In this document: positions 1-64,000 of the stretch, one piece after another
How positions within the stretch are numbered: the first letter of the stretch is position 1
How the letters are laid out: each line of letters starts with the position of its first letter
Assembly: GCA_029880855.1 (NCBI GenBank)
Contig: JAOUNS010000005.1
Span: forward strand, 145,130 to 209,129
Source: Gammaproteobacteria bacterium
GTDB taxonomy: Bacteria > Pseudomonadota > Gammaproteobacteria > UBA6429 > Thiohalophilaceae
Direction of reading: 5' to 3'
DNA: 64,000 bases
The notes under the pieces: generated by a model
What the model was told of the DNA's origin: nothing
Database searches by the model: none
Seen by the model: only the letters and a program-made list of their open reading frames with translations
Made by a program: the position numbers and the translations under genes

Positions 1-504
1 ACTCTTGAGCAAGTGATCACTGGGGGAATCCGGGGTCAGGGCGATTTTGATATCCTGTTTTGCCTTTAATGCATCCAGATTATCCGCCTTGTCACTCCAG
101 GCCACGATGGCATCGCCGCCCTTTGATTCGTCGATGACAGCGATGATCGTACCGGGATATTTGACATCAGCGCCGTTCAATAAATAAGAGTCGACGGTGG
201 CCACGGCAAACTGTAGTTTACCCTTTTTCAGTTTTTTCATGCGCTCGGCATAATCCGCCTTGTCATCCTCACATTGCAGGACATAGCCGGCACGTCGCAT
301 ACGCTTGCGCATTTCGTCAGAACACAGCGGGTAATACCCGATCCAGTTATCTACGCCGATACGGATGGTCCCCTTGGTGGCGATTGCGTCCGAGGTGGAA
401 CGCTGGGCATCATCCTCCAGCAAGGGACTGACAAACTTATAGCCGATAATGAAGATCACCCCGACAACAAACAGTCCGAGCACAAACTTGGTATGACCTT
501 TCAT
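1..504 (-). CDS. Periplasmic substrate-binding protein, NMT1/THI5-like (ABC sulfonate/nitrate family), 5'-partial at window edge
   Basis: Minus-strand ORF runs off the window start. N-terminal TM/signal MKGHTKFVLGLFVVGVIFII then SBP-like sequence GTIRIGVDNWIGYYPL. Its ATG overlaps the upstream gene's TGA as ATGA. Confidence 0.5.
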   Translation of the reverse strand, partial: MKGHTKFVLGLFVVGVIFIIGYKFVSPLLEDDAQRSTSDAIATKGTIRIGVDNWIGYYPLCSDEMRKRMRRAGYVLQCEDDKADYAERMKKLKKGKLQFAVATVDSYLLNGADVKYPGTIIAVIDESKGGDAIVAWSDKADNLDALKAKQDIKIALTPDSPSDHLLKS

Positions 505-1295
505 GGCTTGCCCTGTTTAAAATCAGTCAACACGAAATCTTCAGATTCAGCCAACACGCCTTTCAGGCCTTCCTGCAACTCCTTAACATTCATGGCTGAT
601 TTATAGATAATCTTGCCTGCCTGATTGAGTGAGTGATTATCCCGGATGCAGAAACCGATGGTGTGAAACACGATGGGCGAATCTTTCAGGATATCATTCA
701 CGACCTGTTTCGGACTCTCTCCACTGCTGGCTTCACCGTCAGTCACCACCACGAGGTGATAGTTGCCATAGCCAAGCTGGCGACGACCCTGTTCAGTCAG
801 TTTTTTATAGGCAATCGAGATAGAGGATTTCAAAGGCGTGCCGCTGCCCGGCTTGGACTGATTCACCGCCTTGATAAACTCGTTGCGGTTGTTGAGTCCC
901 AACGACAGACGTTCGGAGATGCCGTAGTTGTCAAACACCAGCAAACCCAGATTGGTTGCCGTCGGGATATCCCTGGCAAAGCGCTGCAGCGCGTTTTTCG
1001 CCGCGTCACTCTTCGTCTGGTTACCGGAACAACCCTGGTCGATCATGCTGCCGGAATTGTCAAATACAACATAGATATTGGATTGGTCGAGTTCCTTGCC
1101 CACCTCGCTGCCACCCGCTTCATTCAGAAACGGCCAGGGAGTGCGATTTTTCTGCGAGGCTTCAACCGAGCCTGAACCAGTAGGCTGGTCTGGTTCACTG
1201 AATATAACTATAAGTGCAACGATTCCGAAAAACAGCAGTGCATTTTTGACAAAAGACACAAATCCGCCCCCTGAGCGATTACTTTTACGACCCAT
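501..1295 (-). CDS. von Willebrand factor type A (vWA) domain membrane protein
   Basis: 264 aa with an N-terminal TM helix. MIDAS motif DxSxS in VVFDNSGSM, and a vWA-like VVVTDGEASSG segment. Confidence 0.7.
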   Translation of the reverse strand: MGRKSNRSGGGFVSFVKNALLFFGIVALIVIFSEPDQPTGSGSVEASQKNRTPWPFLNEAGGSEVGKELDQSNIYVVFDNSGSMIDQGCSGNQTKSDAAKNALQRFARDIPTATNLGLLVFDNYGISERLSLGLNNRNEFIKAVNQSKPGSGTPLKSSISIAYKKLTEQGRRQLGYGNYHLVVVTDGEASSGESPKQVVNDILKDSPIVFHTIGFCIRDNHSLNQAGKIIYKSAMNVKELQEGLKGVLAESEDFVLTDFKQGKP

Positions 1296-1313
1296 CGACT
1301 TCTCCTCCCTTCC

Positions 1314-3032
1314 CTAGAGTGGTTTGAATACTTCGGATTCCGCCTCGATCTGAATCAAACGGAATTCCACTCGCATATTGGCACGCCACTCATTTTCATT
1401 TTTTGGCGCACACGGGTCAGAGCCGCACAGGCCGTTCTTTGGTGCACTGATACCGTGTCCAACCAGTGCAAATTGTGAGGTATCCAGTATCACCTGTTTG
1501 GATTTGGCATAATTGATAATACTGTCACGAACTTCCGCTGCACGGGTGTAGCTCAGATTCTTGGCCGATTGAGTGATCTGTCTTAACACAATGGAATTGG
1601 CGCCGGTCTTTTTCTTGCGCAAATACCCCAGGGGATCGCTGTGCCCTTCCACAGTAATCACCGCGCCGCCATATGTTGAAGCCAGTTCAATCACGCGATC
1701 AAACTCTTTGCTGTAGTGGTCCGGGGTAAATGATTTCTGGTTGGGCTTGAAGTACACCTCAAACGAGATCAACGCCCCTTCATCCAGCCGCCCCTGTTGC
1801 TGACGGGTTGTCACCACTTTGTTCACCTTGTCCTGATGGAAACGCGGTTGCTCCGGACCGGATGTAGCGGCCAGCCCGGCACGCAGTTTGGGGTAGTTCC
1901 AGCCGGCATGTTGCAGTGGTGTATTACGCGCAACCAGCCCGATCGACTTAAAGGCACGCTGAATGCTATTGTTACGGCGATCAAAATTACGCGGATAGTG
2001 CTTGTCGGTAAAGAACTTGATATTACCCTTGTAACCGACATGGTCCGCATCCGCATAGAGGGCCTCGGTATCACTGACAGCCTGTTTGGAATCCAGCAGC
2101 AGGCCGGCGCCGGCCTGCATCATATCTCTAAACTCGGCGGAGTTTTTATTTTTACTGACAGCATGCACTTTTTCCTGGGCCTTCATCAAACCATGCACAA
2201 ACTTTTGTACCTCGTCACGGTGCTGATCGAAGTAATCGGCACGCACCGCATAGACATCAGCGATGACCTTGTTGGCGGTCTTGGTGGAGAGCAGGATACG
2301 CGCACCACGCACGGAATCTTCCGAGCCGGTGCCCACGTTGCCACCGGATGTCAGCGCCAGCGCATCGGGAATAATTACCATGGCCGCATCAATATCCTTT
2401 TCATAAAAGGCCGCCATGGGTGTATTATCGCTGCCGGTCAGATCAGGCAACCACTTGAGGTTAACGTCCGCCATGCCCAGTCCGGCATCGGCCAGAACCT
2501 GCGCCAGATAATCCACGTGCGGACCATAAGCCTGTAAGGCAATGGTCTTGCCCCGCAGGTCTTTCGTCCGCCGTATACCGGGTTTGACCACCAGCGCATC
2601 ACCGCCGGCAGATTCACTTAATTGATAGATAATGATGGGTTTGGTGCGACCATCCCGGGAAGTGACTTCGGCGGCCATGTTGATCATGCCCAGCGTACCG
2701 CGCAGGTAGGGACTCTTGCCGCTTAGATAATCTTCAACCTGTTGCCTGAAGACATCAACCCGCTGCAGTTTCAGTTTCAGCCCCAGCTTGCCAAAAATAC
2801 TGTTTGAGGTTGTGGAACTGCTGTTGCCATTGGCATAGATGGTCCGGATATCGGCACCCCAGGTAATGATGGGGACATTGACCTCCTGACCGGACTGGAC
2901 CTTCCCCACCGGGGTGTTGATAACTTTGTCCAGCGAAGGCGATGAAATATATTTGGGTGCAGCCGCCACTGTCGTAGTTATGAGTACAGAGAAAACACAC
3001 AGTACAAGCCGTCGTCCAAAATCCTTATTCAT
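1314..3032 (-). CDS. Fusion protein: N-terminal SBP-like (NMT1 family) domain plus C-terminal OmpA-like peptidoglycan-binding domain
   Basis: 572 aa with a signal peptide. C-terminus shows VITVEGHSDPLG...NMRVEFRL, the OmpA/MotB PG-binding signature. The middle looks like an ABC SBP fold. Confidence 0.55.
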   Translation of the reverse strand: MNKDFGRRLVLCVFSVLITTTVAAAPKYISSPSLDKVINTPVGKVQSGQEVNVPIITWGADIRTIYANGNSSSTTSNSIFGKLGLKLKLQRVDVFRQQVEDYLSGKSPYLRGTLGMINMAAEVTSRDGRTKPIIIYQLSESAGGDALVVKPGIRRTKDLRGKTIALQAYGPHVDYLAQVLADAGLGMADVNLKWLPDLTGSDNTPMAAFYEKDIDAAMVIIPDALALTSGGNVGTGSEDSVRGARILLSTKTANKVIADVYAVRADYFDQHRDEVQKFVHGLMKAQEKVHAVSKNKNSAEFRDMMQAGAGLLLDSKQAVSDTEALYADADHVGYKGNIKFFTDKHYPRNFDRRNNSIQRAFKSIGLVARNTPLQHAGWNYPKLRAGLAATSGPEQPRFHQDKVNKVVTTRQQQGRLDEGALISFEVYFKPNQKSFTPDHYSKEFDRVIELASTYGGAVITVEGHSDPLGYLRKKKTGANSIVLRQITQSAKNLSYTRAAEVRDSIINYAKSKQVILDTSQFALVGHGISAPKNGLCGSDPCAPKNENEWRANMRVEFRLIQIEAESEVFKPL

Positions 3033-3354
3033 TTTGATAACCCCATTATCGTTTTTTTACAGGTTCTCGACCTGAAACCTATAGAAAGATATACCACCCA
3101 TGTACGGAAATAAAGCCAATCCCCTTACAATGATGCGGCATATTGTCTCCCCTGTTAATCATCATCTGCAGCGTGCTTTGATAATAAACAGATCCGGCTG
3201 TAGATTCACCGCAGAACTATCACGCGATGATTTCCCGCCCGCTCCGCACAAACATACCATATCTATAAACCACTCGTCCCGAACCAGTCTGTTTGTTGTA
3301 AGTCGACAAACAGAGAAAAAATGCACTACCCCGCAGGGTAGTGCATGAGTGGGC

Positions 3355-5139
3355 CTAGTCCTCGATCAATGCCTGAAGTTTTTTCTCAGGTTTAACAGCC
3401 TCCGTGATGCCATGTAAATCACCTGACTTCATGCCGATCTCGGCCAGCAGTGAGTCAATCAGCGGGGCCTGACTGCGATAGCGCAAGGCGCTGTTCACAA
3501 CCTGGTCCGCCAGACTGCCGTCCGTACCGTTTGCCCTGTCTGTTCCAGTGGCGGCAACGGTACCCCCGTTCAGGCCGTCAACCTGGATGATCTTGATCCC
3601 TTCGATCTGTTCCATGGGTTTGACGCTCTCACGGATGATATCCGGCAATACCTTCAGCAACTCAAGACGAATCTGCATGGCAATCTGTTCAGCAGACAGA
3701 ATGTTGGCAGCTTCGTTGATCGAGCGCTTGCCCTCGGCTTCCACCGCATACCGTTTGGCATCGGCTTCCGCCCTGACTTTTATCGCCTCGGCCTGTGCAG
3801 AAGCCTCGATGTGATACTTCTCGGCATCGGCATTGGCCAGAATGCGAATCGACTCGGCCTTGTCATCAGCGGCCTGCTTGTCGGCATCGGCCGCCACCGT
3901 AATGGAGATCGCCTGTTTCTCCGCATCCTCGCGGGCCTTCACCAGTTCAATCGCCTTCTTACGTTCAGCCACTGCCGTTTCCTTCACCGTCAGCACCAGT
4001 TCGGCCTCCTTCACCGCTTTCTGCCGGGCAATATCCGCATCGGCCTGGGCCTGCGATTTTTCCTTGGACTTTTCCGCCACCGCAATGGCCTTGTCCTGAT
4101 CGGCAATTTCAATCGCCTTGTTACGCTCGATATTGGCGGTCTCGATCACCTTCTCCCGTGCGATGTCCTTTTCACGCAACAGGCGTTCTTTCTCGATCCG
4201 CTCTTCCTCGATGGCACGATCAGCCTGGATACGCGCCAGCTCAACCTGCCGGCCGGCCAGGATATCCGCTTCCTGTGCATCACGGTTTTTATCGGCACGC
4301 TCGCGGGCAATCTCGGCGATCTGGGCGGCGCGACGAATTTCCACTTCACGTTCCTGGGCCAGTCTGGCGTACTCTTCCTCACGCTTGATTTCGAGTGTCT
4401 GCCGTTCTGTCTCCAGGTTCTTGCTCGCGATCTGGACATTCGTGTCCTGCTCAATATCATTGCGCAACTTGCGTCGAGCCTCGATCTCTTCAGTCAGGCG
4501 AGTCAAACCCTCAGCGTCAAACGCATTATTCGGGTTAAAGTACTCACGACTGGTTTGATCCAGTCCGGTCAATGATACCGATTCCAGTTCCAGACCATTC
4601 TTCAACAGGTCCTCCGATACCACCTGTTGTACCTTCTGCACAAAATCCACACGCTGTTCATGCAGTTCGGTCATGGCCATCTCCGCCGCCACTGCACGCA
4701 GGGCATCGACGAATTTACCTTCCACCAGTTCCTTGAGGGCTTCCGGGTTCATGGTTTTCATACCCAACGTTTGTGCGGCATTGGCGATGGAATCCGCCAG
4801 CGGCTTGACCCGCACATAAAACTCCGCTGTCACATCCACACGCATCCGGTCTCTGGTAATCAGTGCCTGTTCATTGGAACGACGCACTTCCAGACGCAGC
4901 GTGTTCATGTTCACCGGGATGATTTCATGCAAAACCGGAAACACCAGGGCGCCACCGTTCATGATCACCTTTTGTCCGCCAAAACCGGTGCGGACAAAGG
5001 AGACTTCCTTGGAGGCCCGTCGGTATAAACGGGCAAAGATCATCCCCATCACCAACAGTGCGACGAGGATTATGCCCGCCACCACCAACACCTCATACAT
5101 ACCGCTTAACATCAACATGGTCTTCTCCTTAACAAGCAA
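3355..5139 (-). CDS. yqiK: Flotillin family (SPFH/band-7) protein, YqiK-like
   Basis: 594 aa with an N-terminal TM, an SPFH domain and a long Ala/Glu/Arg-rich coiled-coil (EA-repeat region) typical of bacterial flotillins. Confidence 0.8.
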   Translation of the reverse strand: MLVKEKTMLMLSGMYEVLVVAGIILVALLVMGMIFARLYRRASKEVSFVRTGFGGQKVIMNGGALVFPVLHEIIPVNMNTLRLEVRRSNEQALITRDRMRVDVTAEFYVRVKPLADSIANAAQTLGMKTMNPEALKELVEGKFVDALRAVAAEMAMTELHEQRVDFVQKVQQVVSEDLLKNGLELESVSLTGLDQTSREYFNPNNAFDAEGLTRLTEEIEARRKLRNDIEQDTNVQIASKNLETERQTLEIKREEEYARLAQEREVEIRRAAQIAEIARERADKNRDAQEADILAGRQVELARIQADRAIEEERIEKERLLREKDIAREKVIETANIERNKAIEIADQDKAIAVAEKSKEKSQAQADADIARQKAVKEAELVLTVKETAVAERKKAIELVKAREDAEKQAISITVAADADKQAADDKAESIRILANADAEKYHIEASAQAEAIKVRAEADAKRYAVEAEGKRSINEAANILSAEQIAMQIRLELLKVLPDIIRESVKPMEQIEGIKIIQVDGLNGGTVAATGTDRANGTDGSLADQVVNSALRYRSQAPLIDSLLAEIGMKSGDLHGITEAVKPEKKLQALIED

Positions 5140-5151
5140 CTTTCCGTTTAA

Positions 5152-5826
5152 TTAATCTATTAATGACGGATTCGTATTCTCTATCACCCTGAACACCGAA
5201 CCGGTCTTCTCCAGTAATAACACAGCCGTTCCTTTTACCAGTTTCACCTCCTCGCTCTCCGGCTCGACCATGACATAATGAGTCAAGCCGTTCTGATCCT
5301 TTACCTTGGCCTCGGCGGCACTGCCTTTTGCCGCCGTGCCAAGGGTGATGACTGCAACGCGTCCAAGCAGTGTCTTCTCTTCCACCGCCTCGGTCTCATC
5401 CTTCGGGATCACTTTCGCGATCCCGCCGGCCAGTACACGCACCACCGGCAAGGCAAGCAACAAGGCAATAAATACAGCCAAAATCCCTGGCAGTAATGCT
5501 CCTGTTAAATCCTGCATGACAGACTGGATACCCAGTCCAATCAGGCCAAAACCGGTCAGAAAGATCACCAGCACAATCAGCGCCGGAACCTGACCAAACC
5601 GCAACCAACCCAGAAACCTGCTGACAGGCGAAACCGTGGATACCGCAGTGCTGTGATCCACATCCATGTCCAGCTCGGGCAGCAGGGTATCAATAAAACT
5701 GGAGATACCCGCCCCCAACAGACTCGCCACGCCTTCGAGCACCGCAATACCCAGCATGACTGCCAGTGCCACAGTAAAGGGCATATTCTGAGCGGCGTTC
5801 AAAAACTCCAGCATATTCATCTTCAT
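5152..5826 (-). CDS. yqiJ: YqiJ/NfeD-like inner-membrane protein (OB-fold C-terminus), flotillin partner
   Basis: 224 aa with multiple TM helices and a C-terminal soluble beta-rich domain. Its start overlaps the upstream stop by 4 nt, and it is conserved next to yqiK. Confidence 0.6.
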   Translation of the reverse strand: MKMNMLEFLNAAQNMPFTVALAVMLGIAVLEGVASLLGAGISSFIDTLLPELDMDVDHSTAVSTVSPVSRFLGWLRFGQVPALIVLVIFLTGFGLIGLGIQSVMQDLTGALLPGILAVFIALLLALPVVRVLAGGIAKVIPKDETEAVEEKTLLGRVAVITLGTAAKGSAAEAKVKDQNGLTHYVMVEPESEEVKLVKGTAVLLLEKTGSVFRVIENTNPSLID

Positions 5827-6503
5827 CCCATTTCAGTTTTGATTGCTGCCAAACGTTCCTGGATGCGATTTCTGTGTGCCAACGCTTCCAGTTCCGCCAC
5901 CTTTGCCGATGTCTTGCCGGCAAAGCCGGGTCGGTTGCTGTTGAAACCAGTAGCTCTTTCCAGCACTCGTTCAAACGCCGACTCGGCCCGTGCCACTTTG
6001 GCATCGACACTTTCATTATTGCATCCGTGCATTACCGCTCCCTGTTCCCCCACAACACCAGCCATGGTTTCACGATATAACTTCAGCTCTTCCTGCATTT
6101 CGCGCTTCTTTGCCTGCAAGGCGCTGATAAATCCTTCCAGCTCCTTTTCCCTGCCATTGGCTTCAGCTATGGCTGCTTCCAGCACCGGTACTTGCGCCTC
6201 GATATCCAGCTGTTGCGCAATGGCGGCTTCTGCCAGGTCATCGCGGTTTTCCTTTACCGCCAGTTCGATATTCACTGCCAGCGATTCATGCCGACTGTTT
6301 TCTTCGGTCAGTCGTGTGTTTGCCAAATGCCGGCTTGCCACCACCCGTCCCAATTCCACACGGACATCGTCAATGGCACTGTCAATTTCGCGGATCGCCT
6401 GTTCCATGACAGCTTCCGGCACCGCGTTTTCGACCGCATCCACCAGCGCATGAAATCCACCACTAATCAAACGGCCGACCCTGCCGGTTAAACTCTCTTT
6501 CAT
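5823..6503 (-). CDS. pspA: PspA/IM30 (phage-shock protein A / Vipp1) family protein
   Basis: 226 aa, all-helical and coiled-coil rich (AIAQQLDIEAQ..., LQAKKREMQEEL), with PspA-like length and composition. Confidence 0.7.
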   Translation of the reverse strand: MKESLTGRVGRLISGGFHALVDAVENAVPEAVMEQAIREIDSAIDDVRVELGRVVASRHLANTRLTEENSRHESLAVNIELAVKENRDDLAEAAIAQQLDIEAQVPVLEAAIAEANGREKELEGFISALQAKKREMQEELKLYRETMAGVVGEQGAVMHGCNNESVDAKVARAESAFERVLERATGFNSNRPGFAGKTSAKVAELEALAHRNRIQERLAAIKTEMG

Positions 6504-6536
6504 CGTCCTTCTCCTTGTTGTTACTTCACAGTGTTA

Positions 6537-7070
6537 CTATTTGCTTATCACCCGCGCCAGATCCAGCACCGGATCGAGTCGCTTGTAAACCACATCTGTT
6601 GCATAACAGGGACAGCGTTCACTGATCCCCAACTGCATGACTGAGCCCATTAATCTGAACAGGCGATCGGCAATGCCGTCTTCAATGTGTTCCATCTGCT
6701 CACGGTCGGACTCCTTGTGCAAATGGCTCTCGGATACAATGAGAAAGGCCATCATATCCGGCAACCATTCCAGTGCTCTGGACACCACCTCCGAGTGGAC
6801 ATTATGTTGCATCTCCAGCTCCCGCATCTTTGTGCCAAACGGGGACAGCATACCCTGCAACATATCAAAACTGCTGCGGTAGTCCTTGCGTCGCTGACGG
6901 CGCTCTCTGGCATCGGCAATAATGGCTCGCAACTTGTCACTGGGTGTTACCGCATCCGGCAGCTTCAATTGATTTAAAAATTGCGCATCCTCCTCGGATA
7001 TCCGCGCACTGATGTTCACTGCCTTGCCTGTCTGTTTACCCTTGCTGCCACCTTTCGATGCTGATGCCAT
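6537..7070 (-). CDS. Hypothetical protein
   Basis: 177-aa ORF with a perfect 12-bp inverted-repeat operator just upstream (7089-7118). Confidence 0.4.
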   Translation of the reverse strand: MASASKGGSKGKQTGKAVNISARISEEDAQFLNQLKLPDAVTPSDKLRAIIADARERRQRRKDYRSSFDMLQGMLSPFGTKMRELEMQHNVHSEVVSRALEWLPDMMAFLIVSESHLHKESDREQMEHIEDGIADRLFRLMGSVMQLGISERCPCYATDVVYKRLDPVLDLARVISK

Positions 7071-7088
7071 GTTTTCTCCACCTCTCCG

Positions 7089-7118
7089 GTTATTGGTTTA
7101 CGAATGTATATAAATGTA
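7089..7118. promoter_or_regulatory. Perfect palindromic operator-like site TACGAATGTATA-taaatg-TATACATTCGTA in a promoter region
   Basis: A 12-bp perfect inverted repeat read directly from the sequence, followed by another TACGAAT copy. It sits between divergent genes 6537..7070(-) and the HK 3' end. Confidence 0.5.
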
Positions 7119-7293
7119 TACATTCGTATACGAATAGTCAATAGGGTGGGGGTCGAAAAGCGAGGCTTCAAGAGCGGTGGCGTGGATAAGGGCAACCAGC
7201 CGTCAGGTTGGCGGGATGGTGTCTTACGGCCGGGCAGGTTAAATACAAGGTTTGAGGGGAGCGTCCCGCTCAGGAATGGTGCAAAAAGTGACG

Positions 7294-10200
7294 TCAGGCC
7301 AGCCTGGAGGCTGTTTTGATTTTCAGCGTCGAATCCAGTGCTTTGATTAATACTTCAGTATCAACCGGTTTGGTCAGGTACCAGGCAAAGCCGGCCTCTT
7401 TGCCCCGCTCAATATCCGCCGGCATGGCATCGGCAGTGAGCGCCAGGACGGGGATGTGTTGCGTGGCGGGATTGCCCTTTAGTGCTTCGAGCACGGTATA
7501 GCCGTCAATTCCCGGCAACTCAATATCCAGCAGGATGACATCCGGTTGATACTGATTGGCCATTTGCAACCCCAGTTCACCGGTAGCGGCGGCCAGCAGA
7601 TGCATGTGGGGATAGTGGCTGAAGAGTCCCTGAATCAAGCGAATATTGGCCGCATTGTCTTCTATATAGAGCACCTTATAGACGGTTTGCACTGACTTTC
7701 CGCCGGGCTGCCCGGTTTCACCCGGTTTGCGGCTCTGTACAGCCTCAGCCAGTGGCAGTTCAAACCAGAAGCTGGAACCTTCGCCGGTGGTCGATTCGAC
7801 GCCTATCCGTCCCCCCATCAACTCCACTAATTGTTTGCACAGGGCGAGACCAATACCGGTACCGTCAATGCCAGACTTTTCCACTCCCAGCCGCTCAAAC
7901 GGTTTAAAAAGCTTGCTCAGGTTGGTCTGCTCAATACCAAATCCCCGGTCAAGGATCGTCACACGGCACATGTTATTTTCAAGCATGGCGTATTCCAGCT
8001 GGATGGAACCACCATCGTGGTTGTACTTAATGGCGTTTGACAACAGATTCAGAATTATTTGTTTAAGGCGAACCGGATCAGCCAGAACAACACATGAGTG
8101 TTTTTCCTCGAAAGTTAACCGGATGTGCTTGGCATCAAGCTGTGGCTGCATGATGTTGACACCCAGTCGAAGCGATTCGGTTAAATCCACCGGTTCGATG
8201 TGCGTGGTCAGATTGCCGGTTTCGATACGGCTCAGATCCAGCAGTTCATTGATCAGGTTAAGCAGGTGGTTGCCGGCTTCCAGTACCTCATTCACAAACC
8301 CGTTTTGGGTTTTGCTCAGTTTTTCGATACTCAATAATTGCGCAAATCCCAAAATGGCATTCATCGGTGTACGCAATTCATGACTCATGCGTGACAGAAA
8401 TTCACTTTTCGCCTGATTGGCCCGTTCCGCTTCGTCTCTTGATTGAATGATTGCCTGCTCGGCGTTCCTGCGCTCGGTGATATCCTCCATGGTGCCGATA
8501 AACCACTTCAGTTCATTTTGTTCAAAAATTGGTGTACCTGCCGTACGCACCCAACGTTCAGCGCCATCCTTGCGAATAATGCGGTGCTCGGTATTCACGG
8601 TTGTATGATTTTTTACCCCCGCCTCAATGGCGCCTCCAATTCTTTCGATATCATCCGGGTGATGAAATATCTGCAACCCCCATTCCCTGAGATCTTCATT
8701 CTGATACCCGACAATATCGAGAAAGGCCTGGTTGGCATACATTTGCCCGCTGTCCGGCCCGGACTGAAAGATTCCCATCGGACTGTTTTCCGCCAGCCTG
8801 CGGAAGCGATTTTCGCTTTCAATGATCCGGTTTTCCGCCTGTTTACGCTGACTGGTATCATTGGTGGTCACCATCAGGTGGGCTTCACCGTGACGATAAA
8901 AACGTGACATCGTGCTGTCAAACCAGACCTCCTTGCCAAAGCTGGTCACCGTGTGAATTTCACTCTCCCGGGTATTCCCGTCCTGCAAGGTCGCCAGCGC
9001 CAGATCCAGCAAACCGGTCTTGCGCCAGGATTCAATCTTGCGGAAGTTTTGTGCCAACATCTGTTCAACAGAGGCATTGATGAGTTTGCCCATGGCCTCA
9101 TTGGCAAAAACACATTCGCCCGACTCTTTATAAGCACTGATGCCGGCCGGTGAGGTATTAATCATATTGGTATTGAGATATTCCGTTTCAGCCAGTTCCC
9201 GACTGCGTACCTCGACAAGATTCTCCAGTTCTTCCCGGTATTGTCCCAGTTCTTTTTCAATACGCACACGTTCTGTTATATCAATGCCTATACTGACCAT
9301 GTATTCCATGTCGCCGTTGTTATCGCGCAACAGGGTATTGGACCATTCAATTAAAAACCGATCACCGGAGGTATTTACCCAGTAATTGGTATAGTGGCCT
9401 TCCATCGCCGCCGGGTTATTTGCCAATGCCTCAAAGGCCTGCTCACGAATTGTCGCTGCATCCTCAGCCGGCAGGAAGGTATCCCAGGGATATTTGCCGA
9501 TCACTTCGTCATCCGTTAAACCACTGAGTTTTTCCGCCTCCTGGTTAAAACGACATACGCGACCTTCCTTGTCCAGCACCACAACCAGCGCACCGGCATG
9601 TTCCAGTACTGCATCCAGAAAAGCCTGTCCGGTATGGCTGGTTTGTTCATACATCTCTCGTTCGTGTAATAATTCGTTTAATCGATGAGTCAATACACCC
9701 AGTTCATCCAAAGATTGAGGTGTCGCTATTTCCCGCGCCGCTTGATTCGGCAGCGTCCTTTTACCCAGAAAATCTTGCAGCGGATCGAGTCCTTGATGAT
9801 AACTCCTGATTGCCAGCCAGGTACCAACTGCGGCAACCACGACCAGCGCAAACCAGAGGGCAATGGTCTCCCAATAAAAAATGCCAAACCGATTTTTAAA
9901 ATAGGTGATCAGGATAGTGTCGATCAGGATGGGGGTGAACAGTCCCAGCATACCAAGCCGGAATGACATGGGGTTACCCACAATTTTTATTCCACGCGGG
10001 GCCAGAAATCGCCCCATGAAATCGGTCAGATAGAAATAGATGGGAAATGCGACGATCAGTACAACCGGTATCAACCCGAAAATCGAATACAGGTGTCGCT
10101 GATAGGTATATTCAACGATACCGAGTTGTTCGAGAGAGAAGTCGGCTGACAATGCCCCACCGATACAATATACGGTAAGGAACCCAAGCAAATAATAGGG

Positions 10201-10503
10201 CATGGGTCGAAATACTTTTTCTGCTGATCTATTGGCGATAAGGGGGTCTATCTGTGTCAGTCGGATCACAAAATCACCGGCCATACGCGAAAAATATAAC
10301 CCTGCCAGCAGACAAGATAAAACATATGGCGCTGAGTAACTGACAAAAATCAGATAAAACTCCGGCATTGGATAGAAACCGGTTATCCCCATAATGGTCC
10401 CACCCAGAAATGGCGGCAGCAACAACAGCATGGCGATGGAATACACAAACCCGCGCCGGAGTTGTTGTTCTGTCATCAATTGAGGTTGGGTTTTGCTCGA
10501 CAC
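7294..10503 (-). CDS. Hybrid sensor histidine kinase (polytopic N-terminal sensor, multiple PAS/PAC, HisKA, HATPase_c, C-terminal receiver)
   Basis: 1069 aa. H-box [14 protein letters not shown]. HATPase motifs NLLSNAIKY and GTGIGL. Receiver domain with [11 protein letters not shown] ... LTKP. Confidence 0.85.
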
Positions 10504-10988
10504 GCTGTGTTTACTTATACGATTACTGTCAAACTTGCGTCAGTACCATACAGTATATAGATACAAACAAATCATGCATAAATGGCGCGGCAATACTTTG
10601 TAAAATAATGTTTCATGGGGATAGTACAACTATGGATATTAAGGCATTAATTACGGATAAGTACGTAAAATACCGATATGGTCATAACCAACACATAGCC
10701 GTGGCAAAGGACAAGCACAGGCGTGGATTTAATGTCGCGTCGAAACCCCAGGGAAAACATATAACGCAAAAATCGCCACTGTGCCGGAGACCAAAACAGG
10801 ATGTGATCACCACACAGAGTTCGATAAATATCCGGCACAGCCCGTGCGAGTTGATTCGCGATCAGACCGTGCAGCAGTAATAATGAAACAATAATGAAAA
10901 ATTCCATTCTTTATCACAGCCTGCAACATTCATACGGTTATGTCGGTTCCTGGTATTCTTATATATGATGTATATAGCTGATGCCGGT

Positions 10989-11585
10989 TCAGAAGATGAC
11001 GAATACGGGAATCGAGTCAGGTCTGTTTTGGCTGTGACCCCATACTTCTCGACTGTCAACCGATGCGGGCGTATCCACAATACCGCCCATGCCGGGAAAT
11101 GAAACCGCTTGCAGCACTTCGGCCAAATCAGCTTCCAGACCACGGATGACCGGTTTGACTTTTTCCTGGTCGTACTCCTGCGACAGATGGTTCATTGAAT
11201 ATGACAATACCAACAGGGCATTCACCACATCAGCGACCGCTTCCTGCGGAATATCAAATGCCGGGGCACAGGCCTGCAACATTTCCACCGCCTCGTCAGC
11301 AAACGGTAATGCCAGGCCAAAACAGGCAGTATCAGGTGCAATCTTTCCCACCGTTACACCAATCAGTTCCCGCCATCCACCCAGATCCTGAAATGGATGG
11401 TCAGTGATATCCAGGTATTTCAGTTGGCATCGTCTGCTCTCGGCGATAGCGATGCCCATGGCATTGCCAAAGGCTTCTTCTATCCCTTGTGATAACAACA
11501 TCACAATTTGTTCGTCGTCCTTATCCCGGCTCGACCCGTACAACATCTCAAATGTGGCAACCGGTATGTTTACTGTCAGACTCAT
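10989..11585 (-). CDS. Hypothetical protein (possibly CheX/CheC-like phosphatase fold)
   Basis: 198 aa immediately downstream of the GGDEF gene. Family assignment is weak. Confidence 0.35.
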   Translation of the reverse strand: MSLTVNIPVATFEMLYGSSRDKDDEQIVMLLSQGIEEAFGNAMGIAIAESRRCQLKYLDITDHPFQDLGGWRELIGVTVGKIAPDTACFGLALPFADEAVEMLQACAPAFDIPQEAVADVVNALLVLSYSMNHLSQEYDQEKVKPVIRGLEADLAEVLQAVSFPGMGGIVDTPASVDSREVWGHSQNRPDSIPVFVIF

Positions 11586-11666
11586 GAATAGACCTTTTCG
11601 TTTTATTTTATCTCGAGTTTACGCCAGGTCTGAATCGTACAACAGCCCCATTGTCCTGCACTGCTG

Positions 11667-13118
11667 TCAATGCTGTTCTCCATCATCCTGACATATCTGA
11701 TCGCGACCGGATTCCTTGGCTGTATTGAGCAGTTTGCTCGCCCGCTGAATCATCGCATCGGGTCCGGTATCCGTTTCACTCAATGTCACCAGGCCAATGC
11801 TGGCGGTGATATGCAGCATCTCACCCTCGCTGTAGCCTATTTCCAGATTACGGATGATCTGGTGGATACGTTGTGTTACTTCAAACGCGTTGTGCCTGTC
11901 TGTGTCTGTCATAACCAGACAAAACTCCTCACCGCCATAACGGGCAAACCAGTCCACGGTCCTGATGTTTTTTTGCACGGCATCACAGAGTGTTTTCAGC
12001 ACTTTATCACCGATCAGGACACCGTAGGCCTTGTTAAATCGGCCGAAGAAATCGATATCCAGCAAGGCAATGGAAAATGCGCGGTTGTTTTTTCGGGCAA
12101 GATCAAACTCTCGCTGGAAACGGTTATTAAAATATTTTCTGTTGTATACCCCGGTCAGGCCATCCCGTTCCGCCTCACTGCGCATGCTATCCAGGATCTT
12201 CCTGCCCCGACGGGCGATCAAATTGGATGCACGTTCGGACAAAACACGGGTCAGGTTTTCAAAATTTCTGGTTTCGACATCATCACCTTTTGCCGACGCC
12301 ATGTCCTTCAGGGTGTCATAACACACAACGCTGTTCCGACCACCGGCCTTGGCGGCATACAAGGCTTCATTGGCATGTTGTACAAATTCAGCATAACCTG
12401 CCGCCGGATGGTAAGTGGAGACACCGATGCTGACTGTAATGTCAGTTTTGCAGGAAAACCCATGCCGGGCCACCTGCTGTCTGAATAACTCGGCGGCCTG
12501 CATCGCGCCTGCCGAATCCTGCTCCAGCAGGACGGTGAACTCATCACCGCTTAGACGGGAAATATTGCCGGCATTGATAAAATGTTGCCGGATTAATACC
12601 GCAACCTCACGTAATACAGTATCACCGGCAAGATGCCCGAAGCTGTCATTCAGGAATTTAAATTTATCCATATTGATAAACAACAGGGAGACTGAAACGG
12701 CGCCGGTATTCCCGTCCTCCAGCGACTCCATACTGCGTTGAAATTCTTTTCTGCCGGTCAGACCGGTCAATGCATCCACATTGGCCAAATGACAAATTCG
12801 ATGCAGGCGCCGGTATAACTGCGCGTCTGAAAGCGGATATCTGCATACATCGCCGTGAATACCAAGCGCATCGAGAAATGCAACCTCCTCTTCTTCACCG
12901 GCGACCAGCACGAGGGCGGGCCGGTAAGTCAGACAGGCCTGTTGCAATGCATTGATATCGGTGAAGGCGCGCTGATCAAACACATATGCATCAACCTGCA
13001 TTTCCGCCGTTTGTTCCTGTGCATTCACCGGCCGGGGGATGAAGTGTGCGAAATCGCAATCTTCCGGTAACGGCTCATTGCTGCACCAGCCGATGGTAAA
13101 ACGATCACTGCTTTGCAT
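11667..13118 (-). CDS. Diguanylate cyclase with tandem GGDEF domains (first degenerate SGDEF, second GGEEF) and a degenerate N-terminal receiver-like domain
   Basis: Motifs RLSGDEFTVLL and ARYGGEEFCLVM, with an RxxD-like region. Confidence 0.8.
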   Translation of the reverse strand: MQSSDRFTIGWCSNEPLPEDCDFAHFIPRPVNAQEQTAEMQVDAYVFDQRAFTDINALQQACLTYRPALVLVAGEEEEVAFLDALGIHGDVCRYPLSDAQLYRRLHRICHLANVDALTGLTGRKEFQRSMESLEDGNTGAVSVSLLFINMDKFKFLNDSFGHLAGDTVLREVAVLIRQHFINAGNISRLSGDEFTVLLEQDSAGAMQAAELFRQQVARHGFSCKTDITVSIGVSTYHPAAGYAEFVQHANEALYAAKAGGRNSVVCYDTLKDMASAKGDDVETRNFENLTRVLSERASNLIARRGRKILDSMRSEAERDGLTGVYNRKYFNNRFQREFDLARKNNRAFSIALLDIDFFGRFNKAYGVLIGDKVLKTLCDAVQKNIRTVDWFARYGGEEFCLVMTDTDRHNAFEVTQRIHQIIRNLEIGYSEGEMLHITASIGLVTLSETDTGPDAMIQRASKLLNTAKESGRDQICQDDGEQH

Positions 13119-13161
13119 GTCTGCTCCCGGTTAAATTGACTGGCCTTGTGTTCAGCACCAC

Positions 13162-15492
13162 TTACTGCCCCACTTCCACCACCAGTTCCCGCAGGTCGGC
13201 CCGGCCGTGGTCATCGATGACTCTGACCTTAAAATTCCCCGGCGTGCTTTGCCAGTAATAAGGCGTGCGCGTATCCGTTTTGCCAAGAAAGCTTTCGTTG
13301 ACAAACCAGTAGAGAGTTTTAACATCGGCATCGGTAATTGCACTCAGGGCAATGGTACGATCTTTCTTTTTGTTCGGTCGATAGATATAGGTGACGTTTT
13401 TCAGTGGCGAGGTGATTTTTGGTTTAAGGCCATCCACCGTGTAATTGTGTTGCCTGCATTCCGGCAGAAACGGCGGCGGCAGGCGCCGTGCAATACCCGC
13501 TTCCCGGAATACTGATAACAGATCGGATGACCAGAATTCGTAGAGGCTTTGCTTAACTTTCTTGCCTGGTTTGCAGGCGCGCAGACCGGTGCGCTGATCA
13601 ATGTAGATCAATCGGTGCACATGACATTTGGTTATCGGTGAAACACCGGGGATAAAACCGGCATTCTCCTTGACGGGACAGAACTTGTGGGCGATTTCGC
13701 CGGAGAGCGCACAAACCTTGACCTGTTTGACGCTGTCAGGTTGATAAATACGGACACGGCTGATATCCGGGTAAACCGTACGCAGTGCATCGACAATGCG
13801 AAAGAACAACATACCGGCGGTCTTTCTGCCGATGAGGGCGGGGTTGCCGTCACCCTGAAAGTTACCCACCCAGACCGCCAGCACATATGGTCCGAATATC
13901 CCGATGCTCCAGGCGTCACGAAAACCATATGAGGTGCCTGTTTTCCAGTAGACCGGCATGGTCTGTTGCAAGGCGACATTTTCAAAACTGTGTCCGGGTC
14001 GCGGGTTTCCGCCCAGCATACTGAGCGTGATGTGCGCTGCCGCTTCACTCAATATCTGTTTCGGTTGACTGCGTGATTGGGGTTGGTTGTCCCATCGCAG
14101 CTCCTGCAGTTGTCCCTTGTTGGCCAGCATGGCGTAGAGTTTGACCAGCGTCAGCATGGACACTTCCGCCCCCCCCAGTACCAGTGACAGGCCGTAATGC
14201 TCTTTGGATTTGGGCAGGTCGACATCGGCCTGTTGCAAAAAATCGTACAGATCAGGATTGGCCAGTTGTGCTGCGATGGCGACGGCGGGGACGTTGCGGC
14301 TTTTGATCAATGCTTCTGTCACACTGATGGGACCGGCAAAATCACGGTCATAGTTTTCCGGGTTATAGGCGCCAAAGCTGCTGGGTGCATCCTTGAGCAT
14401 AGTCCTGGCGTGCAGCAGTCCCTGTTGCAGACCGAGGCCGAAGATAAAGGGCTTCAGTGTAGAGCCGGGTGAACGACGCGCCAGTGTGCCGTTGACCTGT
14501 CCGTGGATGCGTTCATTGAAATAGTCGGCCGAACCGACCATGGCCTTGATGGTCATGTCCCGGTAGTCGAGCAATACTGCCGTGGCATTGTAGATCCCCT
14601 GCTTTCGGTTGCGTTCCACAAAGTTATTGATGTTGCGTTCCAGGAGTTGTTGCAAGCGCAAATCCAGCGAGGTGTGGTTATCCTGTTCGGTATGTGTACG
14701 CAACCAGGCCTCGACGAAGTGGGGGGCGTGAAACGGAATGGCCTTGCGATCATGGGCCTGTAACGGTAACCGCAACAACTCCGCTTTTGCGTTACTTTCC
14801 GGATAAGCCTCCAGCCAGCGTTCGATAAGTTCATCCCTGGCACGTATCAAACCGGGGTTGTTACTGCCCTTGTCCAGGCTGCGATAGGCGGGGCTTTGCG
14901 GGATCACCGCCAGAGTCAAGGCTTCATGCAGTGTGAGTCGATCTGCCGTCTTGTTGAAATAGATCAAACTGGCGGCGGCAATGCCTTCGATGTTGCCGCC
15001 ATAAGGAGCCAGGTTGAGGTAGGCCTCCAGAATTTCATCCTTGCTGTAATGCAGTTCCAGCTGTATGGCGCGCAGGATCTGATAGAGCTTGCCGGGAATG
15101 TGTTGTGACTGGATATCAAAACGCAGTCGCGCCAATTGCATGGTAATGGTGGACGCACCGACTCGCGCTGAACCGGCAATGTAGGTGGTCCAGGCCGCCT
15201 TGATGATAGCCAACGGATTGATACCGGAGTGTTGATAAAAATACCGGTCTTCGTATAACAGGGTCGCCTTTTGAAAGACCGGCGCAATATCCCTGAGTTT
15301 GATCCGCAAACGATATTTTTCATCCGCAGAAATGGTCAGACGCAACAGGCTGCCGCGCTCATCATAGACCGCCTGCGAGACAGGTTTGGTCGCATAGAGA
15401 TCCGGTGATGGCAGAAAAAAAATCAGCGCCGCCAACACAAGACCGGCGGCAATGAACCATCGCCGCCGGATATGTCGCCGATTGTCCAGCAT
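13162..15492 (-). CDS. pbpC: Penicillin-binding protein 1C (transglycosylase/transpeptidase)
   Basis: 776 aa with a GT51 motif region (EDRYFYQHSGINPLAI...TITMQLAR) and a transpeptidase domain, in the conserved pbpC-yfhM arrangement. Confidence 0.85.
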   Translation of the reverse strand: MLDNRRHIRRRWFIAAGLVLAALIFFLPSPDLYATKPVSQAVYDERGSLLRLTISADEKYRLRIKLRDIAPVFQKATLLYEDRYFYQHSGINPLAIIKAAWTTYIAGSARVGASTITMQLARLRFDIQSQHIPGKLYQILRAIQLELHYSKDEILEAYLNLAPYGGNIEGIAAASLIYFNKTADRLTLHEALTLAVIPQSPAYRSLDKGSNNPGLIRARDELIERWLEAYPESNAKAELLRLPLQAHDRKAIPFHAPHFVEAWLRTHTEQDNHTSLDLRLQQLLERNINNFVERNRKQGIYNATAVLLDYRDMTIKAMVGSADYFNERIHGQVNGTLARRSPGSTLKPFIFGLGLQQGLLHARTMLKDAPSSFGAYNPENYDRDFAGPISVTEALIKSRNVPAVAIAAQLANPDLYDFLQQADVDLPKSKEHYGLSLVLGGAEVSMLTLVKLYAMLANKGQLQELRWDNQPQSRSQPKQILSEAAAHITLSMLGGNPRPGHSFENVALQQTMPVYWKTGTSYGFRDAWSIGIFGPYVLAVWVGNFQGDGNPALIGRKTAGMLFFRIVDALRTVYPDISRVRIYQPDSVKQVKVCALSGEIAHKFCPVKENAGFIPGVSPITKCHVHRLIYIDQRTGLRACKPGKKVKQSLYEFWSSDLLSVFREAGIARRLPPPFLPECRQHNYTVDGLKPKITSPLKNVTYIYRPNKKKDRTIALSAITDADVKTLYWFVNESFLGKTDTRTPYYWQSTPGNFKVRVIDDHGRADLRELVVEVGQ

Positions 15493-15495
15493 TAA

Positions 15496-18400
15496 TTACT
15501 CAACCGTAATTTTACCACCCAGACTGCGGTAACGAACGTTACGATCATACATCCCTTCCGCATAGGTGGGCGGCACAACGAATTGTCCCTTATTGGTCGC
15601 CTTGATCCGGTAGATAAACTCTTCAGCGGATTTTGTCATGGTGCCATAGAGGATCACCCGATCTTCACGCAGGTCCATATAGTCCGGTCGCCATTGACTG
15701 TTTTGCTGACGGGTGGCATCCAGCACCAGTTCAAACCCGCCGGGTAACAGATCCACCACGGCCACGTTGTAGTGTGAACCGCCGTCCAGCGTACGCATTT
15801 GCATGCGCACTTCCACCTCTTCGCCGATCTTGACCTTGTCGATCACATTGCCGTTGGTATCACGGTACTCACGATACACTTCCAGACCGCCTTCCAGTTT
15901 CTTGTCCGGCAGGTTGCGATCAAAGCCGGCCTCGGTCGCCTGATAGAAGACCGGTTGCGGGTTGGCGGCGGTATCCAGATTAAGCCGGTTAATGGCCGCG
16001 GCGATATCAATCTGCGGGAAGAGCTTGTCCGGCAGATTCAGTGCTTTCGCCTTGTTTTCCTTGTCATAACCGGTCACCTTCACCTGCATCTTGCCGGCCT
16101 TCTCCACCTGATCGGCATAGGCATCCAGTGCCAGTATGGCGTAGGAGGCGGACAGGGTATTGAAGTGCCCGCTGTTGATGCGTGAAGTGATGGATTCCAG
16201 ATCACCGCCACTGATTTTCTTCAGGCGTTCCGGGAAATGACGCGCCAGGATATACAACAACTGCGCATCCCGAGACAGGTTGTCGTAGAAGGTGCTGTAA
16301 TCCACTTCGATCTTCGCCCCCAGCTTCATATCATCCAGCAGGTTTTCCGCTTCCTTGTCCAGATGCAGGAGTTTATAGGCCGCCGCCATATAGGCACGAC
16401 TGATTTCCTGATCCCATTTACCCTTGTAAAAGCGTTCCATCTGTTCCCGCATTTCGTTCAGATAACGGGTGGTGACCTTGCCGTTCACGGTCAACAGATA
16501 GATGGCATAGGCGCGCACCCGCGCATCAGCCAGATTATCGATGGATTTTTGCGCCATTTGATCCGCATAACGCAGGGCGTGTTCGAGCATACTGTCCGGG
16601 ACAGCAAAACCGTGCTGTTTCGCTTCATGCAGGAAATGCAGTGCATAGATACTCTGCTTGGGTGAAACAAACGAGTTCGCGGCCCAGAAGCCGAAGGCCC
16701 CTTCATTGTTTTGCCGACTGCGCAGGATGTCCACCACCATGTCGATACTGGACTGCGCCTTGTCATGTTGATAGGCCAGCTCCTCGCGACCTTGCAGGGC
16801 CACAATGGGGAAAACCTTGCTCACCAACTGTTCGGTACACAGATGCGGATAGTCTTCCAGATAACGCAACATACCCCGCGACAAGCCCAGCGGGACAATT
16901 GAGGCGGTCAATTCACGCTGCCGGAACTCGGGATACATTTCCCGCGGCAGTTTAAGTTCCGCCTTGCCTTTCTGTACATAACCACCCTGCACATCCACCA
17001 CACGGGTCACGGCCGGACGCACACTCAGATCCACTCCGGCTTTGGATTGTTTATCCTTGTGGGCGGCGACAAAGCTCAGATTGGCGGAACCCAGTTTGTC
17101 GGTCTTTGCCTTGAGGCGGAAGGTGATGCTCTTTTCGCGACCTTCATCAATCTGCAGTTCCTGTTTGGCCTCGCCGACCACTTCCAGATGTTCGGACTGT
17201 TGCAGGGCAACCGTCACCTTGGCCTGTTTGCCCGAACCCTCCACATTGTTGGCCACGTTCAGGCTGATGTTGAATTCGTCACCGGGTGCAACAAACAGGG
17301 GCACATTGGGACTCAGGACAAAGTGACCGCGGGCCAGCGCCTTCTTGTCCGCCACACCCATGCTGCCGGATGAAATCGCCACCGCCATAAAGCGCAGCGT
17401 ACCGTTGAAATAATCGGGAACGGTATAGCTCACCTTGCCGCCGTTACCGGTGGCATCAATGATACCTGACCAGTAGGCAACCGGTTTCTCGGTACGACGT
17501 TTGAAGGGGTTCAGGTTCTTGCTCTCTTCTTCATACATACCGCCGCCCGCCGCAGAGACCTGCCGCACCACAGAGAATTCGGGCAGGATCAGATCGAGGA
17601 TCTGCGCGGTCTCCACTTCCAGGGCCTTTTTGCGGAAGAAGTGTTTCAATGGATCGGGGGTGGTGTAATTCGCCACCTGCAGGATACCTTCATCCACGGC
17701 AAACACCACGATCTTGCCCGGCTGCTGCACCTGATAGTTGATATCCACTTTCTCACCCGGCCGCATCAAGTAAGGCACTTCCAGTTTCACCCGATTGCGA
17801 CGGGCATCGCGATTGATGGTGAATGGCTGGATACCGTAGCTGAGCGGACTCATGAAGATCTCTTTCGAGGCCATGTCACGCACGAAACTGACATTGACAT
17901 AGGCATTGCCTTCAATACCGTCCGGCAAGACGATATTCTGTACCGAACTGGTGGTGCCGGTCTTGAACCACTTATGGGCGTAGACCTTGTCACGTTCGAT
18001 GGTAATCAAGCCGGCACCGGTATAGGGTGCGCGAATACTGACCTGAATGACATCCCCGGCCTTGTAATCGTTCTTGTCGAGTTTGATTTGCAGCTCGGCA
18101 TTCTTTTCCAGGTTGCGTGCCAGATTGGCTTCACCCGCCACACTGAATTTAACCTTGTTCAGCTCTATGCCCTGTTTGTCCTTGACCAGCAGCACATAGT
18201 CACCGGGTGTCTCCGTCGGCAAGCTGTAGTTCACACCCTTGTTACTGATCACCAGTGGTTTTTCACCGAGCTTTTTCTCCTTTAATACCGACTGATACTT
18301 GTAGGTACCATTGTCCTGTTTGACCAGGGCGGAAACATATTTTTGTTCGATCAATTCAACGCTCAGGTCTTTGGCGGCAGTCAGTTCCAGCGCCGGATCA

Positions 18401-21198
18401 ATGGCGATGAATTGCACCGTCCGTTCGCTCTTCTTGCCCACATAACCGAGCGGGCCATCTGACTTAAAGCCCACCAGATAGGTGCGGGGCGAGACCAGGG
18501 TGCTGCGCTCCGTGGAGACACTGCGCCCGCCTTCCGCTTCATACCCATTGGTGCGCAGCGTGACGTTATACGAGGTACTCGCAAAACGTTCCAGGTTGAG
18601 ATTGATCTCGGCTTCACCTTCGTTGTCGGTCAAGGTTTCCGGCAGGCGTTCACTAAAGCCCTTGTCGGCCCGGGCCGGATCGTAGAAACGATAGGCGCTG
18701 TATTTACTGAACACCGGATGATAGGGCGACAGGGTCATGTTGGCGGTAATCCGGCGTTCCGTTGCCGGTGTGCCATAGAGATTTTTCAGGAAGACCCGGG
18801 CACTGAGTTCTTTGGGATGGACCCAGCCCATGATGCGTTCCTGTGAAAACCTCGACGAGATCTTCATCCGATCGGGCAGGAACTCTTCCAGCTTGATCGA
18901 GGTGGACCCCAGCAGGTTGCGCCCGTGTTCATCCTTGACCAGATAGAGTTTGATTTCATACTCACCGGTGGGTGAACTGTTGCGCGTGGTATAACTCAAG
19001 GATTCAAACCCGGCGCTGGAAAGCGGGAATTGTTTTTCCTTGATCACCAGACCACGCGGATCGGTGATCACCGCCTGTAACGGGATATTGGTCAGATCCT
19101 TTTTCCAGTCGGAGGATTTGACAATCATACCTATATTAAAGGTATCACCGGGCCGGTAGATGCCGCGATCCGAGAAGAGATAACCGGTCAGGACGTTCTT
19201 CTCACCGCCCTGTCGTACACCACCGATGTCAAACCGCGACAGATCAAGATTGCGGTCATGCCGGTTATAGGGAATAAAGGCAATATCATCGCCATGGCTG
19301 ACATGGATGGCGGTCGGTTGTTGTCCCCGTTGCAGTTGTGACAGGTTGGGCACCGAAACCTTGCCATTGGCATCGGTCACGGCACGGTGTACCGAAACAC
19401 CGTTAATCCCCAGCACATCCACCCGTGCCCCCATCACCGGGCGGCCGTTACTGATGGAGACCACAAACACGTCTCGGGTCTGATCGGCATTTTGTTTGAC
19501 CAACATGCCCAGATCGGTAATCAGGATCAATCGCTTGGCATTGACACCGGTCTTTTGTTTGCGGTTGACATCCCAGCCGTGCATTTCAAACAGGAATACC
19601 CCGCTGCGTTTTTGCGCGTTCTCCTGCAAGTACTTGCCAAAATCAAATGACGTGTACTGGCTCTTGCCCGGTTTAACTCTGGGCATTCGCTGGGTCTGGT
19701 TAAACAGCACCGAGATATTGTCACCGGTAAACTGATAACTGTTGAAATAGGGATTCTGGAAATTACCCCCCGTCTGGCTCACCAGATGTTGTAACTGCGA
19801 AGGCAAGACATAACTCACTTCATAATAAATACCTTCATTGCCGCGTGAGACAATCGGCAGTTTCTTGTCGCCGCTCAGGGTCAATAGACCGCCTTCCCCC
19901 ATGATCTCCAGTTCTCGGGGATAATCTCCCATGCGACGGGTTTGTTCATAGGTATTGGCAAGGATATAGCCACCCACTGACTTGACACCCTTGTTGAGGC
20001 GGATATACAGGGTACGACGCGGCGGGACATCGATTTTGAAACTGTGCAGGGTGGCAAATTCCCGATCCGCCGGCAGGTGTTGCAGTTGCACACGTTCTGA
20101 AAGGTTGAGTATTTCCGGTCCAATCTCTTCCGGACGAGACCATGAATAGTTTTTGGTCACCCGTTTATGCATTTTTGATACGGGACGATCCTGCGGTAAC
20201 AAATAGACCTCAAGATTTTTTTCCAGCAGGTCTTCATGCACACCGTCGGTTGTTTCGATCAACAGCACCTGTTCCGGATCATTATGCGCATTGCGCACCA
20301 GTGTTGTCTGGGCCGAGGCGATGCGGAAGTAACTGTACATGCCGGGCACCTTGACCCAACCGCTTAACTCTGTCCCCATGGCCACACCATCCCGTTTGGA
20401 ACGGACACCATCATCAATGGTCAGGGTCAGAATCTGTTCCTTGAGCGGAATATCAACCGGTGAGGAATGGATATAGGCCTCATTACCGACCTTGTTGAAG
20501 CTGATCTCATACGGATAGTCATTCCCCTTGTCTTTCAGACGCGGATCGGCCTCTTTCATATTCAGTTTTACCCGTCCCTTGAAATCTTCCTGATCCACCC
20601 GGTGGGAAAACCGCATGGTGGAAACCAGCTTTTTCAACTTGGGATTAACCGGGTCCTGATAAAACTCGGTACTGAGCATTTCACCGCTGAAGCCCGGAGT
20701 TTCAAATGACAGTGAATAACGCTCCAGGCGGATGTGTTTGGGAAACAGTTTGCTGTCCAGATCCACGCTGTATTTTTTGGCGATGGACCACTCTTCTTCC
20801 GGAACAAAGATCAGGCGACGATCCGATTGCCAGGTCCACTTGCCCGCAATCGCCGGGGAGAGTTTGACGCCTTCTGTAATCTGTTTGCCGATCTGTTGCA
20901 ACTGGGCAACCGAATCGCCAAATTGCAGGATCAGGGGATGGGGTTTGGGGTTTTCCTGTGTCAGATCGGTCACGCCCGGCGTGGTCATGTAGACCTTGAC
21001 CGTCGCGGGATTGGGAATGAGTGATATCCCAATCCAGATAATCAACAGCGCAGCCAGGCCACCGCGGAATTTCCATTTATTGTTCTTGCGCCACTGATTA
21101 AATGCAGCCGTAAAATTTTTCAGCGACTGCAGAATTTTTGATAAGGCCTGATTTGATTTAACGCTGTTTTGATTATTTTCTGATGTTGATTCCGTCAC
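15496..21198 (-). CDS. yfhM: Alpha-2-macroglobulin family protein (YfhM/ECAM)
   Basis: 1900 aa with an N-terminal TM/lipobox-like region and the thioester motif CTEQ (LEDYPHLCTEQ). Pairs with pbpC. Confidence 0.9.
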   Translation of the reverse strand: MTESTSENNQNSVKSNQALSKILQSLKNFTAAFNQWRKNNKWKFRGGLAALLIIWIGISLIPNPATVKVYMTTPGVTDLTQENPKPHPLILQFGDSVAQLQQIGKQITEGVKLSPAIAGKWTWQSDRRLIFVPEEEWSIAKKYSVDLDSKLFPKHIRLERYSLSFETPGFSGEMLSTEFYQDPVNPKLKKLVSTMRFSHRVDQEDFKGRVKLNMKEADPRLKDKGNDYPYEISFNKVGNEAYIHSSPVDIPLKEQILTLTIDDGVRSKRDGVAMGTELSGWVKVPGMYSYFRIASAQTTLVRNAHNDPEQVLLIETTDGVHEDLLEKNLEVYLLPQDRPVSKMHKRVTKNYSWSRPEEIGPEILNLSERVQLQHLPADREFATLHSFKIDVPPRRTLYIRLNKGVKSVGGYILANTYEQTRRMGDYPRELEIMGEGGLLTLSGDKKLPIVSRGNEGIYYEVSYVLPSQLQHLVSQTGGNFQNPYFNSYQFTGDNISVLFNQTQRMPRVKPGKSQYTSFDFGKYLQENAQKRSGVFLFEMHGWDVNRKQKTGVNAKRLILITDLGMLVKQNADQTRDVFVVSISNGRPVMGARVDVLGINGVSVHRAVTDANGKVSVPNLSQLQRGQQPTAIHVSHGDDIAFIPYNRHDRNLDLSRFDIGGVRQGGEKNVLTGYLFSDRGIYRPGDTFNIGMIVKSSDWKKDLTNIPLQAVITDPRGLVIKEKQFPLSSAGFESLSYTTRNSSPTGEYEIKLYLVKDEHGRNLLGSTSIKLEEFLPDRMKISSRFSQERIMGWVHPKELSARVFLKNLYGTPATERRITANMTLSPYHPVFSKYSAYRFYDPARADKGFSERLPETLTDNEGEAEINLNLERFASTSYNVTLRTNGYEAEGGRSVSTERSTLVSPRTYLVGFKSDGPLGYVGKKSERTVQFIAIDPALELTAAKDLSVELIEQKYVSALVKQDNGTYKYQSVLKEKKLGEKPLVISNKGVNYSLPTETPGDYVLLVKDKQGIELNKVKFSVAGEANLARNLEKNAELQIKLDKNDYKAGDVIQVSIRAPYTGAGLITIERDKVYAHKWFKTGTTSSVQNIVLPDGIEGNAYVNVSFVRDMASKEIFMSPLSYGIQPFTINRDARRNRVKLEVPYLMRPGEKVDINYQVQQPGKIVVFAVDEGILQVANYTTPDPLKHFFRKKALEVETAQILDLILPEFSVVRQVSAAGGGMYEEESKNLNPFKRRTEKPVAYWSGIIDATGNGGKVSYTVPDYFNGTLRFMAVAISSGSMGVADKKALARGHFVLSPNVPLFVAPGDEFNISLNVANNVEGSGKQAKVTVALQQSEHLEVVGEAKQELQIDEGREKSITFRLKAKTDKLGSANLSFVAAHKDKQSKAGVDLSVRPAVTRVVDVQGGYVQKGKAELKLPREMYPEFRQRELTASIVPLGLSRGMLRYLEDYPHLCTEQLVSKVFPIVALQGREELAYQHDKAQSSIDMVVDILRSRQNNEGAFGFWAANSFVSPKQSIYALHFLHEAKQHGFAVPDSMLEHALRYADQMAQKSIDNLADARVRAYAIYLLTVNGKVTTRYLNEMREQMERFYKGKWDQEISRAYMAAAYKLLHLDKEAENLLDDMKLGAKIEVDYSTFYDNLSRDAQLLYILARHFPERLKKISGGDLESITSRINSGHFNTLSASYAILALDAYADQVEKAGKMQVKVTGYDKENKAKALNLPDKLFPQIDIAAAINRLNLDTAANPQPVFYQATEAGFDRNLPDKKLEGGLEVYREYRDTNGNVIDKVKIGEEVEVRMQMRTLDGGSHYNVAVVDLLPGGFELVLDATRQQNSQWRPDYMDLREDRVILYGTMTKSAEEFIYRIKATNKGQFVVPPTYAEGMYDRNVRYRSLGGKITVE

Positions 21199-21499
21199 GG
21201 CTGTACCCCATTTTTCCCTGTCTCGTCTGATATACCGGCCCGCTTCAGGTCCGGCATCCTCTTGTTCTTGAGAGCATATACAAATTCAGCATTTTTCCCT
21301 ACATGGATTTCCCCTGTTGTGAGTTGATTTTAGCCAATTTTGCCGATTTGGACAGATGAAACTACACTCTTTTTGCAGGCATACAGCCGGGTATCAGCGC
21401 AGTATCATTATCCGCTACAATGCCCATGGCAACCACATAGCGAACCGCCTGACACAGGATATAATTAACCACTGATACCGGTTATACCGGAGGACGCCA

Positions 21500-22186
21500 T
21501 TGCAAACAATACTACTGGTCGAGGATGAATCCGCCATTGCCGATACCGTGATCTATGCCCTGGAAACCGAAGGCTTCCAGACTAAATGGCATACATTGGG
21601 ACAGGCGGCGCTGGCCGATCTGCAACAGGGCGGCGAGTATGCACTGGTGATCCTTGACGTTGGTCTGCCGGATGCCAATGGTTTTGATATCTGTAAACAA
21701 ATTCGCCGCTTTTCTGATGTCCCGGTTATCTTCCTCACCGCCCGCAACCAAGAGATCGATCGCATTGTCGGCCTGGAAATCGGCGCCGATGATTACATGA
21801 GCAAGCCCTTCAGCCCCCGCGAACTCTCCGCCCGGGTCAAGGCGATCCTGAAACGTGTCAAACCGGGCCTTACCGTCGAATCCGACTGTGAATTTATCAT
21901 TGATCACCATCGGGCCTCGATCCGTTATCACGGTCAGCAACTGGAACTGACCCGCTACGAATATCTGATCCTGAAGATGTTGTTACAACAGCCGGAACGG
22001 GTCTACTCCCGGGTCCAGATAATGAATACCGTCTGGAATGAACCGGAGGCCAGCCTCGAACGTGCGGTGGATACCCACATCAAGACCTTGCGCACCAAAC
22101 TGCGGAATATCAACGGCGACAGCGACCCCATCAAAACTCATCGGGGACTGGGCTACAGCGTCAGCGGCCGGGTACATGAGTCTTAG
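21500..22186 (+). CDS. creB: OmpR-family response regulator CreB
   Basis: Receiver domain (LLVEDE, D-box ILDVGLPD) plus a winged-helix domain, followed by creC and creD. Confidence 0.8.
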   Translation: MQTILLVEDESAIADTVIYALETEGFQTKWHTLGQAALADLQQGGEYALVILDVGLPDANGFDICKQIRRFSDVPVIFLTARNQEIDRIVGLEIGADDYMSKPFSPRELSARVKAILKRVKPGLTVESDCEFIIDHHRASIRYHGQQLELTRYEYLILKMLLQQPERVYSRVQIMNTVWNEPEASLERAVDTHIKTLRTKLRNINGDSDPIKTHRGLGYSVSGRVHES

Positions 22187-23615
22187 CCTGCGCATCCTGC
22201 TGGCCTATGTGGTCTTGACCGGGCTGTCCATTCTCTATCTGATGCAAAGTGTCACCACTGAACTGGTCCCAGGTATGCGTCAGTCACTGGAAGAGGTGCT
22301 GGTCGACACCGCCAACCTGCTGGCCGAATCCGTACAGGAGGAGATCCGTTCGGGACAAGTCGCACGGGGCCGGTTTGCCGGCAGCATGGATGCCTTTACG
22401 CAACGGAATATTGATGCCCTGATCTCATCCAAATTCAAACACGACACCAATTTGGTGGTGTATGTAACTGATGCGAAAGGCATCGTTTTATACGACTCAC
22501 GCCGGCAGGATACCGGCAAGGATTATTCCCAATGGAATGATGTTTATCTCACACTGCGCGGGCGTTACGGCGCCCGTTCCACCCGCCTGAACCCCAATGA
22601 TCCGAACAGCAGTGTGATGTATGTGGCGGCACCGGTTCGACACAAACAAAAAATCATCGGCGTTGTGACCGTCGGCAAACCCAGTGCCAGTGTCCAGCCC
22701 TACTTTGAATCCGCTGTCCGCAAGATTGAAAACAAGATCCTGATCCTGCTGCTCGCCTCCCTGGCGCTGGTCACCTTTGTCGTCTATTGGCTGACCCAGT
22801 CTATCCGTCGCCTTACCCAATACGCCCACGCCGTACAGGCCGGTGAACGTGTTAATGTTCCCGCGCTGCGTGAAAAAGAGCTGGCGCAACTTGCCGACGC
22901 CATGGAGCAAATGCGGATCTCGCTGGAAGGCAAGAATTATGTCGAAAACTACCTGCATAACCTGACCCATGAACTGAAAAGCCCGCTGGCCGCCATCCAG
23001 GGTGCAGCGGAATTGTTACAGGAAGAGATGCCGGTGGAGGCACAACAACGCTTTGTGCGTAACATCGCCAATGAAAGTCAGCGTCTGCGGCAAATCGTCG
23101 AGCAGTTGCTGCGTCTGGCCACACTGGAAAAACGCCGTCAACTGGAAGAGGTTGAAGCGGTCCAAACCGCCCAGTTGATCACACAGCTTTGTGACGACAA
23201 ACTCCCCATACTGCAGGCCAAACATCTGACGCTGAATATCAATCCCCTCTGTACAGGCACGGTAGAGGCCGAACGTTTTCTCCTGCAACAGGCCATCAGC
23301 AACCTGCTGGATAATGCCATCGACTTCAGCCCGGCCGGAGCGAAAATAGAGCTCACTGACACACACAATGATCAGGACTGGACCTTTTGCGTCCGCGATT
23401 ATGGACCCGGTATCCCGGAATATGCCCTGCCGCGCATTTTTGATCGTTTCTACTCCCTGCCCCGTCCGGACAGCGGCGCCAAAAGTACCGGTCTGGGGCT
23501 CAGCCTGGTCCAGGAAGTGATTAAGCTGCATGGCGGCAAAACCCATATCCGCAATGCCGGGGACGGTGGTGCGGAAATCTGTATCAGCCTGCCTTTGTAC
23601 CGCTCCCCGCGCTAA
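22176..23615 (+). CDS. creC: Sensor histidine kinase CreC
   Basis: MSLSLRILLAYVV start overlaps the creB stop (ATG at 22176). H-box LTHELKSPLAAI. HATPase motifs N-box NLLDNAIDF, G1 DYGPGI and G2 GLGLSLV. The in-frame upstream extension (22038) is a likely ORF-track artefact. Confidence 0.8.
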   Translation: MSLSLRILLAYVVLTGLSILYLMQSVTTELVPGMRQSLEEVLVDTANLLAESVQEEIRSGQVARGRFAGSMDAFTQRNIDALISSKFKHDTNLVVYVTDAKGIVLYDSRRQDTGKDYSQWNDVYLTLRGRYGARSTRLNPNDPNSSVMYVAAPVRHKQKIIGVVTVGKPSASVQPYFESAVRKIENKILILLLASLALVTFVVYWLTQSIRRLTQYAHAVQAGERVNVPALREKELAQLADAMEQMRISLEGKNYVENYLHNLTHELKSPLAAIQGAAELLQEEMPVEAQQRFVRNIANESQRLRQIVEQLLRLATLEKRRQLEEVEAVQTAQLITQLCDDKLPILQAKHLTLNINPLCTGTVEAERFLLQQAISNLLDNAIDFSPAGAKIELTDTHNDQDWTFCVRDYGPGIPEYALPRIFDRFYSLPRPDSGAKSTGLGLSLVQEVIKLHGGKTHIRNAGDGGAEICISLPLYRSPR

Positions 23616-23717
23616 AACCATACCACACACAAAACACACATTTCACACAGAACCCCCACACTATCCACAATCCCGCCTGTCATGCTGTGATCAGCAACCA
23701 TGACAAGGGGAACAACC

Positions 23718-25097
23718 ATGAACAGACGATTTATTTTCAAGGTAGGTATCATCGCTGCACTGATGCTGCTTCTGCTGATACCACTCGCCATGATCGAGGG
23801 TGTGGTCAGTGAACGCGTTTTCTTCCGTGAAGAGGCCCGCAACAGTATTTCGCAAAGCTGGACCGGCAATCAGAAACTGATTGGGCCGGTACTCATTGTG
23901 CCATATGTGGAGTACTACAAAAAGCGCGAATGGGACAGCAACCTGAAGACCTATCAGAATATCACCTATCACACCAACAGAAAGCTGTATATCCTGCCGG
24001 AAAACCTGCAAATTAACGGTGAGGTAAAAACTGAAAATCGCAAACGCGGCTTATATGACATTCCTGTTTACGCCACCGATCTGGATATAAAAGGAACATT
24101 CAGCAACCGTGAAGCGGTACATCAGGCACAGAACAAAGGCAGTAACATCAAATGGAAAAAACCGTATCTGACTATATTAATCAGTGATATCCGGGGTATC
24201 AGTGAACAACCACTGTTAAACTGGGCAGGTAAAGAGTATGAATTCGCATCAGGCTCTGCTGTCGAACAGATTGGTAACGGTATGCACGCCTCACTTGGTG
24301 AGCTGGAAACAGGTCGCATCACCGCCTATCCGTTTTCCTTCAAGGTTAACCTGAAAGGGATGGAGAAGATCCAGTTTGCTGCGGTGGGTAAAACCACGAA
24401 AGTGTCATTATCCGCCAACTGGCCGCATCCGAGCTTTATCGGACGTTATCTCCCGGCAACAAAAGTGATCGATCCCGATAAATTTTCCGCCACCTGGCAA
24501 CTGTCATCCTTTTCCAGTGACATGCCTCGGCTGATCAACGCCTGCCAGAATAACCAATGCAGTGAGTTTACGAATAACACCTTCGGCGTGGCATTAATCA
24601 ACACCGTTGATATTTACCATAAAACGGAACGTTCTGTAAAATACGCCATTCTGTTTATCAGTCTGACCTTTATTACTTTCTTCCTGTTTGAAATCATGAA
24701 GAATCTGCGTCTGCATCCCATGCAATATCTGCTGGTCGGTATGTCACTGACATTCTTCTATCTGCTGCTGGTCTCGCTGTCTGAGCATATCGCCTTCATC
24801 TACGCTTATATGATTGCAGCCGGCGCCAATATCATTACCATAGGCATCTATATCAGCGCCATATTGTCCAGTCGCAAGATGGCTACCGGTTTTTCCGGTA
24901 TGCTGACCCTGCTGTACATGATGCTTTACGCAATCCTGGTTTCGGAAGACAACTCACTGCTCATGGGTAGTCTGTTGTTCTTCTCGATCCTGTCGCTGGT
25001 GATGCTCATCACCCGCAAAGTGGATTGGTATGAAGTAACCGAGAAGCTGGCCAACCAGACAGCCCACAAATCTCCGATTGAACAAACAAACGGGTAA
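23718..25097 (+). CDS. creD: Inner membrane protein CreD
   Basis: About 460 aa with an N-terminal TM after MNRRFIFKVGII and a polytopic C-terminus, in creBCD order. SD aagggga lies upstream of the ATG at 23718. Confidence 0.75.
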   Translation: MNRRFIFKVGIIAALMLLLLIPLAMIEGVVSERVFFREEARNSISQSWTGNQKLIGPVLIVPYVEYYKKREWDSNLKTYQNITYHTNRKLYILPENLQINGEVKTENRKRGLYDIPVYATDLDIKGTFSNREAVHQAQNKGSNIKWKKPYLTILISDIRGISEQPLLNWAGKEYEFASGSAVEQIGNGMHASLGELETGRITAYPFSFKVNLKGMEKIQFAAVGKTTKVSLSANWPHPSFIGRYLPATKVIDPDKFSATWQLSSFSSDMPRLINACQNNQCSEFTNNTFGVALINTVDIYHKTERSVKYAILFISLTFITFFLFEIMKNLRLHPMQYLLVGMSLTFFYLLLVSLSEHIAFIYAYMIAAGANIITIGIYISAILSSRKMATGFSGMLTLLYMMLYAILVSEDNSLLMGSLLFFSILSLVMLITRKVDWYEVTEKLANQTAHKSPIEQTNG

Positions 25098-25102
25098 CAA
25101 AA

Positions 25103-25131
25103 AGCCCCGCCGGTTGATAACCGGCGGGGCT
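25103..25131 (-). terminator. Rho-independent terminator (serves the minus-strand gene 25158..27260; possibly bidirectional)
   Basis: GC-rich stem GCCCCGCCGG / CCGGCGGGGC with loop TTGATAA. A T5 run follows on the minus strand. Confidence 0.6.
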
Positions 25132-25157
25132 GATTCCTGTAACTTGTTTATCTCAGC

Positions 25158-27260
25158 CTAAAACACCACAGCAGCCATGACCAACGGTCCATGTCTTAAC
25201 AGGACGGCATCTTCGAGGAAAAAGCCACGCTCCCCATTCGGCCGATTTTCATCTTCGCCAGGTTCACCACCCGGGAAGTAATCAAAGTTAACCCGATAGC
25301 CCACTTTCACATAACCGCCAAGGTTCCAGAGCGACTTCCAGCGTTTAAACCAGACCCAGCCGGCCTCCATCTGCGTACCGAACATGATATCGTTGTTAAT
25401 ATCCGGTCTTTCGCTCCAGGGCCCGGTGCCAATTCCCTTGTATGTATATGAAACCATGCCAAGTCTGCCTTCTATATCAAAATAGGAACGGCTCTCACTG
25501 ACACCATATTTTTCCAGATAATTAATCGTTGTGTAGCCGTAATGTGCGGCTAAAATATCCACATCCACTTCAGCTATACCGGTAGCCAGCGTCTGCCAAC
25601 CGAAAACACTCGACCATTCTTTTTCAGCAATTTTCCTGAACTGATTATAACTTTGGTAAACAATACCAAACTGGGTCCGTGCATGAGACAGCAGACTCAA
25701 TTTAACGCTGACATAATCCATATCATATTTGAAATTTGTACTATTGGTGCTGTCTTTTAGTGTTACCGTAGTGGAGCTCTGCTCAAACCCCAGTTTGAAA
25801 TCATAGTTGTACAGCAATTTTTCCCAGCCAACGTAGGCGCCAAAGTATTTAATTGCATCCTTGCTCGCATCCGACGAGACAACCTGGGATTCGACCACTT
25901 CCTGGGCATATTCAACCCCATAATCCACATTGAACAGTTTGCCCTGAAACTCCACCATATTGACCAGCGCATTCTCAATGTCATAGCTCAGATCACTGTC
26001 AGCGGAAAAATGCCAGAATGCATACTGACCACCAACCCCGACTGACAATGCATAGGACTTAAAGCTTTCTCGATAGCTGTTGGACAACTCCTGTCCCAGG
26101 CTCAAGCGTTCGCCGGGACTCATATCTCCGGCAAACAGGTTGCCGCGCACATGGCCGTACGTTGCCAAATTTTCGGCCATTTTTCGCAGATCTGCCGTTC
26201 CGTCCAACTTCAAATAGACCCGTTCTCCGGTATCCTTGTCGACGATATAGGTTAACAGGATGCTCCCATCGCTGCCACGGGCGCCGGCCAGTTCCCAGCC
26301 GACATTTTTCTGTTGCGAGGCGTCCAGCACAAACTGCTCGATAATCCGGCCCTGATTATCCAGTTTACTGGCCAACAGGCCTTTACTGAAAGGCGTGCGG
26401 TAGAAATAATGGATAGTCCATATATCCCCGCCTTCGACAAAGGCGATATTCTCAAAGCCGCTTTCCCGGTCATCAACCAGGGCTGTATAAACACTCTTGT
26501 CACCGCGTTTGTAAAAATGGTGCCGCAGTACACGCTCTTCAGGGTCATGGAAAAAAGCATGCGGATGCCCTTCACTGTCCCAAACAATGGAATGACTGCC
26601 TCGTATACGTTTGCTGTCAGTCACTTTTTGTCCTGCAACGTCAAAATCAAACACGATAGAATCGTCAAGAAAACCACCATTACTATTCGTGTAAACCCGT
26701 GCAGGCATAGAGCTTGACTGTTCAGATTCATACTCCGGCTGACTGACATGAGTGCCGTTTATGTAGTGATCAAATGAATCATTACCTGCCTTTGTGCGGA
26801 AGAATATTCTGCCCTTGGCATCGGTCACAAATTTCTCATCAGCCAATGCACCACTGACCCGGGTCGTGTGACAGCGTGGTGTACAAATCTCTACAAAAGA
26901 ACCGGAGGCAACCACAATCGTGGTTGTTATTACCTTGCCGTTTACAACTGTGGTTTGCGTAATTGTATGCACAGCATTGACATGAGTAATGAGTTTTCCA
27001 TCACTGGAAACACCGGTTGCACGGGCAGTGACTCGCATCTGGCCAAATTGATTTTTGAATTGAACCCGCTGAAAATTACCATTGGTATATATATAGGCAT
27101 AAGTACCATAATCCGCATAAAAACGCCCGCTGTTATCACTGAAAATCCTGTTCGGTTTGACGTTGGGAAAGCCTTCCAGATATTCAATTGCATATGCACT
27201 GTATTGGCAGCCAAAAGACAAAAAAACCAGTGTAAAAATGAACTTGATGTATCCGCGCAT
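25158..27260 (-). CDS. Hypothetical exported protein, probable outer-membrane beta-barrel (C-terminal ...AAVVF)
   Basis: 700 aa with a signal peptide (MRGYIKFIFTLVFLSFGCQYSAYA), Tyr/Gly-rich beta-strand-like segments and a terminal aromatic residue. GC is lower than the flanks. Confidence 0.5.
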   Translation of the reverse strand: MRGYIKFIFTLVFLSFGCQYSAYAIEYLEGFPNVKPNRIFSDNSGRFYADYGTYAYIYTNGNFQRVQFKNQFGQMRVTARATGVSSDGKLITHVNAVHTITQTTVVNGKVITTTIVVASGSFVEICTPRCHTTRVSGALADEKFVTDAKGRIFFRTKAGNDSFDHYINGTHVSQPEYESEQSSSMPARVYTNSNGGFLDDSIVFDFDVAGQKVTDSKRIRGSHSIVWDSEGHPHAFFHDPEERVLRHHFYKRGDKSVYTALVDDRESGFENIAFVEGGDIWTIHYFYRTPFSKGLLASKLDNQGRIIEQFVLDASQQKNVGWELAGARGSDGSILLTYIVDKDTGERVYLKLDGTADLRKMAENLATYGHVRGNLFAGDMSPGERLSLGQELSNSYRESFKSYALSVGVGGQYAFWHFSADSDLSYDIENALVNMVEFQGKLFNVDYGVEYAQEVVESQVVSSDASKDAIKYFGAYVGWEKLLYNYDFKLGFEQSSTTVTLKDSTNSTNFKYDMDYVSVKLSLLSHARTQFGIVYQSYNQFRKIAEKEWSSVFGWQTLATGIAEVDVDILAAHYGYTTINYLEKYGVSESRSYFDIEGRLGMVSYTYKGIGTGPWSERPDINNDIMFGTQMEAGWVWFKRWKSLWNLGGYVKVGYRVNFDYFPGGEPGEDENRPNGERGFFLEDAVLLRHGPLVMAAVVF

Positions 27261-27463
27261 AATATTTGCTCAAAATTAGAATATTAATGTTTTCTGCGAA
27301 ACAGACGCAGAAGATGTAACTCAATAAGAGAATAGTAGCACGGATATACAGAGGGTAAAATAAACCATATGATGAAGACAGCCCTGAAGGACACCTCCAA
27401 CTGACTGATACTTGATGAAAATATCCGCCCCCGGGCGGTATACCCGGAGGCAGATTCGGCTGG

Positions 27464-28660
27464 TCAGCCTTTTACACAAACAACCTGACGCAGGGTATGC
27501 ACAACTTCAACCAGATCACTCTGATTTGCCATCACCACGTCAATGTCCTTGTAGGCACCGGGGATCTCATCGATAACACCGGCATCCTTGCGACATTCGA
27601 TACCGGCGGTCTGTTGCTCCAGATCGGCGGTGCTGTAGTGACGCTTGGCCTTGCCACGACTCATACGACGACCTGCACCATGCGAGCATGAGCAGAATGA
27701 ATCCGGGTTGCCTTTACCACGGACAATGTAGGATTTGGCCCCCATGCTGCCCGGGATAATACCCAGTTCATCCACACCGGCACGAATCGCACCCTTGCGC
27801 GTGATGTAGACGTTTTCACCGAAATGATTTTCGATGGCCACGTAGTTGTGGTGACAGTTGATCGCTTCTTTGGTCACGCCAAACTTTGGCAGTTCCTTTT
27901 TCAGCGCATCAACAATCAGACGCATCATTTCACGACGGTTATCCATCGCATAATCCTGCGCCCAGTGCACCGCAGTCACATAGTCATCAAAATGTTCCGC
28001 ACCTTCAGTAAAGTAGGCCAGATCTTTATCAGGCAGGTTGTGGATATGACGTTCCATATCCTTCTGCGCCTGACGAATAAAGTACTGACCAATCACATTA
28101 CCGATACCACGGCTGCCTGAATGCAACATGATCCAGACATCATCATTTTCATCCAGACAGATTTCGATGAAGTGGTTACCACCACCCAGCGTACCCAGCT
28201 GGCGTATCCAGGTCTGGTAGGGCTTCTTCTGCATCTTCAGAATCTTCGGATGCTTCTGCAAGACCTCATCCAGCCCCACACCCAGTGCGCGAATGGTTGA
28301 ATCACGCGCCTTGTCGGTCTTGTGCATATCAAAGCCCACCGGAATGGCGGCTTCGATGGCTGAACGCACACGCTTCAGGTTATCAGGCAAATCTTTCGCC
28401 TTGATAGACAGACGCATGGCATTCATACCACAACCGATATCCACACCAACCGCAGCCGGAATGATCGCACCTTTGCAGGGAATCACTGAACCCACCGTCG
28501 CACCCTTGCCATAGTGCACATCGGGCATGGCCGCGATATGGCTATGCACAAAGGGCAGTTGTGCAATGTTGTACAACTGCTGGTAGGCCTCATGCTCAAT
28601 GTCATCGGTGTAGATCTTGACCGGCACCTTGCCTTTGGTAATTAACTTTTTAACAGGCAT
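27464..28660 (-). CDS. rtcB: RNA-splicing ligase RtcB (3'-phosphate/5'-OH RNA ligase)
   Basis: 398 aa. GGNHFIEI motif, multiple His/Cys metal ligands (HSGSRGIGN, CHHNY), and HGAGR near the C-terminus. No rtcA or rtcR is adjacent. Confidence 0.9.
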   Translation of the reverse strand: MPVKKLITKGKVPVKIYTDDIEHEAYQQLYNIAQLPFVHSHIAAMPDVHYGKGATVGSVIPCKGAIIPAAVGVDIGCGMNAMRLSIKAKDLPDNLKRVRSAIEAAIPVGFDMHKTDKARDSTIRALGVGLDEVLQKHPKILKMQKKPYQTWIRQLGTLGGGNHFIEICLDENDDVWIMLHSGSRGIGNVIGQYFIRQAQKDMERHIHNLPDKDLAYFTEGAEHFDDYVTAVHWAQDYAMDNRREMMRLIVDALKKELPKFGVTKEAINCHHNYVAIENHFGENVYITRKGAIRAGVDELGIIPGSMGAKSYIVRGKGNPDSFCSCSHGAGRRMSRGKAKRHYSTADLEQQTAGIECRKDAGVIDEIPGAYKDIDVVMANQSDLVEVVHTLRQVVCVKG

Positions 28661-28733
28661 AACTGCTTTCCTTTATCTGTGATAATCATGGCGCTGCGAG
28701 CCATCATAATGACCGCTGCGCAGACAGCACTTT

Positions 28734-28922
28734 TTAAAAGCTGCGACCCGATCCACATATACATGGATCGTTGCGGCCCAGCTTTTCGTGCAGCTCTTTC
28801 TCACCATGAACGACCCTAGTTCCTCGTTTCACGTTTGTCTCAGAGGGATAACCCCTGCAACGTTTGCTGGTCTTCTCAAAAGGGGAAAACCTGTTCGTCT
28901 TGTTTATCATATCGCATGACAC
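28734..28922 (-). pseudogene. Small ORF ending in a truncated SEC-C zinc-binding motif (...[14 protein letters not shown]); likely a gene remnant or 5'-leader ORF
   Basis: The NDPCxCGSG signature of the SEC-C motif is present, but the ORF terminates before the second Cys/His pair. It lies in the 274-nt leader upstream of rtcB. Confidence 0.25.
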
Positions 28923-28934
28923 ACCTCCATTTTC

Positions 28935-29909
28935 TTACTTTTCAAGAACAAACCATTCAGGATTTTTTACTTTCCTGTACCGACGGTTAAATTTTTTGTC
29001 TTTCAGCAAAAATCCAGGCGCAGTATCAGTTTGTTTGAAACAGAAACGCTTCGGTAAATGACTATACAAGGAACGAGGAGGTTTTGCATAACGAATATGT
29101 TTTACCTGACTTCCTGTATCGGCACTGTGAAAATATATTGCACCAACACCGAGTTCGTTCCTTATAAAGTCAATAGCAGCGGATAACACAGCCTCATCCC
29201 AGATTTTCTGATATGGTTGAATAACATGGCGACAATAATGCATTATATTGTCTATACTTCCGTTAGCCCCATACCACTCCGGCATCTTTCCGGTTGCTGC
29301 TTTGTACCGAATCACATCCTGCTCCAGCTCTTTTGCCTGTCTTACCCAATCACTTTGTACCTCTTCAATTAAGGCCTCATTCATAGAAAAATCAAGATCT
29401 ATACGCGCCCAGGCCAGGGTCTCACGTTTAAATGGGCGCACACTCCAATCAAGTATCGGATGTGAATAACTGTTCAACAGTTGCTCATACTCTGGCTTTA
29501 CCAGTTTTTTATAAACGCCATCGTGTTCATTGGAAAAGTTCAACTGCAAAACAAGGTTATACCCATCACGGGAAGTTTGATCATAATCATGACGCGAACA
29601 ACCCCACCGATCTACTGTCAGGACAAAATGATGCATTTCTTCCTTCCAATAGTCGGCAATCAGATTATGGGTCAAACACCCGTTACCCGCCCATGCCAGG
29701 ACTGATTTCACCACGGGTTTATCCAATAAAACCGAGAAACCTGACTTGCGAATATCAGCAATTGTCTTACCATCACCAACAAAATGATCCAGTAACATCA
29801 ATGCATATCTGTCCTTAAAGTAGCGAAACAGTGTCCGTTCATCAGGCAGACAGGCAATAATTTCATCCAATTCATGTTTATTCATTGTCCATGTCCTGTA
29901 ATAAATCAA
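28935..29909 (-). CDS. Hypothetical protein (no recognisable domain)
   Basis: 324-aa ORF. Likely start at MNKHELD (29885). Lower GC, upstream of rtcB. Confidence 0.5.
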   Translation of the reverse strand: MIYYRTWTMNKHELDEIIACLPDERTLFRYFKDRYALMLLDHFVGDGKTIADIRKSGFSVLLDKPVVKSVLAWAGNGCLTHNLIADYWKEEMHHFVLTVDRWGCSRHDYDQTSRDGYNLVLQLNFSNEHDGVYKKLVKPEYEQLLNSYSHPILDWSVRPFKRETLAWARIDLDFSMNEALIEEVQSDWVRQAKELEQDVIRYKAATGKMPEWYGANGSIDNIMHYCRHVIQPYQKIWDEAVLSAAIDFIRNELGVGAIYFHSADTGSQVKHIRYAKPPRSLYSHLPKRFCFKQTDTAPGFLLKDKKFNRRYRKVKNPEWFVLEK

Positions 29910-29922
29910 ATTTCAATTCCTG

Positions 29923-31365
29923 TTATAAATGTCGCGACAACATCAAATTCCGTTCAGCTATCCAGCGACGTATAACAGCCATTTCACGTTCAGTTGCCAG
30001 GCGGTTACGCAAACCACGGATTTGATAAACCGTCCTGTTTGTATTACGCACCTCAATGGTCAACAACTTCATCTTTGTCGTCCTATCCTGCATTTCCAGG
30101 CTCCAGATCGACGTATTGCCTGAATAACAGTTACTCGCATAGGTTGCGACACAGTGGCCCAGTTTGCGTCCTTCGTCGATCAACTCATCACTGCTGAGTA
30201 ACTCACGGAACAACCAGGTTTTCAGGTTCTTTCCCTTTTCAGTTCCTTCCACAAACTGATAGTCATGAACCCTTGACTTAACCCACTGCAACTTACCATG
30301 ACGTGTCGCCTTGCCAAGACGGGTATGCCAGTTATCCACCTGACGTAACAGCGACTCGGGAGTACGTCCACGCATGGTAAAGTTTGGTTGCTCAGGCCCT
30401 TCTTCCTGTGCCACACCGCGCGCAATAAAAACGGTGCGTGTTTCATACTTCTGATTCCAGATGTAATCAATAATCGGATGATAATGACTGGTATCCAGCA
30501 TGGGATTCTCAATAAAGAATCGCAAGACACTCAACCAAAACTCATCATCCCGAAAATCACGCACCAATCTGGTTTCCACCACTGCATCGGCTATCCGTTT
30601 GTTTCCACCCAGTGCACATATCTGTGCCCAGCGAAACGCACTCTTCACATCATACCTATCCGGCGCCAGGGTAAAATAATGCGCCATCTTTTTCGTCATC
30701 CTGACAGGCAGATCATTTGCAGCACGGATGTTCTTCCCTTCCCCCAGATGGATATACCAGCGAGCCTCGGTCAACTTTACATCCTGCCAGGCACTGTCCA
30801 TAAAAGCCGGTACCGGATATTTGGCAAACAAATGTCTGGCCAGCGAGGCAAACTGACGACCGGCATTGTGTGTATTGGGAGTCCATTCCGAAATCGGCCG
30901 TACCCACTTGCCATACATCTGCACCATGCCGGCAACGCCCTTGATATAGTCAACATGGTTCATCAATTTGGTCTTCTCATCCAGCATGATCAACACATCG
31001 CGCAAGAGCTTTTTGTTCCCGACACGATTAAACCCGTTGCGTATCGCGCCTATGGTTTCACCCGCTGATTCATAGCCCGATAACTTACCTGAAAAAAGGT
31101 CGATAATCAGGTTACTCATTCTTCCCTTTTGCTTGCGATACTTCATCTTTCTCTTCGCATACTGCATTCTAAAATGGGAATATTCCAGGTGCAGTTCCGC
31201 CTCACTCTTGTTAAGCGTGGCGCTAAAGCCTTGATCCATGCACCAGTCCAGGTATTCATCCATAGACTTAAATCCCATGGCACGCGCATACATCATGGCT
31301 GTCGCCTGACGCTCATCCCTGCTTCCCTTGTTTTTACGTTTATGCGCCATGGTTAAATTCCTCAT
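29923..31365 (-). CDS. Hypothetical protein, PcfJ-like (C-terminal GHCV motif region)
   Basis: 480 aa. C-terminal KLGHCVATYASNC resembles the PcfJ-like family seen on conjugative and phage elements. Assignment is tentative. Confidence 0.45.
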   Translation of the reverse strand: MRNLTMAHKRKNKGSRDERQATAMMYARAMGFKSMDEYLDWCMDQGFSATLNKSEAELHLEYSHFRMQYAKRKMKYRKQKGRMSNLIIDLFSGKLSGYESAGETIGAIRNGFNRVGNKKLLRDVLIMLDEKTKLMNHVDYIKGVAGMVQMYGKWVRPISEWTPNTHNAGRQFASLARHLFAKYPVPAFMDSAWQDVKLTEARWYIHLGEGKNIRAANDLPVRMTKKMAHYFTLAPDRYDVKSAFRWAQICALGGNKRIADAVVETRLVRDFRDDEFWLSVLRFFIENPMLDTSHYHPIIDYIWNQKYETRTVFIARGVAQEEGPEQPNFTMRGRTPESLLRQVDNWHTRLGKATRHGKLQWVKSRVHDYQFVEGTEKGKNLKTWLFRELLSSDELIDEGRKLGHCVATYASNCYSGNTSIWSLEMQDRTTKMKLLTIEVRNTNRTVYQIRGLRNRLATEREMAVIRRWIAERNLMLSRHL

Positions 31366-31424
31366 TCATTAAATTGATCTGCCCGGCTTGTTGCCTGCCG
31401 GGCAGACCTCCTTTTACATCCCTG

Positions 31425-32576
31425 TTAACCTGACTGCAGGTTGATACGAACGGTATCTTTCATGATCCCGTCCAGACCACCGAATACAGTCAGCCTGTCC
31501 ACTTTCTCGGTTACCTTTTCCAGAACTTCCAGTTCCTTCAAACGCATTAGAGTCGGGTTGTCTTCCATCAGTCGTGCAGTGTTCAGCAGTGAACGAGTCG
31601 CTGCTGTTTCTTCACGACGCTTGATGACATTGGCCTGCGCCACTTTTTCAGCCTCAACCACCTGGTTAAGGATCTCCTTCATGTCACCCGGCAGAATGAC
31701 ATCCTTGACACCGACGCTGCGCACTTCAATACCGAACTCGCTGATCTTTTCCTTCACTGAGTCAAAGATCACACGATCCAGTGCATCCTTTTCACCCAAC
31801 AGGGTATCCAGAGTGCGGGTACCTACTGCCTGACGCAGGGCAAACTGCATTTCACGATAGACATAGTCATTCATGTTTGACAGCTTGCTACGCGCAGCCA
31901 CCGGATCAGCGATCTGGTACTGTGCGGTCAGGTTAACGCGCAGGCTAACCTTGTCCTTGCTCAGGATCTCCTGTCCCTGAACTTCCATGGCCTGCAAACG
32001 CAGTTCAATCTGTTCAACCTTGATGTTACGGTTGAACTTCCAGAAGGCGTACAGCCCCGGCTTCAGTACATCAAGCAACTTGCCGTCAACAATCAGCAGA
32101 CCGGCATGATTGTCAGCCACTTCACCGGCAGTGACATAGTTAATCACTTCACGCGGCATGCTGTTCATACGCGCATGAGCGATCAAACGTGCCTTGTCCT
32201 TTGCCAGTGCGAAGTCATGTTCAATGTTCACGACTTCAACTTTTACATCCACCAGTCCCTTCCAGTACAACTGGCGAGTTCCCGGCGCCAGAATATCGGC
32301 CAGCTTGCCATTCTTGTAGACCAGACCGACTTCATATTCACCCAGCTCAACGAACTGGAAATACTGATCGACCAGATCTCGGTGCTCTTTCACCAATACA
32401 TCAAGGTATGGATGATTGAACTCTGCAACAGTCAGGTTATGAACCTCAACCGCAATACGACCGGTCAGATCAAATATACGGTAGATGCCCGGTTCAAGAA
32501 CCTTGACCACATTACGATCTTGCATATACACACCACGTTCATGTTGTGCGATAACGATACGCTTTAGTCCGAACAT
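31425..32576 (-). CDS. SPFH/band-7 domain protein (slipin-like)
   Basis: Likely start MFGLKRIV (32576) with an AAGGAG SD 8 nt upstream. Two SPFH-like repeats and a C-terminal coiled-coil (EAEKVAQANVIKRREETAATR). Confidence 0.65.
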   Translation of the reverse strand: MFGLKRIVIAQHERGVYMQDRNVVKVLEPGIYRIFDLTGRIAVEVHNLTVAEFNHPYLDVLVKEHRDLVDQYFQFVELGEYEVGLVYKNGKLADILAPGTRQLYWKGLVDVKVEVVNIEHDFALAKDKARLIAHARMNSMPREVINYVTAGEVADNHAGLLIVDGKLLDVLKPGLYAFWKFNRNIKVEQIELRLQAMEVQGQEILSKDKVSLRVNLTAQYQIADPVAARSKLSNMNDYVYREMQFALRQAVGTRTLDTLLGEKDALDRVIFDSVKEKISEFGIEVRSVGVKDVILPGDMKEILNQVVEAEKVAQANVIKRREETAATRSLLNTARLMEDNPTLMRLKELEVLEKVTEKVDRLTVFGGLDGIMKDTVRINLQSG

Positions 32577-32844
32577 CAAATTACTCCTTCTTAAGTTAAA
32601 GTTTGGGAAACGCCCCACACATCCGTGACGGAACACAAACCTGTTCACCTGCGGGTCGCTTTTATTCCCCGGTTTGGTACCCACAAGTCGTGTCACATCA
32701 AACCCCACACGGTATTTGCAGGTACCTGGCCGCTCGTTAAACGAGACTGGCAGGCTTACATCGTTATGTTCAGGTCACAGTCATGCTGTGATTCAATAGC
32801 GCATCATTCACCGAAGTGAAAGACTTGCTCTTAAACCACGGGAG

Positions 32845-32921
32845 CGTTTCCCTGTGGTGGTGCTCACCGGCACCAACGGGCGGAGTCGAACCGCAAGCCT
32901 TTCGGCCTTTGCCATAGACAG
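32845..32921 (-). other. tRNA-like fragment or pseudo-tRNA (T-arm-like GCGG-AGTCGAA-CCGC but no foldable acceptor/anticodon arms); possible att remnant
   Basis: Has a T-loop consensus and a GC hairpin (GCCTTTCGGC), but the spacing to any CCA/acceptor does not fit a cloverleaf. Confidence 0.3.
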
Positions 32922-32997
32922 CGTGATAGGCTGGTCTGAAGAACGGGGATTGAACCCGTAACCCACTGATTATGAGTCAGTTGCTCTCCCAATTGAG
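32922..32997 (-). tRNA. tRNA-Met/Ile2 (anticodon CAU), canonical D-loop (GG) and T-loop (UUCAAUC); G1 opposite G72
   Basis: Cloverleaf folded by hand. Acceptor tcttcag, T stem ACGGG/CCCGT, anticodon stem ACTGA/TCAGT, loop CTCATAA. Confidence 0.7.
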
Positions 32998-33164
32998 CTA
33001 TCTTCACTGGTGCAATTGATCACTCATCGCTTTGTATACACATTGCTATCCCGTCAGGTGAGCGTCTGTGCACAGGTCAGGCATACAGAACCTGAACCGC
33101 TAAGCTAAATCAATGTATCAAGAGCTTCTGAACGATGTGTTAATTCAACACAAAGTTACAATTC

Positions 33165-33191
33165 TTTATGTTTAACGTGTGGCCAGCTTAA
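33165..33191. repeat. Perfect 11-bp-stem palindrome GTGTGGCCAGC-ttaa-GCTGGCCACAC
   Basis: Read directly from the sequence. Lies downstream of the HNH gene between two tRNAs. Confidence 0.5.
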
Positions 33192-33220
33192 GCTGGCCAC
33201 ACGAGATACAAAGGATCACC

Positions 33221-33291
33221 TCCTGTTACTGTAGGGTGGGCATCGCCCACCAATCCAACCTCAACCAAGTTTTTTTTTCGGTGGGCAATGC
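33221..33291. repeat. Compound inverted repeat GTAGGGTGGGCAT...ATGCCCACCCTAC enclosing two GGTGGGC/GCCCACC hairpins and a T9 run
   Basis: The outer 13-nt arms are exact reverse complements, and the inner hairpins are GGTGGGCATCGCCCACC and GGTGGGCAATGCCCACC. Confidence 0.5.
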
Positions 33292-33310
33292 CCACCCTAC
33301 ATTCATGTTG

Positions 33311-33874
33311 TTAAAACATATCACGACGTTCTTTAGTGCACTGCGCCTTCAGAAACTCCATCTGGTCTGCCTGGATATGGCGATTTCGTAAAATCAGCCA
33401 TTCCGCATGGTTCGGTGTATAGGGAACCGCATGCAAACGCATATTGATTTCCTTTAACAACCGATCTGCCTTGCGTTGATTACATGCCTTACAGGCCGTA
33501 ATTACATTGGTCCAGACATCCTTGCCACCGCGTGACATGGGAACAATATGATCCCGAGTCAGGTGTTGGTTTCCCAGTGTGGTCAAGCAATACATACAGG
33601 TATGACCATCACGACGAAACAACTCACGATTTGTCAGTGGTGGTGTCACCGCATACTTTGAGTAACCTTGTATCCCCTTGGCGGCAATAATTGGATGCAC
33701 ATCCATATAGGAACGGGTATTACTCAGACGGTTCGTCCCACCATAAAATCGCATGGTCTGTTCACCAAGTGTCCATGCCACCTGATCACGGGCATACAGC
33801 AATACGGCTTCCTGCCAGTCGATCCAGCCTGTGGCCTGTCCACTTTGACTCAAACGCAAAATCATGTGAGTCAT
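33311..33874 (-). CDS. HNH endonuclease (homing-endonuclease-like) embedded in the tRNA array
   Basis: 187 aa. HNH motif CMYC...HLTRDHIVPMSRGG...NVITACKACNQRKADR. AAGGAG SD 8 nt upstream. Confidence 0.8.
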   Translation of the reverse strand: MTHMILRLSQSGQATGWIDWQEAVLLYARDQVAWTLGEQTMRFYGGTNRLSNTRSYMDVHPIIAAKGIQGYSKYAVTPPLTNRELFRRDGHTCMYCLTTLGNQHLTRDHIVPMSRGGKDVWTNVITACKACNQRKADRLLKEINMRLHAVPYTPNHAEWLILRNRHIQADQMEFLKAQCTKERRDMF

Positions 33875-33938
33875 TTCGTCTACTCCTTTGTTGTATCGTT
33901 AATAGTTAGCCCATTAACAATTGGGAAGTGTTTAAAAA

Positions 33939-34028
33939 TGGCGGAGAGAGTGAGATTCGAACTCACGGCAGGTTTTAACCTACTCCTCGTTAGCAATGAG
34001 GTGCCTTAAGCCACTCGGCCATCTCTCC
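33939..34028 (-). tRNA. tRNA-Ser (anticodon GCU), type II long variable arm
   Basis: CCA encoded. T stem GTGAG/CTCAC with loop UUCGAAU. Long variable arm. Anticodon loop TTGCTAA. Confidence 0.7.
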
Positions 34029-34032
34029 ATAA

Positions 34033-34196
34033 AAGGTGCGTTCGGTCAGGGTATTACGCACATCCATGTGCTCCACCCTTCGGGCCAGCCTCCGGCTGTT
34101 CAAAATTGCTCCCGGCAATTTTGTCGAACTGACACTCCATAAAGGACCCAAATTTTAAGTTTGGTGCGTTTGCCAATTACGCCACGAACGCATGAA
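34033..34196. ncRNA. Structured repeat element, copy A (hairpins GCACA-tcca-TGTGC, CCC-ttcg-GGG, CAGCC-tcc-GGCTG, CAAAATTGC-tcccg-GCAATTTTG; ends complementary)
   Basis: An approximately 90-nt core is shared with copies B and C, with compensatory base changes in two stems. No ORF. Confidence 0.5.
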
Positions 34197-34198
34197 TT

Positions 34199-34271
34199 TG
34201 GCAGGGGATCCTGGATTTGAACCAGAAATGCAAGTGTCAAAGACTTGTGTGTTACCGTTACACTAATCCCC
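34199..34271 (-). tRNA. tRNA-Gln (anticodon UUG)
   Basis: CCA encoded. Acceptor aggggat/atcccct. T stem with G-U. Anticodon stem CAAGT/ACTTG with loop CUUUGAC. Confidence 0.7.
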
Positions 34272-34281
34272 TTTTATAAAT

Positions 34282-34358
34282 TGGTGCGCTCCCGGGGAGT
34301 CGAACCCCGAAAAACCTGGGTCTAAGCCAGGTACGTATGCCAGTTCCGTCAGAAGCGC
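34282..34358 (-). tRNA. tRNA with Leu anticodon UAG but type-I (5-nt variable loop) architecture, discriminator A73
   Basis: T stem CGGGG/CCCCG with loop UUCGACU. Anticodon stem CCTGG/CCAGG with loop CUUAGAC. Variable loop UUUUU. Confidence 0.55.
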
Positions 34359-34365
34359 ATTAAAT

Positions 34366-34441
34366 TGGTCGTGCCCCCTGGACTTGCACCAGGCACTCCG
34401 AGCTTATGAGGCTCGTGCTTTTCTTGCTAAGCTAGAGCACG
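34366..34441 (-). tRNA. tRNA-Met/Ile2 (CAU), non-canonical class: T-loop UGCAAGU, D-loop AGCAAGAA lacking G18G19
   Basis: D stem GCTT/AAGC, anticodon stem CGAGC/GCTCG with loop CTCATAA, T stem CCTGG/CCAGG, all folded by hand. Confidence 0.6.
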
Positions 34442-34495
34442 TTGGGTCGCTACGCACAACTCTGTGTTCTCGCGACATAAGTACATCCATAAAAA

Positions 34496-34571
34496 TGGAC
34501 ACGCGGGTCAGTGTTGCACCGACATAGTCCTGGTTTGCAATCAGGTACATTTCTAACTCTGCCACCGCGTG
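34496..34571 (-). tRNA. tRNA-Cys (GCA), non-canonical class: T-loop UGCAACA
   Basis: Acceptor cacgcgg/ccgcgtg perfect. Anticodon loop TTGCAAA. The D-arm is poorly canonical. Confidence 0.5.
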
Positions 34572-34592
34572 ATGATTTGGCACCCCGGGCAG

Positions 34593-34624
34593 GAATCGAC
34601 AATTTTGTCTGGAACAAAATTGGT
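34593..34624. repeat. Short hairpin repeat copy 1: GAATCGACAATTTTGtctggaaCAAAATTGG
   Basis: 8-bp stem CAATTTTG/CAAAATTG. A near-identical copy lies at 36843-36874. The stem equals the element A-C hairpin in the opposite orientation. Confidence 0.5.
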
Positions 34625-34740
34625 CATCGCGATAGCGATGCCTGTAAGGCACAGGTCATGGATGACCTGTGACAGCCCACACCAATTGTTTTGGAGGCAA
34701 TTGTTCTGCCATTAAACTACCGAGGCATTAACGAGATTAA
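34624..34740. other. Structured non-tRNA spacer (hairpins CATCGC-gata-GCGATG, CCTGT-aaggc-ACAGG, GGTCATGGATGACC)
   Basis: No T-loop and no ORF. Shares the CATGGATG-core hairpin with 34954-34971 and 36899-36918. Confidence 0.35.
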
Positions 34741-34745
34741 ATATT

Positions 34746-34821
34746 TGGTACACCCGGTAAGATTTGAACTTACATCATTCCGGTTAAAAGCCGGAAGCTT
34801 TACCAATTAAGCGACAGGTGC
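34746..34821 (-). tRNA. tRNA-Lys (UUU), canonical
   Basis: T stem GTAAG/CTTAC with loop UUCAAAU. Anticodon stem TCCGG/CCGGA with loop CUUUUAA. D-loop AATTGGTA. Confidence 0.75.
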
Positions 34822-34830
34822 ATTAAAAAT

Positions 34831-34906
34831 TGGACTCCCTGACCTGATTCGAACAGGTATCTCAAGCTTCGTAAACTAGTATTCTGATCCATTGAACTAC
34901 AGGGAG
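34831..34906 (-). tRNA. tRNA-like gene with perfect acceptor and T-arm (ACCTG-ATTCGAA-CAGGT) but unfoldable anticodon arm; possible pseudo-tRNA
   Basis: Acceptor ctccctg/cagggag pairs perfectly. No 5-bp anticodon stem can be drawn around ...ACTAGTTTACGAAGCTT... Confidence 0.35.
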
Positions 34907-34914
34907 TTGGTTGG

Positions 34915-35070
34915 TCGCGAAGGGTGAACGGCGGGATAGGAGCCGTGAACGCCAGGTCATGGATGACCTGGCTGGACTTTGTAATAACTACATGGATGTA
35001 GTTATTACAAAGTGAACCTTCACCTTCCTGGGTAAAAGCCAGGTGTGCTATCTATTACACCAGCGACCGA
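34915..35070. other. Structured spacer containing a perfect 17-bp hairpin (CTTTGTAATAACTACAT-gg-ATGTAGTTATTACAAAG), a CATGGATG hairpin and complementary ends
   Basis: Read from the sequence. The ends GGTCGCG...CAGCGACC pair like an acceptor stem, but there is no T-arm. Confidence 0.4.
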
Positions 35071-35080
35071 AAAATTAAAT

Positions 35081-35156
35081 TGGCACGCCTGGCAGGAGTC
35101 GAACCCACAACCGTTCGGGTAGAAACCGAATGCTCTTCCGATTAAGCTACAGACGT
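35081..35156 (-). tRNA. tRNA-Arg (UCU)
   Basis: T-loop UUCGACU. Anticodon stem TTCGG/CCGAA with loop TTTCTAC. D-loop AATCGGAA. Confidence 0.65.
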
Positions 35157-35171
35157 GTAGTGTCGTGCTGT

Positions 35172-35247
35172 TGGCGCACCTGTGAGGACTTCAACCTCAA
35201 CCTTCCATCTTCGGACGATGGTGCTCTTGCAATTAAGCTACAGGCAC
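35172..35247 (-). tRNA. tRNA-Arg (CCG), non-canonical: T-loop UUGAAGU (G56) with D-loop AAUUGCAA (C19)
   Basis: T stem TGAGG/CCTCA. Anticodon stem CCATC/GATGG with loop GUCCGAA. Confidence 0.6.
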
Positions 35248-35255
35248 ATTTAATT

Positions 35256-35354
35256 TGGCGGAGAGACAGAGATTCGAACTCTGACACCTGCTCCCGCAGG
35301 CCCTCTGTTTTCAAGACAGTCGCCGCTACCCAGACTCTTTCGGCTTACCTCTCC
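35256..35354 (-). tRNA. tRNA-Ser (UGA), type II; D-arm region unusually long
   Basis: T stem CAGAG/CTCTG with loop UUCGAAU. Variable-arm hairpin CCTGC-tccc-GCAGG. Anticodon loop CUUGAAA. Confidence 0.55.
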
Positions 35355-35360
35355 ATAATT

Positions 35361-35435
35361 TGGTCATCGCCATCGGAATTGCACCGATACCTTCTGTATG
35401 TAACACAGATGTTCTGCTGTTAAACTAGGCGACAT
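35361..35435 (-). tRNA. tRNA-Val (UAC), non-canonical class: T-loop UGCAAUU, D-loop AACAGCA
   Basis: T stem ATCGG/CCGAT. Anticodon stem TCTGT/ACAGA with loop GUUACAU. Confidence 0.6.
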
Positions 35436-35442
35436 TTATTTC

Positions 35443-35619
35443 TTAAGCATAGGGCCGAATCAAATCCAGCAATTCATCCAGTTTTGGGTTATTCCTGTTT
35501 TCGATCCAGGCATTGGCCAATATCCAGCGAAAATTTGCCGGTAAAGGCGTTATCCGGTTGTCAGGAATACGTAGCTGACGACACAAGCGTTGAAATTTGT
35601 TTAACTCGATATTATTCAT
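35443..35619 (-). CDS. Small ORF (58 aa, MNNIELNKFQRLCRQLRIPDNRITPLPANFRWILANAWIENRNNPKLDELLDLIRPYA) inside the tRNA array
   Basis: Perfect AGGAGG SD 6 nt upstream of the ATG. It fills the spacer between tRNA-Val and tRNA-His, and is below the 60-aa cutoff of the ORF track. Confidence 0.45.
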   Translation of the reverse strand: MNNIELNKFQRLCRQLRIPDNRITPLPANFRWILANAWIENRNNPKLDELLDLIRPYA

Positions 35620-35651
35620 AAACTACCTCCTGTAAATTAGGCCAAAAAGAT

Positions 35652-35728
35652 TGGGTTGGCTGAACGGACTCGAACCGATATCGTCATGATTCACATTCAT
35701 GGGCTTTACCAATTAAGCTACAACCAAC
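35652..35728 (-). tRNA. tRNA-His (GUG) with encoded G-1 and discriminator C73
   Basis: Anticodon stem CATGA/TCATG with loop AUGUGAA. D-loop AATTGGTA. T-loop UUCGAGU. The extra 5' G pairs with C73, the His identity element. Confidence 0.75.
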
Positions 35729-35737
35729 ATTGAAAAT

Positions 35738-35815
35738 TGGTCCGTACAAAAGGATTCGAACCCTTGACCTCCTGGCCCCAAACCAGGCGCTCTTCGCAGA
35801 CTGAGCTATGCACGG
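35738..35815 (-). tRNA. tRNA-Pro (UGG)
   Basis: T-loop UUCGAAU. Anticodon stem CCTGG/CCAGG with loop UUUGGGG. 10-nt D-loop without GG. Confidence 0.65.
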
Positions 35816-35821
35816 ATAATT

Positions 35822-35897
35822 TGGTACCTCGATCTGGACTCGAACCAGAAACGCCCGATTATCGGTCGAGTGTTTTACCAATTAAACTATCAAGGCT
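35822..35897 (-). tRNA. tRNA-Ile (GAU), C33 in anticodon loop
   Basis: T stem TCTGG/CCAGA with loop UUCGAGU. Anticodon loop CCGAUAA. D-loop AATTGGTA. Confidence 0.6.
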
Positions 35898-35900
35898 TGG

Positions 35901-36047
35901 GGAACCGGACGGGATTACTTCGTACATCCCTGTACTTCGCCCTGCGAACCAGCCTTCGGCTGTTCAAAATCGCTCCTGGCGATTTTGTCAAACCCGCACA
36001 GACCAGATTGAAGGTCTGGTTGCTTTGACCAATTTGCATACCGGTTC
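35901..36047. ncRNA. Structured repeat element, copy B
   Basis: Same core as copy A, with compensatory changes (GTACA-tccc-TGTAC; CAAAATCGC-tcctg-GCGATTTTG). Ends GGAACCGG/CCGGTTC are complementary. Confidence 0.5.
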
Positions 36048-36053
36048 AATAAA

Positions 36054-36129
36054 TGGCGGGACCGAAGAGGCTTGAACTCTCACCACCCTGATCGACAATC
36101 AGGTGCTCTACCAATTAAGCTACGACCCC
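36054..36129 (-). tRNA. tRNA-Asp (GUC), canonical
   Basis: T-loop UUCAAGC. Anticodon stem CCTGA/TCAGG with loop UUGUCGA. D-loop AATTGGTA. Confidence 0.7.
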
Positions 36130-36178
36130 ATGGTGAATTGGCGAATAGGTTTGTTAAATCACACTCAAAGAATGTTAT

Positions 36179-36322
36179 TTAACAACCCCACTCTCTTTTC
36201 AGTTTCTGTTTATCAGTCCGACGTTTGGACCGTTCAGATTTTTCATGCACACCACCTTTTCGCATCAGTGGATGGTCATGCAAAGGGTTGCGTGGTTTTG
36301 ACACGCGATCTTTTGCTTTCAT
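36179..36322 (-). CDS. Small basic ORF (about 47 aa, MKAKDRVSKPRNPLHDHPLMRKGGVHEKSERSKRRTDKQKLKREWGC)
   Basis: GGAG lies 7-8 nt upstream of the ATG. It sits in a 230-nt tRNA-free spacer and could equally be non-coding. Confidence 0.25.
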   Translation of the reverse strand: MKAKDRVSKPRNPLHDHPLMRKGGVHEKSERSKRRTDKQKLKREWGC

Positions 36323-36360
36323 CTTACTTCTCCGTGGTTAATTAAAGTTGCAAAAAATTG

Positions 36361-36655
36361 GTGGACGGGACGGGGCTATTTCGCACATCCATGTGCTACA
36401 CCCTTCGGGCCAGCCTTCGGCTGTTCAAAATTGCTCCCGGCGATTTTGTCGAACCCGCATCAAATGAGTACCCGGGCATTACTCCAGGCATGGAACATCT
36501 TGGGAAACGCGCACCAGTTGAGACCCGTTACCATAAGCCGCGAACCTGCATCCGTAAACCCGTGGATATTCTCAGTTAACCCATTCAGGATATTACTCCC
36601 CACCATAAGCTAACCGTTTTTTGGTGAGCATTTCCGTTTATGCTACCTGCCCATA
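36361..36655. ncRNA. Structured repeat element, copy C (long form, about 295 nt)
   Basis: The 5' 100 nt are nearly identical to the copy A core. The 3' 190 nt are unique. Confidence 0.5.
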
Positions 36656-36659
36656 AAAT

Positions 36660-36735
36660 TGGTGGAGCTGAGAAGATTTGCACTTCCAACATCCTGCTTG
36701 CAAAACAGGCACTCTACTAGTTGAGTTACAGCCCC
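36660..36735 (-). tRNA. tRNA-Ala (UGC) with G3-U70 identity pair; non-canonical class (T-loop UGCAAAU, D-loop AACUAGUA)
   Basis: Acceptor ggggctg/cagctcc gives G3 opposite U70. Anticodon loop UUUGCAA. Confidence 0.7.
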
Positions 36736-36742
36736 TTAAAAT

Positions 36743-36830
36743 TGGTGGATTGCCCAGGATTCGAACCTGGATACGTCAGAGACTCCTGATTTACAGTCAG
36801 GTGGTGCCGCCCCGTCGCACCGCGCAATCC
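36743..36830 (-). tRNA. tRNA-Tyr (GUA), type II
   Basis: Acceptor ggattgc/gcaatcc perfect. T stem CCAGG/CCTGG with loop UUCGAAU. Anticodon stem CCTGA/TCAGG with loop CUGUAAA. 11-nt D-loop. Confidence 0.7.
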
Positions 36831-36842
36831 AAATAAACTATG

Positions 36843-36874
36843 CGAATCGACAATTTTGCCTGGAGCAAAATTGG
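36843..36874. repeat. Short hairpin repeat copy 2: GAATCGACAATTTTGcctggagCAAAATTGG
   Basis: Near-identical to 34593-34624. Confidence 0.5.
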
Positions 36875-37340
36875 ACGCACGCAATGCGCCCGAAGGGCAA
36901 AGGCCATGGATGGCCTTTGTCAACTTACAAGCCAGAGGCGACGAGGTTACAACTCGTGGGGCTCACCATCTGCCCAACACATCCATGAAAATCAAAGGCT
37001 GAGACTACACCTTTAGCGCAACACCTTTTGTCGGATTACCACCCTCCGTGCGAGGAGAGTGTTGCCGCGTATCCACTTAAACCAACCCGAAGGTTGCGCT
37101 TAAGTAATATTGCATGGCTGCTTTTTTTAACGTGTAGCGATTCACGTGTACCGTAGCGTCTACTCGATATACGTCTTACCGTGTACCTTGCGGGCACTAA
37201 AGAGGAGCAACCTCACCGTGCAGTTGTATATCAATATCCTTTGGCTTGCGGCCGCCGGATCACCTGCCTTCTCTCGCGAGGGCAGGATTAAGCCATTTTC
37301 GACTCTACAGCAGGACGCGTCTTTGCGTTTTTACCTTACG

Positions 37341-37411
37341 GTGAAATCTCGGGAATCGAACCCGAACCAAAACAGGCTAAGTGTTTCGCTCTACCATTGA
37401 GCTACATTTCA
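37341..37411 (-). tRNA. Second type-I tRNA with Leu anticodon UAG; CCA not encoded; G7 opposite G66
   Basis: Canonical D-arm TAGCTCAATGGTAGAGC. Anticodon stem AAACA/TGTTT with loop CUUAGCC. T stem TCGGG/CCCGA with loop UUCGAUU. Confidence 0.5.
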
Positions 37412-37875
37412 AACCTATCAGGATGTGCGCGTCCTGGTGGTTTCATACTGCTTTAACAGTACAAAATGCCACACACCCAATGTCTTTCCACTGTCGTGTA
37501 CTTAACCATGTTTCGAGATATTGTCCCTGATTTTGACACCAGAGCCTTTACCTCTAACATTGCACAGCGCCCTTGTTTACGAGACTCGGACTAACCGCAC
37601 TACTGCTTGCTTCTCGTTGTTCACAACGTTGCCCCCGGTGTTGGCTGGCGACCAACGTCCCATTGCCCCCTTTTCAGGTACGCAATGGTCATACCGGCGT
37701 GCTTACCAACTATCTCCAGCCGACGCTGAAGACTTTGGAAGCGCAGCTTGTCTGAATTGACCTGTCCGTAAAGACAGGTGAAGGGTTATAGGAGACCACT
37801 TCTTTTTCGATATTGCTATCGATTATCGTTGTCAGACCAACACACTTTTTATGTCCGTGCCGGACAATTCAAAAT

Positions 37876-37950
37876 TGGCTCCCGGGGCTGGACTTGAACC
37901 AGCATACAACTGCTTAACAGGCAGGCCACCTACCAATGGTGCACCCAGGA
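37876..37950 (-). tRNA. tRNA-Asn (GUU)
   Basis: T stem GCTGG/CCAGC with loop UUCAAGU. Anticodon loop CUGUUAA. D-loop ATTGGTA. Confidence 0.65.
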
Positions 37951-37956
37951 ATTAAA

Positions 37957-38084
37957 TTTGCTGCAACGGGATCCTTGCTTTGGACTCCTGTCCTCTCGCG
38001 ACATTCGTACATCCCTGTACATCGTTCCGACCTATCGACATCCTGTTCTTATAACAGGCGCTCTACCAACTGAGCTACCGTTAC
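37957..38084 (-). other. Degenerate or interrupted tRNA-like gene: canonical 5' half (D-arm TAGCTCAGTTGGTAGAGC; anticodon stem CCTGT/ACAGG with loop UAUAAGA, UAA-like) but an about 50-nt insert carrying the element hairpin GTACA-tccc-TGTAC where the variable/T region should be
   Basis: The acceptor halves gtaacgg / gcaacgg pair with one G-U. The T-arm is not canonical. Confidence 0.3.
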
Positions 38085-38090
38085 ATTTCG

Positions 38091-38246
38091 TCATACACAT
38101 TGTTATACGGGCCGGGTTTCCCCACCCCGGCTCCCGAAAGTTGGTTCCGCTTTACTTACCCTCGCCTTGTCAGGCAGTAACGAGTAACAAAACAACAGGT
38201 CCGGAACCCTGCCAGGTGCTGCCACACCTCCGTATAACAATGTGTA
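38091..38246. mobile_element. MITE-like or structured element bounded by perfect 18-bp inverted repeats ATACACATTGTTATACGG / CCGTATAACAATGTGTAT
   Basis: The terminal inverted repeats are read directly from the sequence. The interior carries nested hairpins GCCGGG/CCCGGC and GGTTCCG/CGGAACC. Confidence 0.4.
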
Positions 38247-38254
38247 TAGAAAAT

Positions 38255-38328
38255 TGGAGCGAGTACAGGGATTCAAACCCTGACCAGGAGGTTGGAAGCC
38301 TCGCATGCTATCGTTACACCATACTCGC
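38255..38328 (-). tRNA. tRNA-Gly (UCC), T-loop UUUGAAU, D-loop without GG
   Basis: Acceptor gcgagta/tactcgc perfect. T stem CAGGG/CCCTG. Anticodon loop CUUCCAA. Confidence 0.6.
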
Positions 38329-38526
38329 AATAAAGGGGGCATTACCGATAGCAATGCCATACCAACTCCTGGTATGAGACGCGTCGAAGGTTTTAAAAGA
38401 CGCATCTCCCCAAAGCGTAATGCTTCATGCACTACGCGTATAAACACTTCCCAAATTGTTAAAGAGCATTACCGACCATGACATTTCACAATCGAATTTC
38501 CCGGAGGGAAATTATTCGGGGCATAA

Positions 38527-38558
38527 AAAAACCCCGTTAAGCAGATGCCTAACGGGGC
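38527..38558 (-). terminator. Rho-independent terminator on the minus strand
   Basis: Stem CCCCGTTA/TAACGGGG with a 10-nt loop and a T7 run on the minus strand. Confidence 0.6.
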
Positions 38559-38620
38559 CTGGTTTTACTCCCGCGGAAGGCATCTTTTTCAAGCCTTCCG
38601 CATAAATTCAATACGAAAAG

Positions 38621-38803
38621 CTAGCTCATACCGAGATCACTCGCATATGATTTAATCTGTTCATCAATATTGGAGAAATGACATTCAGCAAAACGCACAT
38701 TTCTGCCAAGCAGCTGTGTATGGGCGGCCGGACGTATTTGTCCCACCCCGTTCATACCGGGCCGTGCAGATAACCAACGATTTGTGCGATAGTTGTGTTG
38801 CAT
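38621..38803 (-). CDS. Small ORF (60 aa), divergent from the XRE regulator
   Basis: GGAG 6 nt upstream of the ATG. No known domain. Confidence 0.3.
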   Translation of the reverse strand: MQHNYRTNRWLSARPGMNGVGQIRPAAHTQLLGRNVRFAECHFSNIDEQIKSYASDLGMS

Positions 38804-38914
38804 TTATTTCTCCAAAGTAATGGCGGAAGTATAACGAGACAATTCAAGATTGCAAGATAATTTTTCAAGTTTCTTGTAACATTAATATTAACTAATATTC
38901 GTGGAGCTGAATCC

Positions 38915-39508
38915 ATGTCGGACAAGAAGAACCCAACCGCCGTCCAAATCGGGCAACGTATCAAACAAGCCCGAAAAATGGCCGGTTTCGAAACCGCCGC
39001 ACAACTATTGGAAGAGATACCAGAGTGGGGAACCGGGAGATTAGGGAATTATGAAGCAGGGATATCCTTGCCTTCTCCGGATGATATCAAGCTTATTTCA
39101 AGAGTTACCGGCTCCTCCCCTTGCTGGATTATGTTCGGTCTTGGACCGATACGCGCATCTGGACGTGATTTACAGGCTATCCGCCATCAGAATCTGGTTT
39201 ACGTTTTTGAGGGCTGCCGTGGAGAGCGTGGCGCCATTACAAGCTTCCTGAAAGCGGTCGGTCTGTCCCGCAGCAAAATTGATGAGCATCTTGATAACCC
39301 CTTTCTGGCCATACCGGATCGGCTGGCCCGCAAGTGCGAGATATTTGCTGAACGGAAATCCGGTTGGCTGGATGAACAACATGTAGAATCTGATCCGGTC
39401 TGTGCAGCATTCCCGGATGAGATGCGCAGGGTGATGGAGATCTATTCCAACCTGAGCGGAGAGAAACGCGAACTGTTTTTAAAAATGGCGGAAGTGTTTG
39501 TTGAATAG
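38915..39508 (+). CDS. XRE-family (Cro/CI-type HTH) transcriptional regulator with an uncharacterised C-terminal domain
   Basis: N-terminal IGQRIKQARKMAGFETAAQLLEEIP... is a typical HTH_XRE. Confidence 0.65.
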   Translation: MSDKKNPTAVQIGQRIKQARKMAGFETAAQLLEEIPEWGTGRLGNYEAGISLPSPDDIKLISRVTGSSPCWIMFGLGPIRASGRDLQAIRHQNLVYVFEGCRGERGAITSFLKAVGLSRSKIDEHLDNPFLAIPDRLARKCEIFAERKSGWLDEQHVESDPVCAAFPDEMRRVMEIYSNLSGEKRELFLKMAEVFVE

Positions 39509-39618
39509 ATTTATTACCCGCGTTTATAAAAATATATACAAATATCGTCCGGTTTAATTTCATACTGTTTCGCAGTATAGTCCGCGTCATGGATCACTAA
39601 CCTAAAAAGGAGTGTAGT

Positions 39619-40275
39619 ATGAGTAAGGCTTTACAATTTGGTGAAACGGTTGAAGGTTACGATATTCCTGTTTTAAATGAGCGTGAAATTCGCGCAGCGG
39701 CCGGACTGCTTTTCCTGTTACTGTTTACCTCTGTTCTCATTGTTGCCACAACAGAAAATTTTCTCTTGTTAAAATATGCCGTTACGATCTTTTTTGTTGA
39801 TATTTTAATTCGTCTCTTTATCAGTCCCCGGTTTGCACCAACCCTGATTCTGGGCAGGCTGATTGTTCGCAACCAAAACCCGGAATATGTCGGTGCGCCT
39901 CAGAAAAAATTTGCCTGGGCCTTCGGTGCAATTCTCTCTGCCATTTTTTTTACCCTGATGGTTGTGGTTAATTCATTCAGCCCCATTACCGGCATTATTT
40001 GTTTCACCTGCCTTATCTTTTTATTCTTTGAGACGGCATTTGGTATCTGCCTAGGTTGTAAGTTCTATAGTATGTATTACAAACAACAGGCCCGATATTG
40101 TCCCGGTGAAATATGCTTGCCCGAGTCTCGACAGGCGATCCAGAAAACCGGCTCCGGACAAATTCTGGTCCTGCTTGCTTTTATCGCCTTTATTGCACTG
40201 ACAGCCATGTTGTTTAATGACTATTTCAGTGTCAAACCCTATGACATGTTTGGTATCAACACGCCAAAACAGTAA
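39619..40275 (+). CDS. Polytopic membrane protein (DUF4395-like)
   Basis: 218 aa with 4-5 TM helices and a conserved Cys cluster GICLGC. Confidence 0.55.
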   Translation: MSKALQFGETVEGYDIPVLNEREIRAAAGLLFLLLFTSVLIVATTENFLLLKYAVTIFFVDILIRLFISPRFAPTLILGRLIVRNQNPEYVGAPQKKFAWAFGAILSAIFFTLMVVVNSFSPITGIICFTCLIFLFFETAFGICLGCKFYSMYYKQQARYCPGEICLPESRQAIQKTGSGQILVLLAFIAFIALTAMLFNDYFSVKPYDMFGINTPKQ

Positions 40276-40281
40276 CTTGTC

Positions 40282-40758
40282 ATGCGATTGATTGGTATAA
40301 AACAGGAACTGTTTCCGTTATGGAAGCAGTTTCGCTGCAGTTTGTACCTGACCATAGATGATGATTACCATCAGCAGGAAATGATACAGATTCATCAAAA
40401 CAGCGATTGGTTATGTCGTTTTATAGAGAATGACTCACGGGAAATAATCGGGCTGGTGGAAATATCCTTCCGCAACATTGTGGATGGATGTCTGTCCAGC
40501 CCGGTTGCCTATCTGGAAGGTTTATATCTCACAGAAGCCGAAAGAGGTAAAGGACATGGTAAACAGGCCATTGACCTGATTTGCCAATGGTGTGTGGAGA
40601 ATGGTTTTTCTGAATTGGCAACAGATACACAGTCAGGCAATACGAAAGCACAGTTATTTTATACACGATTGGGTTTTAAAGAGATCGACAGGGTTGTCGA
40701 ATACCGACTCGAGCTGTCGCCGCCCGCCATTTCTACTCCGCTTTATTCAAAAGATTGA
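40282..40758 (+). CDS. GNAT-family N-acetyltransferase (aminoglycoside 6'-N-acetyltransferase-like)
   Basis: 158 aa with the acetyl-CoA motif region ERGKGHGKQAIDLI and ATDTQSGNTKAQLFYTRLGF. Confidence 0.65.
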   Translation: MRLIGIKQELFPLWKQFRCSLYLTIDDDYHQQEMIQIHQNSDWLCRFIENDSREIIGLVEISFRNIVDGCLSSPVAYLEGLYLTEAERGKGHGKQAIDLICQWCVENGFSELATDTQSGNTKAQLFYTRLGFKEIDRVVEYRLELSPPAISTPLYSKD

Positions 40759-40881
40759 TTTCGTTGAATTTATTCCTAACATCAATAATACAATTTTGTC
40801 GAATGTATCACGCTCGGCAGTTATCCGCGTGCTATTCTTATACAACAGCTATTACCCGGAAAGCCCAATCAGGAGGCTAAA

Positions 40882-41214
40882 ATGAACATTCGTGCAGTAT
40901 CCAGTTGCGTGTTGGGACTTCTATTGGCAGGTCAAACGATGATCGCACTTGCCGACGACAATGAAAGTCCCAATAAGGCCGAGAAGACCACAGGCGTACA
41001 AAACGCCATTGACCAAAACACCAGAAATACCGGCAAATTCAATGAGAAACATCCGGGCAAGGCCACCCCGAAAGGATTGGTCCGTTCCCGTGAAGTCCTG
41101 GAACGTAAACAGGCCGGTGAGCGTCCGGGTCGTCCGGAAGTCTCCCGACCGGAACGTCCTGAAAAACCCGCCCGCCCCGAAAAGCCTGAACATCCGAATA
41201 TGGCAAAGCGGTAA
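40882..41214 (+). CDS. Secreted low-complexity protein with RPE/KPE repeats
   Basis: Signal peptide, AGGAGG SD, and the tandem repeat PGRPEVSRPERPEKPARPEKPEHP. Confidence 0.5.
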   Translation: MNIRAVSSCVLGLLLAGQTMIALADDNESPNKAEKTTGVQNAIDQNTRNTGKFNEKHPGKATPKGLVRSREVLERKQAGERPGRPEVSRPERPEKPARPEKPEHPNMAKR

Positions 41215-41286
41215 TCGACATTGTGATATACAACCAGGGGTACCATGTGTACCCCTTTTTATTGACCGCTGCATCCATTATTCATC

Positions 41287-42066
41287 ATGCCCATCCCCAA
41301 ATTTCTTTTGTTACTATTAATCAGTACAACCTTATTTCTGTCTGCTACCACCGTTGTTGCTGCGGACAGGTGGACCTTCTCTACCGGCGTGGATTACAGC
41401 CAGGGTGACTATGGCGCAACAATAGATACAGAAATCTGGTACATCCCGTTTGCAGTCAAGCTGGAACAGGCCGATATGGTTTACAAGCTCACCGTACCAA
41501 TGCTGGCCATGTCGGGTCCAGGCAATGTAATCGGTGTTGATGCAGTGCCCGGCACCGGCAACCCCAATGAACGACATTCAGAAGCCGGCATGGGTGATAC
41601 GGTGGTGGCCGTGTCCAAAGCATTATTACCTTATCAGCCGGGCAAGCTGTTTCTGGAACTGACCGGCAAGATCAAGCTTCCTACGGCAGATGAGACACGG
41701 GGACTGGGCACCGGAAAAATTGACTACGCCATTCAGATCGATCCTTTTTACGGTATTCGCAAGACCAGTCTTTTTGCCACGCTGGGTTACAAGCTGCAAG
41801 GCGATCCGCCAGACATTACATATCGCAATATTTTGTATTATTCGCTGGGCATCGACTATGCGTTTACAGAGCAGATCGGCGCAGGTCTGATTTATGATTA
41901 TCGACAGGCCGGTACCGCCGGTGGAATTGCGCCGGAGGAACTGACCGTTTATCTACATCGAAAACTCGATAATTCCAGGAAACTGCTGATCTATCTGCTA
42001 CATGGCTTGAGTGACGGCAGCCCGGATATGGGACTGGGAATTAATGTGAGTTACATCCTTAAGTAA
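41287..42066 (+). CDS. Putative outer-membrane beta-barrel protein (MetA-pathway/transporter-like family)
   Basis: Signal peptide, alternating beta-strand pattern and C-terminal aromatic-rich strands. Confidence 0.5.
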   Translation: MPIPKFLLLLLISTTLFLSATTVVAADRWTFSTGVDYSQGDYGATIDTEIWYIPFAVKLEQADMVYKLTVPMLAMSGPGNVIGVDAVPGTGNPNERHSEAGMGDTVVAVSKALLPYQPGKLFLELTGKIKLPTADETRGLGTGKIDYAIQIDPFYGIRKTSLFATLGYKLQGDPPDITYRNILYYSLGIDYAFTEQIGAGLIYDYRQAGTAGGIAPEELTVYLHRKLDNSRKLLIYLLHGLSDGSPDMGLGINVSYILK

Positions 42067-42958
42067 AACTCCCGGCAATTCGGCTTATTTCACGCAATGC
42101 CTTCAGGGCCGCATCCTGATCCACAACACAACTGGAAAGATCACCGTAGTACTGCTCAAGACATTGTAATAACAAGGTTTGTATTTTTCCTTCATCCGGT
42201 TTGTACGGCAAGTGGCAGGACGTATAAAGGCTTTCCAGTGACTTTTCCTTATCGGCAAAATGCTGTTCTATCCTGTCAATCGACCAATCTCCATCACGTA
42301 TGGACTTCAGTTGCTCACGGTTCCTTTCCAGATCGATATCACCTTCTGTCATTATCTGTTCCACCTCATCCAGCAACCGTACAACGTGGTAGGCAAATTT
42401 AACATCATAACCAAATTCTTCGATCATACCCTTGCGCTTGCCCTGCGGTTGTTTTGTTTTTAGCTTGCGCATTTGTGCAAATGCATAACCTTTAAACTTG
42501 TGCCATGCCCCTTTGTGCAGAAACAGTCGGCGACTTTCCCGAACCATATCGCCAATATCGGTGGCGAACAGTACGCATCTCTGTGGCACGAACAAACTGT
42601 CGATCATATTTGGATTGTTTTCCATGCACAACCGGAAATACTTGATGATGGAATAGATCGCCAAATCATATTCTCGCCCTTTGCCTCCCAGGGCGGTATT
42701 GTCCATGATATGGTGCATCTGAAATTGTTCGAAACGCGGTCCAGGCGTGGAGAATCCTTCAATCTCTCCACGCAAATGGGGAAAGACATAATCCCGTAGC
42801 GGAATACAAAACCCGTACACATCCATATCAGACACATCGGTACTGACGCCATAGGCCATGGAGCCCATGATCACTTCATATTGCATCCCGCCGGATAAAT
42901 AGGGTGGTGCCGATTTAATCAACCCCTTCTTATGCAGTTCAGCGACAATGCTTGCCAT
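42059..42958 (-). CDS. Pol-beta-superfamily nucleotidyltransferase, PF10127-like (divergent paralog)
   Basis: GSMAYGVSTDVSDMDVYGF fits G[GS]x9-13DxD. Last gene of a 9-gene minus-strand operon. Confidence 0.6.
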   Translation of the reverse strand: MASIVAELHKKGLIKSAPPYLSGGMQYEVIMGSMAYGVSTDVSDMDVYGFCIPLRDYVFPHLRGEIEGFSTPGPRFEQFQMHHIMDNTALGGKGREYDLAIYSIIKYFRLCMENNPNMIDSLFVPQRCVLFATDIGDMVRESRRLFLHKGAWHKFKGYAFAQMRKLKTKQPQGKRKGMIEEFGYDVKFAYHVVRLLDEVEQIMTEGDIDLERNREQLKSIRDGDWSIDRIEQHFADKEKSLESLYTSCHLPYKPDEGKIQTLLLQCLEQYYGDLSSCVVDQDAALKALREISRIAGSFT

Positions 42959-42970
42959 GCCCTAACTCCT

Positions 42971-43765
42971 CTACCGCGTAGTACGAATAATATGACGAAA
43001 TGCTTCATTGAACTCCGCCTTGTCAAAGGATGGTTTGTTTTCCGGAAAGTTGTTTTTTATAAACACCAGTAAATCACCGATCCGTCTGTCGACGACAGAA
43101 AACAGGGTTTTATACTGCTCTCGCTCCAATATATCCGTTTCATTGCTGCGCGATTTTAACTGCATCAGTTCATCCACAGCGCCTCTGAAATCTCCCTTTG
43201 GATAAAACCTTGCCAGTATCACCGGAAATTCTACCGGGGGGATGGTCTTTTCACTTATTATCCACTCACAACATAACAAAGCACGCAACACATAGAAATA
43301 CCGCTTTAATTTTATCTGCCCCACGCCCGCCAGATTAGCCCAGCCCCGTTTGGCCATGCCCAAATAGTGGTAAACACCATTACCCGGCCGGTAGCTTTTT
43401 CTTGCCAGTTCCCGTAACGTAATCGTGACATTATCAACCTGTTGATAAACAATGGGGGAGTGCAACCATTCAAGCAAAGGGCCATTTGATTTGCTCAACA
43501 GTCCCATCGCCTTGCGCAAGTCCCAACCACTAATATCGAGCAAATCATTAATGGGTTGTTCAATAACATCCCGTTCCTCATATAGAGATAAATACCAGTC
43601 CGGATCATGGCAATAGATAAATCGGACATCATAATCACTATCCGGCGATGGGAAACCCCAGGCACGGGAACCGGATTCACAGGCATATAACACCGTCACA
43701 TGTTGTGCAGCATGCTGGTGTAGCAAGGCCGATAATATATCCGTTTTTACTGTCTCATCTATCAT
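42971..43765 (-). CDS. Pol-beta-superfamily nucleotidyltransferase, PF10127-like ('predicted nucleotidyltransferase')
   Basis: YACESGSRAWGFPSPDSDYDVRFIY. Start taken at MIDETVK (43765) to avoid a 115-nt overlap with the NADAR gene. Confidence 0.6.
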   Translation of the reverse strand: MIDETVKTDILSALLHQHAAQHVTVLYACESGSRAWGFPSPDSDYDVRFIYCHDPDWYLSLYEERDVIEQPINDLLDISGWDLRKAMGLLSKSNGPLLEWLHSPIVYQQVDNVTITLRELARKSYRPGNGVYHYLGMAKRGWANLAGVGQIKLKRYFYVLRALLCCEWIISEKTIPPVEFPVILARFYPKGDFRGAVDELMQLKSRSNETDILEREQYKTLFSVVDRRIGDLLVFIKNNFPENKPSFDKAEFNEAFRHIIRTTR

Positions 43766-43773
43766 TGTCAAAC

Positions 43774-44337
43774 TCACTTCCGCAAACCTTGCCGGACTGC
43801 CATTAACGCAAACCCCAACAGGTTCAAGCCAGGCCACTTGGCCGGATTGTTTGCGTTGCCGTGTGTCTTTTCCAGTCCGATACCCCAAATTTTATCCACC
43901 GGACTGGCTTCCACCAAAACCCGGTCGCCGGTTTTCAACAAAAAATCACCGAGTTCAGGATTTTGGTGGAATTTTTCAATATTCCCCCGCAGCACAATAT
44001 CAAAACGATGCGACAGCCATTTCTGTTCGGTATAGCCACAGACCGTTCTGCCAAGTTTTTTTGCATCACCCGGATGTGACGCCGCGAGAATCTTCTTTTG
44101 TGCTACCTGATCGCTAAACAGTCGAGCCTTTTCCGCCATCATATAATGCTCGGCAGTGGGGTAACTTGTCCCATTAATCACAAATTCAGCCGGAAACCAC
44201 TGGCTCAGACAGCTTTGATCAACAACCCCCGACTGTTTTGGTGTGTGCCCCCAAAAGAACAGGTATTTGACCCTGTTGCCTTGTTCAAGGTAATCAAGCA
44301 AATCATCTTTTGATGAGAATAAGGACTGCATCGTCAT
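43774..44337 (-). CDS. NADAR (YbiA/DUF1768) family protein
   Basis: 187 aa with WGxG (KIWGIGL) and EASP motifs. Confidence 0.65.
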   Translation of the reverse strand: MTMQSLFSSKDDLLDYLEQGNRVKYLFFWGHTPKQSGVVDQSCLSQWFPAEFVINGTSYPTAEHYMMAEKARLFSDQVAQKKILAASHPGDAKKLGRTVCGYTEQKWLSHRFDIVLRGNIEKFHQNPELGDFLLKTGDRVLVEASPVDKIWGIGLEKTHGNANNPAKWPGLNLLGFALMAVRQGLRK

Positions 44338-44705
44338 TGCTGATCTTGCTCATACTTTCCAATTACGGCTATTGTTCCAACTATGTTGGCATTCAGTTCA
44401 GGTAATTCCTCCGCCGGGATCCACCACTCAGTATGGTGCGCAGCGCCAACCTGTTGAACCGAATATTTATCCATAAAGGATTTCCTTACCTCGAACCGGG
44501 TAACAAATCCAACACTACTCTGTTTTACATTCCATTTTTCGGCAATCTCTCTGGCATATTGCTCGTTGGTTACCGGATAAAAGACAGGCTGTTCAGGCAA
44601 CCGTGGCGGCCATGCTGTATAACCACTCGCCTCCACAAGTTTTAGTTCGTTTGGTCCGGTAGGACGATACAGGGTAATTGTGTCTTCCTGCATGTCGGTT
44701 GTCAT
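44334..44705 (-). CDS. Hypothetical protein
   Basis: Start at MTTDMQ (ATG at 44703-44705) overlaps the upstream stop as ATGA. Unknown fold. Confidence 0.45.
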   Translation of the reverse strand: MTTDMQEDTITLYRPTGPNELKLVEASGYTAWPPRLPEQPVFYPVTNEQYAREIAEKWNVKQSSVGFVTRFEVRKSFMDKYSVQQVGAAHHTEWWIPAEELPELNANIVGTIAVIGKYEQDQQ

Positions 44706-44980
44706 TTCTCCGTCGCCTCTTTTTCCATTGTGGCCCAATAAATCACATCACGAAAATCGATTTTGGCACATTCCACCAGTTGCGCCACCTCTGCCACATC
44801 GCCTTTTGCAAGATACAAGATAGAATAGCGTGTATTCAGCAGATTATATTCCGAGCCGGCCATCACATGTTCCGGTTTTACCTCATCCAGTAGCTGAATA
44901 ACTTTCATTTTATCAAAAGAACTGTAGTCATTCTCAAGATGCGCGATGATAGACTGTGAAAAAGTAAACTCATCGTTCAT
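44702..44980 (-). CDS. Hypothetical protein (92 aa)
   Basis: In operon, translationally coupled to the downstream gene. Confidence 0.4.
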   Translation of the reverse strand: MNDEFTFSQSIIAHLENDYSSFDKMKVIQLLDEVKPEHVMAGSEYNLLNTRYSILYLAKGDVAEVAQLVECAKIDFRDVIYWATMEKEATEK

Positions 44981-45043
44981 AAGTTACACCATATTTTAGA
45001 ATCACACTTGTCGCTTACATCAGATAAGATTAAGGAGTTAATG

Positions 45044-45907
45044 TCAGAGTACATTTTCTTTCACCCTCGCAAGACAACTCACCACCGACAAATCCTGTTT
45101 GCTGCCAAACACGCCGGCAGGTATGACAGCCAGACCATTTTCCTCGAATTGTTTGTATCCCTGCGGAACAACGGAAAGATAACCAACCTCCGGTTTTTTC
45201 CAGCCCAACGCCACTTCCGTCAATTGTGGTGTCAGATCCTGCCATGCCTTGTCGAACCATTGTTGCAGCAATTGACCATGTGATTCCACCATCAGGCTTG
45301 CCATGGTTTTCTCAAAACCGGGCAATGGACTGCGACTCACCGCCCAACCCAGCTCGCCGCTTGATAACAGCAACTTTGCCACGCTGCCAAGAAAAATCAC
45401 CTGCTCATGGTCAAGGCGTTGCATTACCGTGTATGCGGAAAAATTATAAACTGTATCCACAATCAGCCGGCGCTCCGGGTCGGCATCCAGCCACTTTAGC
45501 AAATCGACTATCTGATTCTCATGTAAATATGATCCGCTCGGCATCATGGGGTCGGCAATGACCGCAACACACCTTGACTCAATCGGCAATTCAAAACGCT
45601 GCATGCCCAGCGTGCGATAGGTCCGCAACTCCATGTCATCAGGCAACAAATGAAAATAGACCGGGTATATATCCTCCGGTAATACGGCTGTATATTTCAT
45701 TCGGGAAAACATGAAATACAGCTCCTGTAACAAGGCCCTGACTCCCGTTGAGCGCTTCACAAACCAGCCGGGTTCAGCAAAGGTATACCGGTCTGCCACA
45801 CTGATTGCCTGAAGAGCCTTTTTCAGTGGCACAGGATCGAGATCATCCAGTGGTGACAAACCGGCAGGTCGATAGTCACGGTAAAATTGAAACTGCCTAT
45901 AATCCAT
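45044..45907 (-). CDS. Hypothetical protein (287 aa)
   Basis: ORF in operon. No motif recognised. Confidence 0.45.
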   Translation of the reverse strand: MDYRQFQFYRDYRPAGLSPLDDLDPVPLKKALQAISVADRYTFAEPGWFVKRSTGVRALLQELYFMFSRMKYTAVLPEDIYPVYFHLLPDDMELRTYRTLGMQRFELPIESRCVAVIADPMMPSGSYLHENQIVDLLKWLDADPERRLIVDTVYNFSAYTVMQRLDHEQVIFLGSVAKLLLSSGELGWAVSRSPLPGFEKTMASLMVESHGQLLQQWFDKAWQDLTPQLTEVALGWKKPEVGYLSVVPQGYKQFEENGLAVIPAGVFGSKQDLSVVSCLARVKENVL

Positions 45908-47240
45908 AACAGTATCCTGCTGTGTTATTCTTCAGCACTTCACTGTCCGATACTTCAAGGCTGGCATAACATCGGCCATCCGCCATCAAATTCCAGCTGC
46001 GACACATGCCGTTTGCCAGCTCCCATGAGACCGATGGCTCGGTATACGCCGCCACTTGCATGGTTCTGCCGTTTTTGACATAGCGGTATACCGGGCTGCC
46101 CCATGGCAAGCGCATCACCTCTTCCCAACCTTGCTCGGCGGCATAATTGATCAGCATGGCCAACGGTACCTGTTGTGCATAACTCCAGTCATTAGAGGCC
46201 TGATCATAGAAAACGGACTCTGAACTGCTCGCCACGTATAACTCTTTAAAACAGACCTGCTCAATCTCCTGTTGCATGGCCCAATCAAGATAAGCCTCGA
46301 TTTCTGCCGGGCTGTCTATTCCCCCCTTCTGTAACAGACAAATCACTCTCAGGGTCATCCCCGCCCCCTGTTGTCGATTCCCTCTGTATGCCTGCAGCAA
46401 ATTATCAAAGGCCACATCCAGCCCCATAATAGCGGCGGCACGTTGCGCCGCGTAGTGGTGACGTGAAACAGCCAGCACGCTCAACCCTGAATCAGACAAT
46501 GCTGACAATCGTGCCTTCGGGTTCGGGTGATTGGCGATGAAATATCCGTTGGTAATCATCACCACCTTGTCGAAACGACGGCGACATAATTTGATCAATG
46601 CATGCAAGCGCTCTGCCGGCAACAATCCCGGCTCACCGCCGCCGGTAATCACGGCGCGGGTTGCACCGGCCAGTGCCGCCTGATGCAACACCTCGTTCGT
46701 CCGTGCCATAGAGAGATGTTTCTGCTTGTGGATGTGTGAGATGGATGCTTTTGAAAAACAGAACGGGCACTGTGCCTGACAACCATTGGCAATGGGCAAA
46801 ACAGAAATCGTACGTGGTGCCAACTCATCAAAGCCGGCCACAGACTGCTGCATAACGGCATAAGCCTCCGCCATGGCCTCTTCCACACGAACAGGCTTTA
46901 ACGCATTATCCACCGGATAGTACAAACCATTGACCCGGATCTGCTCCGACTCAATATATTTTCCCAGCCCGGTACCGGTCAAATCATTCTCTTTCAGGCG
47001 ATCCGTCTCAATAAGAGTTTCCAGTACAAGCAGGCGATTACCCGGATAGCCCAGTTTCTGCAACAGGCCGGCGGCCTTGTTTATCCCGATCGGCAACTGT
47101 GCATGATCAACCAGAAAAAACACACCCGGATAACTGCTTTGGCTGATCCCGGCCTTGTCATAGATCCGGCTATATTTGTCATAGGCCAATAACAGGTTGC
47201 TCAGTACTGTGACGTGATATTGTTTAATCAACATCTTCAC
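45897..47240 (-). CDS. Radical SAM domain protein
   Basis: CxxxCxxC (NGCQAQCPFC) and a GGGEPGLLP glycine-rich SAM motif. Confidence 0.7.
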   Translation of the reverse strand: MKMLIKQYHVTVLSNLLLAYDKYSRIYDKAGISQSSYPGVFFLVDHAQLPIGINKAAGLLQKLGYPGNRLLVLETLIETDRLKENDLTGTGLGKYIESEQIRVNGLYYPVDNALKPVRVEEAMAEAYAVMQQSVAGFDELAPRTISVLPIANGCQAQCPFCFSKASISHIHKQKHLSMARTNEVLHQAALAGATRAVITGGGEPGLLPAERLHALIKLCRRRFDKVVMITNGYFIANHPNPKARLSALSDSGLSVLAVSRHHYAAQRAAAIMGLDVAFDNLLQAYRGNRQQGAGMTLRVICLLQKGGIDSPAEIEAYLDWAMQQEIEQVCFKELYVASSSESVFYDQASNDWSYAQQVPLAMLINYAAEQGWEEVMRLPWGSPVYRYVKNGRTMQVAAYTEPSVSWELANGMCRSWNLMADGRCYASLEVSDSEVLKNNTAGYCYGL

Positions 47241-48156
47241 ACTCCTTGATATTCGCTATTTCCAGTAACTTCCCGGCCTGTTCGGTTATCTCCTTCTCCA
47301 TATACAGAGCCGCTCTCCACTCCGCCGGTATTCCCTCATAACCATAAAATGCACCGGCAATCTGCCCGCAGACAGCCGCCGTGGTGTCGGCATCGTCTCC
47401 CACATTCACCGTCATGAGGATGGCGTCACGGAAATTATTCGTGTGGGCAAAACACCATAAGGCGGTTTCCAGGGTATTGATAACATAACCACTGCCGGAT
47501 AACTGGTTATATCCCTTGTCCAGATATTCACCCCGGCCAATTCTCTCCACTTTTTCCGCCGGTGAGTTGTAGCCATGTCCAGTGAGGATAGTGGTCTTGT
47601 CCTTGCCCTGCATGGCCAGGGCCAGTTGCACGGCAAACAGACGACAACTTTCCACTGCTTCATCACAACCATGGGTGGTGCGTGAACTATCCGCAGCGAA
47701 CTGCAACAATGCATCACGGTCATGTTGGTAAGTGATCGCTACCGGCGCCAGACGCATGACTGAACCATTACCGGCACTGCGCGGGTCGGTCGATCCGGCG
47801 AACGGATCACCGGTAACACTGAACCGGTTCAGGGCATCGGCGGTGGTGCCGCCGATATCGAAACAACGCCCGGTTGAACTCATATAACCTTCTTTATACC
47901 AGCGACAGTAACGCTGCATCTGATCGGTGGCATCGAATCCGCTGCAGGCAAGCAAGCTGTCGGCCAAACAGAGTGCCATGGAAGTATCATCGGTCCATTT
48001 GCCTTTCGCCAGATTAAACGGACCACCACCGGTCATATCGGTAACAGGCGGAAAGGAACCGCGCATTTTAAATTCCACGGTGGTTCCCACTGCATCACCC
48101 GCCGCCAGACCGACCAGCATGCCTTTTGCTTTATCAAGTAACAATTTATTCATCAC
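47224..48156 (-). CDS. ADP-ribosylglycohydrolase (DraG/ARH) family protein
   Basis: N-terminal GMLVGLAAGDAVG... and TDDTSMALCLADSL are family hallmarks. Confidence 0.8.
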   Translation of the reverse strand: MMNKLLLDKAKGMLVGLAAGDAVGTTVEFKMRGSFPPVTDMTGGGPFNLAKGKWTDDTSMALCLADSLLACSGFDATDQMQRYCRWYKEGYMSSTGRCFDIGGTTADALNRFSVTGDPFAGSTDPRSAGNGSVMRLAPVAITYQHDRDALLQFAADSSRTTHGCDEAVESCRLFAVQLALAMQGKDKTTILTGHGYNSPAEKVERIGRGEYLDKGYNQLSGSGYVINTLETALWCFAHTNNFRDAILMTVNVGDDADTTAAVCGQIAGAFYGYEGIPAEWRAALYMEKEITEQAGKLLEIANIKECEDVD

Positions 48157-48415
48157 AACCCCTGTATGGCGCGAATACGCCTGCCCAAATCACAAATGCC
48201 TCGTTCATGGTTTTACCCTGCTCCATTTGTGCCGCGACAAAACCGGCCTTGGCCAACACATTCAATACTTCCTCAACATCGCCCTGACTATAACAGGGAT
48301 TGGCCTTGTCTCTGGCGGCAAGCTGGATACAGCTTTCTATCCTGGCCGCATCATACTGCGCGGCCAACTCACGTATTTCCGCCATATGCAGATTTGTGAC
48401 TGTTTGTATTTTCAT
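48146..48415 (-). CDS. Hypothetical small protein (89 aa), first gene of operon
   Basis: ORF only. Confidence 0.4.
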   Translation of the reverse strand: MKIQTVTNLHMAEIRELAAQYDAARIESCIQLAARDKANPCYSQGDVEEVLNVLAKAGFVAAQMEQGKTMNEAFVIWAGVFAPYRGCDE

Positions 48416-48459
48416 GACACATCTCCTTTGTATCGCTCTTTCCCGGTCAGCCGGAAAAT

Positions 48460-48478
48460 TGCGCTTGACTTAGTGTAA
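48460..48478. promoter_or_regulatory. Perfect palindrome TAGTGTA-aactg-TACACTA (GT-N7-AC core) between divergent operons; candidate NrtR operator overlapping a TTGACT/TATCTT promoter
   Basis: The 7-5-7 inverted repeat is read from the sequence. An NrtR-like gene is the first gene to the right. Confidence 0.5.
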
Positions 48479-48528
48479 ACTGTACACTATCTTGTTATTG
48501 TATTCAAGACGCAAAGTAAGGAAGGGCC

Positions 48529-49194
48529 ATGTTTCAATATAAGTATCCACATCCTGCGGTCACCACTGACATAGTGATTTTCACTATCCGCGATAACCAG
48601 TTGAAATTATTGCTGATTATGCGGGCCGGTGAGCCATTTAAAGGCAAGTGGGCCTTGCCCGGCGGCTTTGTGACTATGGATGAAAGCCTGGATGAGGGTG
48701 CTCGGCGTGAATTGGAAGAAGAGACCGGTGTCAGCGGGGTCTATCTGGAACAGCTCTATACCTTTGGCGCAGTGGACCGTGACCCCAGGGAGCGGGTCAT
48801 TACTGTGGCCTACTATGCGCTGATCCCGTCGGACAAGATCCGCTTGCAGGCCGCCACCGATGCCGAAGCGGTGGGCTGGTTCAGCATGGATGCGTTACCG
48901 GAACTGGCGTTTGATCATCAACAGATCGTTGCCATGGCCCAGCAACGACTGGCGGCAAAACTGGATTACTCGACCATCGCGTTTCAGTTTATGCCGGAGG
49001 AGTTCACCCTCAGTGAATTGCAGTTGGTCTACGAGATCATTCTGCAGGAAGAGATGGACCGTCGTAATTTTCGCAAATGGGTCCTGGCCCTGGAACAGAT
49101 TGAAGAGACCGGTAACGAACGACGCGAAGGCGCACATCGACCGGCCAAACTCTATCGGGTGATTCATCCGAACAAGGTTGAGATTATCAAGTGA
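48529..49194 (+). CDS. nrtR: Nudix hydrolase fused to C-terminal winged-helix domain (NrtR-like ADP-ribose-responsive regulator)
   Basis: Nudix box GGFVTMDESLDEGARRELEEETGV. C-terminal about 90 aa is helix-rich. Confidence 0.65.
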   Translation: MFQYKYPHPAVTTDIVIFTIRDNQLKLLLIMRAGEPFKGKWALPGGFVTMDESLDEGARRELEEETGVSGVYLEQLYTFGAVDRDPRERVITVAYYALIPSDKIRLQAATDAEAVGWFSMDALPELAFDHQQIVAMAQQRLAAKLDYSTIAFQFMPEEFTLSELQLVYEIILQEEMDRRNFRKWVLALEQIEETGNERREGAHRPAKLYRVIHPNKVEIIK

Positions 49195-50129
49195 CAAGTG
49201 ACAGGAGGTGGATCATGAATACCTTAACATTGGCACACTATTACACCACACCGGATGTACAGGCCATGGCCGATTATGTGGGCGACAGTCTGGAACTGGC
49301 CCTGATCGCCCGGCGCGAAAAGGCACAGCGGATTGTCTTTGCCGGTGTGCAGTTCATGGCAGAGACAACAAAGATCATCAACCCGGATGCGGAGGTGATC
49401 CTGCCCGATGCGGCCGCCACCTGTTCACTGGTGACCCAAACCGACATGGCAGCACTGCGCGCCTGGCGCGAACGCTATGCCGACCACGTACATGTGAGTT
49501 ACATCAACTCCAGTGCCGAACACAAAACCATTTCAGACTGGATTGTCACCTCACGCAACGTGGACGAGATCATCGCGAGCATTTATGCCGCAGGTAAAAA
49601 AGTGATCTTCTCGCCGGATCGCAATATGGGCGCCTGGCTGAATTACCAGTACGGCTATCAGATGCCGGTCTGGAACGCGGTCTGTGAGGTGCATGACAAG
49701 TTCAAGGAAGAACAGATCGAATACATGCTCACCAGTGCGAACGGTAAGGCCTGGTTGTTGGCCCACCCGGAATCACCGTTGCCGGTGTTAAAGCGGGCCG
49801 ACATGGTGGGTTCCACCAAACAGATGCTGGACTGGATAGAAAAATTCAGTGGTGCAACCGAGGTGATCTATGTCGCCACCGAAGAAGGGCTGTTGCACAA
49901 CATGCGTCAGTTGCGCACGGATTTAAATATCCAGCAGGCGCCGATCTACAGCGGCTGCCAGTGCAATGCCTGTCCCTACATGAAACGCAATACAGTGGAT
50001 TTGGTCAGGCAGGCGCAAATGGGAAAAGGCTTTGTCATCGATTATCTGACAGAAGAGACCATGGACCAGGCAAGAAAACCAGTTGAACGGATGTTGTCTT
50101 TCAGTCAACCAAAAAGGAATGCCGCATGA
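49191..50129 (+). CDS. nadA: Quinolinate synthase NadA
   Basis: AHYYT, CSL, SAEHK, HPES and CxxC (SGCQCNACPYM) motifs. Start may be at MNTLTL (49206). Confidence 0.85.
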   Translation: MTSDRRWIMNTLTLAHYYTTPDVQAMADYVGDSLELALIARREKAQRIVFAGVQFMAETTKIINPDAEVILPDAAATCSLVTQTDMAALRAWRERYADHVHVSYINSSAEHKTISDWIVTSRNVDEIIASIYAAGKKVIFSPDRNMGAWLNYQYGYQMPVWNAVCEVHDKFKEEQIEYMLTSANGKAWLLAHPESPLPVLKRADMVGSTKQMLDWIEKFSGATEVIYVATEEGLLHNMRQLRTDLNIQQAPIYSGCQCNACPYMKRNTVDLVRQAQMGKGFVIDYLTEETMDQARKPVERMLSFSQPKRNAA

Positions 50130-50184
50130 GGCGTGAACGAGGAGCAGTACCATAACATCAATGCAATGAAACAGGAGGTGTATC

Positions 50185-51108
50185 ATGTACAGATATTTTA
50201 AGGGCGAACCGAATGCCTTTGTTATTCGGTACAAAAACGGCAAGCTGAAACGCCATGGTCCGGGATTGACCTTCTGGTATTGGCCGCATAACACTTCCAT
50301 TGCCTCACTGCCACTGGTGACACAGGATGCGCCGTTTATTTTCAAAGAGACCACGGCCAACTATCAGGAGGTGAGCATACAGGGTCAGTTACGTTATCGC
50401 TTTATTGAACCGCTGGAAGCGGCCGGGTTGATGGACTTTACCATTGATCCAAAAACGGGGCGTTATCGCAGCAAGGACCCGGAAAAACTGGTGCAACGTG
50501 TGATCAACGCGGTACAGGCCAATACCCGCAGCGGCGTGAACAAACTGTCACTGGATGAGGCCTTGATCAAGGTAAAGGAACTTTCCTCTACCGTGCTGCA
50601 ACAGGTTCAAAGCGAAGATGCGTTGCGCACACTGGGCGTGGTCGTAGAAAGTCTCCACTTCACCACCGTCAAGGCGACACCGGAGATGCAGAAGGCACTG
50701 GAAGCCGATTATCGGGAGAGCTTGCAACAACGGGCGGATCTTGCCATCTATGCCCGACGCAAGTCGGCAGTGGAAGAAGAAAGCAAGATCAGCAATCGTG
50801 AACTCGATAATGAAGTGGAACTGGAACAACGTCGTCGTGAGCTGGTGGCCAGACAGGCGGAAAACCGCATCAAGTCCGCCGAGGCGGAAGCAAAGGCCAT
50901 GGAGCTGGAAGCGGAAGCCGAGACTCGCGCCGATGAGATCCGGTTTGGTTTATATCAAAACCTGACGCCCCAGGCCCTGGTTGGTCTGGCGCTGAAGGAG
51001 TGGGCGGCCAATGCCGGTACCATCGGTAATCTGACCATTACACCGGATCTGTTGGCCAATGTCGTGCAATGGATAGGAGGCAAGGACCATGATCAATCCG
51101 GCCGTTAA
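50185..51108 (+). CDS. SPFH/band-7 domain protein
   Basis: SPFH-like core with a C-terminal coiled-coil (EAEAKAMELEAEAETRA). Confidence 0.65.
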   Translation: MYRYFKGEPNAFVIRYKNGKLKRHGPGLTFWYWPHNTSIASLPLVTQDAPFIFKETTANYQEVSIQGQLRYRFIEPLEAAGLMDFTIDPKTGRYRSKDPEKLVQRVINAVQANTRSGVNKLSLDEALIKVKELSSTVLQQVQSEDALRTLGVVVESLHFTTVKATPEMQKALEADYRESLQQRADLAIYARRKSAVEEESKISNRELDNEVELEQRRRELVARQAENRIKSAEAEAKAMELEAEAETRADEIRFGLYQNLTPQALVGLALKEWAANAGTIGNLTITPDLLANVVQWIGGKDHDQSGR

Positions 51109-52078
51109 TTCTACCGGGAGACGTGCGGGCACTGCGCCCGCACGGCGTGCCGCTTATGAGCATCTGGTCATTGTCACCCGGCAGACCGAGCTGGAAGAAC
51201 TGACGGCGCGTTTTAACACCGCCGCACAGGCTCGCTTTTATCTGGAACATGCCGGACGTGACTTCACACCCATTGCACAGGATCACCAACAGTATCATGC
51301 TGTACTGGATAACCTGCGTGGTGCTATCCCCCGCGGAATCAAGTCACAAATCATTGATCGACAGTTTCTGCCGCAGTTCAGTTTTGGTGAAGATGATCTG
51401 GTTGTGACGATTGGACCGGATGGTCTGGTGGTAAACACCGCCAAGTATCTTGCCCAACAACCGATCCTGGCGATCAATCCTGATCCGAACAAGATCGAAG
51501 GGGTGTTGTTGCCCTTCACCATGGATAAGGCTGTGACATCGCTGGCCGATACACTGGCCGGTCAGCGGCGTATACAGTCCATCACCATGGCCAATGCCAG
51601 ATTGAATGACGGTCAGGAGTTATTGGCGTTTAATGATCTGTTTATCGGACCGAAAAGCCACACCTCGGCCCGCTATCGACTGGAACAGAATGGTAATGCA
51701 GAAGATCAATCTTCCAGCGGGATCATTGTCTCAACCGGCGCCGGTTCCACCGGCTGGCTGAAATCGGTCTATACCGGTGCGGTGGGTATTGTTGAAGCAC
51801 TGGGTGGTGAAGTGCGCTTGCCCAAAGACGGCGGGCGTTTTGGCTGGGACGAGGATTACCTGATCTATACTGTGCGTGAACCCTGGCCCAGCAAGACCTC
51901 GCAGGCCAAACAGATATTCGGTCTGATTACACCGGATCAACCGTTAAAACTGACCTCATACATGGCACAACATGGTGTGATCTTCAGTGACGGTATCGAA
52001 AGCGACTACCTGCAATTCAATGCCGGGTTTAGCGCCACCATCGCCATTGCCGATCACAAGGCAAGATTAATCATTTAA
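51089..52078 (+). CDS. NAD(+) kinase-like protein (diacylglycerol/NAD kinase fold)
   Basis: DLVVTIGPDGLVVN (variant of GGDG) and the C-terminal IIVSTGAGSTGWLKS motif. Confidence 0.6.
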   Translation: MINPAVNSTGRRAGTAPARRAAYEHLVIVTRQTELEELTARFNTAAQARFYLEHAGRDFTPIAQDHQQYHAVLDNLRGAIPRGIKSQIIDRQFLPQFSFGEDDLVVTIGPDGLVVNTAKYLAQQPILAINPDPNKIEGVLLPFTMDKAVTSLADTLAGQRRIQSITMANARLNDGQELLAFNDLFIGPKSHTSARYRLEQNGNAEDQSSSGIIVSTGAGSTGWLKSVYTGAVGIVEALGGEVRLPKDGGRFGWDEDYLIYTVREPWPSKTSQAKQIFGLITPDQPLKLTSYMAQHGVIFSDGIESDYLQFNAGFSATIAIADHKARLII

Positions 52079-52095
52079 GGAGAATTATTTGTAAC

Positions 52096-52704
52096 ATGAT
52101 GTACCAAACGATCCGCTTGGAATACTACACAAAACAGAAACAGGCATGGCCGAAAGAAGGCAAACATATTCTGGCGCAATACGATGCTGACAGCGTTATC
52201 GTCTATCAGGCCTATCGACCGGCTATTGGTTTGTTTGCTGTGGAGAATCAATACTTTGGTGGTGAGTTCAGTCTTAATCGCATGAGCTGGATCAAACCCA
52301 ACTTTTTATGGATGATGTATCGCAGTAACTGGGCGCGTACACCCGGCCAGGAGATTGTCTGTGGAGTAAGACTGAAGCGGGATTTTTTTGATGAAGTGGT
52401 GCGCACGGCCGTACCGTCATCCTTTGATAAAACCCGTTACAAAGACCAGACAGAATGGAAACGCGCTGTCAAACGTTCCTCTGTCCGACTGCAATGGGAC
52501 CCGGATCATGGACCATCCGGCAACAAGTGTGAGCGCCGGGCCATCCAGCTTGGCCTGCGCGGCGATATACTGGAGCAATACAGCAGGGATGCGATTATCG
52601 AGATCATCAATATGACGCCGTTTATTCAAAACCAAATTTCCCATCTCGCACAGCACTACAATGGGCTGTTAACACCCGAGGAGTCGATTTACCCTCTTCC
52701 ATAG
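52096..52704 (+). CDS. DUF4291-like protein
   Basis: 202-aa ORF. Last gene of the nrtR-side operon. Confidence 0.45.
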   Translation: MMYQTIRLEYYTKQKQAWPKEGKHILAQYDADSVIVYQAYRPAIGLFAVENQYFGGEFSLNRMSWIKPNFLWMMYRSNWARTPGQEIVCGVRLKRDFFDEVVRTAVPSSFDKTRYKDQTEWKRAVKRSSVRLQWDPDHGPSGNKCERRAIQLGLRGDILEQYSRDAIIEIINMTPFIQNQISHLAQHYNGLLTPEESIYPLP

Positions 52705-52860
52705 CACCATTTTCCAGCGGCCCATTTCCTTGACCCGCTAAATAACGACACCTATTATTACTGTGTCATTTTGTCAGGTGGTGCTCTATTTCAGACAATT
52801 ACCTCATCTTGCATAGCGCACGGCCGAAATATATTCACCCGAAAAAGGATAGCCCCCTCA

Positions 52861-53864
52861 TGAAAAAATTTTTTCCCCTGTTAATCAGCGGATTGGTATT
52901 TCTATCCGGTTGCAGTACCCAGGTCAGCCTCATGGTACAGCGTGCGCCTGAAATCAACCTCAAAGAGATCAGAACCCTCAATGTCAAACCGTTCAGTGTA
53001 GCAGGCACGCTTAATCTGGATTTGGACAATCAAGCAGCCACCCCGCAAAAAATGTCAGATAAAAAATTCGCGCTTGAAGTGGTTAAACTGCTGCTGGATG
53101 TGAATGACGCAAAGAGCGCCCAGAGTTATATCGACAAACAACATGCCGAAATTCAGGAGACACACCTGCGTGACCTGACCAAAGCAATATTTCGCAATGG
53201 CCATTTCAAGGTAAATAACGGCAACCAGTATCAGGCACAGCTTACCGGTGATATTAACTACGACGTACAGGATGTGATGGAAACACAGGAAAACAAGGAT
53301 AAACATGGCAAGGTAACAGTTTCCTACAAACTGACACGTACCGCCAATGTGGCTATCCAGTTTAATGTCCTGGACAGTAACGGGACCATGCTCGGAACCA
53401 CGACAGTTACCACAAAGACCAGCGACAGTACAACTGCGGGAGACAAATCAAAGGCACGTAAAAAGACCATGGACTGGCCGTTCCTGGTCAAAAAAGCAAT
53501 AGCCGCCCTGCATGAGTCAACGATTAATAAAATTGCGCCTTACTATATTAAGGAAACACGGACTCTGGCTGAAGGCGATATGAAATTAATCAAAGACGGT
53601 AACAAGGCTGCCGCTGACAATAACTGGCCCACCGCCATCTCGCTCTGGCAAACTGTTGCAAAAGCCGGTAACAACAAAGACAAGGCTGCCGCCCTGTACA
53701 ATCTTTCAGTCTATGATGAACTGCAGGGTGATTTCACACACGCCCTGGATAAGGCAAACAAGGCTTCTTCCCTGCACAAACAAAAACGCTACACCGAACA
53801 GGTACAAACCCTGCATCGTCGTATAGCCGAAGCAAAGGAAGTCAAGGAACTGTTAAACAAGTAA
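52861..53864 (+). CDS. Lipoprotein with C-terminal TPR-like region
   Basis: Lipobox LLISGLVFLSGC. Start at MKKFF (52861). Confidence 0.55.
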
Positions 53865-54854
53865 TCAGCCGGGAGAAAGGTTTGCTTTCTCCGCCCGGTT
53901 TTTCATCAAGCCAAGGATGGATTGATGAAAATCGGCCAACACCATCCGTCCCCACAAATCTCCATACAGCTTGAGATGTGATTTATTCAGAAAACGTGTG
54001 GTCAGGCTCAAACGGGTATCACCATTTTCCAGTCGGACCAGATCATAACCACCGTCCAGTACCGTAAAATAGTCACCGCCCAGTTCCACATGACGATCCA
54101 GCGCATGTCGTGGTATGGAACCCGGTGGAATGCGAAATTGGTAATGCAGGGCAACCGGCCTGTTCCATTCGGTGATCACTTCTTTGAACTCCACGCCTTT
54201 TTCCCAACGTGAGGTGCGCACACTGCCGACACCACTGCCATCCATCGCTGCTTCAACCGGTTTGGGCAGACCAATCAGATGCACAAACGAAAAGCCCAGT
54301 TCAGCGGGACGTATATCACGTACCGCCGCCAGTTGATCAAACACGATGTCGGGTGGCGCATGGATCACGATGGTATTGGAAACAGTTTGTTCGCTCTGCT
54401 CCGGCGGCAGGTGTGCTTCAATGGGGCCGATCAACAAGGGCAGGAGAGCAAAGACCGGCAATGTTGAGCGAGACACCTTGAAGCGGTTATTGATATAACC
54501 GGCCAGCAGCCCACCCAACATGGACGCAACCAAAAAAACCGGCGCGACCAGCACAATACAAATCAGTCCTTCCAGCAGGGTCACCATCATGGCGGCCAGA
54601 AACAACAGCATGGCATTGATGGACAACCCCAGTTGGCGTTTGACAGGCACATGTTGCCCTTTTGCGTACCACAATACCGCAACGGCACCAACACAAAACG
54701 GCGCAACAAATAAAAATCCTGCTGAAACAATTTGTAATAGCGAAGAAAGACTCTTCAGTTCAAATGTCACCCGTGTCAGCAAGCCATAGCCCATACCAAC
54801 CAGCAAGGCAGTAACGATCTGTTTGCGATGGAGACTATCCTGTGCATCTGTCAC
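53865..54854 (-). CDS. Membrane protein with C-terminal SRPBCC-like domain
   Basis: Three N-terminal TM helices and a soluble C-terminal half. Confidence 0.5.
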   Translation of the reverse strand: MTDAQDSLHRKQIVTALLVGMGYGLLTRVTFELKSLSSLLQIVSAGFLFVAPFCVGAVAVLWYAKGQHVPVKRQLGLSINAMLLFLAAMMVTLLEGLICIVLVAPVFLVASMLGGLLAGYINNRFKVSRSTLPVFALLPLLIGPIEAHLPPEQSEQTVSNTIVIHAPPDIVFDQLAAVRDIRPAELGFSFVHLIGLPKPVEAAMDGSGVGSVRTSRWEKGVEFKEVITEWNRPVALHYQFRIPPGSIPRHALDRHVELGGDYFTVLDGGYDLVRLENGDTRLSLTTRFLNKSHLKLYGDLWGRMVLADFHQSILGLMKNRAEKANLSPG

Positions 54855-54870
54855 GGTGATGGTTTCCTTA

Positions 54871-55155
54871 TTAGTGTTTTCTATTCAGGATAAATGGAAT
54901 AACCCTGGCACTGATAACAAATATCAAACCCGTTATCAATAGGAGGTAGTTTGCTGTCAATTCATCTGTCGAGGCTGTGATCTTGTAGTAATCAGGAGTA
55001 TTTTCACCACGCAAAAATGAGTTAATTTGTACCCATACCTCCACCGGCAGAAGCTCAACCAGTGGGCTTATCAGTAAAAGGTTAACAAACATCAGACCCA
55101 TACCAACTTTTGTCAACCATTTATAAAATGCATGTTGTTTGTTATTTGTCGACAT
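54871..55155 (-). CDS. Small membrane protein
   Basis: 94 aa with 2 TM helices. Confidence 0.4.
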   Translation of the reverse strand: MSTNNKQHAFYKWLTKVGMGLMFVNLLLISPLVELLPVEVWVQINSFLRGENTPDYYKITASTDELTANYLLLITGLIFVISARVIPFILNRKH

Positions 55156-55548
55156 CTTTACAGTCTGATCGTTTCACCGCATCCATCCGCCATGAGCCCG
55201 CCGCACGCCACACCACGACCGTATCGGTCTGTAATTTATTGAAATCCAGTTTCCAGGAAACCACCACTTCATCATCGAAGTAGACATAGACCCGGTGTTT
55301 TTTATCCAGCGCCAGATCTTTTACGACAACCCGGTCACCGGCATAGTTAACCGGAAAGAATATCTTTTCAGATTTGTCGATCCGCAGATACAACCGATGG
55401 GTGGTTTCAGCATATGGTTTGGCGAGATTTGACCCCAGACAGACGGTGCCGGTCGGTTCAACGGCAAGAATGGAATTTGATTGGCATAATAACAGGCCGG
55501 CGCACAGGCTTTTGTATAAACCATGCAGTATCGGATGGTGGTTTGTCA
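55142..55548 (-). CDS. Hypothetical exported protein
   Basis: Start at MTNHHP with a signal peptide. The ORF-track N-terminal extension is unlikely. Confidence 0.4.
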
Positions 55549-55728
55549 TTGTATATGTCCCGTCTGGTTCAGGACTTATATAGCAACAAACACCGGCAAT
55601 GGCAACTCCACAACGATCTGACGCCGGCGGGTATGGCAGCATCTTCGCTACAAAGTACACGAAGATGCGCAAAGAAAAATATCCTTCTTTGCGTCTTCGT
55701 GCTTTGCGTTAAGTCTTTTTTGTCAAAA

Positions 55729-57066
55729 TCAGGCGGTGGCCGTGACACTTTCAGTGATGGTCAGATGACGACATGCCCTGGCCAGCGCATCGGCATCGCC
55801 CACATTGCCGGGGAAAATGACCACCGGCAGATTGGGATAGCGGGGATGATCCGCCGGACAACAGACGACGGAACAACCGGGCAGGATCTGGCCCATCACG
55901 CGTGAGGTGCGCAGATTTAATCCCTTGCTCAAGACATCATTTGATGTAATACCACCCTTGCTGATCAGAAAACCCAGACTGACCGGCAGGTTGCGTACCA
56001 CTTCCATCAGAAATTCAGAAACGCGCTCGCCGAAGGCCAGTCTTTCCGCCTGTGAGGGGAAAGTCTTCTCAGTCCGACTGGTGTAGATCACGACATTAAT
56101 GCGGGCCTGGTGTAAATCGGTGATTTTTTCAATCACATTGTCCAGCAAATTCGGATCATTATCGATCCGTTCCACATCCACTTCCACACCGGCAATACCC
56201 GGCTCATCCAGCAGGGCCTGTAATTGTTGCGTGGTCTTTTTCACATGGGAACCAACCACCACGGCGCCCGGTTTACCATTACGGACATAACGCGCCATCT
56301 GTTCCGCCTTGACCGGTTGCGGTGGCAATTGCGCCAGTGCGGTGAGCAGACTGGCGCCGCTCCTGAATAAAAATCGTTTGCCTTTCCTGGCGGCCGTCAT
56401 CAACTGGGTGCAGAAGTTATTCAGATCAGCCTGTGTCTCACAGTCCACCACACAACATTTATTGTCATGCAGCGCCATCAGTCGCGCCAGACTGTCGCCA
56501 CGCACATCGTATAAAAGAAATTGCGCCACATCTTTGGCCTTGATACGGCCTTTGGTCTTTTCTTCCACATAGTCGGGCATATAGCTGTGGCTGTAGCCAA
56601 ACACGGAGTCACGGGCGAACTCGGTTTCATGCACCGGCACCGGCTCACCATCCACCAGCAGATAATGCACACTGTCACGGGTAAAACGGCCGCCTTCAAA
56701 AAAGGCCGGCACCATAAAGTGGGCGTCAAATGGTCCCAGCTCTTCCGCAATCACGTCGGTTTCCACCGGATAGTGACCGCGCAAGGTGGAATCGGATCGA
56801 CTGACCACCAACGGATTGATCTCGCGCCCGGTCTCCGCCAGTTCAGCCATGGCCTGCTTCAGGTTGATACAGACTTCCCGCGTCAGGTCCCGCGCCGAGA
56901 CTGCATCCATACCGCGGGTATTGGTCAGTACAAAAAACAACGGCGCCCTGTCCTGTAAACCGGTCTTTAGCGTTGCCACATCCCAACGGGTCAGCAATAA
57001 ACAACTGTGCACGGTTTGTGAACCGGTGGGGTCATCATCCAGCACAATAATCTTTGTTTCCGCCAT
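55729..57066 (-). CDS. Four-carbon acid sugar kinase family protein (OtnK/YgbK-like, DUF1537)
   Basis: N-terminal IIVLDDDPTGSQT and overall length. Start at MAETKII. Confidence 0.65.
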   Translation of the reverse strand: MAETKIIVLDDDPTGSQTVHSCLLLTRWDVATLKTGLQDRAPLFFVLTNTRGMDAVSARDLTREVCINLKQAMAELAETGREINPLVVSRSDSTLRGHYPVETDVIAEELGPFDAHFMVPAFFEGGRFTRDSVHYLLVDGEPVPVHETEFARDSVFGYSHSYMPDYVEEKTKGRIKAKDVAQFLLYDVRGDSLARLMALHDNKCCVVDCETQADLNNFCTQLMTAARKGKRFLFRSGASLLTALAQLPPQPVKAEQMARYVRNGKPGAVVVGSHVKKTTQQLQALLDEPGIAGVEVDVERIDNDPNLLDNVIEKITDLHQARINVVIYTSRTEKTFPSQAERLAFGERVSEFLMEVVRNLPVSLGFLISKGGITSNDVLSKGLNLRTSRVMGQILPGCSVVCCPADHPRYPNLPVVIFPGNVGDADALARACRHLTITESVTATA

Positions 57067-57162
57067 ACTCTGTCTCTTTAAATTGGTATGTTGTCTCATC
57101 ATTAAAAACCCGTTCCGACACGATGGGAGTGATACATCGTGCCGGTCGGGCTGCCTTGCGCA

Positions 57163-59379
57163 CTACTCTGTTAATGTAATAACACGTTCAACCATTGCTT
57201 CCGGTGTAATACCGTTGAAGGCCATGATCTCATCCGCTGATGCGGTGGTTTCACCCCGCTTCCAGCAAATCGTGTCGCGCTTCGGTGCGGTGGTGCGTAA
57301 CAGTACCGGCTCCAGCGGCGCACTCGGTCCGCCACTCACTGCCAGCATGACATCACCAGCGAACAGCTTGTTGAAGTCCGCATCACCCATAAAGTTGTTA
57401 TCGGGTTGTGATACCGTATCCCAGGCCACATCAGTGGGGCGATACAGGCGACGCGGATTCAACACGGCAACGATGCGTACCTTGTAACCCTTTGCTTCCA
57501 GAGCATCTTTCGCCTTGAAGACCGGCAGAAAGACCATGTCACCGGTGACGGCAAACACCACGGTGCCCTTGTTGCCTTCAGCCGATTCATAAATCGTTGC
57601 CGCGCCCTTTTCAACAGCAACACGCGCATCGGCAATACTCATATACACCGGCAAGGGGCTCTTGGAGGCGATGATCACCATCCCCTTGTTGTAACTATTG
57701 ATGGCATATTCATAGGCCGCCTGCATGGCATTCGCGTCACACGGAAACAGCGGATAGACATTACCGTTACGCATCATGGCGCCGAAGTAGTTTTCGATCT
57801 CCGGGCGTTGATGGGTCCAGCCGTTACGGCCCTGCTCCAAAGCACCGGCGGTAAACATGGTAACCACCGATGGTGTCTTGCGGCGCAGTTCGGCCATGGC
57901 CTGTGTCACGGTCTGTACAATGGGCCAACCGTTAATGGCGAAGGACTCATAGGACAACCACAACGAACGCGAGCCAAACAGGGCCAGACCGGCGGCAAAA
58001 CCGGCGCAGGCGTCTTCATTCAATGGTTCATACACCTGCCCGTTTGGCTCCTGATTATATAAAGGGTCCACGGTCGGGTGACGGATCTTCAGGGCATCAT
58101 TGATGTTCTTCATCGCAGAGGCCTCATTACCATCCGCATTGGTGACCACATAACGCGGATCGGCCTTGCCCACCTGCGCCACCAGTGCGCCCATGGCGGT
58201 GGCCGGCACCGCCTTGTCACCGACAGCAAACTCCTGCATCTGCAAGTCAGGCAGCGGAGTGAGCGCCAACTCGGATTCAGTTACGACGGTCTTTACCGCA
58301 GGCCCGCCACCGGCACGACTGAAGTTGTCACGCACGATCTGCCAGGCCGATTCCGGCAAGGCGCGGCGCTGCAAACCGTCGATGATGTGCTGCGCGTCCA
58401 GGGTATCGGCCGGATAGAGGTTATGTGACTTGGCGCCAACGGTATGCACGCCGGTCCCTTTCAATTGCTTGATGATAAAGGCGGTCAACTTGCCGCTCAT
58501 GGCAGACTTCGCGGCTTTATCGATCCCTTCCAATACCGCTTTGGTAAAGGCCAGCCGGTTGGGCAGTGAGAAATGGCTGCTGTCCACATAGGCACCCTGC
58601 TGACCGCTGTCATCAAAGTCTTTCGCATCCACCAGGATCACTTCCTCAAACTTGTGGCCCTTCCAGTATTCGATCATCTGTTGGTTGCTGTGCAGCGAGA
58701 CCATGGAGTGGTGCTCCTGGGAATAACCGTTCCAGATCAAGACCGGCAGGAAGTTGGTCACCTCCGGATAGGCGGTATTGAAGTGCATCATGGCATTCAA
58801 CACGTAGGGTTCGCCCATGCCGCCGTCACCAATGGTCACCGGGAACAGTTTGTCGCGATGCAGCCAGGCACCGGCCATGGCGAAGTGCATACCCTGTCCC
58901 AACGGACCGGCGGGGGCCAGCAGGCCGGGAATGGCGCCGGACAAATGGCCCAACAGACCGTGCTTTTCACGGAAGCGGGTCTGCATGTCGGTCATAGTAT
59001 GAATACCCATCTCCTCCAGCGAACTGTCGAGGAACATGGCGGAATAGAAACCGGGGGCATGGTGGCCCACCTCAGTCACGATATTGGTATGACCCAGCAT
59101 CATCAAGGAAGAGTGGGCCTCGGCACTGGAGGCAAACCCGCCGGGATGGCCGGAACCCTTGGAACCACAGACCTGCAGGGTCACATAACGCAGGGCATCG
59201 GCCCCCAACAGGGTCTGATAGACCGCGCTATCGTCAATTTTGCTGATGGCGGATTGCCCTTCGGCAATCACCGCGCCGGCTGCGTATTTATCCGAATTTG
59301 CCCAGGCCTCACCAAAGTACTGGATACCCTGACAAAATGCCGGTGCACTGGATAGCTGTTCCGCTGTATTGCTGCTCAT
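57163..59379 (-). CDS. Transketolase-family thiamine-diphosphate enzyme (738 aa)
   Basis: GSGHPGG TPP-binding motif and GDGG...N motif. Confidence 0.55.
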   Translation of the reverse strand: MSSNTAEQLSSAPAFCQGIQYFGEAWANSDKYAAGAVIAEGQSAISKIDDSAVYQTLLGADALRYVTLQVCGSKGSGHPGGFASSAEAHSSLMMLGHTNIVTEVGHHAPGFYSAMFLDSSLEEMGIHTMTDMQTRFREKHGLLGHLSGAIPGLLAPAGPLGQGMHFAMAGAWLHRDKLFPVTIGDGGMGEPYVLNAMMHFNTAYPEVTNFLPVLIWNGYSQEHHSMVSLHSNQQMIEYWKGHKFEEVILVDAKDFDDSGQQGAYVDSSHFSLPNRLAFTKAVLEGIDKAAKSAMSGKLTAFIIKQLKGTGVHTVGAKSHNLYPADTLDAQHIIDGLQRRALPESAWQIVRDNFSRAGGGPAVKTVVTESELALTPLPDLQMQEFAVGDKAVPATAMGALVAQVGKADPRYVVTNADGNEASAMKNINDALKIRHPTVDPLYNQEPNGQVYEPLNEDACAGFAAGLALFGSRSLWLSYESFAINGWPIVQTVTQAMAELRRKTPSVVTMFTAGALEQGRNGWTHQRPEIENYFGAMMRNGNVYPLFPCDANAMQAAYEYAINSYNKGMVIIASKSPLPVYMSIADARVAVEKGAATIYESAEGNKGTVVFAVTGDMVFLPVFKAKDALEAKGYKVRIVAVLNPRRLYRPTDVAWDTVSQPDNNFMGDADFNKLFAGDVMLAVSGGPSAPLEPVLLRTTAPKRDTICWKRGETTASADEIMAFNGITPEAMVERVITLTE

Positions 59380-59587
59380 CGTGATCTCCTTCGATCTGGC
59401 GAAATCACCCGGCTGACTCAGCCGATAATTTCATAATGTATAAACGTTTTCACTATGTGAAATATTTGTCACAAACAAAAAGCGATGAGATTGTTTGCCC
59501 ACCGCTGTTTTCAAGACTTGCATATACCTTAGCGATTAATCTACAATTTCGCAATACAGAATCGTTTTCATATTGTGAAACATTGTT

Positions 59588-60322
59588 ATGAGCACCCAAA
59601 TCCAGGTAATAGATCGTTCCGCCGCCCTGATGGACGCCATCGCGGCCTGTAACAGCCCCGCCAGTCTGAAGATCCTTTCTGCGGAAACCGGCCTCCACCC
59701 CTCCACCGCCTTTCGCATCCTCGGCTCGTTAATCGACAACGGCTTTGTCGAGCGGGACAGTACCGGCCACTATTACATCGGTCGACGCATTGCCCAACTG
59801 GCCACCAGCGTACGGCGCGGTATGGACCTGCGCGAAGAGGCCCGGCCGGTCATGGAAATGCTGCGCAACGAGATCAACGAATCCATCAACCTCACCGTCC
59901 GCGAAGGCGATGAAGTGATCTACGTGGAACGGGCTGTCCCCAACCGCATGATGCGTGTTGAACAGGTCATCGGCAGCCGCGCCCCCCTGCACGTCACCGC
60001 CGTGGGCAAACTCATGTTGCATGAACTGGGGGACGACTTCATCCGGGCCTATGCCGAACGCACCGGCCTCAGACCCTACACAATGCACACCCGCACCACA
60101 ACCGATGCCCTCAAACAGGATCTGCAACAGGCCGTCAAACAGGGTTATGCGTATGACGATGAAGAAGCCGAAATCGGCGTTGGTTGCATCGGCGTCCTTA
60201 TCCGCAGCCATGCCGGAGAAGTCCTCGGCGGCCTCTCCGTCTCCGCCCCCATTGAACGCAGAAAAAATGGCTGGGGGGCGTTGTTAAAACAGGCGGCGGG
60301 GGAGATAGGGAGGAGGTTGTGA
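59588..60322 (+). CDS. IclR-family transcriptional regulator
   Basis: N-terminal HTH (LKILSAETGLHPSTAFRILGSL) plus an IclR effector domain. Confidence 0.8.
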   Translation: MSTQIQVIDRSAALMDAIAACNSPASLKILSAETGLHPSTAFRILGSLIDNGFVERDSTGHYYIGRRIAQLATSVRRGMDLREEARPVMEMLRNEINESINLTVREGDEVIYVERAVPNRMMRVEQVIGSRAPLHVTAVGKLMLHELGDDFIRAYAERTGLRPYTMHTRTTTDALKQDLQQAVKQGYAYDDEEAEIGVGCIGVLIRSHAGEVLGGLSVSAPIERRKNGWGALLKQAAGEIGRRL

Positions 60323-60366
60323 TAATTAATATTTCGTGAAAGCAAGCCGGGAATAACCAGTGATGT

Positions 60367-60825
60367 TTAATCCGGTGATTGACATCCTACTTCTATCTCA
60401 AGCTTCCCTTTATATGTGATATCAACATCTGAGGAGATAATAAACGCTAACGGCATTTCGGCAGCAGTTCGGGTATTTTTCAGTCCACGCAATCTTTCCA
60501 GCTTAATAACACCACCTTCAATATCAGGAAGCTCTGTTACTTGGTAATACAAAAGCCGTGATTTGCATCCACAGTAAGCGGTGACTTTCTTGAATTGTGT
60601 ATGAGTAAACAATACCATACCTTGCTTTGTCATCTCGACTCTTTCAGGTGTCAGGCCAATACACCTGTCAACGTGATTTTTAAACTTGATTCTATCGACT
60701 CGAGGAACATTTTTCTCAGATGCGGTGCTCGTCTTGTTGTGAGCAAAACCACCACATGCGACGAATAAAAACTGTATGCAAATCGCCAAAGCAAGTTTAT
60801 GTGTGGTCATGTTTTTCATATACAA
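60367..60825 (-). CDS. Hypothetical lipoprotein
   Basis: Lipobox FLFVACGG. Low-GC region. Confidence 0.4.
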   Translation of the reverse strand: MYMKNMTTHKLALAICIQFLFVACGGFAHNKTSTASEKNVPRVDRIKFKNHVDRCIGLTPERVEMTKQGMVLFTHTQFKKVTAYCGCKSRLLYYQVTELPDIEGGVIKLERLRGLKNTRTAAEMPLAFIISSDVDITYKGKLEIEVGCQSPD

Positions 60826-61017
60826 AATTTATTTATGGTCTTCTTGTACCACCATATGTAGACGTATGTCTATAATCAACTTTCAGATTTATAAAAAATT
60901 AGAATAGAACCAAAAAATCATGGCGTCAGCGGGGAAATAAATTTTTCGTACTCACCCAGCCCACACAACCAAAACAATAACTATACTTCCATCATCACCC
61001 CTGCCGGATTTACCTGT

Positions 61018-61533
61018 ATGCCGCGCCATAAAAAGCGGGTTTCCTCACAACGTTCCATTCAAACCGTGCTTGACCAATATCAGCGTCAGGTGATTATTCC
61101 CCATTGTCACCGTTGTACAAAACCCTGTTGCAGCTTGAATGAAGTAGTACTGGAGTTTGACTGGAAGCAGTTGCAGGATTTCTATCAGCTTGAAACCGGG
61201 CAAAATGCCTTTGACCGCAGTTTGAAAAACGGTACAGGTCCACACTGGATACGCAAAAAAAATGACCTGTATTATGCGCATGGTTCGCCCTGCCCGGCCT
61301 ACGACACGGCATCGCGTCGATGCAGTTATTATCAATCCCGGCTCAAGCCGCAGAATTGCAGTGACTTTCCGGTCTATCTGGATAATGAGACCATTGTGCT
61401 GGACAGCCGCTGTGAAGCGGCCGGTGTTGAGAATTTGATTTCAGCTTTACAGGAAAAATTTCCCGCCAGGGTGTTTACCTGCCGGCGATCAGCCCGTTTG
61501 CCGGTGCTGTTATATATAGAATCAAAACACTAA
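61018..61533 (+). CDS. YkgJ/UPF0153 family Cys-cluster protein (CxxCxxxCC)
   Basis: CHRCTKPCC motif. Confidence 0.5.
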   Translation: MPRHKKRVSSQRSIQTVLDQYQRQVIIPHCHRCTKPCCSLNEVVLEFDWKQLQDFYQLETGQNAFDRSLKNGTGPHWIRKKNDLYYAHGSPCPAYDTASRRCSYYQSRLKPQNCSDFPVYLDNETIVLDSRCEAAGVENLISALQEKFPARVFTCRRSARLPVLLYIESKH

Positions 61534-61660
61534 CAAATTATAACCATCATTTACCTCTGGTATACTTACTGAATCCGTCATCGCTCTGATGATAGTCTGA
61601 TTAAAATGATGGGATGGAGACGTCACTTCCCCATCCCACGTACCTGGTTACATCAAAGAA

Positions 61661-62665
61661 CTAAAACCTGAATTCCATACCAACGCCGAGGAAGGTATTG
61701 GTTGAACTGGTGCCACCGGTATCTGAATCCCTTGAACTGTACATGGCATAGCCGGTTGTTTGCTTGTCGTACTTGTGTTCATAACCGATTGCCAGCAAGG
61801 TGTTTTCCGTTACGGTCGGGGCATTGTCTTCCACCATGACATACTGGACCTTGAACTTGCCCGTGCTGCCAGTCTTCATCCCCATGCTGAAACCCATCCA
61901 GGTTTCTTCGTTGTTGGCATTGGTCGCTGTTGCCACACCATTTTGGTAGAGGAAACCAACCTGCATCTCTTTCATCTGATAGATGGCTACAAGACGCATC
62001 TGGCTGTCACTCTCCGCACCGGCGCCGTTTTCATACATGCTCTGCGCAATACCGAGATAGAGCGGACCGGCTTTATATTTGAGCGAGAACATGATGTTGT
62101 CGGCCGGCCCGGTATCGGCATTACCACCGGTACCCGGATCTTCGCCCGGGGCGAAGGCGATAGAGTAGTCGATCTTGCCGGAGCCGCCCAGGTAGGTCAC
62201 CATGCTGTCCATGCGATCTTCACCGGTTTGATCTCCGGCCCTGGCAAAGTCACCATCGGTGTCATTGAACTGATCAAAATCTTCCTGGATCAGCTTCAAT
62301 GGGGTTTCCTGTCGACCGAGTCGCAGCTCGCCAAACCCCCCTTTTAAACCGACATACTGATCCCGCCTGCTCAAACCGGCGGTATTGTCACCCGTACCGT
62401 AGTCATCACTGTCCGGATTCACCCCGAACTCAATGTTATAAATGCCCGACAGATCCTTGTTGAAACTGCGCGAACCTTTCACACCCAGTCGTGATGAATG
62501 GCTGCGCATCTGCCAGTTATTGGTTATCTTGGTACCGGCGACTTCCTCCTGTACCTGCCCATAACTCAAATGGAGCCGTCCATATACCTCAGGGTCTGCG
62601 GCCATCGACATCAAGGGTGTCAACATACCTGCCAACAACCCCGTGGCTATCATTTGTTTTCTCAT
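61661..62665 (-). CDS. Outer-membrane porin (Gram-negative porin family)
   Basis: Start MRKQMIATG with SD GGGGAGA. Signal peptide. C-terminal ...GMEFRF. Confidence 0.75.
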   Translation of the reverse strand: MRKQMIATGLLAGMLTPLMSMAADPEVYGRLHLSYGQVQEEVAGTKITNNWQMRSHSSRLGVKGSRSFNKDLSGIYNIEFGVNPDSDDYGTGDNTAGLSRRDQYVGLKGGFGELRLGRQETPLKLIQEDFDQFNDTDGDFARAGDQTGEDRMDSMVTYLGGSGKIDYSIAFAPGEDPGTGGNADTGPADNIMFSLKYKAGPLYLGIAQSMYENGAGAESDSQMRLVAIYQMKEMQVGFLYQNGVATATNANNEETWMGFSMGMKTGSTGKFKVQYVMVEDNAPTVTENTLLAIGYEHKYDKQTTGYAMYSSRDSDTGGTSSTNTFLGVGMEFRF

Positions 62666-62993
62666 TTTATTCTCCCCGTAAAGATTGGATTTGTATTGAC
62701 GGCCGAATGATACTCCATCACACATATAAATAGCGTGAACCAGAACGAGACTACAATAAATTTCGTTTTCCATGTCTGCCGGTTGGGATTCGTTCCCGGC
62801 CCGCCGTCTGATAACCAGACAATCCGTAAATCACCCGTGGCTTGTTTTTTCGGCATTGCGCCACGCCTTCACCCCATCTGCCGGCATTTCTTCTCTTGAA
62901 ATTCAATAAGATAGAAAACAACCATAATTTTTTGAACTATTTCCAGTCATACCTGCCCAAATTTTCAGATGATGTATCAGACGAGATGATTCA

Positions 62994-63311
62994 GTGTCAC
63001 AGCGTTTTAATCAATTTCTCGCGATTTGCCTGGCAGGCCTGATCGGTCTGTCGCCGGTGATGGCAACGTCCATGGCGGATAATTCGAAGCATGACGTTAT
63101 GCATTGCCTGGTACACCAGACAGATCAATGCCCGCACCATGCAGACGGTAATAGCGGATGTGATTTCCATCAATGCTTTACACAAGTCATGAATTTCGCA
63201 GCGCCAGTTATGCTCGGGACCGGCCGACCGGCCGAACACGCCCTGCCTCGCGGTGACAACCCACCAACACCAGTTGATCAAACCTCACTCTATCGCCCTC
63301 CCAGGGCCTGA
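62994..63311 (+). CDS. Small exported His/Cys-rich protein, possible copper-associated
   Basis: Signal peptide plus HCLVHQTDQCPHHADGNSGCDFHQC, directly upstream of copA. Confidence 0.4.
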   Translation: MSQRFNQFLAICLAGLIGLSPVMATSMADNSKHDVMHCLVHQTDQCPHHADGNSGCDFHQCFTQVMNFAAPVMLGTGRPAEHALPRGDNPPTPVDQTSLYRPPRA

Positions 63312-63415
63312 AACCAGCCACGATTTGTTTCTGCATAGACCATACTTGGAGATATGCAGCCAGTTTCAGTTTCCATACATCCGTTTAGAGATGTACAAAA
63401 ATGAGGATATCGCAA

Positions 63416-64000
63416 TGTCAAAATTGATCTTGCCTTCTAACACAGTTTCATTATCCCGCCGTCGCTTTGTCCAGGGTCTGGCAGCAGGCGGCGCATTGAT
63501 GGGGCTGGGATTAAATCCACTCTCCGGCATGGCCGCCCCGCTGCAACAGCGCATGGGGCCACAAACCCTGCGCGGTAATCGGTTTGATCTCACTTACAGC
63601 CCCACACCGGTTAACTTTACCGGCAGTGAACGCATGGCCACCGCCATCAATGGCTCTGTCCCCGCGCCGGTATTGCGCTGGAAAGAGGGAGAAACAGTCA
63701 CTCTGACCGTGAAAAACATGCTGGCGACGGACACCTCTATCCACTGGCACGGTCTGATCCTTCCATACAAAATGGACGGTGTACCCGGGATCAGTTTTAA
63801 CGGCATCAAGCCGGGTGAGAGTTTTACTTACAGGTTTCCGGTCATACAAAGCGGCACCTACTGGTATCACAGCCATTCCGGTTTTCAGGAACAAACGGGT
63901 GCATATGGTGCGATCATTATCGACCCGAAGGAACCGGAACCCTTCAAGTATGATCGTGACTATGTGGTAATGCTGTCGGATTGGTCCGATGAAGACCCAA
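63416..64000 (+). CDS. copA: Multicopper oxidase CopA, 3'-partial (Tat signal RRRFVQGLAAGGA)
   Basis: HWHG and YWYHSH copper-centre motifs. Continues past the window end. Confidence 0.85.

Follow-up and report, generated by a model that had tools for sequence, protein, structure and literature searches.

Four tRNA genes in the 64,000-nt stretch of gammaproteobacterial DNA analysed here (the window) combine the T-loop U54-G55-C56-A57-A58 with an A18-G19 D-loop. The canonical tRNA elbow is built from G18·Ψ55 and G19-C56, whereas the four genes, for tRNA-CAU, Cys, Val and Ala on the minus strand, have A18 and G55. They are very probably intact, functional tRNA genes of a mobile 'L-array' in which the inner elbow contact is replaced by A18·G55, and the near-universal G18·Ψ55, a textbook tRNA invariant, would have a natural alternative. 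Positions 18 and 55 are among the most conserved nucleotides of tRNA and are the sites of Gm18 and Ψ55 (PMC7912444).

Elbow variants in the window

34366..34441, minus strand: tRNA-CAU (ARAGORN; Rfam tRNA 51.5 bits, aligned; cloverleaf is the minimum-free-energy fold)
34496..34571, minus strand: tRNA-Cys(GCA) (ARAGORN; Rfam 39.3 bits; minimum-free-energy fold is no clean cloverleaf)
35361..35434, minus strand: tRNA-Val(UAC) (ARAGORN; Rfam 47.6 bits, aligned; RNAfold)
36660..36735, minus strand: tRNA-Ala(UGC) (ARAGORN; Rfam 61.5 bits, aligned; cloverleaf is the minimum-free-energy fold)

In tRNA-CAU, which is of the elongator Met or Ile2 type, the D-loop AGCAAGAA and T-loop UGCAAGU place A18 at window position 34424 and G55 at 34387, with G19-C56 retained and CCA encoded. 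tRNA-Val has a 7-nt D-loop, AACAGCA, and the T-loop UGCAAUU (A18, 35418; G55, 35382), while tRNA-Ala, in which the identity pair G3·U70 is intact, has the D-loop AACUAGUA and T-loop UGCAAAU (A18, 36718; G55, 36681). tRNA-Cys (A18, 34554; G55, 34517; U73 present) is the weakest of the four cloverleaves, with mismatches at G13·A22 and, in the anticodon stem, at A31·C39; Cys tRNAs with G55 and A18 were also seen in L011, L140 and L143. A first-pass annotation had described the UGCAA T-loops with G55, and its coordinates and sequences hold, except that tRNA-Val, correctly started at 35361, ends at 35434 and not 35435. The same annotation was right that the Met/Ile, Val and Ala D-loops lack GG and have A at position 18, but it took the Cys D-arm to be unreadable; that arm can be read (G10·U25, C11-G24, A12-U23, G13·A22; D-loop AGUUAGAA) and also carries A18.

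Arm boundaries are identical by ARAGORN, Rfam/Infernal and RNAfold, none of which restores GG or UUC. The Rfam RF00005 alignment upholds the A18/G55 register: A aligns with consensus G18, G with G19 and, in the G55 tRNAs, G with the second U of GGUUC, and the arms keep their boundaries. The four score 39-61 bits, above the gathering score of 29, and the minimum-free-energy fold is a cloverleaf for Met, Val, Ala and Arg-CCG, though not cleanly for Cys. T-loop position 4 is a purine, A57, in all four. No further G55-type T-arm was found in the window, where AG occurs in the D-loop of 4/4 G55 tRNAs versus 0/16 others (Fisher p = 2e-4). The Lys, His, Asp, Ile and Asn tRNAs of the array keep GG with UUCRA, and tRNA-His has an encoded G-1 (35728) opposite C73; these features, like Ala G3·U70, are as first annotated.

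Two further tRNAs are altered at the outer elbow pair.

35172..35247, minus strand: tRNA-Arg(CCG) (ARAGORN; Rfam 46.7 bits; cloverleaf is the minimum-free-energy fold)
38255..38328, minus strand: tRNA-Gly(UCC) (ARAGORN; Rfam 56.5 bits)

The swap proposed at first pass for tRNA-Arg (D-loop AAUUGCAA, T-loop UUGAAGU) is present as C19 (35229)-G56 (35192). tRNA-Gly, an addition to the variants listed earlier, has the D-loop AACGAUA and T-loop UUUGAAU, giving A19 (38311)-U56 (38275). The outer pair is thus G-C in the four G55 tRNAs, C-G in Arg-CCG and A-U in Gly-UCC.

Coupling of elbow positions in array and phage tRNAs

In a set of 1,126 array tRNAs chosen without regard to their loops, AG replaces GG in 15/16 G55 tRNAs versus 5/1,100 U55 tRNAs (Fisher p = 7e-29). 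Among the 262 tRNAs with 7-nt D-loops, where the register of position 18 is unambiguous, the 18·55 combinations are G·U (250), G·C (6), A·G (5) and G·G (1). Viral contigs of IMG/VR were also scanned with two reciprocal patterns, each fixing one loop and leaving the other free. With UGCAA fixed, 104 of 105 good cloverleaves had A18 (AG); with A18-G19 fixed, position 55 was G in 88/92 and U in 4, and never A or C. Stems are intact in ~90 scan matches (20-21 of 21 pairs), and across the 74 nt of the phage tRNA-Gln(UUG) genes of L117 and L104 the only two differences are at positions 18 and 55. The pair rule is strong and not absolute, since a few rare tRNAs are intermediate: 4 have A18·U55, 1-2 have G18·G55 and 3 may have U18·G55. 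Similarly, 19-56 co-varies as a Watson-Crick pair: U56 occurs with A19 in 28 tRNAs (28/31 U56 tRNAs have GA in the D-loop), A56 with U19 in 7, and G56 with C19 in 3, the last counted as G56 with a GC D-loop in the pooled array and scan-locus set. The 18-55 coupling is far above chance, and in arrays and viral contigs alike the elbow positions are under tight constraint as pairs, which bears out the earlier view that the changes are correlated and not decay.

The A18·G55 type occurs in hundreds of phage tRNAs spanning all 20 amino-acid identities; their nearest relatives are usually canonical isoacceptors, which points to many independent conversions. Most contigs bearing the type have a single G55 tRNA. 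In some phage contigs, ARAGORN detects only, or almost only, G55 tRNAs on the stretches retrieved: 18/18 in L247, 15/15 in L242 (terminase, portal and protease confirmed), 14/15 in L177 and 12/13 in L227. Chromosomal tRNAs sampled from metagenome loci were canonical in all 54 cases. The first-pass term 'subclass of array tRNAs' undersells a class found widely among phage tRNAs and not peculiar to this array.

Predicted structure of the elbow

Riboswitch T-loops have the consensus UGNRA/UGNAA and an intercalating nucleotide that is almost always adenosine, bonding the sugar edge of G2; tRNA is the U2 exception among T-loops (bioRxiv 10.1101/2022.12.26.521914). The window loops resemble those of the FMN and cobalamin riboswitches in their U-G-N-R-A pentaloop with a purine at position 4, in the two bulged nucleotides that follow and in the adenine from a partner loop (same source). 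By this analogy, the T-loop would have been converted from the tRNA type (UUCRA) to the UGNRA type of other structured RNAs, with the partner-loop adenine predicted to intercalate between T-loop nucleotides 4 and 5 (tRNA positions 57 and 58) and to hydrogen-bond the sugar edge of the position-2 G (55 here). A18·G55 would replace G18·Ψ55 as the inner contact in the four window tRNAs, and the outer, solvent-exposed 19-56 pair would stay Watson-Crick. Since UGNRA with an intercalating adenine is the usual riboswitch T-loop, the change is structurally plausible, and retention of 19-56 would preserve the flat elbow face that RNase P, the CCA-adding enzyme and the ribosome (through the L1 stalk and L5) recognise. 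Unlike in riboswitches, whose T-loop receptors are loops other than a D-loop, the window motif sits in a tRNA elbow, with predicted geometry, and its D-loop partner also gives G19 to pair with C56.

In other respects, the four are like canonical tRNA (RF00005), sharing the cloverleaf, arm lengths, 7-nt T-loop U54...A58, G53-C61, Watson-Crick 19-56, anticodon loop, identity elements and 3' CCA. In mitochondrial and other functional tRNAs with non-canonical elbows, the G18/G19/U55/C56 consensus is lost. There the D/T interaction is lost or shrunken, while the window tRNAs keep loop sizes and the whole interaction network, with one pair swapped specifically. No earlier description of an A18·G55 tRNA elbow was found in the literature. 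On chemical grounds, G55 tRNAs should be unable to bear Ψ55, the TruB product, and should lack the U54-Ψ55 dinucleotide, and A18 tRNAs should be unable to bear Gm18, the TrmH product.

Genomic context

32932..38328, minus strand: long same-strand tRNA array ('L-array'; ARAGORN, Rfam; comparison with PMC8421152)
33311..33874, minus strand: HNH endonuclease gene within the array (Pfam HNH_5/HNH)
36996..37481, minus strand: GOLLD RNA inside the array (Rfam RF02032, 154.8 bits, gathering score 150, E = 2.7e-42)
37340-37411, minus strand: tRNA-Leu(UAG) embedded in the GOLLD RNA (ARAGORN)
27464..28660, minus strand: RtcB RNA ligase gene (Pfam RtcB, E = 1.5e-132)
31425..32708, minus strand: SPFH/Band-7 (slipin-like) gene between RtcB and the array (Pfam Band_7)

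The array appears to be a horizontally mobile L-array within an uncultured gammaproteobacterium's locus for RNA repair and translational stress. ARAGORN finds 20 tRNAs in the array and overlooks several tRNA-like genes; CCA is encoded in 19 of the 20, the exception being the GOLLD-embedded tRNA-Leu, which ends in CC. HNH homologues, present in L001, L002 and L011 and at 80 tRNA-rich viral loci, almost always adjoin tRNA arrays in phage contigs, including the all-G55 arrays L177, L242 and L326. The RtcB gene lies 4.3 kb from the array, the SPFH/Band-7 gene is conserved beside the RtcB gene in 18 loci, and RtcB is 85-86% identical to that of Gammaproteobacteria MAGs with arrays at the same place. 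The closest of these arrays, L001 and L002, have zero G55 tRNAs, so the G55 trait is not needed for array function.

The locus resembles the trn operon of PCC 7120 (Santamaría-Gómez et al. 2021, PMC8421152) in several ways: 20 or more tRNA genes lie on one strand beside an HNH gene, rtcB and a slipin/SPFH gene are linked to the array, and the distribution is patchy, which suggests horizontal transfer (PMC8421152). In Anabaena, the rtcB, slipin and HNH genes belong with the trn operon to the TrcR regulon (PMC10272220). The window locus differs in its gammaproteobacterial host, in the physical clustering of rtcB, SPFH, HNH and array, as against a dispersed regulon, and in containing GOLLD RNA and insertion-bearing tRNA-like genes. 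Published L-array descriptions make no mention of elbow variants, and 'T-loop' and 'G18' do not occur in PMC8421152.

Functional status of the A18·G55 tRNAs

The retained identity elements (Ala G3·U70, Cys U73) and encoded CCA point to functional tRNAs, probably aminoacylated and used in translation. In Anabaena, expression, aminoacylation and presence on polysomes are documented for 23/26 L-array tRNAs (PMC8421152); the trn operon there contains one G55/A18 tRNA, which may belong to the three array tRNAs undetected in that work. The L-array authors suggested a sponge role for array tRNAs (PMC8421152), and the window array also holds GOLLD RNA and tRNA-like RNAs unable to be ordinary tRNAs, so the G55 genes might be tRNA-like decoys or regulatory RNAs, for example titrating toxin RNases or modification enzymes. 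We regard this as improbable: anticodon loops, identity elements, discriminator bases and CCA are kept with all 20 amino acids covered, a decoy for a T-loop reader would be expected to retain the canonical T-loop, and the phage contigs whose retrieved stretches carry G55 tRNAs only make sense only if these decode. It is scarcely credible that the genes are pseudogenes in decay, with a D/T-loop pattern due to chance or misalignment, despite the weak D-arm and anticodon-stem A·C mismatch of tRNA-Cys and the 3/26 pseudogenes of the Anabaena array (PMC8421152); this reading is effectively refuted by the covariation, the reciprocal scans and the two-site tRNA-Gln pair, with stems intact and Rfam scores above gathering. 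The first-pass preference for an alternative elbow over pseudogenes is supported, with function in translation the likely corollary.

Possible drivers of the change

Our preference is for a directional driver, given that the tRNAs detected on retrieved stretches of some phage contigs are (nearly) all G55. By analogy, we tentatively favour evasion of factors recognising the canonical GTΨC loop, for example tRNases specific for the T-loop or other nucleases of defence or competition; independence from host elbow modifications ranks next. The only T-loop-specific tRNase documented here is CdiA-CT E479, which cleaves between T and Ψ (PMC9086364). No nuclease of this kind was identified in the window or the all-G55 phage contigs. 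Phage T5 tRNAs reportedly evade host anticodon nucleases through anticodon-loop changes. Such mobile-borne tRNAs are likewise altered at normally conserved loop positions with function kept, but here the change lies in the elbow and not in the anticodon loop.

Neutral or nearly neutral isosteric drift, in supernumerary, short-lived array and phage tRNAs under relaxed selection and with no adaptive value, seems unlikely as the cause. The housekeeping set makes L-array tRNAs redundant (PMC8421152), arrays have many other elbow variants (A54-U58 swaps in 30 tRNAs, C55 in 10, and the 19-56 swaps), most contigs have a single G55 tRNA, and sampled chromosomal tRNAs are canonical, all as drift would have it. 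However, two substitutions through a presumably unfit intermediate recur in all 20 identities, intermediates are rare, and conversion of all the tRNAs detected (18/18, 15/15, 14/15) in unrelated contigs of 45 to 65% GC is hard to obtain by drift.

We give still less credence to a driver at the DNA level, in which U55-to-G erases the highly conserved word GGTTCGA/GGTTCAA from tRNA genes and shields the array from a nuclease hitting tRNA-gene DNA, A18 being mere RNA-level compensation in tRNAs that still work as tRNAs. The candidate nucleases would be the array-linked HNH homing endonuclease or restriction enzymes for TCGA/TTCGAA. The TaqI site lies within TTCGA and the BstBI site is TTCGAA; UGCRA removes both. 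This array shares an HNH gene family with nearly all related phage arrays, all-G55 ones included, and T4 SegB, a tRNA-region homing endonuclease, prefers to cut within tRNA genes, as cited in PMC8421152. Yet the HNH gene is equally present in G55-free arrays such as L001 and L002, and G57A (UUCAA), common at 170/1,106 tRNAs, loses the site more cheaply and needs no compensation.

An A18·G55 elbow in four tRNAs of the array

Within 5.4 kb on the minus strand of the window (32932-38328), ARAGORN identifies 20 tRNA genes, beside which lie extra tRNA-like genes. CCA is encoded in 19 of the 20, the tRNA-Leu embedded in a GOLLD RNA ending in CC instead. D- and T-loops were taken directly from the ARAGORN bracket output, which gave the following elbow variants.

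Elbow-variant tRNA genes of the array, with their D- and T-loops
34366-34441, minus strand: tRNA-CAU, D-loop AGCAAGAA, T-loop UGCAAGU
34496-34571, minus strand: tRNA-Cys, D-loop AGUUAGAA (inside ARAGORN's GAGUUAGAAA), T-loop UGCAACA
35361-35434, minus strand: tRNA-Val, D-loop AACAGCA, T-loop UGCAAUU
36660-36735, minus strand: tRNA-Ala, D-loop AACUAGUA, T-loop UGCAAAU
35172-35247, minus strand: tRNA-Arg-CCG, D-loop AAUUGCAA, T-loop UUGAAGU, giving C19-G56
38255-38328, minus strand: tRNA-Gly-UCC, D-loop AACGAUA, T-loop UUUGAAU, giving A19-U56

tRNA-CAU, Cys, Val and Ala, which we call G55 tRNAs, read A18-G19 and U54-G55-C56-A57-A58 in canonical numbering; of the tRNA-invariant nucleotides G18, G19, U55 and C56 they keep G19 and C56, with A at position 18 and G at position 55. 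The UGCAA is followed by GU, CA, UU or AU and flanked by G53 and C61 in all four. The first-pass annotation had described a UGCAA T-loop with A at position 18 in CAU, Val and Ala, which both the ARAGORN loops and the Infernal alignments confirm, and the D-loop of Cys, whose D-arm it had called poorly canonical, also reads A18-G19. Its proposed swap of the 19-56 pair in Arg-CCG is present as C19-G56, and the A19-U56 variant of Gly-UCC is an addition to its list; the gene coordinates agree for CAU, Cys, Ala and Arg-CCG, while Val ends at 35434, one nucleotide short of the earlier 35435.

A search of both strands of the window found no G55-type T-arm beyond these four. The remaining 14 tRNAs all keep a canonical UUCRA T-loop, and every one but tRNA-Pro(UGG) (35738-35815, minus strand) keeps GG in the D-loop (13 of 14); the 10-nt D-loop of tRNA-Pro, AGUCUGCGAA, has G-N-G for GG, beside a canonical UUCGAAU T-loop. 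The tRNA-Pro of another RtcB-linked array (L011, 3921-3998) has the D-loop AGUCUGUGCA, and the two arrays may share a conserved insertion of one nucleotide between G18 and G19.

Arm boundaries and folding

Infernal alignment of the four G55 tRNAs to the Rfam tRNA family (RF00005) yields 51.5 bits for CAU, 39.3 for Cys, 47.6 for Val and 61.5 for Ala, against a gathering score of 29, and all four have the cloverleaf (7-bp acceptor, 3-4-bp D-stem, 5-bp anticodon stem, 5-bp T-stem). The A lies beneath the first and the G beneath the second consensus G of the D-loop 'GG', G55 lies beneath the second U of 'GGUUC', and the stems are identical to those of ARAGORN. These stems are paired almost throughout, the mismatches in Cys being G13·A22 and A31·C39. 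In RNAfold, Met, Val, Ala and Arg-CCG adopt the cloverleaf as their minimum-free-energy structure; the weakest of the four G55 tRNAs is Cys, with an alternative RNAfold structure that shrinks the T-loop. None of ARAGORN, Infernal and RNAfold restores GG and UUC through other arm boundaries, the outcome that the first-pass annotation had named as refuting its reading. Re-pairing inside the T-loop of Cys (G55-C59 with U54-A60) is possible, and was rejected as an account of the class as a whole: the other G55 tRNAs carry different nucleotides at 59 and 60.

Identity elements are in place: Ala has G3·U70 together with A73, Cys has U73, and Val and Met have A73, while CCA is encoded in all four. 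The G3·U70 pair of Ala had been noted before, as had the G-1 of tRNA-His, which is indeed encoded, opposite C73. Judged by sequence, the four G55 genes are tRNAs by every criterion except positions 18 and 55, and are predicted to be functional. What the sequences show is that these tRNA genes are intact and that one tertiary pair of the elbow has changed in a compensated way.

Positions 18 and 55, and 19 and 56, change together

Within the window, the 'AG' D-loop occurs in 4/4 G55 tRNAs versus 0/16 others (p = 2e-4). Our comparison set, assembled from arrays at RtcB loci and from phage contigs with HNH homologues without selection on loop features, provided 1,106 tRNAs beyond the window. In this array set, AG stands for GG in 15/16 G55 tRNAs versus 5/1,100 U55 tRNAs (Fisher p = 7e-29). 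Plain mutual information between D-loop and T-loop columns mostly reflected register heterogeneity and the variability of positions 16/17, 20 and 59/60; we used contingency counts in a fixed-register subset because mutual information is unsuited to columns that rarely vary. Among the 262 tRNAs with 7-nt D-loops, for which the register is unambiguous, the 18-55 combinations are G·U (250), G·C (6), A·G (5) and G·G (1), and the 19-56 combinations are G-C (256), A-U (5) and A·A (1). When array tRNAs were pooled with those of the scan loci (pattern matches in IMG/VR), C56 occurs with GG 1,651 times, U56 with GA 28 times and with GG (a G·U combination) 3 times, A56 with GU 7 times and G56 with GC 3 times. 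Across these pooled tRNAs, 19-56 acts as a Watson-Crick pair.

Two phage-array copies of tRNA-Gln(UUG) (L117 and L104) differ at 2 of 74 positions, exactly G18 to A and U55 to G, and the nearest BLAST relative of a G55 tRNA among all array tRNAs is usually a canonical isoacceptor and not another G55 tRNA. The double change has therefore arisen many times. Our automatic GG/AG classifier mislabels D-loops such as AGGUAGUA, which hold G15-G16 as well as A18-G19, and the 32 apparent cases of G55 with GG in the scan loci are mostly an artefact of it.

Other loop variants were seen in these sets. About 30 tRNAs of the phage arrays (L081-L160 and L161-L328) have the T-loop AUCGU, in which A54 and U58 replace the U54·A58 reverse-Hoogsteen pair, and in the T-loop AGCGU, from the same arrays, this swap is found together with G55 and A18. 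A UCCGA T-loop (C55, with G18 retained) occurs in 10 array tRNAs and 23 scan-locus tRNAs, and a few G55 tRNAs possibly have U18 (D-loops AAAUGUAA and GAAUGUAUA).

Structural rationale for A18·G55

G19-C56 forms the flat outer face of the elbow, which RNase P, the CCA-adding enzyme and the ribosome recognise. In the elbow-variant tRNAs this pair is either retained or exchanged for another Watson-Crick pair, as expected if recognition by these factors must persist.

In the FMN and cobalamin riboswitches, T-loops have the consensus UGNRA, mostly UGNAA, and the nucleotide that intercalates between the fourth and fifth T-loop positions, nearly always an adenosine, is hydrogen-bonded twice to the sugar edge of the position-2 G; tRNA is a T-loop variant with U at position 2 (bioRxiv 10.1101/2022.12.26.521914). 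The G55 tRNAs of the window share with this motif a U-G-N-R-A pentaloop that is closed by a helix and followed by bulged nucleotides, as well as a partner-loop adenine (A18) that covaries with the position-2 G (G55). Because the riboswitch consensus is UGNRA with an intercalating adenosine, A18·G55 tRNAs carry the general form of the motif. By analogy, their three-dimensional geometry is probably that of the riboswitch T-loops, in which case U1 and A5 would form a reverse-Hoogsteen pair, and A18 would stack between positions 4 and 5 while bonding to the G2 sugar edge.

A18·G55 tRNAs in viral contigs

We scanned IMG/VR with a pattern that fixed generic tRNA features, GTGCAA..C and CCA and left D-loop positions 16-20 free. 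At least 120 viral loci matched, so that the UGCAA T-loop class, for which the first-pass annotation had suggested a search of phage arrays, is indeed found there. Among the matches listed, 105 of 122 have at least 18 of 21 cloverleaf pairs, and 104 of these 105 good cloverleaves have AG in the D-loop. The converse scan, with A18-G19 fixed and position 55 free, gave 92 good cloverleaves; position 55 is G in 88 of them and U in the other 4, and never A or C. These reciprocal results (104/105 and 88/92), together with the Fisher test on the arrays (p = 7e-29), uphold the earlier claim that the changes at 18 and 55 are correlated.

Many of the scan matches are initiator-like tRNA-fMet, and all 20 amino-acid identities are represented among G55 tRNAs overall. 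When ARAGORN was applied to every scan locus, a single G55 tRNA amid canonical ones was the usual finding on a contig. On some retrieved stretches, all or nearly all detected tRNAs are of the G55 type.

G55 share of the tRNAs detected by ARAGORN, counted over retrieved 3-15 kb stretches of the phage genomes only
L247 (IMGVR_UViG_3300035696_000007): 18/18
L242: 15/15
L177: 14/15
L227: 12/13
L314: 13/16
L326: 10/11
L305: 5/5

The G+C content of the G55-rich stretches is 45 to 65%. Terminase gpA, a lambda-type portal and an S49 protease mark L242 as a genuine phage, and a gene for the array-type HNH protein is present on L177, L242 and L326. The last of these also has a 507-aa reverse-strand ORF encoding a TROVE (Ro60-like) and vWA protein. 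Chromosomal tRNAs of unrelated metagenome loci are canonical in 54 of 54 cases. Among cultured phages, BLAST of four G55 tRNAs returned canonical homologues alone, with no G55 example identified; BLAST of the array against the INPHARED collection gave tRNA-level matches only and no related phage, and no G55 tRNA is present in Caulobacter phage CcrBL9 or in Phage Phass-1.

Function and possible drivers

We infer that G55 tRNAs fold into the L-shape and serve in translation. On chemical grounds they would have no Gm18 and no U54-Ψ55 step, and also no Ψ55, because TruB needs U55. As the driver of the change, we tentatively prefer escape from factors that read GTΨC, an argument by analogy, because phage tRNAs evade anticodon nucleases and a T-loop-specific tRNase is documented. 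This tRNase, CdiA-CT E479, cuts between the conserved T and Ψ (PMC9086364). A stronger version, in which the 'orthogonal elbow' tRNAs are a class positively selected in phages and mobile arrays for invisibility to readers of the GTΨC loop, is a tentative proposal that we consider rather doubtful. Candidates for the evaded readers are T-loop-specific tRNases deployed in host defence or in competition between bacteria, the phage's own host-tRNA-degrading nuclease, or a DNA nuclease targeting GGTTCRA in tRNA genes. If the proposal is true, fully converted phages would translate from a private, nuclease-proof and modification-independent tRNA pool as host tRNAs are destroyed.

Selection could also have favoured independence from host modification enzymes, or escape at the DNA level from the HNH of the array or from TCGA-type restriction, both of which are possible drivers. 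Near-neutral drift, with no driver at all, is possible too, but the conversion of all detected tRNAs on retrieved stretches of some unrelated contigs favours directional selection over drift. Restriction-site avoidance was considered and judged weak, because UUCAA gives the same result without compensation.

G18, G19, Ψ55 and C56 are taught as near-invariant, and A18·G55 is a specific natural alternative to this elbow that recurs in every amino-acid identity. Ψ55 has been described as universally conserved (PMC7912444). We found no description of natural A18·G55 tRNAs in the open-access literature, an absence that is not proof; while the tRNA molecule and the type of T-loop motif are known, their combination, how widely it occurs and the apparent conversion of whole tRNA sets seem not to have been reported. 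As a natural double mutant built many times, it offers a test of what the 18-55 contact and Ψ55/Gm18 contribute, and points to the tRNA elbow as a possible new front between phage and host, beside the known arms race at the anticodon loop. In synthetic biology and cell-free systems, such tRNAs could serve as a ready scaffold for tRNAs that are orthogonal or do not depend on modification. For annotation, G55 genes may be flagged as pseudogenes because they have lower covariance-model scores.

The locus and its relation to L-arrays

The genes of the locus are ordered HTH, array with GOLLD RNA, HNH, one more tRNA, SPFH/Band-7, PcfJ-like, a 324-aa protein and RtcB.

Protein-coding features around the array
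27464-33874: RtcB-to-HNH cluster
27464-28660: RtcB
33311-33874: HNH endonuclease, embedded in the array
38915-39508: HTH side, beyond the far end of the array

The RtcB protein is 85-86% identical to those of two gammaproteobacterial MAGs (contigs of 1.3 and 0.8 Mb), a match that places the host among uncultured Gammaproteobacteria. Of 80 loci with a close RtcB homologue, three (L001, L002 and L011) have an array at the same place and repeat the arrangement of array, HNH and RtcB, and array content differs sharply between genomes whose RtcB is 85% identical. HNH homologues in phage contigs almost always adjoin tRNA arrays.

The L-arrays described by Santamaría-Gómez et al. 2021 (PMC8421152) are long runs of about 20 or more tRNA genes, patchily distributed and spread by horizontal transfer, that supply supernumerary tRNAs. 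They have a conserved HNH gene, share regulation with rtcB, and are normally silent but switched on by translational stress. The window array matches them in its 20 same-strand, closely spaced, non-periodic tRNA genes, its adjoining HNH gene and its linked rtcB. One repressor, TrcR, governs a dispersed Anabaena regulon that includes the trn operon, the HNH gene, rtcB and a slipin gene (PMC10272220), whereas their counterparts in the window are physically clustered. The well-studied trn operon of Anabaena sp. PCC 7120, on plasmid delta, includes one G55/A18 tRNA (NC_003273.1 52006-52083, minus strand; 3007-3084 of our retrieved locus L452), called Glu-CUC by ARAGORN, with D-loop AAAUAAGAUAA, T-loop UGCAACU and discriminator U. 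Across that array, charging in vivo and polysome association are documented for 23 of 26 tRNAs, an array-wide figure not specific to the G55 tRNA (PMC8421152), and a search of that paper found neither 'T-loop' nor 'G18'. If this gene is expressed, it would make a tractable experimental system for the A18·G55 class.

Several further features of the locus were noted. HTH197, SPFH and p324 are conserved beside RtcB in many gammaproteobacterial loci with only 0-2 tRNAs. The tRNA at 32932-33007 (minus strand) is cut off from the main array by the HNH gene and adjoins the SPFH gene; its counterparts (L001 7702-7774, L002 6665-6737, L011 6785-6858) have no encoded CCA, and many array-less RtcB loci still keep a single tRNA at this place. 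The GOLLD RNA (Rfam RF02032; 36996-37481, minus strand; 154.8 bits, E = 2.7e-42) lies within the array, here a bacterial chromosomal L-array and not a phage, and tRNA-Leu(UAG) is embedded in it at 37340-37411. A tRNA-Ser(UGA)-like gene of 95 nt (35260-35354, minus strand), with an oversized D-arm region and a GCCA end, was missed by ARAGORN and scores 28.3 bits on the tRNA-Sec model, under its gathering score. Two small minus-strand ORFs lie in the array, one of 58 aa (35443-35619) and one of about 47-60 aa (about 36140-36330), the latter very basic (MKAKDRVSKPRNPLHDHPLMRKGG...). A few kb from the array, at 42059-44337 (minus strand), two tandem RlaP genes (polymerase-beta family of RNA-repair pathways) are followed by a NADAR/riboflavin-intermediate N-glycosidase-like gene, further content of an RNA-repair or defence type.

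Insertion-bearing tRNA-like genes

Several apparent spacers of the array turn out to be tRNA-like genes, Leu-UAA and Glu-UUC among them, with a ~75-nt four-hairpin insertion directly after T-loop A58:
34029-34198, minus strand: insertion-bearing tRNA-like gene
35897-36053, minus strand: insertion-bearing tRNA-like gene
about 36346-36470, minus strand: insertion-bearing tRNA-like gene

The insertion is laid out as GA-CAAAAUCGCC-GGGA-GCGAUUUUG-AAC-(variable hairpin)-GGCCCGAAGGGCG-GAGGGCAGGAUGCCCGGAGUA-AU. Its variable hairpin shows compensatory changes, and its GAAC...GAGUAA flanks could form a loop-E/sarcin-ricin motif. No Rfam family covers the element, and no viral contig matched the hairpin pattern, which recurs in at least 120 metagenome loci (L331-L450). 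Among the metagenome matches listed, the insertion follows GGTTC in 30 of 123; other sites include class-II D-loops (GAGTGGTC|GA), a position directly following a group II intron D1-D4 match, and more recurring contexts. In silico excision leaves ARAGORN-recognisable tRNAs for the Leu-UAA and Glu-UUC genes of the window and for few metagenome copies. The insertion could be an intron, an intervening sequence or a mobile RNA module. The RtcB ligase gene lies 5 kb from the insertion-bearing genes.

What is apparently the same insertion occurs in the opposite orientation in a tRNA-Trp(CCA)-like gene and neighbouring elements (34572-34745, 34907-35080 and 36844-36874, minus strand), with hairpin loops AUCCAU for AUGGAU and an AAAAUUG hairpin just 5' of UCGAUU. 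On the plus strand, the reversed insertion reads as adjacent hairpins with AYGGAY loops, an arrangement reminiscent of the TwoAYGGAY motif; Rfam did not report that motif at the reversed insertion. The presence of both orientations suggests insertion at the DNA level, at the palindromic TCGA of T-loop DNA.
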